The notes below the pieces were generated by a model that was not told the origin of the DNA, did not search any database, and saw only the letters and a list, made by a program, of their open reading frames with translations. Below are positions 1-64,000 of a DNA stretch of 64,000 nucleotides, piece after piece; position 1 is the stretch's first letter; every line of letters starts with the position of its first letter. Location: the NCBI GenBank assembly GCA_036172245.1, contig JAYWIR010000030.1:2170001-2234000 (forward strand), in the 5' to 3' direction. Source of the stretch: Raillietiella orientalis (Eukaryota). Position numbers and translations under genes: made by a program.

Positions 1-123
1 TTGTGTAGGTTTCAGATTTTGTGGTAAAGTAACGAAAATTTTTTTTAGTTTTTTAGTGTAACCTGTTTTAATAAATGATTTCATAATTTCTAAATATGGA
101 ATAAATTTGTGAATGTTTTTCAG

Positions 124-3100
124 ATACTGGATTGATAGATTCTTGTGAAAGAGGATGCCCTGTGGGCCATGCATGCATAGAGAGACAATGCATTTTTCAA
201 GGTATCAAGTAAAATTTATTAATAAATAATGGTTTTACGAAATTTCTAATAAAAAAAATTCTCATAGAATTTCCAGTTCTGTTTCATCAAAAGAAAAATT
301 TTTTGTCTTTTATGTAGGAGTGTGTCATTACAATGAAGACTGCCCTTCAGGATATCTGTGTGATAGATTGAATCGAATTTGCAAACAAGTGTGTGATGTA
401 CAGAAATGTGGAGCAAATGCAGTCTGTCATGCAGAGTCACATGAAAGTCAATGTCTTTGTAATAAAGGATATACAGGAGATCCATATGTTGATTGTTCAC
501 TTGGTATAAATCGCTGTTTCTCTCAATAATTGTGGAAATTTCTTTTTGTTTTAGTTGTTGGATGTTTTTCCAATATGGAATGTCCAGATCATCTGGCATG
601 TGTAAATGGAGAATGTCAGACTCCTTGCCATTGTGGCTTAAATGCCATTTGTGAAGCTCAAAATCATCGAGGTATTTGCAAATGTCAGAGTGGTTATCAA
701 GGGAATCCGTTGACTTCTTGTGTACAAAGTAAGCAGACTCCTGTTCTCTGTAGTTTTCCTAAGATGATATTAGGTCGAAGAGATCCTTGTGTTCCTAATC
801 CTTGTGGTAAAAATGCCAACTGTGAAAATAGTGAAGGCAATCCTATATGCAGTTGTCCTAAAGGAATGACAGGAAATCCTTATGAAAAATGCAGTAAGAA
901 TATGGCATTGTATAGCTGAGTTAACATAGTATGTGTCTTTTAGTTCCAGAAGGATCTATGTGTGATGCAAATCAGTGCGGGGAAAATTCTGGCTGCCAAG
1001 TAATAGATCAACAGATTACTTGTTTTTGCCTACCAAATTTTATTGGTAATCCACCACTTGTGCCTTGCACAGTCCCAGCTACAGTTTGTGAGCCCAAGTC
1101 ATGTGGGCCTAACACTAACTGTCATATTGTTAATGGGTATGCTCGATGCACATGCAAATCGGGTTATGTGGAAAATCCTAACACTATTGCTGGTTGCATA
1201 AAGCATCAAAATCCTTGTGATTTAAAACCATGTGGACCTGCAGCTATTTGTGATCCTGAAAGAACACCAGTGTGCTATTGCCCAGGAGGATATGAAGGCA
1301 ACCCATTTGAATCTTGTCAAGGTTAGTTAAGAAAGTTGTTTCATACTCTCATTTGAGATGGTATACATGTTGAATTCTTGATCAACCTTGTGTGTTCAAA
1401 ATCAAAATGGTTTGTTTATTAATATTATTTTTCCTTAGTATATGACATTCAAGTAATGGCCATATGTTCAGAATTATTAAAAGATTCGGATTTAGATTTA
1501 TTTCTATAAAGCTCAAAGCAGATGAAAAAACATTTTGAAAAACGCAAAATATTAAAGGAAACATTTTGAATTTTTATAATGTCATGCTATGGATATCAAA
1601 TTCCTCATGTTATTTGTTTAATTACAGACAAAATGATTTGAAGTACCACATAGATTTCCTGACATTATAGACCTAGTGTTTCACTATAACATTGAACAAT
1701 TCTGTTGTACTAATAATTTTTTCGGTTTTTAAATATGCACGCTCGATAAAATTTTAGATTGATTTCACTTTTGACCTATGTGGGGGGATGACTTTTTCCA
1801 TGCATTTTATTTTTGTGATTTTGATCATAAACATGAAACTTTAAATCACGTACAGATTCCACAATCAGATTGCTAAAATTGTTATTTATAAGGAATTTAC
1901 TCAGTGGATTAATAGCATTTGATATTTCTCATCAGTTTTTATGTTTTGATAAATGAAGTCTACGAACTAAAAACCAATCGTGTAGCAAGGTCTATTGTTT
2001 TTAGGTTGAGCGTCTCACCTGGCTTTATTTTCATTTTCTATTATAAAACGAGGTCCTGCCTAGACCAATCTATAATTTTCATGTAATCCAATTTTAGTTA
2101 TTCAAGATGAAAATCTATGCAGCAGTATTGCCTGTGGTCCATTTGCAATTTGCGAAAATGGTGTTTGTAATTGCCTGCCAGAATATATTGGTAATCCACC
2201 GGAGCAGCTTTGTACAAGACGTTTGTCCCCCTGCGATCCATCACCTTGTGGATTGTATACATCGTGCACTATCAATTCACGTGGGCAGGCCATTTGTACA
2301 TGTTTGCCTGGTTACTTTGGAGACCCAGTCAAAGGATGCAACCCTGAATGCACCATTAATCAAGAATGTCCTGAAGAAAGTGCCTGTATTGGTCAAAAAT
2401 GTGTTGATCCATGTGATGGTTCTTGTGGTTTAAGTGCTGTGTGCCATGTTAATAATCACCAGCCTCTTTGTACGTGCATTGAAGGATTCACTGGAAATCC
2501 TTATAAAGGCTGTCAACAATTACATGGTTTGTTGTATTTTTTTATAACAGAAATTCATTGGTTTATTTAAGATGAATCATCACTTTTAAAAAATCCCTGC
2601 CAGCCTTCACCTTGTGGTTCTAATACTGATTGTAAAGTCATTGAGAATAGACCAGTATGTACATGCTACAATGGCTATTTTGGTGATCCGGCAAAGGGTT
2701 GTCGACCAGAATGTCTCCTTAATTCAGAGTGTCCAGAAGATAAATCATGTATTAATCAAAAATGTGTGAATCCCTGTCCAGATATTTGTGGCATCGATGC
2801 CATTTGTACTGTAAAAAACCACAAACCTACATGTTCGTGTCCTCCAGAATTATCAGGAAATGCTTTCATCCATTGTGTACCTCATTGTGAGTTCAATCAT
2901 CCCTGCAGATTAAATCTGACTATTTGTTTCTTGTAGCTATTCTTCCTTTGCCATCGGATCCTTGCCATCCTCATCCCTGTGGTCCTCATGCTTTTTGTCA
3001 AAATATTAACAATCGGGCAACCTGTTCATGCCTGCCTGGTTATTTGGAGAAGCCATGTCGGCCAAGTTGTGTATTAGATTCTGACTGCCCGTTAAATTTG

Positions 3101-6100
3101 GCTTGTAAAAATAATCAGTGTTTCGATCCATGTCCTGGAAGCTGTGGCATTCAAGCAGAATGCTATGTTGTCAGTCATTATCCAATGTGTCATTGTTCAG
3201 GGGATTATACTGGAGATCCTTTTGTTCAATGTAAAGAAATTACAGCTGGTCTGTATAAAAACGTACAATTTTTTTCTGAACTTATAATTGTATTTTTAGT
3301 TTTAAAAGTGGAACCATTTGATCTCTGCAATCCAAATCCTTGTGGTGTTAATGCTATCTGCCAAGTGCAAAATAATGTTGTTGCTTGTGTTTGCCTTTCA
3401 AATTATGTTGGTGATGCTTTAAGTGGATGCATGCCAGAATGTGTTACAAACTCACAGTGTCCTTTACAAATGGCCTGTCTTAATAATAAGTGTTCCAATC
3501 CATGTGTTCACACATGTGGTATTGGCGCAATATGTCAAGTAGTAAATCATAGTCCTACCTGTAGCTGCCCACGCAATTTTACTGGAGACCCTTTTGCATA
3601 CTGTCATTCCATTCGGGATCAAGGTGAGTATTTATGATTTCAATTTTCATGCAAAGAATTGTACACTTATGTTTGACTGTGCGTAGCATGTCCAAAAATT
3701 GTTTTTTTAAGGAATTGACTCCTAGTTTTTACATCATGTTTATCAAAATGTATTCATTTTTAATTCCCTCATCTCAAGAATTTTCGTTTTTCTGCTTTGT
3801 AACATAGTAGTCACCAAAAATTATTACTTTCGTAAACGGATTTACTTATAATTTATTATGGGTATTAATATTATAGGTAAATCATATATAGTACATTCAT
3901 ATTATAGGTAATTGTAGAATACAATCAAATGTATTATTGTTTGAATAATATATAAGCAGAGAAGATTTTCATACTTCCATATCCATATGAAATTGATTAT
4001 CAGATAATAAAATAGATAATCAGTTAGTGTAACAGAGTGTAGGAATTCAAATTCATTACCATAATAGTTATGTATAACACTTGTCTGCTTTCTAAACTCC
4101 ATCTTGATGTCTCATCCTTGCCTTCCCATGTCGTATATTTGGTTCTATACATATTATTTACTAAGAAACATATACGTGTTGTTATTGTTATTCATTACAC
4201 CCTAGTTAACATATTTATGTGTACTTACAGATTTAACAGTAATCACATATGCCTGTATTCCATCTCCATGTGGTCCAAATTCAAGGTGTCTGTATGTAGA
4301 AAATTTTCCTGTATGTTCTTGTGAACAAGGATATATCGGAATACCTCCAAATTGCAAACCAGAATGTGTTGTGAACGAAGACTGTTTACAAACACAAGCA
4401 TGTCTCAATCAAAAATGCTTGGACCCTTGTGTTGGCATATGTGGTGTTAACTCTGTTTGTGTAACAAGAAGCCATAAACCTACTTGCCGTTGTCCTGCTG
4501 ATCATACTGGAGATCCTTACCTATCATGTATCAAAATATCAAGAGGTATGTCTATTATTTTTTTCAAAAATCAAGAATTATTATATTTGTAAAGCATTAG
4601 CAACTCGTAACTCTATAAAGAATTATATTTTGAAAGAACTTAATCCACTTTATATTAATATCATTAAAAAAATTTTATCATGCAGACTACCGACAAACTA
4701 TTTTTGTGTGTATTCAGTAAGCACAACGTTTTTTTGATGTCTTATACCACTTTCCTGATAGCTCCACTAAATGTGAAGTCTTTGGGGTTCCATGAATTCA
4801 TCGGTAGTTACGCTGTACTGTATCTTATATGAAACTGATATCCATTGTTTTGTGTTTGTTGTGAAGATTTGGGTGCAAGAATCTTTAAAAACAATCTTTC
4901 TTAGCTAACACTTGAGTTTTTGACCACATTTCGCATTTTAAAGCTAACCGAAGCATTCAGTATATCAGGTCATTCAAAACTTTGTCTTTGTTCTAATACC
5001 AGATTTTATTGGCTGATACTTGTATATCCAAATCAGCAGGGATTGCTACACTGAAACATGAAACGAATAGGGAATGTATTTAATGATATATCAGAGAAAA
5101 TTATTGAATGCGATATTGATTTTATTTACAACTTAATCAGGAAAAGTGTTTGTCTTGTTATGTATTTTTTAACATTGTTGGTGTAGTTTTTGATCCGGTT
5201 TTCCAAAAGAAACATTTCTTAAATTTGTATTCTATTCATTTCATTTGCTTTACTAACAAATGCATTTACGTTGCTACAGCAACCGAACTTAATTTGAACT
5301 ATTCTACATATGTAGCCCCAGTGGATGAGAAGTAATGGAGATTCTCTTATCAGTGGATATGCATTATACTTGTACCAACATTTGTGTTTTCCTTGATTTA
5401 ATTTTTGTCATGTCGATCGTTTCATTTAATGTAGTTTTGTACGTGCATTTCTTTTGCACGTTTTCGTGCAGTTCTTTTCCAGATCCCAGAGTAATTCACT
5501 TATAATAAGAATAATAATTTAGATTAACCGGAATTAACTTATGGTTTTCCTGGAAGTGCCTCTTACAGTTTATTAAACTATTCCATCCAAGAGTTATGGT
5601 CAAAAAAATAATTTTCAATTTTGGGAAATGCCGTTTGGATCTTTGGCACTGCCCTAAAAAGAGTCTGAGTGTAATCTGTACAAAGTAATTATATAGCCTT
5701 GCATTTTAATGCTATTAATGCCATTTGTGATATAATCATTAGAATCACAATTTTAGGTTTTTTGTGCTGTTTTGCAACTTTGCTATTCTCATCATTTGTT
5801 CACTTTATATAGGTACAGAAGAAACTTCAAACCCGTGTGCTCCTAACCCATGTGGTCCGAATGCTATTTGCAAGCCCAAAAATGGAATAGGCATATGTTC
5901 CTGTGCTGATCCGAATTACGTGGGAAATCCCTATGAAGAATGCCGCCCAGAATGTTTATTGAATAACGATTGTGCACCAGATAAAGCATGCATTAACTCT
6001 AAATGTACAAATCCTTGCCCTGGATCTTGTGGTTTAAATGCCCATTGTGAGGTCAGGAATCATAATCCTATATGCGATTGCCTTCCTGGTTACAAAGGAG

Positions 6101-9100
6101 ACCCATTAATATCTTGTCAATTAAAACCAGAGAGTAAGAACAGGGATGATTAAAAATGAAAAAGTAACGATTTTTTAACTTCAGAGCCATTGTTGCCTCC
6201 AGCTCAAGTTTTAGACCCATGTAATCCAAATCCTTGTGGGGTTCATGCTGTGTGCTCTGTTGTACAAGCTGCTGCATCCTGCATTTGTTTACCTAATTAC
6301 TTTGGAAATCCATTAGTTTCTTGTCGTCCAGAATGTGTTGCGTCTTCCGAGTGCCCACCAAATTTAGCATGCGTCAATTTAAAATGCAGAAATCCATGTG
6401 TTGATGTATGCGGTACGAATGCTTTTTGCCAAGTTGTAAACCACAAAGCCGTTTGTACGTGCATTAAAGAATATACAGGAGATCCATTTGAAAAGTGCGA
6501 GAAAATTGAAATAGGTTTGTTGAGTGCATAAGTATTTTGTTTTGTAATTTTCAATGGTAGATGATAGAGTTTCTGTCATCGGTGATCCATGCCATCCAAC
6601 ACCTTGTGGGCCATTTTCAAGATGCCAGACTCAGGACGGTGTAGCTGTTTGTTCATGTGATTTCAGTTACATAGGCAGACCACCTAATTGTCGGCCAGAG
6701 TGCAACAGTCATTCAGATTGCTCTTCTGATTCAGTTTGCATGAATCAGAAATGCATAAATCCCTGTCCCTCTTCTTGTGCCGTAAATGCATTATGTTTAT
6801 TAGTTAATCACAACCCAGTATGTAATTGTCCATTGGGATTTACTGGGAATCCATTTATTGACTGCTTTCTTTTTGATGGTAAGAATAGAATCTATTTTTA
6901 AATAATTTTTGGTTTCATACTTTAAAAAACTAACTTTGCATATCCAAAACAATTATGATTCACCGCAATCATTGTCTTTATCATGCAGATCATACAGAAT
7001 CCGAGTTACCAGTGCCTAAACCTTGTGATGATCCCTACTTTTGTGGTGCTAATGCCAAATGTGTAGATGTAAATGGAGTTGGAGTTTGTAGCTGCATTTA
7101 TAACTATGTTGGCAATCCTTATGTGGGCTGTCGGCCACAGTGCGTTTTGAATTCAGATTGCCCTAATATGAAAGCATGTCTGAATAATGAATGTAAAGAC
7201 CCATGTGTTGGAACTTGTGGTATCAATGCAGAATGTTCAGTGCAAAACCATAGTCCTCAGTGTTATTGCCCTCCTGGTTACACAGGAAGAGCTTCAATTT
7301 CATGTACAAAAATTGAATATAGAAGTAAGTCACGCAATGTCAATAATTTCTTATGTTTTCTTACAATTGTTTGTAAATTTGTTGATGTTTTAGTATTATG
7401 TTGAAAATTCAATCATTGAATTCTTTTTTTTTCTCTTTTGTTTTCTAGCAACACCACGGACAGTCCTGAGTGATCCTTGTAATCCATCTCCCTGCGGAGC
7501 AAATGCAATTTGTAGAGTTGTCAGTGGTGTTGGTTCATGTTCATGTTTAAACGAATACACTGGAAATCCTTTAGTAAGCTGTAGGCCTCAGTGCGAAATA
7601 AGTTCCGATTGTCCGTTTCATTTATCATGCTTTAATAACAAATGTGCGGACCCTTGTCCTGGAACTTGTGGATTTAATGCCATTTGCCAAGTTACCAATC
7701 ATGTTCCAAACTGTCGTTGCCCTGCTGATCATACCGGTGATCCTGTATCTTTATGTTCTCCAGTTCCAGTCAGTATGTGATAACCATTGGTGTTGTTTAA
7801 AAGGTATTAATTGTTGTGCGTTTTATTTTTAGTTGAAATTCCACCAGTGGTTCATAACTTGTGTAATCCCAGTCCTTGTGGTCCTAATGCCATTTGTAAA
7901 ATAACTAATCAGAAAGTTAATTGTTTATGTATGCCAAACTTTTATGGCAGCCCACCAAACTGTCATCCTGAATGCCTTTTGGACATGGATTGCACATTTG
8001 AAAAAGCATGTATAGGACAAAAATGCACTGATCCCTGTGTTGGTGCTTGTGGAGTTAATGCAACTTGTGCTGTTCGTAATCATGCTCCAATCTGTAGTTG
8101 CAGTAATGGCTACTCTGGAGATCCATTTACATTTTGCTATGTGCAATCTACAAGTATGATAAAAAAATATCTTAAAAAAACAATATGATTGAAATTTACC
8201 ACGGATTTATTATTTTATAGCTGAAACTCCAAGTCTTCCATTGGATCCATGCATTCCATCTCCATGTGGAGTCAATGCAAAATGCCGGGTTCAAGAAAAT
8301 CACCCTGTTTGCACATGTTTTCCTGAGTTCCTTGGCAATCCATATGAAGGTTGCCGTCCAGAATGTCTTGCACATTCAGAATGTCCTGCAGACCAAGCTT
8401 GCATTAAAAATAAATGTCAAAATCCATGTTTGGGATCATGTGGTCTCAATTCACAATGTTATGTTCAGAGTCATATACCATCTTGTATTTGTACTACTGG
8501 ATATACAGGAGATCCTTTCAGCCACTGTATCCCAGGTATTTTGCGAATATTTCAAAATGTATGCTGAATTGCTTTTTTAGTTTCTCAAGGAAAACTACCT
8601 CATACAGATGCATGTAATCCATCATCTTGTGGAGTCAATACAATTTGCAAAATAGTTGATGACTATCCAGTGTGTACCTGCAAGGAAGGTTATTTTGGTT
8701 CCCCAGAAAATGGATGTCGTCCAGAGTGCATACTGAATTCCGACTGTAATATTGAATTAGCATGCTTAATGCAAAAATGTGCGGATCCTTGCATTGATAC
8801 TTGTGGACAAAGTGCTGAGTGTACAGTTGTAAACCACAATCCCCTGTGTTCTTGTAAAAAAGGATTCTTTGGAGATCCATTTTTACGCTGTAGCAAAAGT
8901 AAGATAATAATACTAATGATTATAAAGTTAATTGTGAAATATAGTTCCAGAAATATCCCAAGAACCTGAAGATCCTTGTCACTTGGGGACTTGTGGTGAA
9001 AATACAGTTTGCAATATAATTGATGGAAGACCTGTTTGTTCCTGCATTGAGAATTACATTGGGAATCCTTCTCTTGGCTGTTATCCAGAGTGTGCTATTC

Positions 9101-12100
9101 ATTCAGATTGCCCCCTTAATCAAGCCTGTATTAAGTGGAAGTGTCGTGATCCTTGCTATGATGTCTGTGGGAAATCTGCAATTTGTGAAGCCATTATGCA
9201 TGTCCCTGTATGCACTTGCCCTGAAGGTTTCACTGGTGATCCATTTTCATTTTGTGAACGAAGTAAGTATAGTATGTCAATAACTTTGCTGTTTACAGAA
9301 TGTCTCCAGTCAGGTTAACAGATCATACCACCACTTCAGCTATTGATCCTTGTTCTCCATCTCCTTGTGGAGCTAATGCTGCTTGTACAATACTTAGCAA
9401 TAGACCATTGTGCACATGTTTACCTGAATATTTTGGCAATCCTCACATTTCTTGTCATCCTGAATGCGTCCTTGATTCAGATTGTCCAACTTATAAGCAT
9501 TGCAAAAATAATAAGTGCATAAATGTGTGTCCTGGTGTTTGTGGTATTAATGCTGAATGTATAACTATAAATCATCATCCTATGTGTTCCTGCGCTGATG
9601 GATATACAGGAGATCCATTTCAATCTTGCAATTGTGAGCACATGGAATCTAGAGTCAGCAAATCACTTGCCTTGTGAATTTCAGTAATTTTGTCAACTAC
9701 TACAATTTCAGTCTTTCAAAATTTATGTTATCCTTCTCCATGTGGAATAAACACGAAATGTGAAATCATAGCAGGACGTCCTGTGTGTACATGCAAAAAA
9801 GGGTTCTTTGGTAACCCCAATGAAGGTTGTCGTCGAGAATGCACATTAAATACAGATTGTGCTTCCCATCTTGCATGTATTAATTACAAATGTCAAGATT
9901 CTTGTTTAAATGTTTGTGGTATTAACGCACAATGTGAAACTTATAATCACAATCCTTTATGTTCTTGTCCTGAAGGGTACTCAGGTGATCCTTTAGAACG
10001 TTGTAAAATCGGTAAATACCTTCATGTCATTTCATCGCATTTCATGGAAATTATGCAAGCATCTATTACTCAGTCAAATGTTTGCATTTTGTCTGTGAGC
10101 TATGTTATGTAATGCTTTTTTGTTTTGTGTAATTGCTTATTATCCATAACAAAATTAATGGATTAATTTTTGTCTTAATGTTCAAAATAGTCATTTAATT
10201 TTTTCTATGGAATATTGCCATGAAAATGAGAATTCTGATGTTGTGTTTTTATTCCATCAGTTGCATCTGTGCCAACTCTTTCTGATCTCTGTAATCCTAA
10301 TCCCTGTGGTATTCGTGCAGAATGTAAAGTGATCAATGAGAAGCATTTTTGTACTTGCCCCCCGGGATTTGAAGGAAATCCCGAAATTCGCTGTCAAGCG
10401 GAGTGTGAAATACATGCAGAGTGCTCCCCAGGAAAAGTTTGTATAAATTACCAGTGTCAGGATCCTTGTATTGGTGCATGTGGTGTTAATGCACACTGTG
10501 AAGTTATCAACGATCATGCATTTTGCACTTGCGCAGCAGAATATGATGGCGATCCTCTTGTTCAGTGTACGCGGAAACCTCCCGGTAATATTTCCTATTA
10601 ACTTGCAAAATAGTATGAATGATTTTTAGTTTCTCCATCTACAGTGCGACCTGAGTGTATCACAAATGGTGAATGTCCTCTAAACCTTGCATGTATTCAG
10701 AATCGATGCCAGGATCTATGTGTTTTGTATCCTGGAATATGTGTTCAGAATGCAGATTGTAAAATGAAATACCACCGTCCTTTTTGTACATGTCGTGATG
10801 GTTTCGTTGGTAATCCTGCAGAACAGTGTGCAGAATGTAATTCAAATTTTGTCAAAAACAATGAGTATCTAATTCCCTATATTTTTTTTTAGCTGGCTGC
10901 TATTCCAATAATGACTGTGATATAACTGAAGCCTGCATTAACAAACAATGCCAAGATCCTTGCATATTTCAAAGTTGTGGTTTTGGTGCTCAGTGTCAAG
11001 TTCAGAACCACAGACCTCAATGCAAATGTCCTATATACTTCACTGGAAATCCTCTGAAACATTGTGAAAGACCAGAATGTTTGTCAAATGATGAGTGCCC
11101 ATTTGTCTTGGCTTGTAAAGACCATCATTGCAAAGATCCATGTAACTGTGGATTGCATGCAGAATGTCAAGTTTTCAACCATCGTCCACAGTGTCGATGC
11201 CCATTTGGATTTGATGGCGATCCTTTAGTTCAGTGTTATTCACGTAAGAAAGAAAAAATGCTTTCTTAATAAATGTATAATGAACTCAGGTACAACATCC
11301 TCATCAGTAGGATGCAGCTCAGATTCTGAGTGTCAGTCTAATTTAGCATGCTTCAATGGTGATTGTGTAAATCCATGTTCCGTTAGCAATCCATGTGGAA
11401 AGAATTCTGTTTGTTCAGTTGTAAATACATTACCATTGAGAGCAATAATTTGCCAGTGTCCAGCTGGAACAACCGGAAATCCAGATGTAGAATGCTCACA
11501 ATGTAAGATGGAAATTGTAAAATTTCTCACATTTATAAGTATCATTGAGACATGTAATTAATGATTGTCCTTTCCCAGTATCCGTCACAGATATCGGCTG
11601 TATGAATGACTTGAGTTGCAAGAATAATGAAATATGTAGAAATCAGCAATGCATTAATCCATGCAGCTTCTTAAGCAACTGTGCTGTCAGTGCCACCTGT
11701 GATGTCCACAATCATCAAATGAAATGTACTTGCCCTGACGGTTTTACTGGGAATCCACAAGAACACTGTTATGCAAGTAAGAACAAGTGCAATTATGTCT
11801 TTATATTGTAAGAACAAAGTAAAAGAAGAAAATGCCTTTGTTTTTATACCCATGATCAATAATCGCTGGAATTGTCTTCTTTCCAGTTTCATTAGTTCCT
11901 CAAGCAGAGTGTCATATTGATGAGAATTGTGTCACAGTTCAAGCTTGTATCAATTCAGAATGTCAAGATCCATGTTCTGTGACTCAAGCTTGTGCTAGGA
12001 ATGCTAAATGTAAAACACAACAACACAGACCATTTTGTTCTTGTGCAGATGGATGGGTCGGTAATCCTCACATTCGTTGCTTTCGGCGTAAGTTTCGTTT

Positions 12101-13517
12101 TAGCTTTCACGGCTTCATGTTTTGATGTTTTCTTTGATGAACATGCATATTAATGTCCATTTTCATAATATAGAAAGTTAGGCATACAATTTGGATTTTG
12201 TATTGTTTTAATATTTCATTTGCAAATTGTCAATTGAAGTTGACTGCATGTGTATTTGTCAAGTTGAAATGGTAGTTCATTTAATCTTGAAAAGTTTGGC
12301 ATTCAAAGATTTGTTCGTTTCAAATATCTAAAAATTTTGTTCAGATAATTTGATTCAAAATTAAGCAAATTTATTTACTATTTTTAGCTGAATGTTTAAA
12401 CGCAAGTGAATGCCCGTATGATAAGGATTGCATTAATGGGAAGTGTTTAAATCCTTGCCAATATGGAAATGTAAACTGTGGACAGAATGCACTTTGCCAT
12501 GTTCTCAAACATGAAGCTCATTGCATGTGCCCCCCCGGAACCCAGGGAAATCCCAACACAGTTTGCATAACTGCTGGGTGTCTTTCCGATCAGCAGTGTC
12601 AGACTAATGAAATATGTGACCGTGTAAATGGTCGTTGTTCTCCTGTATGTCAATTTAATTCTTGTCCATCCACTGCATATTGTAAAGGCGAGAACCATAA
12701 GGCAATATGTATCTGCCCAGAAGGATATCGAGGAAACCCTTACATAAATTGCAGAATTGGTATGGTGTACTGTGATCATCAATAGATTTCTGTTTTCTAG
12801 AATTACCAGCCACTTCAACAGCTAAGCCTGAGTGTGTACGTGATTCAGATTGCCCATCGCAATTAGCTTGTTTGACAGAGACTTGTCAGAATCCATGTTT
12901 AATAGATAAAGCATGCTATCCAGATCAAAAATGTAGTGTCTTAAGTACAGCTCCATTAAAAACCATAATCTGTGAATGTCCTTTGGATACTGTTTTATCT
13001 ACATCTGGAAAGTGCATTGTCCCAGGTGAATTTCAATGTGCTGTCACATAATACAGTAACAAATTCATGTAGGGCCTCATCAAGAATGCTTCAGCGACGT
13101 AGAGTGTTCTTCTATACAAAAATGTAATGCTGGAAAATGTGAAAATCCATGTTTTGTTGGCGACCCTTGTCCAGCCAGTGCTTTTTGTATTCCTCAAAAT
13201 CACAAGTCACAATGCACATGTCCATCAGGAACTACAGGAAATCCAAATTTATTATGTGAACCAGGTAAGAGGAACCTCAGAAACAATACTCGATCACCAA
13301 GTGTATTGATCACTTCTGTATCTCCAGTACGGCCACTTCACTGCATTAACAATCAGCAGTGTTCTCTTGAAGAGTTTTGTTTCGATGGAGAATGCCGCAA
13401 TCCTTGTGATCGACACTTATGTGCATTATCAGCTCATTGTATTGTTGAAAATCATCAGCCTATTTGTAAATGTCCAGCAGGAATGCAAGGAAATCCACTT
13501 ATAGAATGCAAGCCAGG
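124..13517 (+). CDS. dpy: Dumpy exon block: EGF-DPY-EGF repeat exons, mostly ~300 bp with phase-1 introns
   Basis: Repeated exons such as 5813-6134, 8222-8536 and 8944-9262 each encode one EGF+DPY+EGF unit ('CRPEC..NSDCP...AC'). Most introns are 43-60 nt, with a few of 0.3-1.3 kb. Boundaries were read by eye. Confidence 0.88.
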
Positions 13518-16500
13518 TATGAATTATAAACAAATAATGTATAACATAAAACTAATCACATAATTTCTCTAAAAGATGAATTGCGATAACAGATTTTAAC
13601 TTTCTTTTGTGTTACAGTCCAAACCATTTACGAAGATAAGCCTTCCTGTACAAATGATATTCAGTGCTCACCAGATGAAGCATGCATTTCGGGCATATGT
13701 AAGGATCCATGTTCATGTGGATCAAATGCCAAATGTACAGTGGTCAAACATCGACCCATATGCAGCTGTCTACAGGGATTCACAGGAAACCCCCACATAG
13801 AGTGCAGAGAAGGTAATTCATTTCTTACATGATTTTCACATTCCTATATTAAATTACATACAAAAAAATCAAATGAACCCTATGGATTCACTGCATGATG
13901 TTCTTCGTCTAGACTTTAATTTATAATCAACAAAATACACGTAACTCCATATACCAATTTCAGTTGGATGCATCTCGGATTCTCAGTGTACAGCACAAGA
14001 ACTTTGCTACCTACAAAACTGCGTCAATCCCTGTAGCATTCGCAATCCATGTGCCATCAATGCCAAGTGCATTCCCGTTAATCATCAAGCAAGCTGCGAA
14101 TGTCCACAGGGCATGAAAGGAGATCCACACAGTAGATGTATTACAGAAGGATGCCATAACGACAAAGAATGCCCTTCAGAGAATACATGTTTTTTCAATC
14201 AGTGTGTAAACCCATGCCTATATAGTAATCCTTGCGCCCCAAATGCAATCTGCTCCACTGTTAATCATCTTATAAAATGCGATTGTTTACCTTCATCAAC
14301 CGGGGATCCGTATATTCTCTGCAAGACAGCATATGATTCACAATGCAACAACGACTACAATTGTAGTCGGGGATTGGCATGTATCGATCAGCAGTGTATT
14401 GATCCTTGTGCACAAGTGCAACCATGCACAGGAGCATCAAGATGCCAATTAATGGAAACAGTACCTGTAAAAACCATGATTTGCGCATGCCCAACAGGAT
14501 ACACTCAAAACGAAAAACAACAGTGTGAACCAGGTAAACAACAAATCATACATTAGACATTCTACTCCAAAACCAACTCCCACCATTACAGCAACTTAAC
14601 ACGAAACACCACTATCATTAGTATATATCACATTAATCTAAGATTCACTCACCTTTTCCACAGTACAACTACCCAAACAAGAATACGGATGCCAAGTGGA
14701 CAGCGAATGCACTACAAGACAAGCATGCATTAACCGAGACTGCAGGGACCCGTGCAACTGCGGCCTCAACGCGGAGTGCACGGTGGTCAACCACCGTCCC
14801 CTGTGCCGCTGTCCACCCGGATTCGAAGGCAGCCCGCACGTGTCGTGCGTGGAATGTAGGTTCTCTGCTGTGTGCAGCGGCTTGGTATCAGCTGAGAATG
14901 TCGATTTGCAGCGGGCTGCCAGTCGGATGGAGACTGCTCTCCGTCTCAGACGTGCTTCAACCGGAACTGCGTGAACCCTTGCCTGCTGCGCAACCCGTGC
15001 GCCATCAACGCGCAGTGCGGTCCCCAGAACCACAAGGCTTCTTGTCGTTGTCCGCCCGGCACGAGGGGCGATGGATACTCGCGCTGCCTGCCGGAAGGGT
15101 GTTCTTCCGATCGGGAGTGCCCTTCGTCCCAGATGCAGCACCGCCAGTGCGTGGGACCCAAACACCGCAGTAGGCGCGCCGAACGCGAATCCGTCCCGAA
15201 CAACCATCGTGCTCTGTGCTTCTGCCCAGCACCGTTGACGGGCGAGCCCTCACGTCATCTGCCAGCTGGAGCGCCAGCGGATTGCATTGAGGGGACGCGG
15301 ACTGCCCTTCTAAGCTGTCCTGTTTGGAAGGGAATGTTGACCGTGTTTGCTCTGAGCCCGCTGCACCATACCTGTCTAGGTGCGAGGTGCTGGACACGTT
15401 GCCTGTGCGGTCCATGACTTGCGTTTGTCCTCCTGGTTACGTGCTGTCCGGCAGCGATCGCTGCGAACCCGGTAAGAAGGGCATTGTGTGATGGGTACGG
15501 GAATGGCGGCATGGTGTCTGGACATCGCTTGGATTTGCAGCGCCCTTGCGAGGTCCTGTCGCTCGCGTGGCGATCCCCCGTCGGCTGCGAAGCGGAGGCG
15601 CCTTCGCCTGCCTCTTGGTGTGCTGAGAGCGGAATCGGGTTTGTGTGTGTGAAGGTGCGGTGGAGCTGGCTTACCAGCTCCGCTGGCGGGGTAAGGGCTT
15701 CCTCACTCTCGGCCCGTGTCCGAAGCTGTGCTAAGACTCTGGTCTTTGAGCGGGCGCTTGGTTTCCCGGTGGGATGTCGCGGCCGTGGTGAAACTCGGCA
15801 GCGCTGCTGCGCCTCCGTTGTTGTGTGCGACGGCTTCCTGATTCTTGCCACCGGTCTGCCTGCTCACCGCGTGGACGAGCGGTCGGGGTGTTCGGTGCTG
15901 GCGATGCTGCTGCCGAGCGACCGTGGCTTTCTGCGTCTGGGTTGCCCACGCGGGCTCGCCGTCCCGGCTCTTCGTACCGTCCAGGGACTTCTCGTCGTGT
16001 TCGTTTCTGCTATTCCTGAATTCTTTCCTCGTTTGTGTGTCTGTTTTCCGTTTTGTTTTGCTAGCTCAGCGTGAGGTCTCCTTGTCACGCCACGTGCTTG
16101 CGAAGGCTTGCTGTGTGGGCGGCGCGAGGGGGATAGCGGGGCATGGGATGGGCGACGGGCGAGTGTGCGCTGCGTGCGCGACTGTGTGTTTCTGCTGAGC
16201 GTGCGCGCTCGATTTGTGGGGTCTGTGCGCCCTGCTGATGGCTGATGGCTTTCTTAGTGCCACCACCGCAAGGCGAGGTGGGCTGCAAGGACGATCAGGA
16301 GTGTCCTTCGAACCAGGCCTGCATCAGCCGAGACTGCAGGGACCCGTGCAACTGCGGCCTCAACGCGGAGTGCACGGTGGTCAACCACCGTCCCCTGTGC
16401 CGCTGTCCACCCGGATTCGAAGGCAGCCCGCACGTGTCGTGCGTGGAATGTAGGTTCTCTGCTGTGTGCAGCGGCTTGGTATCAGCTGAGAATGTCGATT

Positions 16501-19500
16501 TGCAGCGGGCTGCCAGTCGGATGGAGACTGCTCTCCGTCTCAGACGTGCTTCACCCGGAACTGCGTGAACCCTTGCCTGCTGCGCAACCCGTGCGCCATC
16601 AACGCGCAGTGCGTTCCCCAGAACCACAAGGCTTCTTGTCGTTGTCCGCCCGGCACGAGGGGTGATGGATACCGCGCTGCCCGCCGGAAGGGTGTTCTTT
16701 CCGACTGGGAGTACTTCGTCCCAGATGTGCAGCAACCGCCAGTGTGCGGACCCGTGCCTGCTCCTTCGCAGCAGTGCGCGCCGAACGCGAACTGCGGCCC
16801 GGGACAACCATCAAAAAAAAAAGCCCAAAGCTTCGCCCACACCTCGTTGACGGGCGACCTCGTCATTCGCCAGCTGAGTGCCAGCGGGATTGCACGAGGG
16901 ACGCGGACTGCCCTTCGAAGCTGTCCTGTTTGGAAGGGGAATGTTTGGACCCGTGCTCTGCTCTGAGCCCGTGCACCGGCCTTGTCTAGGCAGGTGTGCT
17001 GCACGTGCTTCGTTCGTGCGGTCCATGACTTGCGTTTTCTGTCCTCCTGGTTACGTGCTGTCCGCAGCGATCGCTGCGAACCCGGTAAGAAGGGCATTGT
17101 GTGATGGGTACGGGAATGGCGGCATGGTGTCTGGACATCGCTTGGATTTGCAGCGCCCTTGCGAGGTCCTGTCGCTCGCGTGGCGATCCCCCGTCGGCTG
17201 CGAAGCGGAGGCGCCTTCGCCTGCCTCTTGGTGTGCTGGGAGCGGAATCGGGTTTGTGTGTGTGAAGGTGCGGTGGAGCTGGCTTACCAGCTCCGCTGGC
17301 GGGGTAAGGGCTTCCTCACTCTCGGCCCGCGTCCGAAGCTGTGCTAAGACTCTGGTCGTTGAGCGGGCGCTTGGTTTCCCGGTGGGATGTCGCGGCCGTG
17401 GTGAAACTCGGCAGCGCTGCTGCGCCTCCGTTGTTGTGTGCGACGGCTTCCTGATTCTTGCCAGCACGCCGTGGTCTGCTCGCTCACTGCGTGGACGAGC
17501 GGTCGGGGTGTTCGGTGCTGGCGATGCTGCTGCCGAGCGACCGTGGCGTTTCTGCGCCTGGGTTGCCCACGCGGGTTCGCTGTCCTGGCTCTTCGTACCG
17601 TCCAGGACTTCGCCGTTCGTTTCTGCTGCTTCCGGAATCTCTTCCTCGTTTGTGTGTCTCCAGTCCGTTTTGTTTCACAGCCCAACCCACGGTCTCCTCG
17701 TCACGCCACGTGCTTGCGAAGGCTTGCTGTGTGGGCGGCGCGAGGGGGATAGCGGGGCATGGGATGGGCGACGGGCGAGTGTGCGCTGCGTGCGCGACGG
17801 TGTGTTTCTGCTGAGCGTGCGCGCTCGATTTGTGGGGTCTGTGCGCCCTGCTGATGGCTGATGGCTTTCTTAGTGCCACCACCGCAAGGCGAGGCCGCGG
17901 AGGACGATCAGGAGGTCCTTCGAACCAGGCCTGCATCAAAGCCGAGACCGCAGGGATCTGCACCGGGTGGCCTCAACGCGGAGTGCACGGTGGTCAACCA
18001 CCGTCCCCTGTGCCGCTGTCCACCCGGATTCGAAGGCAGCCCGCACGTGTCGTGCGTGGAATGGTGGTTCTCTGCCGTGCGTGCAGCATTTCTGGTATCG
18101 GCTGAACGTCGATTTGCAGCGGGCTGCCAGTCGGATGGAGACCGCTCTCCGTCTCAGACGTGCTTCAACCGGAACTGCGTGAACCCTTGCCTGCTGCGCA
18201 ACCCGTGCGCCATCAACGCGCAGTGCGTTCCCCAGAACCACAAGGCTTCTTGTCGTTGTCCGCCCGGCACGAGGGGCGATGGATACTCGCGCTGCCTGCC
18301 GGAAGGGTGTTCTTCCGATCGGGAGTGCCCTTCGTCCCAGATGTGCAGCAACCGCCAGTGCGTGGACCCGTGCCTGTTCTCGCAGCAGTGCGCGCCGAAC
18401 GCGAACTGCGTCCCGAACAACCATCGTGCCCAGTGCTTCTGCCCAGCACCGTTGACGGGCGACCCTCACGTCATCTGCCAGCTGGAGCGCCAGCGGGATT
18501 GCACGGATGACGCGGACTGCCCTTCGAAGCTGTCCTGTTTGGAAGGGGAATGTTTGGACCCGTGCTCTGCTCTGAGCCCGTGCACCGGCCCGTTCAGGGT
18601 GCGAGGTGCTGGACACGCTGCCTGTGCGGTCCATGACTTGCATTGAGTCCTCCTGGTTACGGCTGTCCGGCAGCGATCGCTGCGAACCCGGTAAGAAGGG
18701 CATTGTGTGATGGGTACGGGAATGGCGGCATGGTGTCTGGACATCGCTTGCATTTGCAGCGCCCTTGCGAGGTCCTGTCGCTCGCGTGGCGATCCCCCGT
18801 CGGCTGCGAAGCGGAGGCGCCTTCGCCTGCCTCTTGGTGTGCTGAGAGCGGAATCGGGTTTGTGTGTGTGAAGGTGCGGTGGAGCTGGCTTACCAGCTCC
18901 GCTGGCGGGGTAAGGGCTTCCTCACTCTCGGCCCGCGTCCGAAGCTGTGCTAAGACTCTGGTCTTTGAGTGGGCGCTTGGTTTCCCGGTGGGATGTCGCG
19001 GCCGTGGTGAAACTCGGCAGCGCTGCTGCGCCTCCGTTGTTGTGTGCGACGGCTTCCTGATTCTTGCCAGCACGCCGTGGTCTGCTCGCTCACTGCGTGG
19101 ACGAGCGGTCGGGGTGTTCGGTGCTGGCGATGCTGCTGCCGATGACCGTGGCGTTTCTGCGCCGGGGTTGCCACGCGGGCTCGCTGTCCGTCTTCGTACC
19201 GTCCAGGACTTCTCGTCGTCTGCTTCTGCTTGCTTCCGGAATTCTTCTCGTTTGTGTGTCTGTTTTCCGTTTTGTTTTGGTTAGCTCTGCCGCGAGGTTC
19301 CCGTCGCCGCCACGTGCTTGGCAGCCGCTGCTGTGTGGCGGCGCGAGGATAGCGGGGCATGGGATGGGCGGGATGGCGAGCGGCGCTGCGTGCGCGACCG
19401 TGTGTTTCTGCCGAGCGTGCGCGCTCGATTTGTGGGGTCTGTGCGCCCCGTTGATGGCTGATGTTGGATGGGGCCACCACTGCAAGGCGAGGTGGGCTGC

Positions 19501-22500
19501 AAGGACGACCAGAGTGTCCTTCGAACCAGGCCTGCATCAGCCGAGACTGCAGGGACCCGTGCAACTGCGGCCTCAACGCGGAGTGCACGGTGGTCAACCA
19601 CCGTCCCCTGTGCCGCTGTCCACCCGGATTCGAAGGCAGCCCGCACGTGTCGTGCGTGGAATGTAGGTTCTCTGCTGTGTGCAGCGGCTTGGTATCAGCT
19701 GAGAATGTCGATTTGCAGCGGGCTGCCAGTCGGATGGAGACTGCTCTCCGTCTCAGACGTGCTTCAACCGGAACTGCGTGAACCCTTGCCTGCTGCGCAA
19801 CCCGTGCGCCATCAACGCGCAGTGCGTTCCCCAGAACCACAAGGCTTCTTGTCGTTGTCCGCCCGGCACGAGGGGCGATGGATACTCGCGCTGCCTACCG
19901 GAAGGGTGTTCTTCCGATCGGGAGTGCCCTTCGTCCCAGATGTGCAGCAACCGCCAGTGCGTGGACCCGTGCCTGTTCTCGCAGCAGTGCGCGCCGAACG
20001 CGAACTGCGTCCCGAACAACCATCGTGCCCAGTGCTTCGGCCCAGCACCGTTGACGGGCGACCCTCACGTCATCTGCCAGCTGGAGCGCCAGCGGGATTG
20101 CACGGAGGACGCGGACTGCCCTTCGAAGCTGTCCTGTTTGAAGGGGAATGTTTGGACCCGTGCTCTGCTCTGTTTCTCCGCACTGCGGGCCCTGTCTAGG
20201 TGCGAGGTGAAGTGACAGCCCGTGCGGTCCATGACTTGCGTCATCCTCTGAGCTGGGGTCATTCAAGAAGGATCGCCGCGTGAACCCGGTAAGAAGGGCA
20301 TTGTGTGATGGGTACGGGAATGGCGGCATGGTGTCTGGACATCGCTTGACGGTGCCTGCGAGGTCCTGTCGCTTCGCGGCGATCCCCCGTCGGCTGCGAA
20401 GCGGAGGCGCCCCTCTGCCTGCTCTTGTGCTGGGAGCTGTGGAATCGGGTTTGTGTGAAGGTACGGTGGAGCGGGTTTACTAGGCCCGCTGGCGGGGTAA
20501 GGGCTCTCCTCGGCCTGCATCCGAAGCTGTGCTAAGACTCTGGTCTTTGAGCGGGCGCTTGGTTTCCCGGTGGGATGTCGCGGCCGTGGTGAAACTCGGC
20601 AGCGCTGCTGCGCCTCCGTTGTTGTGTGCGACGGCTTCCTGATTCTTGCCAGCACGCCGTGGTCTGCTCGCTCACTGCGTGGACGAGCGGTCGGGGTGTT
20701 CGGTGCTGGCGATGCTGCTGCCGAGCGACCGTGGCGTTTCTGCGCCTGGGTTGCCCACGCGGGTTCGCTGTCCTGGCTCTTCGTACCGTCCAGGACTTCT
20801 CGTCGTGTTCGTTTCTGCTGCTTCCGGAATTCTTTCCTCGTTTGTGTGTCTGTTTTCCGTTTTGTTTTGCTAGCTCGCTGCGAGGTCTCCTTGTCACGCC
20901 ACGTGCTTGCGAAGGCTTGCTGTGTGGGCGGCGCGAGGGGGATAGCGGGGCATGGGATGGGCGACGGGCGAGTGTGCGCTGCGTGCGCGACTGTGTGTTT
21001 CTGCTGAGCGTGCGCGCTCGATTTGTGGGGTCTGTGCGCCCTGCTGATGGCTGATGGCTTTCTTAGTGCCACCACCGCAAGGCGAGGTGGGCTGCAAGGA
21101 CGATCAGGAGTGTCCTTCGAACCAGGCCTGCATCAGCCGAGACCGTAGGACCCGCAACTGCGGCTCAACGCGGGAGTGCACGGTGGTCAACCAACGTCCC
21201 CTGTGCCGCTGTCCACCCGGACGGAAGGCAGCCCGCACGTGTCGTGCGTGGAATGTAGGTTCTCTGCTGTGTGCAGCGGCTTGGTATCAGCTGAGAATGT
21301 CGATTTGCAGCGGGCTGCCAGTCGGATGGAGACTGCTCTCCGTCTCAGACGTGCTTCAACCGGAACTGCGTGAACCCTTGCCTGCTGCGCAACCCGTGCG
21401 CCATCAACGCGCAGTGCGTTCCCCAGAACCACAAGGCTTCTTGTCGTTGTCCGCCCGGCACGAGGGGCGATGGATACTCGCGCTGCCTGCCGGAAGGGTG
21501 TTCTTCCGATCGGGAGTGCCCTTCGTCCCAGATGTGCAGCAACCGCCAGTGCGTGGACCCGTGCCTGTTCTCGCAGCAGTGCGCGCCGAACGCGAACTGC
21601 GTCCCGAACAACCATCGTGCCCAGTGCTTCTGCCCAGCACCGTTGACGGGCGACCCTCACGTCATCTGCCAGCTGGAGCGCCAGCGGGATTGCACGGAGG
21701 ACGCGGACTGCCCTTCGAAGCTGTCCTGTTTGGAAGGGGAATGTTTGGACCCGTGCTCTGCTCTGAGCCCGTGCACCGGCCTGTCTAGGTGCGAGGTGCT
21801 GGACACGTTGCCTGGGGTATCCATGACTCTGCGTTTGTCCTCCTGGTTACGTGCTGTCCGGCAGCGATCGCTGCGAACCCGCAGTAAGAAGGGCATTGTG
21901 TGATGGGTACGGGAATGGCGTACGGTGTCCGGACATCGCTTGATTTGCAGCGCCTGCGAGGTCCTGCTCGCGTGGCGATCCCCTGTCGTCGGTGAAGGAG
22001 GCGCCTGCCTGCCTCGGCAGTGCTGAGAGCGGAATCGGGTTTGTGTGTGTGAAGGTGCGGTGGAGCTGGCTTACCAGCTCCGCTGGCGGGGTAAGGGCTT
22101 CCTCACTCTCGGCCCGCGTCCGAAGCTGTGCTAAGACTCTGGTCGTTGAGCGGGCGCTTGGTTTCCCGGTGGGATGTCGCGGCCGTGGTGAAACTCGGCA
22201 GCGCTGCTGCGCCTCCGTTGTTGTGTGCGACGGCTTCCTGATTCTTGCCAGCACGCCGTGGTCTGCTCGCTCACTGCGTGGACGAGCGGTCGGGGTGTTC
22301 GGTGCTGGCGATGCTGCTGCCGAGCGACCGTGGCGTTTCTGCTCCTGGGTTGCCCACGCGGGTTCGCTGTCCTGGCTCTTCGTACCGTCCAGGACTTCTC
22401 GTCGTGTTCGTTTCTGCTGCTTCCGGAATTCTTTCCTCGTTTGTGTGTCTGTTTTCCGTTTTGTTTTGCTAGCTCGCTGCGAGGTCTCCTTGTCACGCCA

Positions 22501-25500
22501 CGTGCTTGCGAAGGCTTGCTGTGTGGGCGGCGCGAGGGGGATAGCGGGGCATGGGATGGGCGACGGGCGAGTGTGCGCTGCGTGCGCGACTGTGTGTTTC
22601 TGCTGAGCGTGCGCGCTCGATTTGTGGGGTCTGTGCGCCCTGCTGATGGCTGATGGCTTTCTTAGTGCCACCACCGCAAGGCGAGGTGGGCTGCAAGGAC
22701 GATCAGGAGTGTCCTTCGAACCAGGCCTGCATCAGCCGAGACTGCAGGGACCCGTGCAACTGCGGCCTCAACGCGGAGTGCATCGCGGTCAACCACCGTC
22801 CCCAAGGTGCCGCTGTCCACCCGGATTCGAAGGCAGGCCCGCACGTGTCGTGCGTGGAATGTAGGTTCTCTGCTGTGTGCAGCGGCTTGGTATCAGCTGA
22901 GGAACGTCGATTTGCAGCGGGCTGCCAGTCGGATGGAGACTGCCTCCGTCTCCAGACGTGCTTCAACCGGAACTGCGTGAAATCTTCCTTGCCTTCGCTG
23001 CGCAACCCGTGCGCCATCAACGCGCAGTGCGTTCCCCAGAACCACAAGGCTTCTTGTCGTTGTCCGCCCGGCAATGAAAGGAGCGGATACCGCGCTGCCT
23101 GCCGGAAGGGTGTTCTTCCGATCGGAGTGCCCTTCCAGATGTGCAGCAACCGCCAGTGCGTGGACCCGTGCCTGTTCTCGCAGCAGTGCGCGCCGAACGC
23201 GAACTGCGTCCCGAACAACCATCGTGCCCAGTGCTTCTGCCCAGCACCGTTGACGGGCGACCCTCACGTCATCTGCCAGCTGGAGCGCCAGCGGGATTGC
23301 ACGGAGGACGCGGACTGCCCTTCGAAGCTGTCCTGTTTGGAAGGGGAATGTTTGGACCCGTGCTCTGCTCTGAGCCCGTGCACCGGCCTGTCTAGGTGCG
23401 AGGTGCTGGACACGTTGCCTGTGCGGTCCATGACTTGCGTTTGTCCTCCTGGTTACGTGCTGTCCGGCAGCGATCGCTGCGAACCCGGTAAGAAGGGCAT
23501 TGTGTGATGGGTACGGGAATGGCGGCATGGTGTCTGGACATCGCTTGCATTTGCAGCGCCCTTGCGAGGTCCTGTCGCTCGCGTGGCGATCCCCCGTCGG
23601 CTGCGAAGCGGAGGCGCCTTCGCCTGCCTCTTGTTGTGCTGAGAGCGGAATCGGGTTTGTGTGTGTGAAGGTGCGGTGGAGCTGGCTTACCAGCTCCGCT
23701 GGCGGGGTAAGGGCTTCCTCACTCTCGGCCCGTGTCCGAAGCTGTGCTAAGACTCTGGTCTTTGAGCGGGCGCTTGGTTCCCGGTGGAAGGTCGCGGCCG
23801 TGGCGGTCGGCGGCAGCGCCGCTGCGCCTCCACTGCGTCGAAGGATCGCCTTGGTGGCCCTTGCCAGCACGCCGTGGTCTGCTCGCTCAATGCGTGGACG
23901 AGCGGTCGGGGTGTTCGGTGCCGTATGATGCTGCTGCCGAGCGACCGTGGCGTTTCTGCGCCTGGGTTGCCCACGCGGGTTCGCGGTCCTGGCTCTTCGT
24001 ACCGTCCAGGACTTCTCGTCGTGTTCGTTTCTGCTGCTTCCGGAATTCTTTCCTCGTTTGTGTGTCTGTTTTCCGNNNNNNNNNNNNNNNNNNNNNNNNN
24101 NNNNNNNNNNNNNNNNNNNNNNNNNNNNNNNNNNNNNNNNNNNNNNNNNNNNNNNNNNNNNNNNNNNNNNNCAGCGCTGCTGCGCCTCCGTTGTTGTGGG
24201 CGACGGCTTCCTGATCCTTGCCAGGCCACCGGTTTGTTCTCTTTTAGTCTGTAAGTGAGCAGTCAGGTTGTTGGGTGTTGTTTGATAATTTTTTCAGGGG
24301 CCATCTCTTTTCAGTTTGAGGTTTGTCACTCGTAAGGTTCAGTTTTTGGTACGCGAATCTATGGAGATTTTCAAACACTTTTTCGACTTTTATACGTGCT
24401 TTGACGGTTCATTTGTTCCTGTGTGTGTTACGTGTTTGGTTTGTGATTCTTCGTTTCTTTATTTTTGATCTCTTTTTCTTTTTTAATTTTGTTCGATTTG
24501 CTGTTTTGTTTGGCTTCTTCTGTGGTGGTTGTTCTCGTTTGTGTGGATTTGGAATAGATTGTATATTTTTTTATTTGAGGATTTTGAGTTTATTTGTTTA
24601 TTACTATTTGTTTTTGTCTTTTGTTTTTAGTTTCCAAGGAAGACGATGGATTCTGTAAATCTGATTCGGGATGTGCCTCAAACTTAGCTTGTGTTAACAG
24701 TGTGTGTCTTGATCCCTGTAATTGCGGTTCAAATGCTGTTTGTTCTGTTGCCAGTCATCGCCCATCCTGCACTTGTCCTTTGAATTCTTTTGGTAATCCT
24801 TTGATTTCTTGTTTTAAAGGTTAGTTTTTGTTATTTTTTGATTGTTTTTTTACCTATTTGTTTTTTAAGGTGACTGTGTTTCTGATAATGATTGTCCAAT
24901 TTCTGAAGTGTGTAGGAAGTTCCATTGCCATAATGTTTGTTCAGTATTCAATCCTTGTGCCATTAATGCAATGTGTATACCTCACAATCATAGAGCCACT
25001 TGTGAGTGCCCTGCTGGAATGAAGGGTGACCCATTTAAGCACTGTATCCCCTCTGGTTGTCGTTCAAAGCTGGAGTGCCCTCTGTTGGAGATTTGTGTCA
25101 ATGGGCGATGTGTTAACCCTTGTCTTTTTGAAAACAGATGTGCTGTAAATGCTGAATGCATCCCTAGTCGTCATGATTCTGTTTGCTTTTGTCCGGCTCC
25201 TTTGATTGGAGACCCGTATAAGCTATGTGCTTTTGAAAAGCAATTTGAATGTTCTGTGGATTCTGATTGTGGAAAGGGACTTGTTTGTTTGGATCATGTT
25301 TGTAAGAATCCGTGCTTATCTTCACAGCCTTGTGGAGGATTGGGAAGGTGTTCCGTAGTGGATACTCACCCTGTGAAGTCAATGGTGTGCTCATGTCCAT
25401 CTGGATATGTTCTTGCTGATGGCAACATCTGTCAACCTGGTAATGTTTGTTTTTTTGAGGGGGGATTGTTTTTTTTTGGTTTGCAGGTTGATTTGTTTTT

Positions 25501-28500
25501 TGGCGTAGTTTTTATTTTATTTGTTTGAAGGAATGTTTGGTTTCTGTTGGTACATATTCTTTAAATGTTAAATTGTTTGCTTTATTTATTTGCAATGTAT
25601 AGTTAGCTTTTTTGATGTGTTGTTTTTGTTCTGGTTGTTTTTTTCTATCTAATTTTTTTCCCTTTCTAGTGATTTGTGTCTTTTAATGCTTTTTGTGATC
25701 TTTTTTTACTATTGAACGAAGTTTTATTTTATTTTACTTAATCTGGTTTAGTTTTCCCGTTCAGTGTTGTTTTGAATTTTGGTTCGTTTTTTTGTTGATT
25801 TACTTTATTGGTTTTCATTAGTCATCCCTTTTTTACTCATGTTCTGTCTGTATTTTTTTTCTTGTGGGATGTTTTTACTATTCTTTCTTTCATCTTTTCA
25901 ATAATTTTCTTTTTTTTTTTGTAGATATATTCCCATTTTTTCAGTGTTTTTGGTTTTGTTTGGTTTATGTTCGATGTTTTGGTATGTCAGTCATTTGCTG
26001 AATGCATTCTTGGAAGAATTTGGTTTTATGGTATTAATGTTATGTAGGTGCATGGAATGCATATGTGTATGCATTTGGAATCAGTTTTTTGTTTGAAATT
26101 TTTCATTTTGAAAGTTGTTTATTTTATTTTCGTTCTAATTGTGAATAATTTCATGTGACCCATATTACTATGGTTTGTTCATTAGCTGTTGGTTGTTGTT
26201 GATTTGAATTGTTTTTATTTTTAACTTTTTGAGTTTTCTCTGCTGGGTATTTGGTTTTGTCTCTGTTTAGTGTCAAAAGCAATACCAATGCTTCAATTTT
26301 CGGTTTTTGATTATTATCAATGTTTTGTTTGCTTTGGTTTTGGTATTGTTTTATTTGAATCCCTTGACAGTGTAGCTCTTTCTAATTTATTGTGTAGACT
26401 ACAATATTTTTATATTGTTCATTGTGTTGCATTTTTTGGCAATATTTTTTTTTAAGGGTGTGTTGAGTTTCGTTTGTTTATTTTTTTTGGTAGTATTTGT
26501 CTTGTTTTCTGAAGTCTTTGCAAGTATTCTTTCTAAAGAGATTTGGAATTTTATAGCTGTTCATAATTGAAATTTTTTTTTGGAATTGAATATTAAATTG
26601 TTTTGCTTTGAGATTTTTGATTTTTGACTCGGTATTTTTTGTCAGGAATATTATTGTTTGAAAACATTTTCATTCAACTGCTCCTAGGTGTTGACTTTTG
26701 TTTCAAACTGGATTTTGAATATGTGCTTCTAGCAATTTTTGTGTATTTTTTTGTAAACTTTTGAATGATTTGGAGCTCACTTGTTGTTTAGAAAATCTTT
26801 TTTTATATTCATATTTTTTTTATTTTTGATTGTTTTCCTTGCAGTCATGAGATTTCATTCAGTATAGCTCAATTGATGATTCTTATAGTATTTAGTCTAT
26901 TGTCTATATCATGTGAAGTCTTTGAGGATGCTGCTTGTTAATAATTTTCATCATGTTGCTTGATTTTGATATCATTCCTGGGCTTCCAGTCGCACAAGTG
27001 TTTTATTGTTTTTAATGATTCAAATATTCAATTAGGGAATGTTTTTTGTGACCTGTTTTTAATTTTTAGTCTGATAATGGACGTAATGTATTAATTTGCA
27101 GATATGCTAATTTTTCTTGATTGTATCTAATAATGACTTAGCAGATAATCTGAAGGGATTATATAATGTGAACTGAAAGTCACTGAAGTTTTTTAAATCT
27201 TGGCATTTCAGTCTATGATACATTGGAGAAAATGGGTTGTACTTCTCATGAGCAGTGCCCTGTGAATGAAGCCTGCATCAATGGTCAATGCAAAGATGCC
27301 TGCAATTGTGGTCTCAATGCCGTGTGTACTGTGAAAGATCACAGACCAATATGTAGATGCCCACCTGGTTATGAAGGACCAGCTTATATTGCATGTACAG
27401 AATGTAGGTTTACTTTATTGTATGATTTCAAAATTGCTGCTGTTGCTTTTCTTTTTAGCTGGTTGTAGCTCAGACACACAATGCTCTTTGCTGCAGACCT
27501 GTTATAACCATGACTGTGTTAATCCTTGTAGTATAAGTAATCCATGTGCTATTAATGCACAGTGCACACCTAAAGATCACAAATCGACTTGTCAGTGCCC
27601 TTTAGGAATGAAAGGCGATGGATATACTCGTTGTCTACCTGAAGGATGCTCATCTGACCATGACTGTTCTCAGTCACAAATATGTCTAAATCGTCAGTGT
27701 GTTAATCCATGCCTGCATAGGAATCCTTGTGCTCCCAATGCTGAGTGTTTTGCAAATAACCATCGAGCTGAATGCTATTGTTCACCCTCAATGACTGGCA
27801 ATCCTTATGTGATATGTGAAAGTCTTCAAGAACCTGAATGTGTTCGTGATGAAGATTGCCCAAACAAGTTAGGTTGCTTCAATCAAGTTTGTCTCGACCC
27901 TTGCTCCTTAATAAAGCCCTGTGTTGGGATAGCTAAATGCGAAGTTATAAACATTTTACCTGTAAGATTGATGATTTGCATGTGTCCTTTGGGATACATA
28001 TTATCTTCGGATAACAAATGTGTACCAGGTAAAATTCATATCTATGTCCAATTTTTAGCTGTAGTTTTTGGCTTGTTAGGCTGTTTGTGTTCGCAAATGT
28101 TTGTGCTTTTCTTACTTTATTCGTCTTTTCATTGAAAAATTTAATTTTGGAAAATTCGCTGTCAACCATTGTTTGTTCATGTTCCGTTTATGTCAGTATT
28201 TTGAATTTCATAAGTTTGGTTATATTTTTATTTTGACCATTTTTGACGAATTTTTTTTCACGTAATTTATAGTGCAGCAACAATTAACTAAAGTAGGATG
28301 CACCACGGACAGCGATTGTTCTTCTAATCAGGCTTGCATTAATGGAAATTGTAAGGATCCTTGCATATGTGGGTTGAATGCTCAATGCACTGTCATTAAT
28401 CATCATCCAATTTGTACGTGTTTATCGGGATACGAGGGAAATCCTCAGCTTTCTTGCACAAAATGTAAGTCATGTATGTTGGTGGACATGCATTTCTATT

Positions 28501-31500
28501 CGTCTTTTCCAGCTGGCTGTTCAAGCAATTTAGAATGTCCACCCACACATGCATGCATCAATGGCCTTTGTATCAATGCTTGTATTATCCATAATCCATG
28601 TGCAGTTAATGCTCGATGTATTCCACGAAACCATAAAGCCACTTGCCAGTGCCCAGCAGGAACAAGCGGAAATGGACTGACTTATTGCATTCCAGAGGGA
28701 TGTCAGTCACATGAGGATTGTTTATCAACCCAAGCATGCATTAATCGTCAATGTGTTAATCCTTGTTTATTTAATAACCTTTGTGCACCTAATGCAGCGT
28801 GCATTCCCAAGGACCATAGATCCCATTGTTTTTGTTCTCCTCCAATGATTGGTGATCCTTATATTGTATGTCATGCTGATCAGCAGTTCGAATGTACCCA
28901 GGATGCTGACTGTCAAAGTGGACTTGCTTGTTTACAGCATGAATGCCAAAATCCATGTAACACTATTCAGCCATGCACACGTCCTGCCAGATGCGAAGTA
29001 ATTAACACTTTGCCAGTTAAAACTATGATTTGTGTTTGCCCGTCAGGATTCATTCAACGTGAAAATAATGTTTGCAAACCAGGTAATAGCAACAATGTGT
29101 TTAAATTTCTTTTGCAGTATTCTTGGAAATTCTTTAAATTCGTGTTTCATTTTTTACCGTGGTATTTTGTAAAAGTTGCATAATTATAATGAATTCAGTC
29201 ACACACTCTTCATTCATTCGGACCTCAATTTTTTTTAGAAGATTTTTTATAGCTTCATATTCTTTTTAAGTGTTAGTATTTTTTTTAAATTAATAGCCCT
29301 ATATAATTGCATTTTTTCTATTCTATTGATAACATTGGCATGAAAGGAAAAGTTCTCAGAATCCAATTGTAACAAATCAATTTGTTTTTCTCTTTCTCTC
29401 TCTCTCTCTCTCCTGCTTTAGTTCAAGAATCATTTTTGCTCGAGGGATGTCAGAATGACGACAATTGTGCTTCGAATCAAGCCTGCATAAATAATGTCTG
29501 TAAGGACATTTGTAATTGTGGTCTGCTAGCACTATGTGAGGTCATAAATCATCGTCCTCTGTGTAAGTGTCCACCTGGTCATGAAGGCAATCCACAGGTT
29601 TCCTGTACCAAAAGTAAGATAATACTATGTTTAATCTTTTTATGATTTGAATGCCTATTTTTTAGCTGGCTGCGAATCTGATATGGATTGTTCACTTATA
29701 AATACCTGTCACAATCATATATGTGTTAACCCTTGCGTTATTAAGAATCCTTGTTCTCCAAGTGCTCAGTGTATCCCACAAAACCATCGTTCTACTTGTC
29801 ATTGCCCTTCAGGATATAAAGGCGATCCTTATATGCTGTGTAAACGTATAGAATGTCAATCAGACTTTGAGTGTCCATCAACCGAGGCATGTTATAAAGA
29901 GCAATGTATTAACCCATGTCTGCACTCTAATGTTTGTGCCCCAAATGCGGACTGCATTGCAAAGAATCATATTGCTGAATGCTTTTGCCTTCCTCCATTA
30001 ACTGGAAATCCTTATGAACTTTGTAAAGCAGAAAAGCGCCCACTCTGTGTTGAAGATAGTGATTGCCCAAATAAGTTAGCATGTCTAAAGGGAAATTGTC
30101 AAAATCCATGCACTGCTTTGAGACCGTGTTCTGGTTTATCCCAATGTGAAGTGCTTGATACCATTCCTGTAAGAACTATGATATGCATATGTCCAACTGG
30201 ATATCAACAGGGAGATCAACAATGTGATCCAGGTATGGATGAATTAAACTTAGATTTTTATTTGAATCAAAATGATTGCGGATTTGCCGTTTTTGTTTTT
30301 CTGTTCTTCTCGTTGTTTGTACTTTTGAAGTTTTCAAGGAGTATTCACCTTGATTTCAATCATATTTGACAATAATAGCAACGTTTCAAAGTTAATTCGA
30401 AAATATGGTAAACCATGGTTGCTTGAGTACCAGTTGATTTGATTTTTCGATAATGGGTGTTAATTAGAATGATGGAAAGTGTGTTTTTGACATGATAGGG
30501 TGTATGGTCATATGAGACAATTGTGTATTTTTCCAATACCACAAAAAGCTGAATTGTCTTCGGAAAAAACTTTTTTAACCTTGGAATTCCAATGAATAAA
30601 GTGCTTGATGTACATGTGTTTGCATGTAGTTACACCTGTAATATATATCATTTTAGACAAATGAAATTTGGTAAACAAGTATATCGATCAAAAACGCTCA
30701 TTTTAAGTTTCAACCTGTCATCAGTCCAAATCGAAAGAAGGCTTAATTTTTTTATTCCTGTTGAATATAAAAACCTTATTTTATTATGCAGGTCTTATTT
30801 CACTGCTTTTCTCGATTATTTGCTCAAATCTTAAATATGATGCCGCATTTTAAGGTTGTTCAAGTGTCAGTTGGGCTCCAGCATAATAAATCAATGAAGG
30901 TTTAATTCCTGCAATATTGGTTTTGTCTAGTGGAAGTATTTTAATTATTAATTGTATTTAAGAAAACAGTCAGTTTAGATCGTATTGCATCGTTATTTTA
31001 AAGATTAACTATTTATTGGGTGTTGATGTGTACTATCATTATATGAGTTTTGGATACTGTATGTATTTTGTCTTAGTTCCCAGACTGTCTCATGATGGTG
31101 GTTGTATCAATGACAATGAATGTTCATCGGATCAAGCATGTATAAATAGCAGATGCGGCAATCCATGCACCTGTGCAAAAAGTGCAACGTGCATTGTTAT
31201 TAACCATCATCCTGTGTGTTCTTGCCCTCCTGGATTTGAAGGCAATGCTCATATATCCTGCACTGAGAGTAAGTGAAAAGGAGTTTTTGGTTTTTTTTAA
31301 TGTGCTATCGTTTTTTCAGTCGGATGCAGATCTGATTCTGAGTGTTCCAATGTCCAGACGTGTTATAACCGTATTTGCGTTGATTCTTGTAGTATCAACC
31401 GGCCATGTGCCATCAATGCACAATGCATTTCTGAAAATCATCGTTCAACTTGTCGTTGTCCTCCAGGAACAAAAGGGGATGGATTTACTCCTTGTATTCC

Positions 31501-34500
31501 TGAAGGATGTCAATCTGATGAAGAATGTGCATATTCTCAAAAGTGTATTAGTCATCAGTGCACAAACCCTTGTTTGCATGACAATTCATGTGCACCTAAT
31601 GCTGAATGTCTACCAATCAACCATCAGGCTCAGTGTTTTTGTTTAGCGCCCTTCACTGGCAATCCATATGTGGAATGTAAACTGGAACAACAATCACAAT
31701 GTACAAAGGATTCAGATTGCTCTAAATCTTTAGTTTGCATAAATCAAGAATGCATAGATCCCTGTTCCATCATCAATCCTTGCAAGGGCTTAGCATCATG
31801 TGAAGTTGTCAATACAACTCCTGTCAGGGCAATGATATGTATCTGGCCTTCAGGAGATAGCAATGTTAGAGATAACCTTTGTGATCCAGGTAATCATCTT
31901 TAATCATTTACAAGTAATGTAAATCGAAAGATCAGTCATCTGTTTTATATAATTCGTCACTGTTATCGTGAAATAACTATTAATTATGAGTATTGTTTTA
32001 TTCTCAACAAAAGGAGAGGAATGCTGTGTTGATAATGACTGTCCATCTACCCTTGCATGCATTGCAAAAGAATGTCGTGATCCATGTAACTGTGGTCTGA
32101 ATGCTATTTGCAATGTGATCAACCATCAGCCAGTTTGTAGATGCCCTCCAAATAGAGAAGGAAATCCTCAGATATCATGTGTGGAATGTAAGAATGTGTT
32201 TGCTTTATTTTCATTCGATGACGATTATTATTCTATAGCTGGCTGCAAATCTGATTCAGATTGCTTGGATACACAAACTTGTCACAAGAGCAATTGTGTT
32301 GATCCATGCATTATTCATAATCCATGTGCTATAAATGCTATATGTGTAGCTCAGAATCATATAGCCATTTGTGAATGCCCACCAAAAATGAAAGGAAATG
32401 GAATAGTTCTGTGCATTCCAGGAGAATGTTCTTTTAATTACGAATGTTCGACTTCCGAAATTTGTTACAATCATCAGTGTATTAATCCTTGTGTTTATAA
32501 AAATCCCTGTGGTACAAATGCTGAATGTTTTCCTAACAATCATCAAACAGACTGTAGATGTCTATCACCCATGACTGGAGACCCCTACACTTTATGCTAT
32601 CGTAAGGATCCAGCACAATGTGTGGAAGATTCCAGCTGCTCTTCTGGACTTGTCTGTTTGAATAACAAATGCGTCGATTTTTGTTTAAGTAATCATCCAT
32701 GCTCTATAAATGAGAAATGTAAAGTTCTTGATACTGTGCCAAAAAAAAGTGTCATTTGCACCTGTAATATAGGATATGTTAAGGATATCTCAAATAATTG
32801 TGCTCCAGGTAAGTTATATCGACATCTGATATTTTACGTTATTTAATTTGATTTTTTTTTTTTTAATGTAGTCAAAGAAGCTAAGGCACCATTGGGGTGT
32901 TCATCAAATTCAGATTGCATATCATCTCTTGCTTGTGTTAATCATCAGTGTCAAAATCCCTGTAATTGTGGAGAAAATGCCGCATGCATTGTAAAAAATC
33001 ACTATCCTATATGTTCCTGCAATTTTGGTTTCTCTGGACATCCTCATTTTGGGTGTCAGAAGAGTATGTATTCCTTTTTATTTGAATACATTTTGAACAT
33101 TAGTAGTATTTATTATATGTTGTTATATTATATTATTCCTGCATAAGAATCGCATTACCTTACCTTTTTTGTTCTTTTGCATTGAATTGTCCATCCGAAG
33201 AAAGAGCGTATATGAGTTTGTAAAGCACGTATTTTTTCCGATCATTTCAATTACATGTATTCAATTTTGTGTCAAAACTAAGCATTCATTTCAAACAAAC
33301 TTAAATTATTTAAGATTTTTGCATTACATGGTGCATATAAATATAAAAAACTATAAACTCAGTTATCATCATTCTCCTTACTTAGCTTTTAATAATCCTT
33401 TGAAACCTTTTTGTTGCATTTCATGTTGACCCTTACTTTACTATAGAAAGTTATATATGTATTAATACTCAAGGAATTTGCAGTGTAGATTAATTAAATC
33501 ATTACTGTTATATCTTTTGACTATTACGTAAAATGCAACCAAAGTATGTTCATGTGATATAATGTGTATTGTTAATTATTTTTAATTTAATTTGATTACA
33601 TGTCTATATAATTTCTTGTTTGTAATGTAAATACTTAAAAATAAGGGATATTTTTCTTCTGTTAATTGAAAGCGAACGAATAATTGATGAATTTATATGC
33701 AGTCACTTATTGTTTTCCTTTCTCTACAGTCCTGTAAAAAAATTTTATAGGATTTCCAATTTGCGTGAATACAATGAAGTATGGTATATCTTGTAAATTT
33801 TTGTGTTGCAGTTGGCTGTAAAAGTAATTTAGATTGCCCTTCGGAGCTCGCATGCTACAATGGACAGTGCCTTGATCCTTGTGCTGTGAATGATCTTTGT
33901 GCTCTGTCTGCTGAATGCTTATCAGTGAATCATCTGGCATTATGTCAATGCCCAGTTGGATATAGTGGTAATCCACAAGTTGGATGCATTTCCCCTGGTT
34001 GCACTTCAAATGATGACTGTCCGTCTAAAATGTCTTGCAGTGACAAGCAATGCGTGGATCCTTGTGTTTATACTAGACCATGCGCTCCTAATGCACACTG
34101 TTATGTTGAATCGCACAGTGTTCGATGCCAGTGTCCTCTTGGAACTGTTGGAGATCCACAAACGTTTTGTGCACGAGAATTAGCTCAAAAGGATGATGTA
34201 ACTTGTAAAAGTGATGCAGACTGCTCCTCTCAACTAGGCTGTATCAACAAAGAGTGTCGTAATCCATGCATTGTTACAGCTCCTTGTGATTCAACAGCAA
34301 AGTGTCAAGTATTGGATACAGTTCCTGTACGCACCATAATTTGTATCTGCCCTCCAGGCTGGATACAAACCCAGTCTAAACAATGCGTACCAGGTAATAC
34401 TAATGATAATCTAAGTAGTCTTTCATGAGACATTCATTTGATTAAAGGTTTCTCAAACATAACTGCAGCATGTTCATCTGATGACGAGTGTTCAGGTTCT

Positions 34501-37500
34501 CATGCCTGTTTGAACAGTAGATGCAAAAGTCCCTGTTCCTGTGGTCTTAACGCTGAATGTGTAGTTGTCAGTCACCGCGCATCCTGCAGTTGTTTGAAAG
34601 GATTTGAAGGGAACCCCACTATAGCTTGTTATGAAGGTATTTGATCAAATTCGTCCCTAAAGTTTATTTTCATAAATTTCAGTTGGTTGTAAAAGCAACG
34701 AAGAGTGCGCTTTTGATGAGGCCTGTTTCAATGGAAACTGTATTAATGCTTGTCTGCTTGGAGATCCCTGTTCGTCTGGATCTCACTGTGCACCAGTAAA
34801 TCATCATGCTTCTTGCCAGTGTCCAAATGGATATGTAGGAGATCCCAAATCTGGTTGTTCTTTAAAAGGATGCCTTTCTAATGACAATTGTGACTCTAAA
34901 GAAGCTTGTATCAGTTCTCGTTGTGTAAACCCTTGCTTGTATGCCAACCCTTGTGCATCTACTGCTTATTGTGTAGTGCATGATCATGAAGCAGCATGTT
35001 ACTGTTCTGAGGAAACTCAAGGGGATCCTTATTTATTTTGTGCAAAATCACCTGTTCCTAGTGCTGAATTTGAGTGTGCAGCAGACGAAGATTGCATATC
35101 TGATCATGTTTGCCAGCATAGGAGATGTATTGATCTCTGCAAGGAAAATTCGCCATGTCATTCTACTGCCATTTGTAAGCTTCAGCATACAACACCTCTC
35201 AGGTCTATTGCTTGCTACTGCCCAAATAGTTGGATTTCTGACGAAAAGGGTGCTTGCCAGCCAAGTAATTTCATACCTTGTTATATATTAGTTTCTCATG
35301 AATCTTTTTCAGAAATTATCCCTAGCATTTTTGGCTGTACTGAAGATGCGAATTGTTCATCACAAACAGCATGCATTAATCATCAGTGTAGCGATCCTTG
35401 TACATGTGGAATAAATGCAGAATGTACTATCCTGGAGCATAGAGCGATATGTACTTGTAAAGAAGGATTTACTGGCTACCCGAATATTGCTTGTTATGAT
35501 GGTTAGAACTGTAATTAATGTCTGCACATTATCTGAAATGTGTGTTTGTAGTTGGATGTCGTGATTCTGATTCTTGTCCTTCTGCTGAAGCATGCCAGAA
35601 TGGCATCTGCATCAATCCTTGCCTTCTCTCAGATTTATGTGCAATCAATGCTGAATGCAAATCTGATAATCATCAGCTAATGTGCCAGTGCCCTTCTGGA
35701 TATGAAGGTGATCCTTTATCAGGATGTCATGTTATTGGATGTTCTTCTAATGAGGACTGTCCATCTGACAAAGCGTGTATTGATCGATCATGCGTAAATC
35801 CTTGCATTTATACAAATCCGTGTGGTATAAATGCCATATGCATTGATGGAAATCACACAGCAACATGCATATGCCCTGAAAATACATTTGGAGACCCATG
35901 GTCGTATTGCATTCAGAAAGATCCTATTGCTGTGCCACAGTGCAGAGATGATGCTGATTGCAATATGGATTTGATTTGCATGAATGGTTCTTGCATTAAC
36001 CCATGTATTACTCTTCAACCATGCAGTTTTCCTGCTATTTGTCAAGTTAGAAACTCAGTTCCTCGTCGAACAATAGTTTGCTATTGTCCAAATGGTTGGA
36101 TTGCATCATCAGCAAACACTTGTTCTCCTGGTAAGCTTCATTAGATAAGGAATTGTATTTTTCATTGCTGTACCAATTCGAGAGAATTAACTTTTTTTTT
36201 CTTTTTTCTGCACATCAGTTCTTTCACCCGTATTTGAGTGTGTATCTGATGATGATTGCCTTGCCTTTGAGGCATGCATCAATAGGCAATGTCGAGATCC
36301 ATGCAATTGTGGAATAAACAGCGATTGCAAAGTTATGGAACATAAGGTAGTTTGTACGTGTCAAGAAGGTTTTGTTGGGAATCCTGATGTGAGCTGCTAT
36401 AAAGGTAAGGTCTTTCATTATGAAAACCTGTATGCTCATCCATTTGTTAAGATGATTGCTCTTCTGATAATGACTGCTCGTTAGATAAAGCTTGTATCAG
36501 TGGAAACTGTTTGAATCCTTGCCTGGTTGAAAATCCTTGTGATTCTGGTGGGATGTGTCAAGCTGTTAGTCATAAAGCTCAATGTGTTTGCTCTGTTGGA
36601 TCTCTTGATGATTCAGGACACTGTCATCTACTAGGATGTGCAGATAACAGTGAATGTCCGAACACGAAAGCTTGCATCAATAGACAGTGTGACGATCCTT
36701 GTTTAAAAAAACAGTGTGCTCCGAATGCCATTTGTGTGACTGTGAACTATGAAGCTGTTTGTCTTTGTGATCCAGGATTTACAGGAAATCCTGAAATTCT
36801 ATGTCAGGAGACTCCACCCTTAGAATGCATTACTGATCAGGAATGTCCACTCTCGAAAGCATGTTTACATGCACGCTGCCAAGATATTTGTTTAGCTCAA
36901 AATCCCTGCCATGCTACAGCTACATGTCGTGTATTGAATACACAGCCTTTACGTACCATAGTATGTGTGTGTGAAAATGGATTCCATACTGGAGCTGATG
37001 GAAGATGTGTTCCTGGTTAGACTGTCATGAGTTGTATTTCTTTTTAGTATTAAATACTTTTGCAGCTCCATCGCTACCTATAGGTTGTTTAACGGATGAT
37101 GATTGTCCATCAGTAGAAGCATGTATTGCTGGACAGTGTCAGAACCCATGCAATTGTTCAAGAGATTCAGAGTGCGTAGTCAAGCAGCATAAACCCATAT
37201 GTACTTGCAAGGAAAAATTTGAAGGACATCCTGAGTCCTCGTGTTTTCCAGGTATTTTGATGTTTTGCATTGTTTAGAAAGCTTTACGATGTTGAATTTT
37301 AGTCGACTGTTATGCAGAAGATCATTGTCCTAGTTCTCACTCTTGTCATAATAAATTATGCGAAGATCTCTGTGCTGTTCGAAATGTATGCGCCAAAGAA
37401 GCTGAGTGTACAAGCACTGATCATCGTATAAATTGTGAATGCCCATCGGGAACAAAAGGAGATCCTTTTGTGGAATGTGTGCCTATAGGATGCAAAACGT

Positions 37501-39868
37501 CCTCTGATTGTCCAGATCACTTAGCTTGTATCCGAGAAAACTGCGTTGACCCTTGTCTGAGTGATTTATGTCATGGCAAAGAATGTAAGGTGCTTGATCA
37601 CAATGCTACATGCTATTGCCCTCATGGGATGAGACTCTCCACAACTGGAGAATGTGAAAGTAATATTTCCTAAGTAATAGTTATACTCTAATTATGCATT
37701 CCTTCATCTAGGAGTTCTTGGCTGTAAAACAGATGATCAATGTCTTGCATCACTTTCTTGTATAAATGGTAAATGCGTGAACGCATGTCAGGAATTGAAT
37801 CCCTGTGCAATGGAAGCCTACTGCATTGTGGCAGATACTTTTCCTGTTCGGACCTTAACATGTGTTTGTCCACCTGGATTGCATGGAAAAGCAGACGTGA
37901 AATGCTTAAAACGTAATTTTGCACGAATCTACTAGATTTTACGTTTTTTATCGTTTTAGCTTCCACATGCCCCACAGAATTAGGATTCGTTTTGAACGAT
38001 AATGGAGAATGTGTATGTCCTACAGAAAGAGGACTAGCCGTGGACCATAGGGGATATTGTGTAACTTGCCCTGTATTACAAGGATATGTCATCGATGAGA
38101 AAGGTCGATGTGTTTGTGCTGTGGAAAAAGGAATGCAGCTCACTTCTACAGGTGAATGCATTTGCCCAGCGCCTTTGTATGAGTTTCACGATGGAATCTG
38201 CCTTGCTGGTAAGGATTAATAGCGTTTGTGAGAAGTTAAACGAATGTTTATTCTCAGTTCCACCACCAAGTGTGGAACCAGAGTGTTTGGATAATTCCGA
38301 CTGTCCAGACAGCAAAGCTTGTTTGAATCAATCATGTGTCAATCCATGTAGCATTCATCATTGTGGTACTAATGCAGTATGTGAAGTGATAAATCATGAA
38401 CCAGTGTGTAATTGCATATTTGGATACACTGGTGATCCCCATGCAATTTGCAGTTAGTATCCTATAGCTAATAACTTCTCATGGGTCTTATCTGTTTTGT
38501 AGATCCAGCTGATCCAGCCACTGAATTTCCTCCATCACGGACAGACTTTGTTAAACCAGACATGGTCGTTAATTGCTTATCTGATGGCGTTTTAGTGAAT
38601 TTTAAAATGTCAGATGGCGGATTCAATGGTATACTTTATGTAAAGGGCTATAGTAAAGAAGCTGATTGTCGAAAAGTATTAAAGCCCGGTATAGATATAG
38701 ATATTGATTTTAAGGTGTTGTTTGATACTTGTGGTTTAGTCCATCAAAATGTAAGCAGATGCTTAGCATACACTGACTTGTTATTATTTGGAATTAATCT
38801 TAGGGAGAAGCTACATTTACTTTGGTAGTACAGAAACATCCTAAATTAATTACACATAAAGCACAGGCGTTTCGTGTACGTTGCCTCTATGGCACAGGAG
38901 ACAAGACAGTTATTCTTGGATTTAATGTCAGTATGGTGACCACTGCAGGAACCATAGCAAATACAGGACCACCTCCTGTTTGTACCATGAAAATCGTTGG
39001 TCCTAATGGTGGCGAAATTTCTTCTGCCGAGATTGGCGATGAACTTTCTTTAAAAGTAGAAGTTCAACCTTCCAGTATGTAGACATACTCAAATGTAAGA
39101 GCAAAATAGTAATTCTTCTAAACAGCCGTATACCACGGTTTTGTCCGCAAATGTGTGGCTAAAACCATAGACGAGCATGGTGAAAATGAATACCAGGTGA
39201 CAGATGAAAATGGATGCTCTACTAATCCTTCTATATTCAGCGAGTGGAATTACGATCCTTCCACGGAATCATTGTTGGCATCATTTAATGCCTTCAAATT
39301 TCCTAGTAGCAATAGTATACGGTTTCAGTGCAATATACGCGTTTGTTTTGGACAGTGCCAACCAGTATGTGACAGTTTTCCATATTATCATAATGCTGTT
39401 TTTATAGGTAAATTGCGCTAATGTAAATGCTTACGGCAGAAGACGACGTGAAATCGAAGGTTTGCAATCACCTTACGAATCAATATATACAGGAGCTTTC
39501 CAAGAAGAGATTTTAGTTGAGTCAAACGCAATTCTCACGCTGGAAAGAAGAGAAAGTCGTTTTGTTGACCCAACAGAAGGTACAATGAACCATTAATCGT
39601 TTTATTTAACATTTATATGTGTGCAATTGCAGCTCCTGAGATAATAGCAGAGGAAGTATGTGTATCTTTCTATGGATTCATTGTAGCATTGATTATTACT
39701 GCATTGTTGGCATTGGTTGCTGTTGCTGTTGCTGTTTCTTGTTGGTTAATGGCTTACCGCCAACATCCAAAATATGCTGGTCCACTTCCTCATCCTGCTG
39801 AGTTTCCAAATCCTTTATATACAACTCCAGAACCAGTTGCAGAACCTATCCCTGATTACCTTAGCTAA
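124..39868 (+). CDS. dpy: Dumpy-like giant EGF/DPY-repeat, ZP-domain transmembrane apical ECM protein; multi-exon, 5' part lies outside the window
   Basis: Dozens of GT-AG bounded exons encode tandem EGF and DPY modules (PC.PSPCG.NA.C...C.C...Y.G.P...CRPEC..NSDC...ACIN.KC.DPC...CG.NA.C.V.NH.P.C.C..G.TGDP), followed by a ZP domain, GRRRRE, a hydrophobic helix and the tail PLPHPAEFPNPLY..PEP..EPIPDYLS*. This architecture matches arthropod Dumpy. Confidence 0.93.
14734..24230 (+). repeat. GC-rich, homogenised ~1.6 kb tandem array of a Dumpy exonA-intron-exonB-intron unit (at least 6 copies)
   Basis: Exon A starts at 14664 (chimeric), 16258, 17874, ~19473, 21067 and 22666, giving a period of 1594-1616 bp. 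Splice signals are conserved in most copies (gaat|gtaggttc...tttgcag|cgg; gaacccg|gtaagaag...ttcttag|tgcc). Introns are as similar between copies as exons. A sampled line (15001-15060) is 39/60 GC. Confidence 0.95.
24076..24171. other. Assembly gap (96 N) inside the tandem array
   Basis: Run of N. Sequence after the gap resumes at an intron position upstream of where the pre-gap sequence stopped, so the true copy number is unresolved. Confidence 0.97.
38503..39449 (+). CDS. dpy: Zona pellucida (ZP) domain exons of Dumpy with tetrabasic furin site
   Basis: Exons 38503-38750, 38804-39074, 39126-39364 and 39408-39579 encode VNCLSDGV...GFNGILYVKG, QKHPKLITHKAQAFRVRCLY, VTDENGCST...FNAFKFPSSNSIRFQCNIRVCFGQCQPVNC. 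RRRR lies at 39438-39449. Confidence 0.93.
39633..39868 (+). CDS. dpy: Dumpy last exon: transmembrane helix and short cytoplasmic tail
   Basis: After the acceptor ttgcag (ends 39632): FIVALIITALLALVAVAVAVSCWLMAY, then RQHPKYAGPLPHPAEFPNPLYTTPEPVAEPIPDYLS and TAA. Confidence 0.92.
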
Positions 39869-40255
39869 AAGTCTTCCTCTCAGTTTTTCAGTTGTGATCA
39901 TAGACAATCTAGGTATGACTGATGAACACAAGTGAACGTTGGTCAGAAGAGTTGCACTACAACTTGCAACACACTACGTCTGTGTTGCTCAGATTGCATC
40001 CTAGTATGATGTTGTGCACTTACTCTGTGATTTTTCTTTTTGTTTCTGTCAATTTCAATTTGCACATTTTTCAAAGACAGTTGACATCAAACTCCTTTTT
40101 GTAGCCTTGTGGATGCTCACTACCCTAGTCAATGTCTCATTTTATCTAATCAAGGGTGATTGGCTTCCACAAAATATTTGAAAGATGTGCATTAACATGT
40201 GCCAATTCACTGTTATCATTATGAATTTTCCTATTACACTTTTGTGCCTTTTGAT

Positions 40256-40261
40256 AATAAA
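40256..40261 (+). terminator. Candidate polyadenylation signal for dumpy
   Basis: AATAAA about 390 nt after the stop codon, followed by T/GT-rich sequence. Motif only. Confidence 0.4.
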
Positions 40262-43200
40262 AAAATTATTTTATGAATTTTTGGGGGTTTTTGTCAAGGA
40301 AATTTGTCAAGAAAAACCAGATCATAATATAAAAGTTTATAGAAGTTTATTGACAACTTTACGATTAAGACTTATTAACTTCACTAGAGCTACATTCGCC
40401 CATAGAACTGCTAGCCTCATCAAACTGACTTTGCTCCTCTCGTAAATCTGAGTGCATCACTGTGATCATCATATCTTCCTCCCTTCACGTGTAGTAATTC
40501 TCTGCCACCTGTTCCCTTATTTCGTAGATCCCATTCTTCCATTCCTTTGAAACCTTGATCAATATCCATATTAATCGCTAGCTTCCTTTTACTTTTTACA
40601 CAAGCTGGTGGTCTATATGTTGTGCAGCCTGTGCTTGTTATTGGCTTTCCATACATGGCATGAAAGTAGACGGACACCACTTTTCTGGTGGCCAATTTGA
40701 CTGGGCAAGCGCTTCTAGTGTGATGACCATTGCTTGTGAAAAGTAGGCTAAAATAGCAGTAGCTAAGGAAATGATTGCTGATAAAATGGATATCAATACT
40801 ATTTAAATTTACTGGACTGCATGTTAGTGAAATCGAGAAACTTTATTCAGAGATCACTAATGACATGAAAAACTTTGGAGTTTTGTAAATAATCTTTTCA
40901 TATTTCCATCCAACTCATAAGTCTACCCAATAAATTGAACACTCAGCTTCTAATTTAATAGAAGAAGAAAAAAAAAAACTCTACGTTGTGTGATTACTTT
41001 AATTCCACTATTTGTTCAGAGCATTCACATGTAATTAAGTGGGGTTGCAAAAATAATGTATTCGATGATTTTGAAAGAATAAAAGATTACTTCCTTGAAA
41101 TCCCAAAGAGTAAGCAGGCCGTTGGTGGCATAAACACAGTGATTCTAGCCTCTTATTAGAAGAGTATTGAGGTCAATTGTAACAATTTCCAAAACTATAG
41201 TGCAACATCTGTCTTGCTATTGTATCTACTGATTGCATTTAAAGACTACAACCACCATTTCGTGCTTTCAGGAAAATATTTTATACGTTGCACGTCTTTC
41301 TTTCTTTTTTTTGATCATATGTCCAAAGAGCAGAAACGGTTTTCAATAAAATGTGGACATTTAAACAAGTTCATCACATGAAGTATAAAGAAACACTCTT
41401 CTATCTAAACTATTTTCACTCCTGTACGTGAAACTCATGAATCGTAATGACATAGTTTTGATCTGTATAACTGATTTCAATATTAGGTATTCAAGATCCC
41501 ATACTAGGACACACACACACTGTGCATTTTGTCCATAGGAAGAAATATGAAAACTATCATAGCATCCAATTTTTAAACATTTGCTATTTATCCTTTTTAG
41601 AACAACCATATCATAAGCACTTGTTCCATCAAGTGTAAATATACTCTATTTACATTACGGGCATATGAAAATCGTGTTCGGTTATTGTTTGAATGCTGCC
41701 TTATTTATAATGAACTTCTTGTAATGTTTACTTGTTTTGGTTAAACAATTTTCTTTTTTATTAGAGATTCCAATCCTTTAATTAAATATATGTTTCTGGC
41801 AATGATTGCATGCTTTTATCAATTCTGTCAATACTTTGTCACTTTTGTTGTACCTTATTTTACTAATACAATGCCATTTAAGTCAATAATAATCCTGCTG
41901 ACACCATTTGCAGACAACATCATAAATCATGTTTACCTGCAGAATGATAATTTCTTCCTTGAAATATTTAATCCTGCTGCTTTTCGATTCTTGTTCATGT
42001 TGAACAGTGATTAATCATGATAAATGCATTTAAAGTGCTTTTTTTCTTGGGTGTCAAGGCAATACAGTATGTTCTTTCAATGAATTTAACCTCTAGCTTT
42101 CCCATATTTTTTAAAGGTCTTAGCATTTTTCTCTATTCAGCACTAGTTCTTATTTGATAAATAATCTATATTTCCATCCCTTTATTTAAACTAATGAGCA
42201 TCTTCAAATTATAAAAACATTTGCTTTGATTATTGCGCCATTTGAGCACTTTTACCATTTCTTTTAAATGGTTTGCAATTTGAGCTATATGTTACAAAAA
42301 TATGAGGAAATCTCATTCTGTTTTTTCACATTGGAGAAGTTGAAATGTTATAATTCCTGAATTCTCATAACTCCTGTTTCTCAGACACTTTTATTGAGCA
42401 TCAAGTTTCAAGGGAAAGCTCTTTGCTTCTAGCTTTCTAGACTCTGGCTACTTTTCTTTTAGAATTCTTTTTTTTCTAATCAATCCAACTTCTACTCCAA
42501 ATTTGCAGTTTTATGATTCTCTTCAATTGATCTGCATCAATTTTATTGTTCTCTTTACTTGGTTTGAGGGAGACATAAGATGATACATAAGGCTGGATTC
42601 TTAATTTTTGGTTTCCAAATACTCCTGTAATCAGAAACAATTGTACTTTCCTGACATTACCATCTTGGTCATCCACATAAATCATCCCAGTTCCTTCAGA
42701 AAAGAGCATTTCTATGCAGATGGCAGAAATTTAATTCGCCAAAGTAAGACATTTTTTTTCATTCCACCTGAAGAACAGGAGGAATGAAAAAAAATGAACT
42801 CTACCTTCACTCACCAGAAGAACAGGAGTTGGCTGGTATGTTCATCATCCTTACTTTGCCATCCACATTTGTCATTAAATCTTTCTTTATTTCTATTTTG
42901 ACATTCAATGTTATGCAGGACGCTATGTTCAAATCTTCCAACCCTTTAGCACTATAATAATGTGTTTCCCCAAACTTTGAGTGATGCCCTTAGCAACTTT
43001 TAACCTAATAATCTGCATGTGATCTATGTCTTCCTTATTATGAAAGGATTTTCATTTTCTCATTTGTGGAAAGTTATCCCTTTAATCATTTTATTCATGA
43101 ATTCTTATTCTTATAGAAATTGTTTTTAATGATAATGCTAACTATGATGATTTTGAAGTCATAATGACAAGGAAATTCTGTTCCTTGTTCCTGTTCTTGA

Positions 43201-46200
43201 ACATATGATGACCAACATACATAACTGAAATTCCAATTACATTAATGTTTAGAATAAGCATTCTACATAATAAACATTAAGTGTAATTAGAACTACAATT
43301 ATTGTTAGTTATAAGACTACACCATTCTGCTGATCTCACTAGTTGCTTTTCAAGCAATCGAGCATTGCTTAGTGCCTGCATTCACTGAGCAGTGTTTTTT
43401 CTTCATGTTCCCAATAGCCTATGCTCTAATTATTAACTTGAATAAGGTGCTGGTGTTTGCTATCCATTTCTTTTGCAAGTTCTTTATAAAGGTTTAATCT
43501 GGCAAATGTACATGGCACACAAATATGCATATATCTTATACATGGTCCTATATATTATTTGTTGCATTTATCATGCTGCAAAAAGAATTTCAGCATTAAC
43601 AGACATTTAGCACAGTTGTCTGCTTTTTGCATCACTTACTTTACAAGGCATTTAAATGGGATCAAAAACTTTTTGGAGAACAGCAAGGAAAGCATGCTCT
43701 TTCCGAATATAACACAAAACACTGAGAACCACGAGCTTTTCAAGTTTTAATCCCTTGATTGCACTCAGTCCACTATTTTTTTCATTAAGCCAAACTCAAT
43801 TGAGGAATCCAATGCATTTATGATTTTTTGCCAGTGATGCATAGGAATATCATTCAAAATACAATTTTGGTATTTAACATCTGGCTTCCGTTTTTAAATC
43901 TGTTGCTATTATTATTTGTGACTAATTAATACCTACCTTCCTTAAATGGCAAAAAAATCACCTATTTGATCCAAATCATTCTGAGCAAATTTGTAAACAA
44001 AATTCAAAACACTGATATTTAGGTTCCATAGTTCATGCTTAGAACTCCTCCATGGTAGATCTTACCTGAGATCAATCATGGGCATTCTGATGGATTATTC
44101 AAATTTATGTAGTTTTATTTACTTGCTCCAAAGCTTACTTAGATTCTGTGTTTGGTCAACAGTATCTTCTTACAGCTTTAATAAAATTGCTGCAAGTAGC
44201 ATGCATTCAAACAAGAACCAAAGGCATCAATTAATGCTTGTTCAAATACATTGTTACAGTGCTAAAAGGTTTGTCAAACGAGCCTGAAGGTGCTTCATAT
44301 GCAAACAGATAAGTATTTATGGATAGTGATATTTTAGAAAAAACTGGGCGAATACTATTAACAAAAGATGGGGATCTCACCTTTCGAATTTTTCTGCTAG
44401 TACAAAAAACCCCAACCTGACTAGAAATTTCTCCAACTGGTGATTTATTCATTAGCAAGACTGGCTTCCAAATAGAATTAATCGGCATTTTGTTTTCAAA
44501 AATGTGCTCATTATAACGTACTTTTTTGTATTTTCAACTCGAATAAATGGAAATTCGAATATTTTTTGGAAATGGAACAGATGCCTACTTGTTTATTGTA
44601 GAGTTCGAACTTCTCTAAACTGTTTGTACTTAGATCCGGGACTGCAATGCTTGCAGCGGCACTTTTTTGATTTAGCATGAATCACAGCTCGGCAAATCAA
44701 CTGTTTCCGTTTGGAATTGGAAATGAGCATTCCATATCATTTAAGGATTGACAAGTTTTTTAAATTCCTTAGCCATCACTTCACGTAGTGGCTCAGGAGT
44801 TTGCAACACATTAAGGCTAAGACTGGACTGATTTCATCCCCTAGCGATGGTCCACATCCGTCTCGTGACTGCTTTGGATGATGGTGTAGTGTTTCAGATC
44901 TGCCTAGCTTTCAAGATAGGAAAGCACCCCGAGACAACGACTACGGCCCACGTTTTTATCTCGACGCCCTACATTTATGCCCTGAACGACTCACCCATCA
45001 CGCACAACCGAAACACAGCGGACCCAGTCGGGCAGTAACGAATCCACGAACCATGCACAAGGGTAAATGAAGTGACATCCGTGGACATGTTATTAGCAAA
45101 TAATTCTATTACAAGAGCACGTCGAAGGCACATATAAAGAGCATTGGGTGATTATGCTGAAAGCACCGAAATTGAGGAAAGTCTGACACTTCATGTTCCA
45201 TTGCAACAACTACGCTTGCCAGTAATAAAATCATGAAAATAAGAAACCCTTAACGCTGTAGGGGATAAAGTTTTTGGCGACTAACTGACTTTTCAAAAAA
45301 GTGCACAAACTCCTATGACAACTGAAGGTAAGGGAAGTAGGGTCACACTACAGAGTGGAAGAGGTTTGGTGCCAGTCTTGGGATAAGTTTTGTCGGCCGA
45401 AGAGACGTGTAGGATAATTCTAATGCTGGGAATGGAAAGATTCAAGGTTCCAATGAAATTATGAAATATACAGCCCACTACCCTGTGTAAGCAGAACTCT
45501 CGTGAAAGTCATGAAAGGTTTGTCAACGAGAGTGCATATTTTTAGTGGAGAAAAAACAACAACAACTAGGGATTTGATCGAGAAATTGCATAATTTGTAG
45601 GATTTCTGAAGAAAATCTGAACTTCAAGCTCTTAGTAGCACTATTTGAGAGACCAGGTGCAATATTTTTGACAGACATTCATAGGAATGCATTTTTTTGA
45701 ATCTTTGTATTGGAGGATTAAACAAGAAGGTTGCAACGATGGTATCTTTTTTATGCCGAATTTGTCTCTCCATACCATCGCACTTTTGAATGAGCAACCT
45801 CCCACAGAAAATCTCGCTTTTGCAAGTGTCTTGAATTTGAACACGGACTCAGATGACTTTATTTACTTTTGACAGTTTTCTGAAAACATAGAAGTGGTTC
45901 ATATTTTTTCAACTTCCTATTGCAAACTATAGATGGTGGGGAGAAACCAAATTCAGAGGTTGCTATCTATGCCAAACCTTTCCTTAGCTCTTTATAAAGA
46001 GATGGCAGTTGGATGTAACGTAGAATCTGAATAGGACTGTAATAAGTGCTCAAAGTATTCTGTTTGGGGAGATGACATTACGGAGATACAAACGAGATGC
46101 TACACAGCATCATCATCTGTTTCTATGATTGCTATTCAAAGTTCCACAATTACTGCACAGTAGGGATTCTTTAACTTGAAAAAAAAAAAAACTTGCTAGC

Positions 46201-49200
46201 TAACATGATTAGAGGGTCATCGGCGTCTCTCGGATAAGAAACATAAAATGATGACGCAATGAACATAGAACGGAAACGCGAGGGAGAAGGGAATCTACTG
46301 GCTGGTCCGCAGTTATCTTCGAATCTACTATCGTCTTCATCTAAGATTTTCATTCTGAATTAACGAGAAAATGCTCTTAAAATAGCAATTTTCGATTGCC
46401 GAAAAAATTCCATTTCCGCAGATCTCCAGCGAGGGCATCCCAGATACACAATGCAGCCATCGGGCACTCACAGCTCATTGCCCGAGGTTACGACTCCTCA
46501 AATTAGTCATTACGAAGAGTGTATCCAGAAAAACAAAACTCTGGTTAAGCTTTTGAAACTGCTTGAAGAAATCGATTGGGGGAAATGAGTTATTTTGTTG
46601 AAAACTTAGCTGTTGATATGTCGTTTGAAATATTTTTCCAATACATTACTTTTGCCATCTACTTTATGTTTAAATGGAAATTATATATAAATGTTCTCTA
46701 CAAGTTTTTCCTTTTTCTAATTATGCTGTGCAAGTCTTCTGGACCATCTAGACTTTTTGATTATCGGAGCAGATCTCCATCCCAGTCAAGTTACATTATC
46801 CTTAAAGAAAGTGTTTCTCTTAGTGCTGCAGTTCTTTGAAACACATCTATTGATTAGCACTAATTATAAGAATTCGGTACCATATGCTTGCATCTCCTCA
46901 CGTACTTTGAGACGTTTCCTTGTGATTCGTTAGTCTCTTTCCCATGCACTGTGGTTCCTACTTTTGTCAAAGGAGTAAGTTCTTAACTTTGAAGTAGAAA
47001 TAAAGTGCAATTAGACACTAGTTTTCTTAGATCCTTGCTGCTTTTGGTATAGATTTTCGGCAAACATTGATCCTCCTTTCTTTTAATAGTAGGTATTTTG
47101 AAATTGTGAGAAATGTTCTAGAACTTTCTCAAAATCATGAGAAACGTAAATAAAGATTGCACAAAACCTACGGATTTTAAGACAAATCAAAAGATTGTAA
47201 TAGAGTTTTTTGATGGGAAATGAATTATATTGTTTGTGTTCTAATCGTATCTTCGATTAAAAAAAAATTATTAGGGCTTTTGTCAACAGTGTTCTAATGC
47301 TACATAAACCACCGTTGTAATGTTAAAAGGAGAAATTCACCCAGAATGCAAAATTCAAATTCATTTAGGTTTTTTAACCAGAGGCGAATGGATGCTTGGA
47401 AATGTGTTTCGAGATTCACAAGATGAGACCATTGGAGAAGTAGTGGAATTAAATGTTTTAAAGAGTAAAATATTAAATTTGATGTAGTAATATCAACCAG
47501 ATGAATAAACATGAAACATGATTTGGGAGCGTGAGGTCAGGAGAGACGGACTCAATCATAAAGTTCCAACTGCCACATGACATCAACAGTTATGAGAGCA
47601 CGTAAAATGAGAAAACGATACACGTCAACATGAAAAGGTTGCAATTCTGTCTTAAAGCAGAAGTAGCGACAAAGTGAAGATTTGTAAACCATTAAAGACA
47701 GAGAAATGTCCAAAGTCCAGCTATTTGTGCAAAAGCAACATAATCAGGCATGTCATTGATTACTTCATGTTGCATAGACGGCAGGAGAATGGTTCTTGGT
47801 AGAAACCTGTACATGGCTAGATTGATAAAAAAGAAAAAAAGCCATTCATTCATTGACATCTGTCCAGTGCAGAGAGCAGAGACAAGCTTTCAGAGTTTAA
47901 AATCTTTCTCCATCAGATTTATGATTTCGCCTACACTTCTTGGAACAGTGGGCTGTAATGTTTACAATATGGATATCGTGAGAAATCCTCTGATGATCGA
48001 TAGCTCTTCTCATCTCAAGAACACATGAGCGACATCGGAACACACCGATTTCTGTGAATTGGTAGCGAAAGGGTGTGGTCACAAACCAGGTTTAAGTGGG
48101 TGCGCTTTGTTGTAAAAACTGTAAGTTTGCGAAACGGTGGAATTTTGTCGCCTTATTTTGATGTTCACCAAGGTTATTTCAAGGGCATCAGTGACATGTT
48201 GATGAAGATTCAGTGGTCATAGGTATGTCCTATTGATGGTCGTCCAGTACGATAAGGAATATTATAAATAGTAGAATTTGTAACATTACGAATTTGGAAA
48301 AATCAGATGAGATGGCATCATTGATGGAAAATTTTGAACACCTAACCGTGGTGCCTAGAATTTTCAGCTACTGAAACACTGTTTTCTTCAGAGATCTCTG
48401 CTAGACTTTATGAATAAAAATAAAAGAAAATTAGCAATTAGATGCTGTAAAGAACAGCTTCATTGGTATTAAAAAAAAATTCCGAATGAACAAACCTTTA
48501 GCATCAAATTTTATCCAAGAAATATGCATAAGCTGTACTCTTGGACTGTCCTGTTTGTCTTGAATTTAAGGACGTAAAACAATCTTTGTTTCCACTCACC
48601 TATGCACTGTGTGGTACATCGAAGTGAATGAATTGCCAGCTTCAGTACGTACAGGTCGAATTTGGAAATTTGAAGCCGAAAAATTTCGTTTCCAAACCGT
48701 TCCAAAGCCATTTTATGCAGAAATACTGTTAGTCTGAATACTGACCGAAAAATTTTCTCCCTGGTTGCACGATAAGATCCGAATTTTCTGGATTCTAAAC
48801 GGATTCTGCAAAGAAAAGAAAAAAGCTCTAAAAATCTGTTTTTTCTTTTTACAGTGCAAATGTAGTGCACAGCCTGCAGGAATTTTTGCGTCTACAGCTC
48901 TCGTCTCGTTGCATAGTGGAGCTCATGGCTCTTTTTGTGAATCAGTCTTTTCTCGGTGGGATTGGCTGGGCGACTGATGGTATGGATGGTGTACAGTGCC
49001 ATCGGCTCCCCCCTCAGCTCACTGAAAAGACAGGCCATGTCAATCACTGCCACTTTTAGATGACTGATTCGTCACTGTTTCCTTTTCCGATAATTTCACT
49101 CGTTCTCTGTTGAGTTAGCGGAACCAGAGCGAAGGGATGAAGGTCGAATTAACGATGGGAAGCAAAGTGAAGCGCCTTGCTCCTGACTCGGAATTCGGGT

Positions 49201-50367
49201 CTCCGTTTACTTCACACAAACAGTCTTTGCTGTGCTTGCAAATCACATGCCAGACAGATGGATGCCAGTACGAGAGGCAGTTTGTCTTCCTGGACGATGG
49301 TCAGCTAACCTAAGCAAGTCCTCCGTGGTCAAAAAGTAGCTGGAAGAACGATGCAATCCTACTTAATGCATGGCTTTCCCTTGTTCCTGGTGCTTTTCAC
49401 GAGGGATTGCCACTCACTCTCTCTGTGTGTAGCTCTTATCCAGGAGAAACGAATTTCATTTCCTCGCTGGGAATTGTTCCATGAGGGAATCCCAAGATCT
49501 TATGAATCAGTGCGAGCCGAATCGACACGTAATCTAAGAGAGAACTCTTTCCATAGTTCGGCAATCATTTCAGTACACTAGCTTGGATGGATAATTGAAC
49601 CAGGAGCTAAAGACAACTTTCGACGCCATATTGTGACTTTTGTCGGGGAAAGAAGACCAGCCACGAACACCTGAGACTTTGTTTTCTTTTTGCTATGGGT
49701 CATTGCACGAATGTAAAGGTATCCTTCTCTTTCAGATGACATCTTTGAACTTTCCTGCTGTGCTTTTTTTGTCAGGCAATGAAGAAAAATTTTTCTCTTT
49801 ATTTTCCATGGAGTTGCAAAGATTTGCGGAGCTAGAGGAGGAGGAAAGGTAAGGATTTTGGTGAAGCACGAAGAAAACAAAATGAGAAAAAAAGAGTCAG
49901 CTGATACTGCGGGGAGAATTTCATATGGATTGCACGACGCGCTTCAGCTTCATACAAGAAGCACCGGAGGCAGAAGCGAGTTGATGTCGGCGTTGGTGTT
50001 GGCGTTTCGAACACAATTGGCGCTGAAACTGAAAGTGCCTTATAACGCAATCTCGATTCCAGAAAAGCTGGAAACCAAGACAGAAGACTGAGATGCAAAA
50101 GAGGGAGTTTCGCGGTGGGGTCACTGGCACGACGAAGTAGGAGGATGAAAATCTGGAGTCATCTTTTGAAATGCATTCCGAAGCCAATTCCGCACCTGAA
50201 TAAAGGGCATTTCGTGATGGTCGTCTACCAAAACTAAGTTCTGCTGTGGAAGCACTTTATTCGGGGAAATCAGCGGGATTCCATCTAGGAAACTGTGCAC
50301 CACGAATAAGAAAGAAAGCGATGGCTTCCTGCTTCGCTTTCCGTTTCAGTTTCTTCACTGTGGTTTG

Positions 50368-50979
50368 TTACAGCTCGGGAGATCTCTTCATGATGTTCCC
50401 TCTGAAGACGCTCACCGGTTTGGGAGCAGCCAAGGCAACAACACAGCAGCCGACACGTTTCCCAGAATTTCCCGTTTTCAGGCTTTCTGGTCGCCTATCC
50501 CCAGTGCCTCGACCCAGATCGTCTTCCATCTCGTGCACGACAATGGCCCTTCCTAGTATCGACAGCAGGTCAATCCCGTAATCCGTGAAGTTGAATCTTG
50601 AGACCCCGTATTCGTCGGCCTCGATGTTGCCCCAGTCTCCCAGGTGTCTTGCAGAGGTTCGTGGATCTCCGTGAGTGCTCTGAAGGAGATGGATCAGTGC
50701 CCGTGCGTTGCTGGAGCGCACTCTTACATTGAAAGGGTTAAAGTGGCTCCCTGCAGCATTGCAGCCGTCCGAGAGGTCCCCGAAGGTGTGGACGTGAAAT
50801 CCGTGCAGTCCTTTGGACAATCCGCTCAGCGATCCTCTGACCTCCAGTGTGTATTCAACCATGTGCTGCAAGAGTTCGATCCTCCCTCGGACGTCTGGAC
50901 CCGCCATGTCGCATAAACCGAAGACTGCGGGGGGCAGAGACGGAACGACAGGCGGCAGCAGCCGATGTGGTAGGTGGGT
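50368..50979 (-). CDS. Cu/Zn superoxide dismutase, probably extracellular/SOD3-like with N-terminal extension; true start and last exon uncertain
   Basis: GLHGFHVHTFGDLSDGCNAAGSHFNPF..HG.P....RHLGDWGNI...ILGRAIVVHEMEDDLGRG......KTGNSGKRVGCC: all Cu/Zn His/Asp ligands, both disulfide Cys and the catalytic Arg are present. A 48-nt GT-AG intron lies at 50727-50680. The ORF-track 'M' at 51024 is a GTG that looks like a splice donor. Confidence 0.9.
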   Translation of the reverse strand, partial: THLPHRLLPPVVPSLPPAVFGLCDMAGPDVRGRIELLQHMVEYTLEVRGSLSGLSKGLHGFHVHTFGDLSDGCNAAGSHFNPFNVRVRSSNARALIHLLQSTHGDPRTSARHLGDWGNIEADEYGVSRFNFTDYGIDLLSILGRAIVVHEMEDDLGRGTGDRRPESLKTGNSGKRVGCCVVALAAPKPVSVFRGNIMKRSPEL

Positions 50980-51599
50980 CTGTAGAAGCGAAATGCACGG
51001 GAGGTCATCGTCTGGCGTCGACACCTCGAGGCGGACGGAGCAACTCGAGACGGCGCGCGCCTGCGAAGTGACCTCTCCAGAGCACTCTCTGCCTCACCTG
51101 GAGAACCTAATCGCCCTTGTCTCCCACACATTCTATCGGGGGGGGGGGAGTCGCAAGTCTTTGTTTTCTTCCGAGAGATCAGATGTGTCCATGCACGCTT
51201 GGTCACTCGCCCCACAGATTCGCGTGCGCGCGCCGTAACCGACTCTGCGGGACTTTATTCCCTGCCGCCGCCCCAAGTGGCCGCTGCCTCTAATTCTGCC
51301 AGTCGCGGACGAGAGTGGGCGAAGAGTCGGGTTCCGGAGCCGGGAGCGTAAATACCGGGCAAACCGCGAGCCACTGGCGCGCCGGGCAGTAGCTACCTCT
51401 CTTCCCGCCTCCCTCCCTATCGGTAAGCGAAGCGAGGAGAAGGGACCTTTGCAGTCCGCCCCCCACCTCACCTCAAGATACTCACCGGGAACGGGGGGGG
51501 AATTCCGACGTGAGGGACGGATCTTTCCGCAGCCCACGCCGACAAAAACAACACTGGGATGATCACAGCACGCATCTCCTGAAGATAGAAAGATCATCA

Positions 51600-54500
51600 A
51601 CTCAGGGGAGTGGTGGGGAAAACTGAGGGTCAGATCAATGTGACCGGCGATTGCCATGGACCAGCAGCTCCTCGCAAAGCGCTGAAGACCGTGCTAGTGG
51701 CAGGTGGAAGAACAGAGACCCTCCATCTCCACCCCCACCCATCCAAAAAAAAAAATGCACTCACCACCGTTCTCGGAAACTGCGTCGCTGGGAGAGGAGC
51801 TGTTTGTGAATGAACTGCTCAACGGAACACGTACCGGTTCTTTGTTCTTGAAATTTATAGGAATCGAGAAAATCCTTGAGCAAGAACGGATACGCGTCAT
51901 TTCAGGAAAAGGTGATGCGAGATCGGAAGATAAGGTGCACTTTGTCTAAATCCGATAAAATCCACCCGACATGCTCGCGTGGATATTTCACCAGGTGGAC
52001 GATCGAACGCTTCCGACATGCCTCCAGCGGGAGAAAGGGAAACGCCTCACCCTATATATCTCGATGCGGTCACGTGGCGTTCTACTACTTCTTTGGGAGC
52101 GACGGACTGAGAAATGGAAAGGATGGTCACGCTGTGAAGGGTCAGTCGCTGAGCCCCATTTCCCCCGTCGGAGGATCCGTGCCAGATCGAGTGGACAGCC
52201 AATTCCCCATTGCCTTTTGTGGCCCCCTGAGACAGCGATGGCGGCTTGCAGTGAGGGTGATTCTGAGGGCGTGCTGCTCATCGATTTGAGGGGAAGAAGG
52301 GTTCAGATCACAACGCCCCGCCCACAAGAGTGCTTCCCCTTCAAACCCCGCGAGCTCAAGGGAGGATTTTCTCCTCGCAGAGGCGGTGGGACTCCACGCC
52401 TCTGCAAGGAGACTTCCTCGTTAATCGCAGACCTGGCAAGCTCCCAACAGGAGCTGCCTCGAGGGAAGACATGGATGCTTTCGAGGTAGCCGTCTGCTCA
52501 ATCTTCCTCCCTTGAGCTATATACAAACCCCGAGCTCCTCTTCGGCTGGCCGGGAAGTCGTTTGAAATGCCTCTCGAAGAGACTTTCCCGAGGCTAGCCG
52601 AGGTTACTGGAAGACGAAATGAAGTTCTCGGCTCGTGGGGTGCCTTTGCAAATCGACCCAGGGAGTCCAACATGCTCGCGAGTCTTCGGGAAGTTAGAGA
52701 AACCTGGAGACGCCGGGGAGCGAGGCGTTGCACGCCCGCCACAAAACCACTCCCATCGCGTGCGAAAGTCCGAGTACAGGAAAGAGAAACGTGATAAGGA
52801 TGGCAGTGCATCTCATCCCCTTTTATCCCCGGAAATTCCGAACCTCAAGACTTCCAGGATCCTCAGATGGATGAGGAAATCTCGAGCTCATTCTTCGTCC
52901 GTGCTCTCTCTCATGACGAAACTGCGGCTTGAAGATTTTTCAGCATGAATGGTGGCCTTATCCCATGCTTCCGGTACCCATCCCGGGGAGTATCGGATGT
53001 TCAAGCACGCCGTCCCTACCCCCCTGCCTGATGTACTCCGCCTGTTTTTTTGTCCTGTGAATTTCCCTCGACAGCCCATCATCTTGAGGACCCAGGATTC
53101 CAGAGGCCCGACCACCGCCGAGAATACCCATCCGTGAGAGAAAGAAAGTGCCGGTACTCTTTGCGTCCCTCTCTCTCCGTTTACGAGTACCCGGAAGTTC
53201 GAGCAACGTCCGCCGTAGTCAGCTCTCTCTCACCCTGAAGCGCTGGATCAGGCCTTGGCTTAGACTCTTCTTCCGGAACGGCCAGACTGGTTGCCTTCGA
53301 TTCGGCGTTCCATGGCATCTCTCCAGGATCTGGGCCACCAGACCTCCGTGATCATGGTCTGGTTGTCGATGCGTCTGCTGGATAAGTGACCCAACCATTC
53401 TTTTGATCGTCAGCATCTCCCGCACAAGATGTCAACTCCATATCTCTGGGAAACGGTTCCCGCACAGGCAGAACGTTGAGGCGCATCTCATGGGTGAATG
53501 CGAATCGGAGGCATTCGTCATGGATCAGGAAAGCATCCCGAATCCCGAAGCGGACCAAGAACAGACAGATTACGTTCCTCCCTTGATCCGGACTCCCTTT
53601 TAATGAGACGAGAGGTGTCCATGCCACCTTGCATGGCCACACCCGCTTCTTTATATGGAGAAGAATCTCCATGCCAAAGTGTTGGAAGCTAATGATCTCT
53701 CGATGGGAGCTGAGACTACGCCTACGAGATAGAAAAACAAACAAACAAGCAGACGATCATTCATCTAGATGGAAAAACTTCGTGGAGATCGGGAGATGCC
53801 TCCTGCTTTGCCTTCGAGAATATTCCGACGTGACCAATGAGCTATAGGAGTATCCAGGACTTTCAGGATTACAAGATTGTGTTCGTTCGGAGCTAAAGAC
53901 GCCGGAGACAATATGAACCTGGAACCTTTACTTGGCGTGGGAACGTATCCCATACAAAGTGAGAAGACACTTCGGAGACTAAAAAGGAAGAAAAAATCAA
54001 GCCGCTGTTGTTGCAGCGATGCTGAAAGAACTGCTCCAGAAAACCCAGAAAACCCTGAGAGCTGCTGTTACGGTCAAACGCTCTCGAAGTGAAGAGCCGG
54101 TCCTCTTTCCCCTCTCTTCCAGCTCTTGATATGGGTGAAGAAAGACGGGATCTTAATAGGCGCAAGAGTCGCCAACGCGTGGACAGCAAGTTCTTTCAGG
54201 AACATTCCTTGATAGGAATCGCAGCACTTTGATATGCCGCAGCCAGTGAACGCTGTTTGCTAGTAAAGGAGGAGGAGATCCGTGGAAACTTTGAGATCTC
54301 TCCTGATTCCTGTTTTCTCCTGTCTAGAGCAGTCGCAATGCGGAAAATGATTGAGGTGCACCTTCAGCACCTGTAAGAGCCAAAGGATGCGGAAAGGAAA
54401 GGATTCTCAGAGGACGCAGCCTCCGCTTCAACCTGATCTCGAAAACTCGTGAGACGCAGGTGGTTGCGATGGCATCCATCCGCGTCCTTTTATGCTCCTC

Positions 54501-57372
54501 TTGGAAGTTATGGTGGAATTAATCTCGCTAAGGATGCTGATCTGATCATCCTTAGCCTCTGATTTCAATATCGCCATGACGAAGAGGAGGATCGCTCCAC
54601 GATGCATGAGGTCCAAAACCGCTTTGCTTCCAAGATGCCCTGTGTCCGAAGAAGTTTCCGGAGAAAGACTTCGTGTTGACTTCTTCGCCAAACAGCATGG
54701 AGGTGAAGATGAGTTAGGTGAGAGTCGCGGATGGATGCCATCCAGGAAGGAGGAGCTCATTTTTCGAGTGCTGCACTTCGGAGCATCGCTTCTGGAGCAC
54801 GCCTGTGCTCCCCGAAATGCCATGCTACATTCAGCAAGGAGCAGAGCATCCCGGTGCGTGCGTCTCTCACAAGATCGCCCCGAGCGTTGACCTGACTGCG
54901 AGATCTGTGCCACCCAGCAAGAAACTGCAAGAGTACCTCTCCAGGTTCCCACAGAGCAGAGTTGTTCCTGCCCTCTCCGTCTGGATCGAAGAAAAAGGGG
55001 TTTCCGTGAGTGCTCCAAGGAGTGGGAAGTGGTTTGACTCCTCGTTGTGTGACCGCTTCTCCGACCGCATCTTCCGACAGCTTCTTGCCGGGCTCGATCC
55101 ACCCGAACGCTGATCAGCGACAGCATGTCCTGTGTCAATCCGTGAGCCAGGCGTCGGAGAGATAACTTGCAGCACGGCGGCTCCACAGTCCTCCCGTAGA
55201 GCGGGAGGCGGTGCAGCCTTCCCTGACGCGCCTCCGGCGGTGCAATCGAGACCTCTAGCACACACCCGTTTTCGATGCTTTGATGGCGACTCGTCGCGGC
55301 TCGCGCTTCGCACGCCGCCTGGGTCCTGGTCTTTGGCCCCACTTGCTCGTTCGATTCTTCTGGCTGACTCAACCGGCATGCTGGCTTGCGTTCACCTGGA
55401 GGAAGCTCTTCAGCGACCCCCGATTGGTCAGCTGCCAACCGAAGATCCCCTTCGTGAAACTCCGAGCCTAGGCGCGCCGGGAACTAGGTTTCACCCTTCA
55501 GCTTTCGGTTTCCCATCCTCTCTTCCCCTCATCTCTTGCAGCGGTCGGGTTAGAGGACGCCGGTGACGGTCTGAACCCTTGCGGAGATCCCCTGCGCCAG
55601 TCCGGACCCCTCCCCTTTCCTCCCAAAAAAAAAAGCAACAGCAGCCGCAAACGGCCTTTTCCTCTTTTGCAGCAATCCTGCCGGCTCCGCTCCTATCTGG
55701 AGATCGAGGAGACAGATAGAAGATGGAAATCTCGAAGCACCCGGCGCGACGGCCGCCCTCTCCAGATAGGTGATCCGTCCGTTTCGAAAACTCCGCTCTC
55801 GCCGCTTCCTCGCCGGAGAGATTCGAGACAGCCCGCCGCGTTCGAGACCTCCGAAGGCTGTCCAGGAATCAACGAGCGGAACTTCCGCCGGCCTCCGCTC
55901 TCCCGACGAGGCGAAGACAATTCGCTTCCTCTGCCCGGAAGAAAACTTCGTCCGTTTTCCGCCGTCGAACCCTCTGAAGGATCCGTGGACATCTGTCTGA
56001 GGGGACTGCATGTGCCCCCGGGTGAGAAATCGACCGACGCTCGATTTGACAGATGACGAAGGAGCTACTCCATCTGTTTCCGAGAGCGGCCAATGAATAC
56101 ATCTACGGTGATAAAAAGAAGGGCTGCTTAGGCATGATGAAGCTGTCGAATGAAGCTGACACCTTCATTCTGGATTCTTGCTTTAAGCTCCTCACTTCGC
56201 CGGATGCCACAGTTAAACAGCTTGCTATGGAATCTCTCCAGGAGGTGGTTTGGAAGAAAACTCTTCCATCACCAACAGACAAAGATCTTGCAAAATATCT
56301 GTCGGCGGAAACTAATGGAAAATTTCAGCGATATTGGTGATTTTAGAAGCCTATGGACGGTAGGAAGACAGGTCTCAAGAAGGCCGTCTGTTTCTTGGTA
56401 ATGGGTTAATGGCGACCCCAGGATCTGTATTTCGGAGGTGATTATTGATGTTACACACAGAAAGAATATTGGATCAACAATTCGGAGTCTCCAGCGAGAG
56501 TCAGCATGGCTTTCCCTCATTGATAAGCATCCTGACCAAGGGCAAGCTATGCGGTGCGTTGGTCTCCATCAAGTCTCCAGTTTCTTTCTGACTAGTGGCG
56601 ACTATCTGCGTTTTGCTGATTTCCGTGGCAAGGCAAAATCTCTTGACGATTAGAGGAATACTAAGCAAACCAGAACAGGATCGGCTCTGCCGTCGATGTA
56701 GTACATGGGATGAAACTTTGCCTCATGTATTAAACCACTGCATGAGGCATTTTCGCCTGTACCAACATTAACACAATGTCATCGTGGATAGGATGAAAAA
56801 AGCCTCCATTTCAACAGCTGGATGAAGGCTGATCTCTGCGAGCAAGTCCCGGGTGTGGATTCATCATTGCGACCAGACCTTGTCCTCCAGAAAGACAAGA
56901 AAATAGTGGTGCTGGATGTTTCTTGTCACTTTGAGAATGAAGAGGAAGCATTCCTCACTGCCAGGCAGGAGAAAGATGAAAAATACCAACAAATTCCGCA
57001 CTCACTCTCCCGAGGAGGAATGAAGATGGATGTCCATGCCACTATATTTGGAGTCTTAGGATCTTGGGATCCTAAGAATGATGGAGTCCTGAGACAAATG
57101 GGCATCCCTAGAAGATATGCGAATAAAATAAAAAAGGTCATAGTCACTTCCATCTTCTTTTCATTCGCTGCAGTAAAGATGTCTACTGGACCCATCGATT
57201 AGGACGAGCACCAGACGATGCTTGTGACCCGAGGGAGTTTCTGGATCCCGAAGCAACCTTGACAACTATGTGAAAACCAATGCTGATCATCGATCAGGAA
57301 TAAAGGATAGGAAGATTGGGCAGAGCCATAGTGGATAATTTTTAAACCTTTTTTGAACCTTTGCATAGATAA
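51600..57372 (+). mobile_element. Utopia (NeSL-clade, RLE-type) non-LTR retrotransposon, decayed/frameshifted; 5' boundary approximate
   Basis: Frameshifted RT motif cttagcctctgatttcaatatcgccatg (~LSPLIFNIAM, ~54551-54578); post-RT motifs LFPRAANEYIYG..G.LG, FKLLTSPD..V..LA, DLAKYLS, PDQGQ, FLTSGDYLRFADFR; zinc knuckle CRRC...ETLPHVLNHC; endonuclease RPDLVL...DVSCHFEN...AR.EK..KY...GVLGSWDPKN. The 3' end abuts U2 snRNA sequence. Confidence 0.85.
56053..57202 (+). pseudogene. C-terminal part of the Utopia ORF (thumb, CCHC knuckle, restriction-like endonuclease), broken by stops and frameshifts
   Basis: ORF pieces 56053-56340, 56438-56653, ~56685-56820 (CRRCSTWDETLPHVLNHC) and 56822-57202 are colinear but in different frames. 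Confidence 0.85.
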
Positions 57373-57523
57373 ATCTGTTCTTATCAGATTAATATCTGAT
57401 ATGCCACCTATCTGGTGGCCAGTATATTAAACTACTTTTTGGAAGTGCATGGGATGCTTGGAGCTTGCTCCTTTGCTGTCGCGGGTTGTCCCGGTATTGC
57501 AGTACCTCCAGGATCGGTCCACT
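57373..57523 (+). ncRNA. U2: U2 snRNA, 5'-truncated (about nt 38 to the 3' end), interrupted by Utopia
   Basis: atctgttcttatcagattaatatctgata (stem IIa), gccacc-tatct-ggtggc (stem IIb), Sm-like cttttttgg-type U-run, ggagcttgctcc (stem III) and ggtattgcagtacctccagga (loop IV) match the metazoan U2 sequence. The branch-point pairing GUAGUA and the 5' end are absent. Confidence 0.92.
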
Positions 57524-57580
57524 ACTCCCCATCACGATGGGACCAAAAAAACCTTTCCAAAGAGGGAGAGGGAGAGAGAG

Positions 57581-57604
57581 AGAGGCGCGTTCGGCGCCTC
57601 GGGA
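57581..57604. repeat. Short (GA)n/AGGG microsatellite
   Basis: agagggagagggagagagagagagg read directly, a few tens of bases downstream of the U2 fragment. Coordinates approximate. Confidence 0.5.
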
Positions 57605-60270
57605 GGCGAGCCGTCCGTGCGCTTGGCCCCTTGGATCCAAGAGGAAGAACTCAAAAGGAGACGCTGCGAAAGTCGTTGGCTTTTCGTGCTCCTTACTCCT
57701 TACCTTTGCGATACACGCATTGGACAACCTTTCTGCATCCGAAACTCGCGATCTCTCCGAATATGGGCGAAAACTTCACCCAATGGCAGCGGCTTGTTGT
57801 ATTTCCTTGTCGTGCACTTCGTCAAGCAGCAACGGAATTGGCCTTTACGTCTGTTCGGTCAAGAAGTGGAAACGTTCAGTTGCTGAGAGACATGGTTTCA
57901 GCACCGTGAGATCTCCATTCCCCTTTCTCGATTCGATGCTTGTAGTGGAATGATTCAAGACAAGCAGGCACATGGCTCAGGCGCTCTTCGAGCGTGCGAT
58001 GCAACGCTTGGGATACGTGTAACATGCGTGAACCTTTTGCAACCACCGAGACTTTTACGACGCATTGAGGAGCGAAATGCCTCTGCCTTGTTTAGTTTTT
58101 TCTTCAAGTGCTAATAGAAAAATAGATAGAAGCAGAAAGCAATAGATTTCTCTATCCAGTCACACGTGGTGGTCAAACGGTAAGTTCTCGGAACTTTCCG
58201 TCTTATTTTCCAGTTGTTTCTATCCCTTAGTCCACGTGATGGAGGTTCCATTGCGGAAAACTAAAACAGAAATCAAACAGCAATATCCTTCATGAATTTG
58301 AGAATAGGGGTGTGTCACTATGACAACTTTCCTAGATAATGATTCGGATGCTATTCCCTTTTATGCTCAGGAATAAGAAGAGTTCTTAAATTTAGAGCAT
58401 ACAAAAAAGTCAAAGCTCCACTTTCTGTGAGCTACATCCTTTCTGCAAAATAAATAACCACGAGTGTACATTCATGATTTTTTCTTCTGTTATCTACCGT
58501 TGTTACTTTCCTCGTGACTAGATCGTGCTGAATCCAACGTCCTGATCTAGCCACATCTGCTTCTCTGAGCTGGAAATGGGAACACTGAGCAAAAGACAAG
58601 ACTCCAGCACTCTAGATTTGCGGGAAATCAGGAGAAAAAGTGACTCGAATATACACAAAACACACTACATATGCGTACCTTGCTGTTGCCACAGACATTT
58701 ATTTAGTAGCAGCAATGCTTATTTTTTATTGCCAAGCAGCACTTACTTCATGATGCCAGGTATTTGACGTGGTTGTGATGGTTGGTGAAAAATGCTATTT
58801 GCCGCATGAAGATTCCCATTTCACAAAACACGAAAAGGAATCACAACCGCAAAACCCTGCCGAACACCACTACAAAAACATTGCAGCGTTGGCTCACGAA
58901 AGCACCGTCTTCTGTTTCTGCTTTCAGACTGTAGATATTCCTTATAGTTGCTCGTTTAAATTTCCACTCTGAATTCAGCTCCACTCCAGTTCTACAACTG
59001 GAGTGCTTACGTAAGCATAAAGTTGATGTGTGATAGAATCCAACTGTTTCGGTTTCCTTTACGTGTGATCTCTGAAACACGCGGATCAGTCTGGAAAATG
59101 AACGTCAACAGTCACGACAGATTCAGAAGCACACCGAACGAAATTTCCGGCTTCTTGAAGCTCAAGACTGTTAACCTACTTGATTGTAAGCATCCACAGC
59201 CCTCATAGGGAACAGTCCATAGACCAACATACAGCACAAGGAAAAGTTAATACTGACATGCCATACGGAAAAAAAAAAAACATGCAAAGTGCCAAACCAT
59301 GTGCAAACAAGGTGCAGGCAAGCAAGTGCACAAACCATGACAACCTGCAATGGATTTTATGAGTTGAAAATCCTGAAGGAACCAAGGTCAACTCTGTTCG
59401 GGTTGCAACATGCTGTTTAGGCTGCAATATCACACTTATCCCTTCAAGCAGACGCAATCGTCTGCATCCTTTCTTCATTTATTTACATCTCCAAGGAATT
59501 CAAACGGGGGAAAGCAGGAACTTTGCCCATGCCTTCACAAAAAGCTTCACAGAGAAGCAAATAACCCATGTTCGCAGTAAAAATGCTTCCACTGATGCCT
59601 TCTACTAGATAATTAGCTGTTTAACGAATGGCAGGAATAAAAGACAACGGTACTGTATGTTTTTTAATGGCGGAACGTCCATGGTGAATTTACGGGAGCT
59701 CTTTGGGAGCTTCATTTCTCCTGGTTGTTGGAAAAGTGGAAGTTGGTAGAGATGGTTGGGTAATGTTGTTCTGGGGGTGGATGGTGAAGAATGAATCGTC
59801 TTCATAGGTAATTGGCTTTGTAAAAAGGCAGCGCAATCTACGGGATCACTGCATAATTTTCTAGAAAATTCGAAAGCAAAATGCAACTTCGAGGTTGATC
59901 TAGCTGCAGCATACATGTGCAGCAGCAGTCTGCCGTCCTGAAGATCCCACATGATTCGGTCGTGATCGTGTTAAACCGGATTAGTTTTTCTATCTTTGGG
60001 TAAGGATGAACTTTCTTCAGTAGCAGAGAATTAGAAAGCCAAAATAGCATTTAATTGAAAAGGATTCTAAGATGTGTTTATATTGATACAGTACTGTTTG
60101 CGGTAATGATGGGACTTTTGAGGGTGGGCTACGTAACATCAGTGGAGAGGGAATTTTGGATGGTATCCAGCGGGATGAGGTCGGAATAAGACCGCCAAAT
60201 AGTGTGTATGGAGTGAATTTCCAAGCGAATTACGAGTTAATGTATAGCAGCAAAGCCAGTTATGCCGCCC

Positions 60271-60340
60271 GCGTCGGAGGCCTTGTGGTTAAGACTTCCG
60301 CCCGTGGCGCCATGCGTCGCGGGATGGAATACTCCGGCAG
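60271..60340 (+). mobile_element. Degenerate tRNA-like head, possibly a tRNA-derived SINE
   Basis: gaggccttgtggttaagac resembles a tRNA D-arm/A-box (GTGGCCTAGTGGTTAAGGC). gtcgcgggatggaatactccggc resembles a decayed T-arm/B-box (GGTTCGAATCC). The cloverleaf is imperfect. Confidence 0.4.
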
Positions 60341-63300
60341 AAACTGATGCCATTGCGTTGTTGAGTTCCGGGTTTCTCCTGCAATGGCGCTGGTTGACCT
60401 AATCATTCGGGCGTGGCACCCGGCAGTGGATTAAGCCGGAGGCCCCCGATGAAGACCGGAACAATGGGAGTCGACCTTCGGGTCCTTCCAGGAATAAAAG
60501 GAGTGGGGAGTTCCTCCTCCTGTCGTGCAATGGAGAGCGGACTCCCCTCACCGGGGGACCCCTCCGGTTTCAAGATGCGGCAGGAGCCTTCACAGGCACC
60601 TCTCCAGTTGTTTAAAGGAACGGACCCCCCTCTGTTGCGGGGGGGGCCTCCGAATCGTCGCCTCTCCAGAAGGAGTGCAAGGAAGCAAGCGAGAGCGATC
60701 CCCCTGCGGGAAGCTGAGCGCCCCTTCTGAGTTTCGGAAGCGTCCCCTCGGGGTTCTCTTTAGAGGAGTGAACAAGAGCGGTTCTCTTGCGGGTTCCCTC
60801 CGGCTAAGAAATTCCTACTAGCGGATCCTTTCCGGGTTCCCTTCGGAGAAGCTGAAATGGAAAGGACAGCCCCTTTCCATTAGAGGGAGGTGTCCCTCCG
60901 GAGAGAATGAGGGAGGAGACGCGTGGTGCCCTTCTGGGTTCCCCTTCGGAGACAACTAGGGTGGGAGGTGCTATCCCCCCTACCCAAGCGTGAGAGCAAC
61001 GGACTTCCTGGATTCATAGGGCGGACCCCTTCCGGGGTGCTCCTATCTATACCGGCCATAGGGTTATATTTGCTTTCTTATTTTTATTGCTCGTTTATGT
61101 ATGTTTCTTATTTTATCTCTTTATCGTCACCTGGGATTGATTAGTAGATGGTTTTGGGGGTGGTGAACTGAGTCTTCAAGGGTCGATTCGCAGTGTGTGC
61201 AGTTTGGTGGGATGGTGACGTACGGTACCTCCATTTCACCGAGAGGACTTGATATGCTTTATTCGGTTTTGTAGGTTTTATTTTTCGTTACGAAATTCAG
61301 GGAAAGCGGGAGTTAACTGGTCATCAAGGACTGGCATATGGGAACGTCAGTGTTATATATTAAAATGGTATTTTCTCGTTGTGCTTGAGTCAAGGGATAA
61401 AAAGCGGTTGCCGTATTAATTTTTGGATTTACAGAATCGGTTGTTTTGTTTAAGCTGTGAAGCTGTGATTGAGAACAAAAATTTGAGCGTGTGCAAATGG
61501 TAGGCAGAATAGGAAATATACTAATGATGTGATCTGTCTGATGGACGATTGATAAGAGCTCCTAATCAAGTGGGAACAAATAAACATTAGAAAAGAGAGC
61601 TTAGCTCTTTCGAACGAGTGACACTTAACTTATGCGAGCACTCGAAGGTGGGAGGCGAGGTGAGGGTTTGGTTGGATATGCAAATGGAAGTTAAAGAACA
61701 AATGACGAATCATCATCGGGAGTTGTATGTTGAAGGTAGATAATTCTCTAAAGTCTGGAACCTTCTGGCATGAGAAAATGTTGGGGAGTCCCTTTATGTA
61801 GGTGAGACGGCGAATGATAAGGATAGGAGTAGAATTAGTGAGATCGGCTTTGGAGAAAGCAGAGACTGCGATCAGAAGGATCATCATTATAGGAATGCAA
61901 CAAGAGGAATGATCTCATGGCCCCAAGTAAACAGCGTAGGTTAAAGGAATTTGGACTGTTCACAATCAAAACATCAACTACTAGTTGCAGAAGATGGACA
62001 TAGTTAATCCCTGGAAGATGTGTTCGCACTGAATTGCACGCATTATCCAGGTAAATTGGTTCTGAAGGTCGTTAGGAATCCATGTGCTGTGGTAGTTTAA
62101 CGGCAGTGGTGACTTGTGGACTCACAAATGACTGCTGGCTCTTTCCACGTGCTGATGCTGATTGGCAATAACAGTTTGCAATCCGGGATCGAGGTTCATT
62201 TGTCGGGGAGATCATCAGTGACAAGTGAGTGAACATGAAGGACTGGTGGGTTGGAAGGGATAATGATGTTTATCTTGGATTACAAAGGCTTTGTTATTTA
62301 CAGGATATCTTGGTGTTTTCCGTTCTGGTAACTGTTTACAGTTGAAAACACATTAAGTGAAAGAAGATTGGTGAGCTGATTCGTATTAGAATGGCGATGT
62401 TAGTAATAAGAGCCATAGCTCTGAGTGTTACTTTTGGGTTGGAACGTGTTGAGAATTCTTTCTGGTTGATATTCAAATTCGGCATTTTAGTGGAACGATT
62501 GTGTGTCCTCGCATCGGAGGATGTTGTTTCTGAGTGGGAAATGTTTGCTCGTAAGAGATTCTTGGATTGAATATTGATGTGCATTGGCACTTGAAACTTT
62601 CGGACGACTATTGTGAATAACTCAAAAAGCACAGTTTCCATGGAGTCCTTCTTTACCTGAGGCTACAGAAACATTCTCTTCAGTTTCGGCTTGAGTGCAT
62701 TCATTTAGGCCGCCTACCGTCGGCTTTTTTTTTCTTCTTCTTCAAGAACTTATGCTTGGTAAAGGTCGTAGCTCGAGTGGGGCTGATAAATTTCGGCCTC
62801 TTGGTGGGAATTGAGATCTACATCAAGGAGGATTCAGGATGAGGAGAGATTTTCCAAGTCATGGTATTGATGGATATGGTTAATAATGTGAATGAAGGAA
62901 TCATAATTTATAGTGCTCTCGGATGGAAATATTTTATAGAGAATTTTGTGGACCATCATTCGAGTTAAGTTTCGATTCCATGTAGGAGACGTTCTAGAAT
63001 CCCTAGGGAATCAAATTGTGAATTATAAATCAATAAATAACTCTAGGAATAAACAAAGACGCGGGAAATAGGGGTAGGCCGTAGCTCACTGTGACCGTCA
63101 TTTAAATATGTCTTTGGCGAGCGAATATTGTTCGAATGGGACAATTCTAGTAAAAAAAAATTCACATCTGAATATTAGAATGAGCAAGAAGATCGGCGTT
63201 ATTAGAGAGGAAGGTGCAAGAAACGAGAGTGAGAAGGAGGATAAAGGTTTGGGTAGTTTGATCTCTGCTTTGATGTCAAAAGCAGCATGATAATATCAAC

Positions 63301-64000
63301 TGAAAAAACTGAACAGAAAAGAGGCAAGTCTGTTTTCGCTTAAGAATCGCTTCAACCCACATTCGAGAGGACTATAGCTGTGTATTAGACAGGGTTTGCG
63401 GATTGCGGTAAAGATTAGAAGATTGATGAAACAGAAGGTAGGAAGAACAGGAATAGTTAAAAGTAGTCACTTTCGTGTATTGCAAGTTTTTGATTACATC
63501 TCGACAAATTAATGAACAAGCAATGTTTCCACTCTGAGCTTCCTAGAGGATATTGCTTTCTTCTCTTGCGTAAGCGAAACATTGAAAATGCTTTTAAGGT
63601 ATAAAAGATAAAATCAGAGACATTTTTTGTGTGAGGAATGCCAGTAATTCAACTATAATTCGAATAACAAAGCGCCCGAGTGGAGGATTCGGTATCATTA
63701 ACCATAACATGCATAATCTTCAATTAATCATGAATTTTTCTTGAGATTTTTATGTTCGAGGAATGATATACTAGATGTATGCTGAGAAAATTACCCCCTA
63801 CTTCTGAACGGATGGAATTTACTTTTACTGCATGTGCTGACAGGTCTTGTTTACATGTACATAAATGTCAAAAGGAGTAGTCAAAAATCATCTACCAAGT
63901 GCCAGCATCATAAGTGGGTATGAAAGAGATTCTGAGAACCTTGGCCAGTGGTGAAGTTAAAGAAAGGGTGAGTCCATGACGCCGCCAGCAGTTACGTTGA

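Follow-up and report, generated by a model that had tools for sequence, protein, structure and literature searches.

Within a 64,000-nucleotide stretch of Raillietiella orientalis DNA (the window; contig JAYWIR010000030.1, positions 2,170,001 to 2,234,000), each kb between 15 and 24 kb has a GC of 0.62-0.65, against 0.28-0.40 in the gene body to either side. How could one segment of a gene acquire a composition so different from that of the rest of the same gene? The original prediction, made from the letters, placed here a tandem array inside dumpy, kept alike by ongoing unequal crossing-over or gene conversion and rewritten in its base composition by GC-biased conversion.

Judged by its predicted domains, the host gene is dumpy-like with alternating EGF and DPY modules. 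Dumpy itself is a giant protein of the apical matrix that anchors the cuticle and ends in a zona pellucida domain and a transmembrane anchor. The Pfam model Dumpy_DPY reaches 36.2 bits (cut-off 27) in an upstream exon at 2076-2567, together with EGF_3, and database relatives bear PF21164 and PF12947. In the array units Dumpy_DPY scores 22.5-22.9 bits, under the same cut-off, with EGF_3 alongside. The exon at 38475-38828 scores 22.5 bits, also under the cut-off of 27, with CUT_N (cuticlin N-terminal, the ZP-N side), and DUF5874 is found at 37917-38216 with 33.1 bits. No PIGSFEAST or proline-rich insert was detected among the cysteine-rich frames of the window, which covers part of the gene.

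The array runs head-to-tail over 14734-24232 with a period of 1592-1616 nt and is made up of five complete units, two incomplete ones and a stub, the ~1.6-kb module being present in at least seven copies. Direct-repeat families occur in six copies with spacings of 1594, 1614, 1599, 1592 and 1607 nt, and anchors place the unit starts at 14903, 16497, 18111, 19710, 21302 and 22909. The claim of one two-exon EGF/DPY module, repeated with both introns at least six times at ~1.6 kb, is thus borne out. The span originally given, 14734..24230, is right at its 5' start, but the 3' edge really lies at ~24232, inside intron 2. TRF missed the array for the sole reason that its maximum period was 500. The majority unit is 1613 nt long (exon B 571, intron 2 794, exon A 192 and intron 1 56), although exon B has 570 nt in two copies. 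Once spliced it gives 254 codons in frame, close to the ~250 amino acids foreseen per copy, and its spliced joins are the expected gaat/cggg and cccg/tgcc. Each intron is bounded by GT..AG; all six copies have an intact acceptor before exon B and four of five before exon A, and the GT donors are retained in every copy. Exon A (192 nt) and exon B (570 nt) are each divisible by three, and their alternation continues through both edges of the array, which is not a whole number of units, as it begins in exon A and stops in intron 2. The parts of the array are the following.

14734..24232, plus strand: whole GC-rich homogenised block, a two-exon module and its two introns in tandem, with an N run inside; 63% GC, CpG o/e 1.0
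14664..14855, plus strand: exon A copy 1; 192 nt, in frame, a hybrid that is AT-rich to 14733 and unit-identical from 14734
14856..14911, plus strand: unit intron 1, first copy; 56 nt, GT..AG, 52% GC
14912..15471, plus strand: exon B copy 1; 560 nt in the assembly where the consensus has 570-571, four scrambled patches breaking the frame
15472..16257, plus strand: intron 2 copy 1; 786 nt, GT..AG, 63% GC, A only 10%, CpG o/e 1.05
16258..16449, plus strand: exon A copy 2; 192 nt, intact, 10 Cys
16497..18110, plus strand: unit 2; 1614 nt, ten scrambled patches
18111..19709, plus strand: unit 3; 1599 nt
19710..21301, plus strand: unit 4; 1592 nt
21302..22908, plus strand: unit 5; 1607 nt, with an open, stop-free exon B (21311-21883)
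22666-22860, plus strand: unit 5 exon A; in frame, internally scrambled
22909..24075, plus strand: unit 6, ended by the N run at unit position 1167; its exon B (22918-23487) has 570 nt and is open and stop-free
24076..24171, no strand: N run in the array, 96 N; unit phase passes from 1167 to 908
24172..24232, plus strand: final stub of intron 2, still GC-rich; matches the unit at 55/61 positions
24233..24640, plus strand: last intron 2, AT-rich rest; still weakly similar to the tail of the unit's intron

Intron 2 matched no Rfam family, the other frames had no Pfam domain, and no similar sequence was found elsewhere in the window. We conclude that a dumpy-like gene genuinely contains a tandem array of a two-exon EGF/DPY module, which confirms the central claim of a spliceable cysteine module repeated with its introns.

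The N run, which the original prediction overlooked, falls within the array and indicates that the assembler had difficulty here; the phase jump across it implies that at least 1353 nt are absent, namely one further exon A and one further exon B. Together with the scrambled patches within copies and the occurrence of the sequence in one public run only, as three short contigs, this gap is what would be expected of an assembly artefact, in which a repeat was collapsed or stuttered or foreign GC-rich DNA was joined on as a chimera. We regard such an artefact as highly improbable. The 5' junction is in frame within a homologous exon and is bridged by a 248-nt read-derived contig that spans 14688-14935 with 0 differences, leaving 46 and 202 nt on either side of the edge, and the sequence past the gap is continuous through the 3' transition. 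Exons A and B keep alternating over both edges, the nearest relatives of the unit are its own neighbours, and the variable columns common to two copies (n=21), some of them non-adjacent, are not what random stutter would produce. The run in question (X1), a DNA run of low coverage, is public as contigs only, and its depth is uninformative on copy number; in it array sequence alone got to contig depth, the 2.2-kb single-copy flank giving none.

Where did the unit come from? Two of the paralogous modules of the gene serve as reference.

13966..14478, plus strand: upstream neighbouring exon B paralogue; GC3 0.36, CpG o/e 0.55, 50% amino acid identity to the array
27461..27961, plus strand: closest paralogue by identity; 59% amino acid identity, GC3 0.28, CpG o/e 0.37

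The second of these is in a near tie with the module at 31322-31822 (58%). Proteins of other species reach at most 48% in the longer proteins and 51% at near length (58% over 59% of the query), and protein database searches returned none above 58% identity. A quick tree built from 98 module rows groups the array with seven neighbouring modules in one clade (SH-aLRT 100) that contains no foreign row, and since the unit nests with these modules of its own gene, it arose in place. The stem of the array (0.39) is not longer than the end branches of its neighbours (0.55-1.23), which suggests that the array protein remained under constraint.

The compositional change reaches every class of site. The array has 63% GC and a CpG o/e of 1.01, whereas the flanks have 36% GC and 0.41/0.50; the abundance of CpG noted at the outset is therefore genuine, and the counts of 39/60 G+C at 15001-15060 and 27/60 at 27541-27600 were exact on recount. 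A comparison of GC3 and intron GC, proposed with the original prediction, came out in its favour: the array has a GC3 of 0.78-0.80, ten paralogous modules one of 0.24-0.36, and the GC of intron 2 is 0.63 where seven intron stretches of the flanks have 0.26-0.37. The first and second codon positions (GC1, GC2) are richer in GC too, GARP residues amount to 0.28-0.32 against 0.16-0.26 in the ten paralogues, and FYMINK is down in the array. Cysteine is encoded by TGC in 30/37 cases in the array and 103/270 in the paralogues, and asparagine by AAC in 15/15 and 31/131. At codons for the same residue, S in the array faces W in the paralogue in 55-57 cases, and the opposite holds in 3-6. Because the change spans third, first and second codon positions, amino acid usage and introns, it points to a neutral regional bias and away from selection on the protein, and argues for a regional composition bias without codon or protein drive. 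As GC3 (0.8) exceeds intron GC (0.63), one uniform equilibrium does not fit all sites.

The edges of this change coincide with the edges of homology. GC steps from 0.45 (14681-14733) to 0.69 (14734-14800) at the 5' side and from 0.69 (24172-24232) to 0.38 (24233-24300) at the 3' side. The first exon A copy is identical to the unit consensus at 169/169 positions from 14734 and at 47/89 leftward, a count that begins at 14640 and so takes in the end of the preceding intron. Both GC edges match the homology edges within a few bases, the 5' one falling within an exon, and the GC shift is confined to the tract of inter-copy identity. Beyond the 3' edge ~470 nt separate the stub from the following exon, against ~460 in the unit, and 24233-24640 aligns with the unit's intron tail with a global score of -71, which is reached by none of 300 shuffles (maximum -74) and none of 22 windows from other introns (maximum -94). 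This residual similarity is weak (z 3.3), and purine/pyrimidine coding of the same comparison gave no gain (z 2.4; best shuffle 127 against 123 observed). The AT-rich remainder of the intron fits an unconverted, ancestral-like state.

Between copies the likeness includes the non-coding parts. Outside short patches intron likeness equals exon likeness, with identical runs of 257-385 columns, as had been claimed for the introns, whereas the other modules of the gene in the window are 60-73% alike at the DNA level in their exons only and show no intron similarity, in agreement with the high divergence first ascribed to them. Homogenisation by unequal exchange or conversion is therefore well supported. 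Such identity is also expected of young duplicates, and a recent amplification of an already GC-rich segment, either an unmethylated CpG-island-like domain or a segment converted from a GC-rich dumpy-like paralogue at another place in the genome, would explain it by youth and without any conversion bias. A second GC-rich, CpG-replete block at 49-56 kb, which is not repeated, indicates that other routes to GC-rich DNA exist in this genome, and the clean break within an exon at the 5' edge is what one recombination event would produce. However, amplification of this kind requires that the edges of the old GC island coincided with both duplication breakpoints within a few bases; the block does not hold an integer number of units, from its start in exon A to its end in intron 2, which fits a homogenisation domain better, and the unit nests among the neighbouring modules of its own gene. 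We consider this origin unlikely.

The copies differ in 38 scrambled patches, of which 22 are exonic, 15 intronic and one straddling; as exons make up 47% of the unit, patches are not depleted in exons. The variable columns comprise 472 private to a single copy and the 21 common to two, and 423/455 difference events lie within 15 columns of another, separated by long perfect runs; isolated differences between copies are few and unpolarised. As assembled, exon B is open in two of six copies and has stops in the other four, and exon A is frameshifted in two of six; patch-free copies with the consensus reading throughout number 2/6 for exon A and 0/6 for exon B. The original prediction did not remark on the frame breaks in most exon copies. 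We attribute the patches, probably, to assembly noise. If they were true mutations, the array would be real but no longer coding, its exons being skipped or decaying as an internal pseudo-array; the rarity of full consensus readings, the stops in exon B and the equal frequency of patches in exons and introns agree with this, as do the exon lengths in multiples of three, since all exons are phase-symmetric and skipping would preserve the frame. Even so, we find loss of coding quite improbable. Private, clustered differences are unlike scattered decay, the majority reading retains the cysteine pattern, the branch of the array protein is short, and the ten flanking modules have no stop at all. 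Furthermore, the sole independent read-derived contig over a patch, at 15316-15558, carries the patch of exon B copy 1 in its in-frame form.

Taken together, we favour, with a probability of roughly 0.55, an array formed in place, homogenised by exchange or conversion and raised in GC by biased conversion. In this reading one two-exon EGF/DPY module with a short and a long intron has grown in place into seven or more copies, and unequal exchange between sisters or homologues together with inter-copy gene conversion would hold the copies alike. Each inter-copy difference would pass through a heteroduplex in which mismatch repair prefers G:C, such that AT-to-GC changes would spread in the array more often than GC-to-AT ones. 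Over time the repeated segment, exons and introns alike, would have been raised from ~30-40% to 63% GC, with CpG held at expectation within an otherwise CpG-depleted gene body. Conversion would end where homology ends, so composition would switch within a few bases at both edges. Of the process originally proposed, homogenisation of the copies with their introns stands on the identical runs; for the bias, we infer GC-biased conversion as the best explanation of the composition, because the GC edges are the homology edges and because rDNA and histone arrays offer a precedent. The process presumably still runs, and the exons are presumably expressed.

Regarding that precedent, Galtier 2003 reportedly described GC-biased conversion in histone genes, and Escobar 2011 is said to report GC enrichment of concertedly evolving arrays. 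The GC-richness of rDNA has been ascribed to GC-biased conversion (PMC6562748). Arrays of rDNA and mammalian histone genes resemble the present one in that conversion-homogenised copies are the GC-richest in the genome, with biased heteroduplex repair as the accepted cause. Those arrays consist of whole genes or transcription units, whereas the present one lies within a single gene and forms part of it; thus the unconverted flanks of the same transcript provide an internal control, and the edges are legible to a few bases. Mammalian tandem gene arrays are described as AT-biased with few crossovers (PMC10463633), so the tandem layout alone does not predict GC-richness.

Within the same gene family, the PIGSFEAST array of Drosophila dumpy likewise consists of internal near-identical tandem units between diverged EGF-DPY modules, and is said to be treated in Carmon 2007 and Carmon 2010. 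PIGSFEAST is a 102-amino acid repeat of Ser/Thr/Pro type with ~40 copies in one large exon; here the unit is a cysteine module over two exons with both introns homogenised. A compositional jump, the main feature here, is not known to us for PIGSFEAST. Unequal crossing-over is given as the cause of the PIGSFEAST array, which serves as a copy-number marker (PMC2930355). The nearest structural analogue of our array is kringle IV type 2 of human LPA, and the canonical multi-exon, in-frame design of that system is also seen here (192 + 570 nt, 254 codons, GT..AG). The LPA unit, two exons with their introns in a gene for a secreted protein, is ~5.5 kb long and repeated in frame head-to-tail, the copies being near-identical including the introns. 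Its copy-number polymorphism and expression are documented, whereas those of the present array are predicted. We know of no large GC shift in LPA relative to the rest of that gene.

The array is a clean new example of known processes. As it is gapped and noisy in the assembly, gene models drawn through it will break unless it is re-sequenced. A further-reaching statement, which we make only tentatively and at somewhat less than even odds, is that inter-copy conversion alone rewrote ~10 kb of an arthropod gene from ~36% to 63% GC, erased its CpG depletion and shifted its amino acid usage while keeping the cysteine scaffold, the locus being both a reporter of GC-biased conversion and a length-variable segment of Dumpy. 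If true, converted and unconverted versions of a module would stand adjacent in one transcript, and an internal control would exist for reading what biased conversion does to synonymous sites, to introns, to the decay of CpG and to the composition of the protein. Beyond vertebrates and yeast, the locus would show in a natural, internally controlled setting how strong GC-biased conversion is and how far its tracts extend. The EGF/DPY core of Dumpy would change length in whole steps of 254 residues, beyond the Ser/Thr-rich PIGSFEAST, and this length-variable cysteine-module segment would represent a second, distinct concerted domain in the Dumpy family.

The GC-rich array is embedded in a dumpy-like gene, in which the exon at 2076-2567, at 36.2 bits, passes the Pfam cut-off of 27; the modules studied here score 22.5-26.3 bits and lie below that cut-off. 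Between ~13.6 and 37 kb a recurring pair of exons, A and B, makes up the gene, with a short intron between A and B and a longer one after B. The stretch 37917-38828, as judged from its domain matches, probably encodes the anchoring region at the C terminus of the protein.

Layout of the dumpy-like gene (window positions)
~0.2-38.8 kb, forward strand: dumpy-like gene, a long row of cysteine-rich exons matching the Pfam Dumpy_DPY and EGF models
Exon A type, ~64 codons: one EGF-like module
Exon B type, ~190 codons: three modules
From 37917, forward strand: DUF5874 exon at the end of the repeat region, 33.1 bits
Up to 38828, forward strand: weak cuticlin N-terminal/ZP-side (ZP-N) exon, 22.5 bits (cut-off 27, not reached)

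The gene body has 28-40% GC per kb, the exception being 14.7-24.2 kb with 62-65%. No homogenisation was found elsewhere in the gene, the other modules being 60-73% alike and in their exons only, and no repeat families were found in 24.2-40 kb.

The direct-repeat families of the array comprise six copies, of which successive ones lie 1594, 1614, 1599, 1592 and 1607 nt apart, and these six anchored starts bear out the original prediction of at least six copies at ~1.6 kb; TRF was silent on the array because its longest period is 500. Alignment of the units gave a majority unit of 1613 nt, which after splicing amounts to 254 codons in frame, and the junctions gaat|cggg and cccg|tgcc read earlier from the sequence are indeed the spliced joins of the unit.

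Anatomy of the array (window positions)
14664-14855, forward strand: first exon A, an in-frame hybrid with an AT-rich left part and a unit-identical right part
14903, 16497, 18111, 19710, 21302 and 22909, forward strand: unit starts, exact anchors
Exon B of the unit: 571 nt (570 in two copies)
Intron 2 of the unit: 794 nt, GT..AG
Exon A of the unit: 192 nt
Intron 1 of the unit: 56 nt, GT..AG
24076-24171: run of 96 N inside the array

The 5' start of the array falls inside the exon A of the first copy. To the left of 14734 this hybrid exon is identical to the unit at 47 of 89 positions (a count that starts at 14640 and so takes in the last bases of the intron before it), and from 14734 onward at 169 of 169. 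Five full units are followed by a sixth, broken at unit position 1167 by the N run, after which the array re-enters at unit position 908 and lasts 61 nt (55/61 identical to the unit), homology ending at ~24232 within intron 2. The 96 N do not represent the true size of the gap; the change of unit phase from 1167 to 908 means that the assembly lacks 1353 nt or more, among them a further copy of each exon, so that A and B are each present in at least seven copies. The array itself is very probably real.

The assembled copies differ by 378 substitutions and 77 indel events, and 423 of these 455 events lie no more than 15 columns from another, between perfect runs of 257-385 columns. They form 38 scrambled patches of at least four differences each, which together take up 1073 alignment columns, the units themselves amounting to 9173 nt, with 22 patches exonic, 15 intronic and one across a boundary (exons are 47% of the unit). 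As assembled, two of the six copies of exon A are intact, two are in frame but scrambled and two are frameshifted, while exon B is open in two of six copies, both with patches, and carries stops in the other four. Variable columns are private to one copy in 472 cases and common to two copies in 21. A search of public sequencing runs gave a single holder of part of the stretch, X1 (presumed to be DNA, contigs, low coverage; word share 0.12), and none of RNA; three contigs of X1 lie on 12500-16330, all within the array. One of them, of 246 nt on 15316-15558, differs from copy 1 by four substitutions and seven single-base indels, and these differences turn the patch of copy 1 into the in-frame form found in other copies. 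We provisionally read the patches as consensus noise inside the repeat, because the differences are clustered and private to single copies, because the X1 contig has the in-frame form, and because the flanks are error-free, with no stop in ten modules. A real decay of the array, with its exons skipped, is possible since all exons are multiples of three.

Another X1 contig, of 248 nt, matches 14688-14935 without a difference and spans the 5' edge, with 46 nt to one side of it and 202 nt to the other. The 2.2-kb single-copy flank is not represented at contig depth in X1; array-only contigs fit a multi-copy array in a thin run, but contig depth does not give a copy number. The assembled sample and X1 may be one and the same, and X1 is therefore independent of the assembler and not of the individual. 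A chimera or a pure assembly stutter is unlikely, as the alternation of exons A and B is unbroken across both edges of the array and 21 variant columns are common to two copies.

The protein encoded by the unit has its closest relatives within the gene itself, namely the modules at 27461 and 31322 (58-59% identity) and five others (48-56%). Identity to other species does not exceed 48% in longer proteins and is 51% for an ostracod entry; one foreign fragment of 149 aa is 58% identical to the unit, but over only 59% of the query. For the dumpy modules, the closest foreign entries are crustacean and beetle (41-51%). Together with the matches of the neighbouring superoxide dismutase, the proteins indicate an ecdysozoan source, probably an arthropod, and go no further. 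A quick maximum-likelihood tree was computed from 98 rows of modules, 13 of them from the window and at most three from any foreign protein, with support by SH-aLRT only. It groups the two rows of the array with seven neighbouring modules in a single clade (SH-aLRT 100) that contains nothing foreign, and the stem of the array (0.39) is shorter than the end branches of the neighbours (0.55-1.23). On this tree, the region 13945-32753 expanded through lineage-specific duplication of modules, and the GC-rich sub-array came later. We assign an origin in place, with homogenisation, a probability of about 0.9.

A blastn search with the unit as query, over the remainder of the window, returned only six weak exon matches (68-77% identity) and none for the introns, and gave no match to the GC-rich DNA at 49-61 kb. 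A transposon origin of the array intron is therefore unsupported within the window, where the intron matches nothing else. Rfam gave no match over 13500-25500 at E up to 0.1, indicating no known RNA in the conserved intron. Pfam found no family in six long frames of the other strand and introns of the array; such frames are a chance product of 63% GC.

The array has an overall GC of 0.633 against 0.36 in the flanks. The difference extends to all codon positions, GC3 being 0.78-0.80 in the array and 0.24-0.36 in ten paralogous exon B segments, GC1 0.55-0.57 against 0.40-0.52 and GC2 0.57-0.59 against 0.45-0.53, and to the long introns (0.63 against 0.26-0.37 in seven flank stretches), so that the comparison of GC3 and intron GC proposed at the outset separates array from flanking modules at both. 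GARP residues make up 0.28-0.32 of the array and 0.16-0.26 of the flanks, FYMINK residues 0.12-0.13 and 0.15-0.28, respectively. Cysteine is encoded by TGC in 30/37 codons of the array and 103/270 of the flanks, and asparagine by AAC in 15/15 and 31/131. At codons with an unchanged residue in the three equal-length paralogues, 55-57 differences have G/C in the array and A/T in the paralogue, and 3-6 run the other way. The abundance of CpG noted at first sight was borne out by an observed/expected ratio of 1.01, against 0.41 (1-14600) and 0.50 (24300-49000) in flanks which also show a TpG/CpA excess of 1.34-1.51; this depletion and excess read as the signature of germline cytosine methylation in the gene body, which the array appears to escape. 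GC rises from 0.45 to 0.69 at 14733/14734 and falls from 0.69 to 0.38 at 24232/24233, and thus the compositional edges match both ends of the inter-copy identity.

The introns just 3' of the array (24245-27225) are strongly T-rich and A-poor (T 0.52, A 0.15-0.21) and its own long intron is also A-poor (A 0.10); in the two short introns just 5' of it A is abundant, with 0.40 at 13835-13940 and 0.37 at 14560-14675.

Homogenisation that takes in exons and introns together, within a single block surrounded by diverged paralogues, is the expected product of unequal exchange and inter-copy conversion. GC-biased conversion acting on the inter-copy heteroduplex would limit the compositional shift to the tract able to pair between copies, and repair of T:G mismatches towards G:C would hold CpG at expectation despite a CpG-depleted gene body. 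The shift is as strong in introns as at silent sites and the protein composition shifts along with it, which argues for a regional neutral bias and not for selection on codons. We lean slightly towards GC-biased conversion as the cause of the array composition, the main alternative being a segment already GC-rich before its amplification. The original prediction of concerted evolution with GC-biased conversion is thus upheld for the homogenisation of exons and introns in one block, and the GC bias from conversion is something that we infer only. The last intron 2 continues as an AT-rich remainder (~470 nt) that matches the intron tail of the unit (~460 nt) in length and is weakly similar to it, with a global score of -71 against a mean of -99 and a maximum of -74 in 300 shuffles, while 22 windows of another intron scored at most -94, none reaching -71; this weak signal fits a remainder that may retain an unconverted, ancestral-like state. 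Purine/pyrimidine recoding, which would reveal descent from the AT-rich flank intron by transitions alone, performed no better than controls.

Several points count against over-reading conversion. GC3 (0.78-0.80) exceeds intron GC (0.63), and the direction of the AT/GC change is a presumed one. Furthermore, the window holds a second GC-rich, CpG-replete block which is not a repeat, so that GC-rich DNA in this genome is not confined to the array.

Second GC-rich block and adjoining frame (window positions)
49000-56000: second GC-rich block, GC 0.535, CpG observed/expected 0.91, without internal repeats
50368-51093, reverse strand: complete Cu/Zn superoxide dismutase domain in one uninterrupted frame, Sod_Cu 129.6 bits
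56792-57202, forward strand: open frame of 136 aa adjoining the block, no Pfam match

The best database relatives of the superoxide dismutase, from nematodes, spiders and horseshoe crab, are at most 51% identical. The 136-aa frame is presumably similar to the C-terminal portion of a retroelement ORF.

The LPA kringle IV-2 array has two exons plus introns per unit, an architecture common to it and the Raillietiella array. For histone genes, GC-biased conversion was reportedly proposed by Galtier in 2003, and the GC-rich concerted arrays of rDNA and histones would share the same presumed bias with the array described here. Such conversion has been proposed for the GC-richness of rDNA (PMC6562748), and mammalian tandem gene arrays are AT-biased (PMC10463633), which also counts against over-reading of conversion. 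The PIGSFEAST array of Drosophila dumpy is a precedent for unequal exchange or conversion in this gene family (PMC2930355); it is alike in gene family and process, but is another type of repeat and lies within one exon. A literature search on dumpy with concerted evolution, GC content and arthropod biased conversion, reaching few subscription journals, found no GC-rich exon-intron array in dumpy. In an assembly that is gapped and noisy, the Raillietiella array represents an unusually clean, internally controlled example of known processes.

Follow-up and report, generated by a model that had tools for sequence, protein, structure and literature searches.

How has a block of GC-rich repeats come to lie inside an AT-rich gene, and what is the T-rich intron into which it runs on its right side? 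The window analysed here is a stretch of 64,000 nucleotides of Raillietiella orientalis DNA. A preliminary description had claimed that, past the last near-exact array sequence, this intron can still be aligned to the GC-rich unit and fades into an AT-rich homolog of it. It had also read the GC-rich intron as native, and the transition as a footprint of directional change, with the terminal copy keeping or reverting to host composition. As a whole, that interpretation is partly supported. We consider it reasonably likely that the stretch marks where, on the right, a tandem array undergoing concerted evolution within a dumpy-like gene comes to an end, its GC content having been raised by biased conversion.

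The host gene and its tandem array

From about 0.2 to 39.9 kb of the window, the plus strand carries one very large gene made of cysteine-rich modules, whose EGF/DPY modules and ZP domain mark it as a dumpy-like arthropod matrix gene. EGF-like modules are recognised by Pfam in exon B of the array unit (PF12947, 29.0 bits, cut-off 28.5) and in the upstream unit U_L (PF00008, 25.1 bits, cut-off 21.5). A DPY module is found at 38257-38451 (PF21164, 33.1 bits, cut-off 27); in the array unit the same family scores 23.5 and 22.7 bits, under that cut-off. The top database proteins are unnamed or hypothetical ones from arthropods, with at most 48% identity, the named sources being a shrimp and two beetles. 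With array exon B as query, the top match among proteins of 302-2000 amino acids has 48% identity, below that of paralogs within the gene, and a DNA search for an outgroup returned four metagenome loci, all distant (28-48% identity). The ZP domain exons lie at the C-terminal end of the gene (38475-39868, plus strand); CUT_N, scored on split exons, stays under its cut-off there. Reading by eye, a putative basic RRRR site is seen in the same interval, and the open reading frame 39569-39868, after the ZP-C domain, contains a hydrophobic stretch that may be a membrane anchor.

Background GC is about 0.33-0.39, and reaches 0.62-0.65 at 15-24 kb, in the array. The array unit measures 1612 bp, consisting of exon A (192 nt), intron 1 (56 nt), exon B (570 nt) and intron 2 (794 nt), and is repeated at least six times; five complete units plus a partial first and a partial last one are assembled. 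Donors of intron 2 are located at 15472, 17085, 18691, 20289, 21884 and 23488, and landmark motifs recur with periods of 1595-1613 bp. The array is not reported by Tandem Repeats Finder, for which the longest period is 500. Its majority consensus has an intact open frame of 254 codons in which every framework cysteine is retained. In exon-intron plan, phase and cysteine framework, the array agrees with 11 paralogous units elsewhere in this gene, all of them AT-rich.

These 11 further units, all full-length and built to the same plan, were found by tblastn with the consensus unit, and their exons B share 39-58% amino-acid identity with that of the array. The immediate neighbours, U_L and U_R, are no closer to the array than the other units (identities in the table). 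In a maximum-likelihood tree the array unit falls within an unresolved group of eight units, among the clade of neighbouring units, on a terminal branch of 0.35 versus a median of 0.89; the terminal branches of the paralogs measure 0.29-1.57 changes per site and have no close sister. The array unit is an old, slowly evolving member of the family.

The assembled array copies are 91-95% identical to one another, with 1253 of 1664 alignment columns invariant, and are far more alike than the older paralogs, the nearest of which has 58% amino-acid identity to the array unit. Nearly all of the variable columns (372 of 411) are singletons, private to one copy. These private differences are clustered, up to 19 per 50 columns with long identical runs in between, and include frameshifts. 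They are also symmetric in direction, with 144 strong-to-weak and 153 weak-to-strong differences besides 161 indel columns. The patches are probably assembly noise rather than divergence, most likely consensus error in a collapsed repeat. The array is also interrupted by an assembly gap: before it, array sequence stops late in intron 2 (equivalent to about 22458 of unit 5), and after it resumes at position 327 of intron 2. The two flanks of the gap are thus out of register beyond a unit boundary, so at least one array unit is missing. Since the array is collapsed, gapped and noisy in the assembly, gene models over it will be wrong or broken.

Table 1. Features of the array, its edges and the surrounding gene (positions counted from the first letter of the window).
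Feature	Position	Strand	Remarks
Upstream paralogous unit U_L	13647..14532	+	50% amino-acid identity to array exon B; unusually A/C-rich
Left edge: AT-rich 5' part of exon A, first unit	14664..14733	+	in frame with array
GC-rich tandem array inside gene	14734..24224	+	GC 0.63, CpG o/e 1.01
Dense private-difference patches, single array copies	15120-15370, 16660-17000, 17880-18110, 19150-19500, 20310-20560, others
Partner stretch, array intron 2 of unit 5	22199..22367	+	sets diagonal, offset 1973
Assembly gap, 96 N, inside array	24076..24171	.	run of N
Final near-exact array sequence, intron 2 positions 327-380	24172..24225	+	51/54 identical to array consensus
Edge zone: AT-richer homolog of array intron 2	24226..24340	+	67/110 aligned positions identical; GC ~0.38-0.50
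Remaining T-rich intron to acceptor of next unit	24341..24622	+	without detectable array-intron homology; GC ~0.38 to 0.20-0.28
Downstream paralogous unit U_R	24654..25438	+	51% amino-acid identity to array exon B; intact frame; T3 0.54
ZP-C domain PF00100	39122-39421	+	32.8 bits, cut-off 24.6

The T-rich intron at the right edge

The 96-N gap ends directly before the final near-exact array sequence, which sets a priori the diagonal (offset 1973 to unit 5) on which the rest of the intron can be compared with the array. Ungapped on this diagonal, 32 of the 52 positions of 24229-24280 are identical, a value attained by none of 20000 shuffles. Over 24229-24326, identity is found at 51 of 98 positions (shuffle mean 26.7, z 5.9), attained by none of 20000 shuffles and by none of 1495 other placements. 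The T-rich intron is therefore alignable to the array unit past the last near-exact sequence, as had been claimed. Colinear gapped alignments were compared with dinucleotide shuffles, 1000 each. The segments 24257-24280 (z 5.3, 0/1000 shuffles) and 24281-24340 (z 3.5, 2/1000) stand out, 24229-24256 less so (z 1.3, 136/1000), and the segments beyond, 24341-24400 (207/1000) and 24401-24460 (317/1000), are not significant; a looser test gives no significant 60-nt segment anywhere in 24289-24622. Across 24172-24630, the interval put forward for alignment in the preliminary description, similarity past ~24230 is thus significant against shuffles up to about 24340, and is not significant over 24341-24622. 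The intron past ~24340 is either unrelated or too old to be aligned.

Three short matches had been singled out beforehand. The first, 24257-24280 against 22284-22307, lies where it was placed and has 19 of 24 positions identical, again attained by none of 20000 shuffles; it is the sole placement out of 1580 in a unit to score 19, the runner-up scoring 15. Four of its five differences are A/T in the flank versus G/C in the array, also as described. The other two are correctly placed, on or beside the diagonal of offset 1973, and weak when taken alone. The second (24231 against 22260) sits 2 nt off the main diagonal, and its 9 identities out of 13 are equalled by 7 of 1591 placements, and the third (24320 against 22347, with one indel) is equalled by 13 of 1590.

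When the array is masked, blastn and nhmmer do not report 24229-24340 by itself, so the significance of this segment rests on the a-priori diagonal and the first match. The silence of both programs, together with the weakness of the second and third matches taken singly, is what would be seen if two G+T-rich, low-complexity introns resembled each other by chance. Set against this are a diagonal fixed in advance, identities along it that neither the shuffles nor the other placements attain, and a first match that is unique among the placements in its unit; chance similarity is scarcely credible. Homologs of the array intron were sought elsewhere in the window and none were found, the best blastn hit being T-rich sequence with an E-value of 1.1 and nhmmer giving zero. 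Because the paralogs are old and the other introns of the window hold no homolog of the array intron, the edge zone of about 115 nt must be far younger than the paralogs.

The word "fades" describes this transition in part. Identity does drop past the array, and its profile is a step rather than a slope: it stands at 94%, falls to about 60%, a level shared by the first and second half of the following ~115 nt, and is then undetectable. In successive 40-nt bins, GC runs 0.70, 0.50, 0.38, 0.45, 0.38, 0.38, 0.38, 0.20, 0.42, 0.28 and 0.20, the zone of intermediate GC extending slightly past the alignable part.

The differences between edge zone and array are strongly directional. Among the 43 mismatches in 24226-24340, the array has G/C and the flank A/T in 32, with the opposite arrangement in 4; a further 7 pair G/C with G/C, and none pairs A/T with A/T. 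Expressed as retention, 29 of 33 array A/T positions are kept in the edge zone, versus 38 of 77 array G/C positions. The spectrum is thus not symmetric, and differs from the symmetric one among the array copies (Fisher p 1.9e-6). By this direction of differences, the possibility that the edge zone is one more patch of assembly noise is ruled out.

The ratio of 32 to 4 fits an AT-rich ancestor from which the array gained GC, and fits equally well an older tract, once GC-rich, that AT-biased mutation has since eroded. Of the two fates proposed for the terminal copy, keeping host composition or reverting to it, the ratio thus picks neither. A test of polarity by CpG decay gave no excess: G/C positions in array CpG are changed in 13 of 32 cases and other G/C positions in 26 of 45.

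Polarity of the array lineage and the left edge

Polarity can be assigned to the array lineage as a whole. Columns were used if a common base occurs in at least 80% of the other units, so that the reference is the majority of paralogs and not an outgroup species. Polarised in this way, weak-to-strong changes number 27 in the array lineage and strong-to-weak changes 2. In the eleven remaining lineages the counts are 3-18 and 2-15, respectively, pooling to 116:80 (Fisher p 0.0003 versus the array). When restricted to codon positions 1 and 2, they are 9:2 for the array and 83:80 for the others (p 0.06). The GARP amino acids make up 29% of the array unit versus 19-24% of the paralogs, and FYMINK 11% versus 18-28%. 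GC3 is 0.79 in the array and 0.23-0.35 in the 11 paralogs (near 27%); T3 is 0.44-0.54 in ten of these and 0.30 in U_L. Array intron 2 has a GC content of 0.63, and the paralog introns of about 0.18-0.34. The polarised counts and the shift in composition together show that the array lineage became GC-rich at introns, silent sites and replacement sites alike. A footprint of directional change is present in the array lineage; the 32:4 ratio of the edge zone restates the difference in composition and carries no polarity of its own.

The left edge lies in an exon. Unbroken identity to the array begins at 14734, inside exon A and in frame, and the junction is gapless. GC jumps from 0.45 to 0.70 in the adjoining 40-nt bins. 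In 14664-14740, an interval whose last 7 bases already belong to the array, 45 of 77 nt agree with the corresponding array sequence. Codons 10-26 of the AT-rich exon A piece of the first unit match the array at 32 of 51 positions and unit U28, an old paralog, at 33 of 51. A fading zone on this side is ruled out by that comparison: the left flank is no closer to the array than old paralogs are, which makes the left edge abrupt. The 128-nt intron further upstream does not align with the 794-nt array intron. A recognisable remnant is present at the right edge only.

Both flanks are incomplete as units and need the array part, the left junction is gapless and in phase, and the right flank is homologous to the array; the array must therefore be native. 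The earlier claim that the GC-rich intron is native stands, given its colinear homology with the AT-rich flank and the unit plan that the array keeps in common with the paralogs. A chimeric join to a GC-rich contaminant, or a noisy contig end mimicking a fading homolog, would instead make the edge an assembly artefact or foreign DNA. The 96-N gap ends at 24171, so that the stretch in question forms the first 180 nt of a contig, and the array copies do contain error-like clustered patches made up mostly of singletons, as this explanation would have it. It is made very improbable by the left junction, which is in frame at the homologous exon position, by the need of the AT-rich flanks for the array part to be complete, by the symmetric direction of the array noise as opposed to the edge differences, and by the downstream exons, which are intact and contain no stop codons.

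A local origin is also at issue if the array was written in by conversion from a distant GC-rich paralog, the edge zone then being the end of an ectopic tract. The sharpness of the edges on both sides would suit such an event. The adjoining intron is homologous to the array intron, which points to an origin in place, and the array unit belongs inside the clade of the neighbouring units; we regard conversion from a distant source as quite improbable.

What raised the GC content

Array and flanks differ in GC (63% versus about 35%) and in CpG o/e, which is 1.01 in the array (14741-24075) and outside it 0.41 (1-14500), 0.46 (24229-27200) and 0.49 (27201-48000). The gene body looks CpG-depleted as if germline-methylated, and the array does not. 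GC and identity switch jointly, over no more than about 10 nt on the left side of the array and about 30 nt on the right. The GC-rich tract stops where the homogenised tract does, in an exon at one end and in an intron at the other, and this shared ending is the main argument that exchange itself raised GC.

Concerted evolution with biased conversion would then proceed as follows. One old member of a family of ~250-codon, two-exon units would have been amplified, and its copies held near-identical by unequal exchange or gene conversion. The homogenised tract is GC-rich at every class of site, and ends where the GC-rich tract ends. On the right, homogenisation would at present reach as far as intron 2 of the final copy, up to about 24225, and the next ~115 nt would be the same intron, no longer reached by it. 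The edge zone may preserve the ancestral state from before the enrichment, or it may be what decay towards AT has left of an earlier conversion tract. The driver would be GC-biased repair of heteroduplex mismatches during exchanges between copies, i.e., GC-biased gene conversion, which from the coincidence of the GC-rich and homogenised tracts is the best, albeit not a proven, explanation. Several features speak against this reading: the edge is a step to about 60% identity and not a smooth gradient, the left edge has no comparable zone, the edge differences carry no polarity, and the copies have noise-like patches with a gap next to the stretch. GC in the array introns is also below GC3 (0.63 versus 0.79), contrary to what would be expected of a force acting without regard to the class of site.

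The main rival is that the progenitor unit was already GC-rich for some other reason and was then recently amplified, so that homogenisation is not the cause. It might, for example, have been a segment unmethylated in the germline, similar to a CpG island or acting as a recombination hotspot, whose mutational equilibrium differed. The contrast in CpG o/e between array and flanks agrees with this, as does the near-identity of the copies outside the noisy patches, which is what recent amplification would leave. The GC-rich, CpG-rich region at 49-56 kb, not known as an array, also suggests that GC-rich islands may exist outside arrays. If the causes were independent, however, the ending of the GC-rich tract at the repeat ends on both sides would be a coincidence, and the absence of CpG decay alone cannot raise GC from about 0.3 to 0.63. 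We consider pre-existing GC-richness of the unit unlikely.

The array could also play a more active part than that of a target of conversion, serving as an initiation zone of CpG-island-like character: a replication origin, for instance, or an R-loop-prone divergent germline promoter. The strand skew, which changes sign across the array as detailed below, would fit this. A single activity would then account for breaks and exchanges as well as for the GC enrichment, the retention of CpG and a mirrored mutational asymmetry of the two flanking units. To our mind this idea is highly doubtful.

The phenomenon, read as concerted evolution with GC-biased conversion, is of a known kind, here unusually stark, and the edge shows, cleanly and as would be expected, the mark left by GC-biased homogenisation of repeats. 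Raised GC under concerted evolution, attributed to GC-biased gene conversion, is also a feature of histone, Hsp70 and rDNA cases, and terminal copies that escape homogenisation occur at the ends of satellite arrays.

Three systems come close. In mammalian gene pairs, GC is higher in the introns and third codon positions of converted regions than in their flanks (PMC2720389). The array resembles them, as far as that text describes them, in the rise of GC in introns and GC3 of the homogenised part and in forming a mosaic within a gene. Unlike those pairs, the copies are units within one gene, comprising exons and introns, and the host is an arthropod; concerted evolution is read from the copies of one assembly, and the contrast is larger than in the pairs there described (GC3 0.79 versus ~0.27, introns 0.63 versus ~0.27; PMC2720389). 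A portion of Drosophila dumpy, the PIGSFEAST repeats, is in concerted evolution through unequal crossing over (PMC2930355). The likeness to these repeats lies in the EGF-DPY and ZP gene family and in near-identical tandem copies inside a gene; PIGSFEAST, in that account, is a 102-amino-acid repeat in one large exon, whereas here an EGF/DPY unit of 254 codons has two introns (PMC2930355). In spider silk genes, homogenisation does not extend to the repeats at the two ends of an array (PMC3933166). As in those terminal repeats, the outermost copy is partly homogenised and divergence sets in past a limit; unlike the silk-gene ends as there presented, the escaped part differs in base composition, and a remnant is found at one of two edges (PMC3933166).

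If GC-biased conversion is the correct explanation, a single gene would serve as an internal control for this process in an arthropod. Among twelve paralogous units sharing structure, transcription and selective regime, only the multi-copy, homogenised one would be GC-rich, separating the effect of exchange between copies from those of region, expression and codon selection with which it is usually confounded. Given outgroup or population data, the edge zone would be a place to date and measure the process.

A few further observations concern the surroundings of the array. The second GC-rich region, at 49-56 kb, has a GC content of 0.54 and a CpG o/e of 0.91. It includes, in a single open reading frame on the minus strand (50368-51093), a complete Cu/Zn superoxide dismutase domain (PF00080, 129.6 bits), near which four long open reading frames have no Pfam match. 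In 21800-27300, no known RNA family attains its gathering score. The long intron after U_R contains a weak C/D-box snoRNA-like match to RF00315 (27071-27144, plus strand; 25.8 bits, gathering score 45, E 0.043), which is probably due to chance.

Strand skew, calculated as (T-A)/(T+A)+(G-C)/(G+C), flips across the array (13200-14699 versus 24229-27228). On the left, it ranges from -0.14 to -0.64 in five 300-nt windows, with -0.64 in the last 300 nt; the 128-nt intron located there (14536-14662) has a G content of 0.04 and an A content of 0.41, and unit U_L an A3 of 0.36. On the right, ten successive 300-nt windows, which take in the exons of U_R, have values between +0.42 and +0.99. Elsewhere, over 166 windows, the mean is 0.08 (SD 0.15, range -0.45 to 0.53). 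Skew of this sign would be expected at a replication origin or where transcription is divergent.
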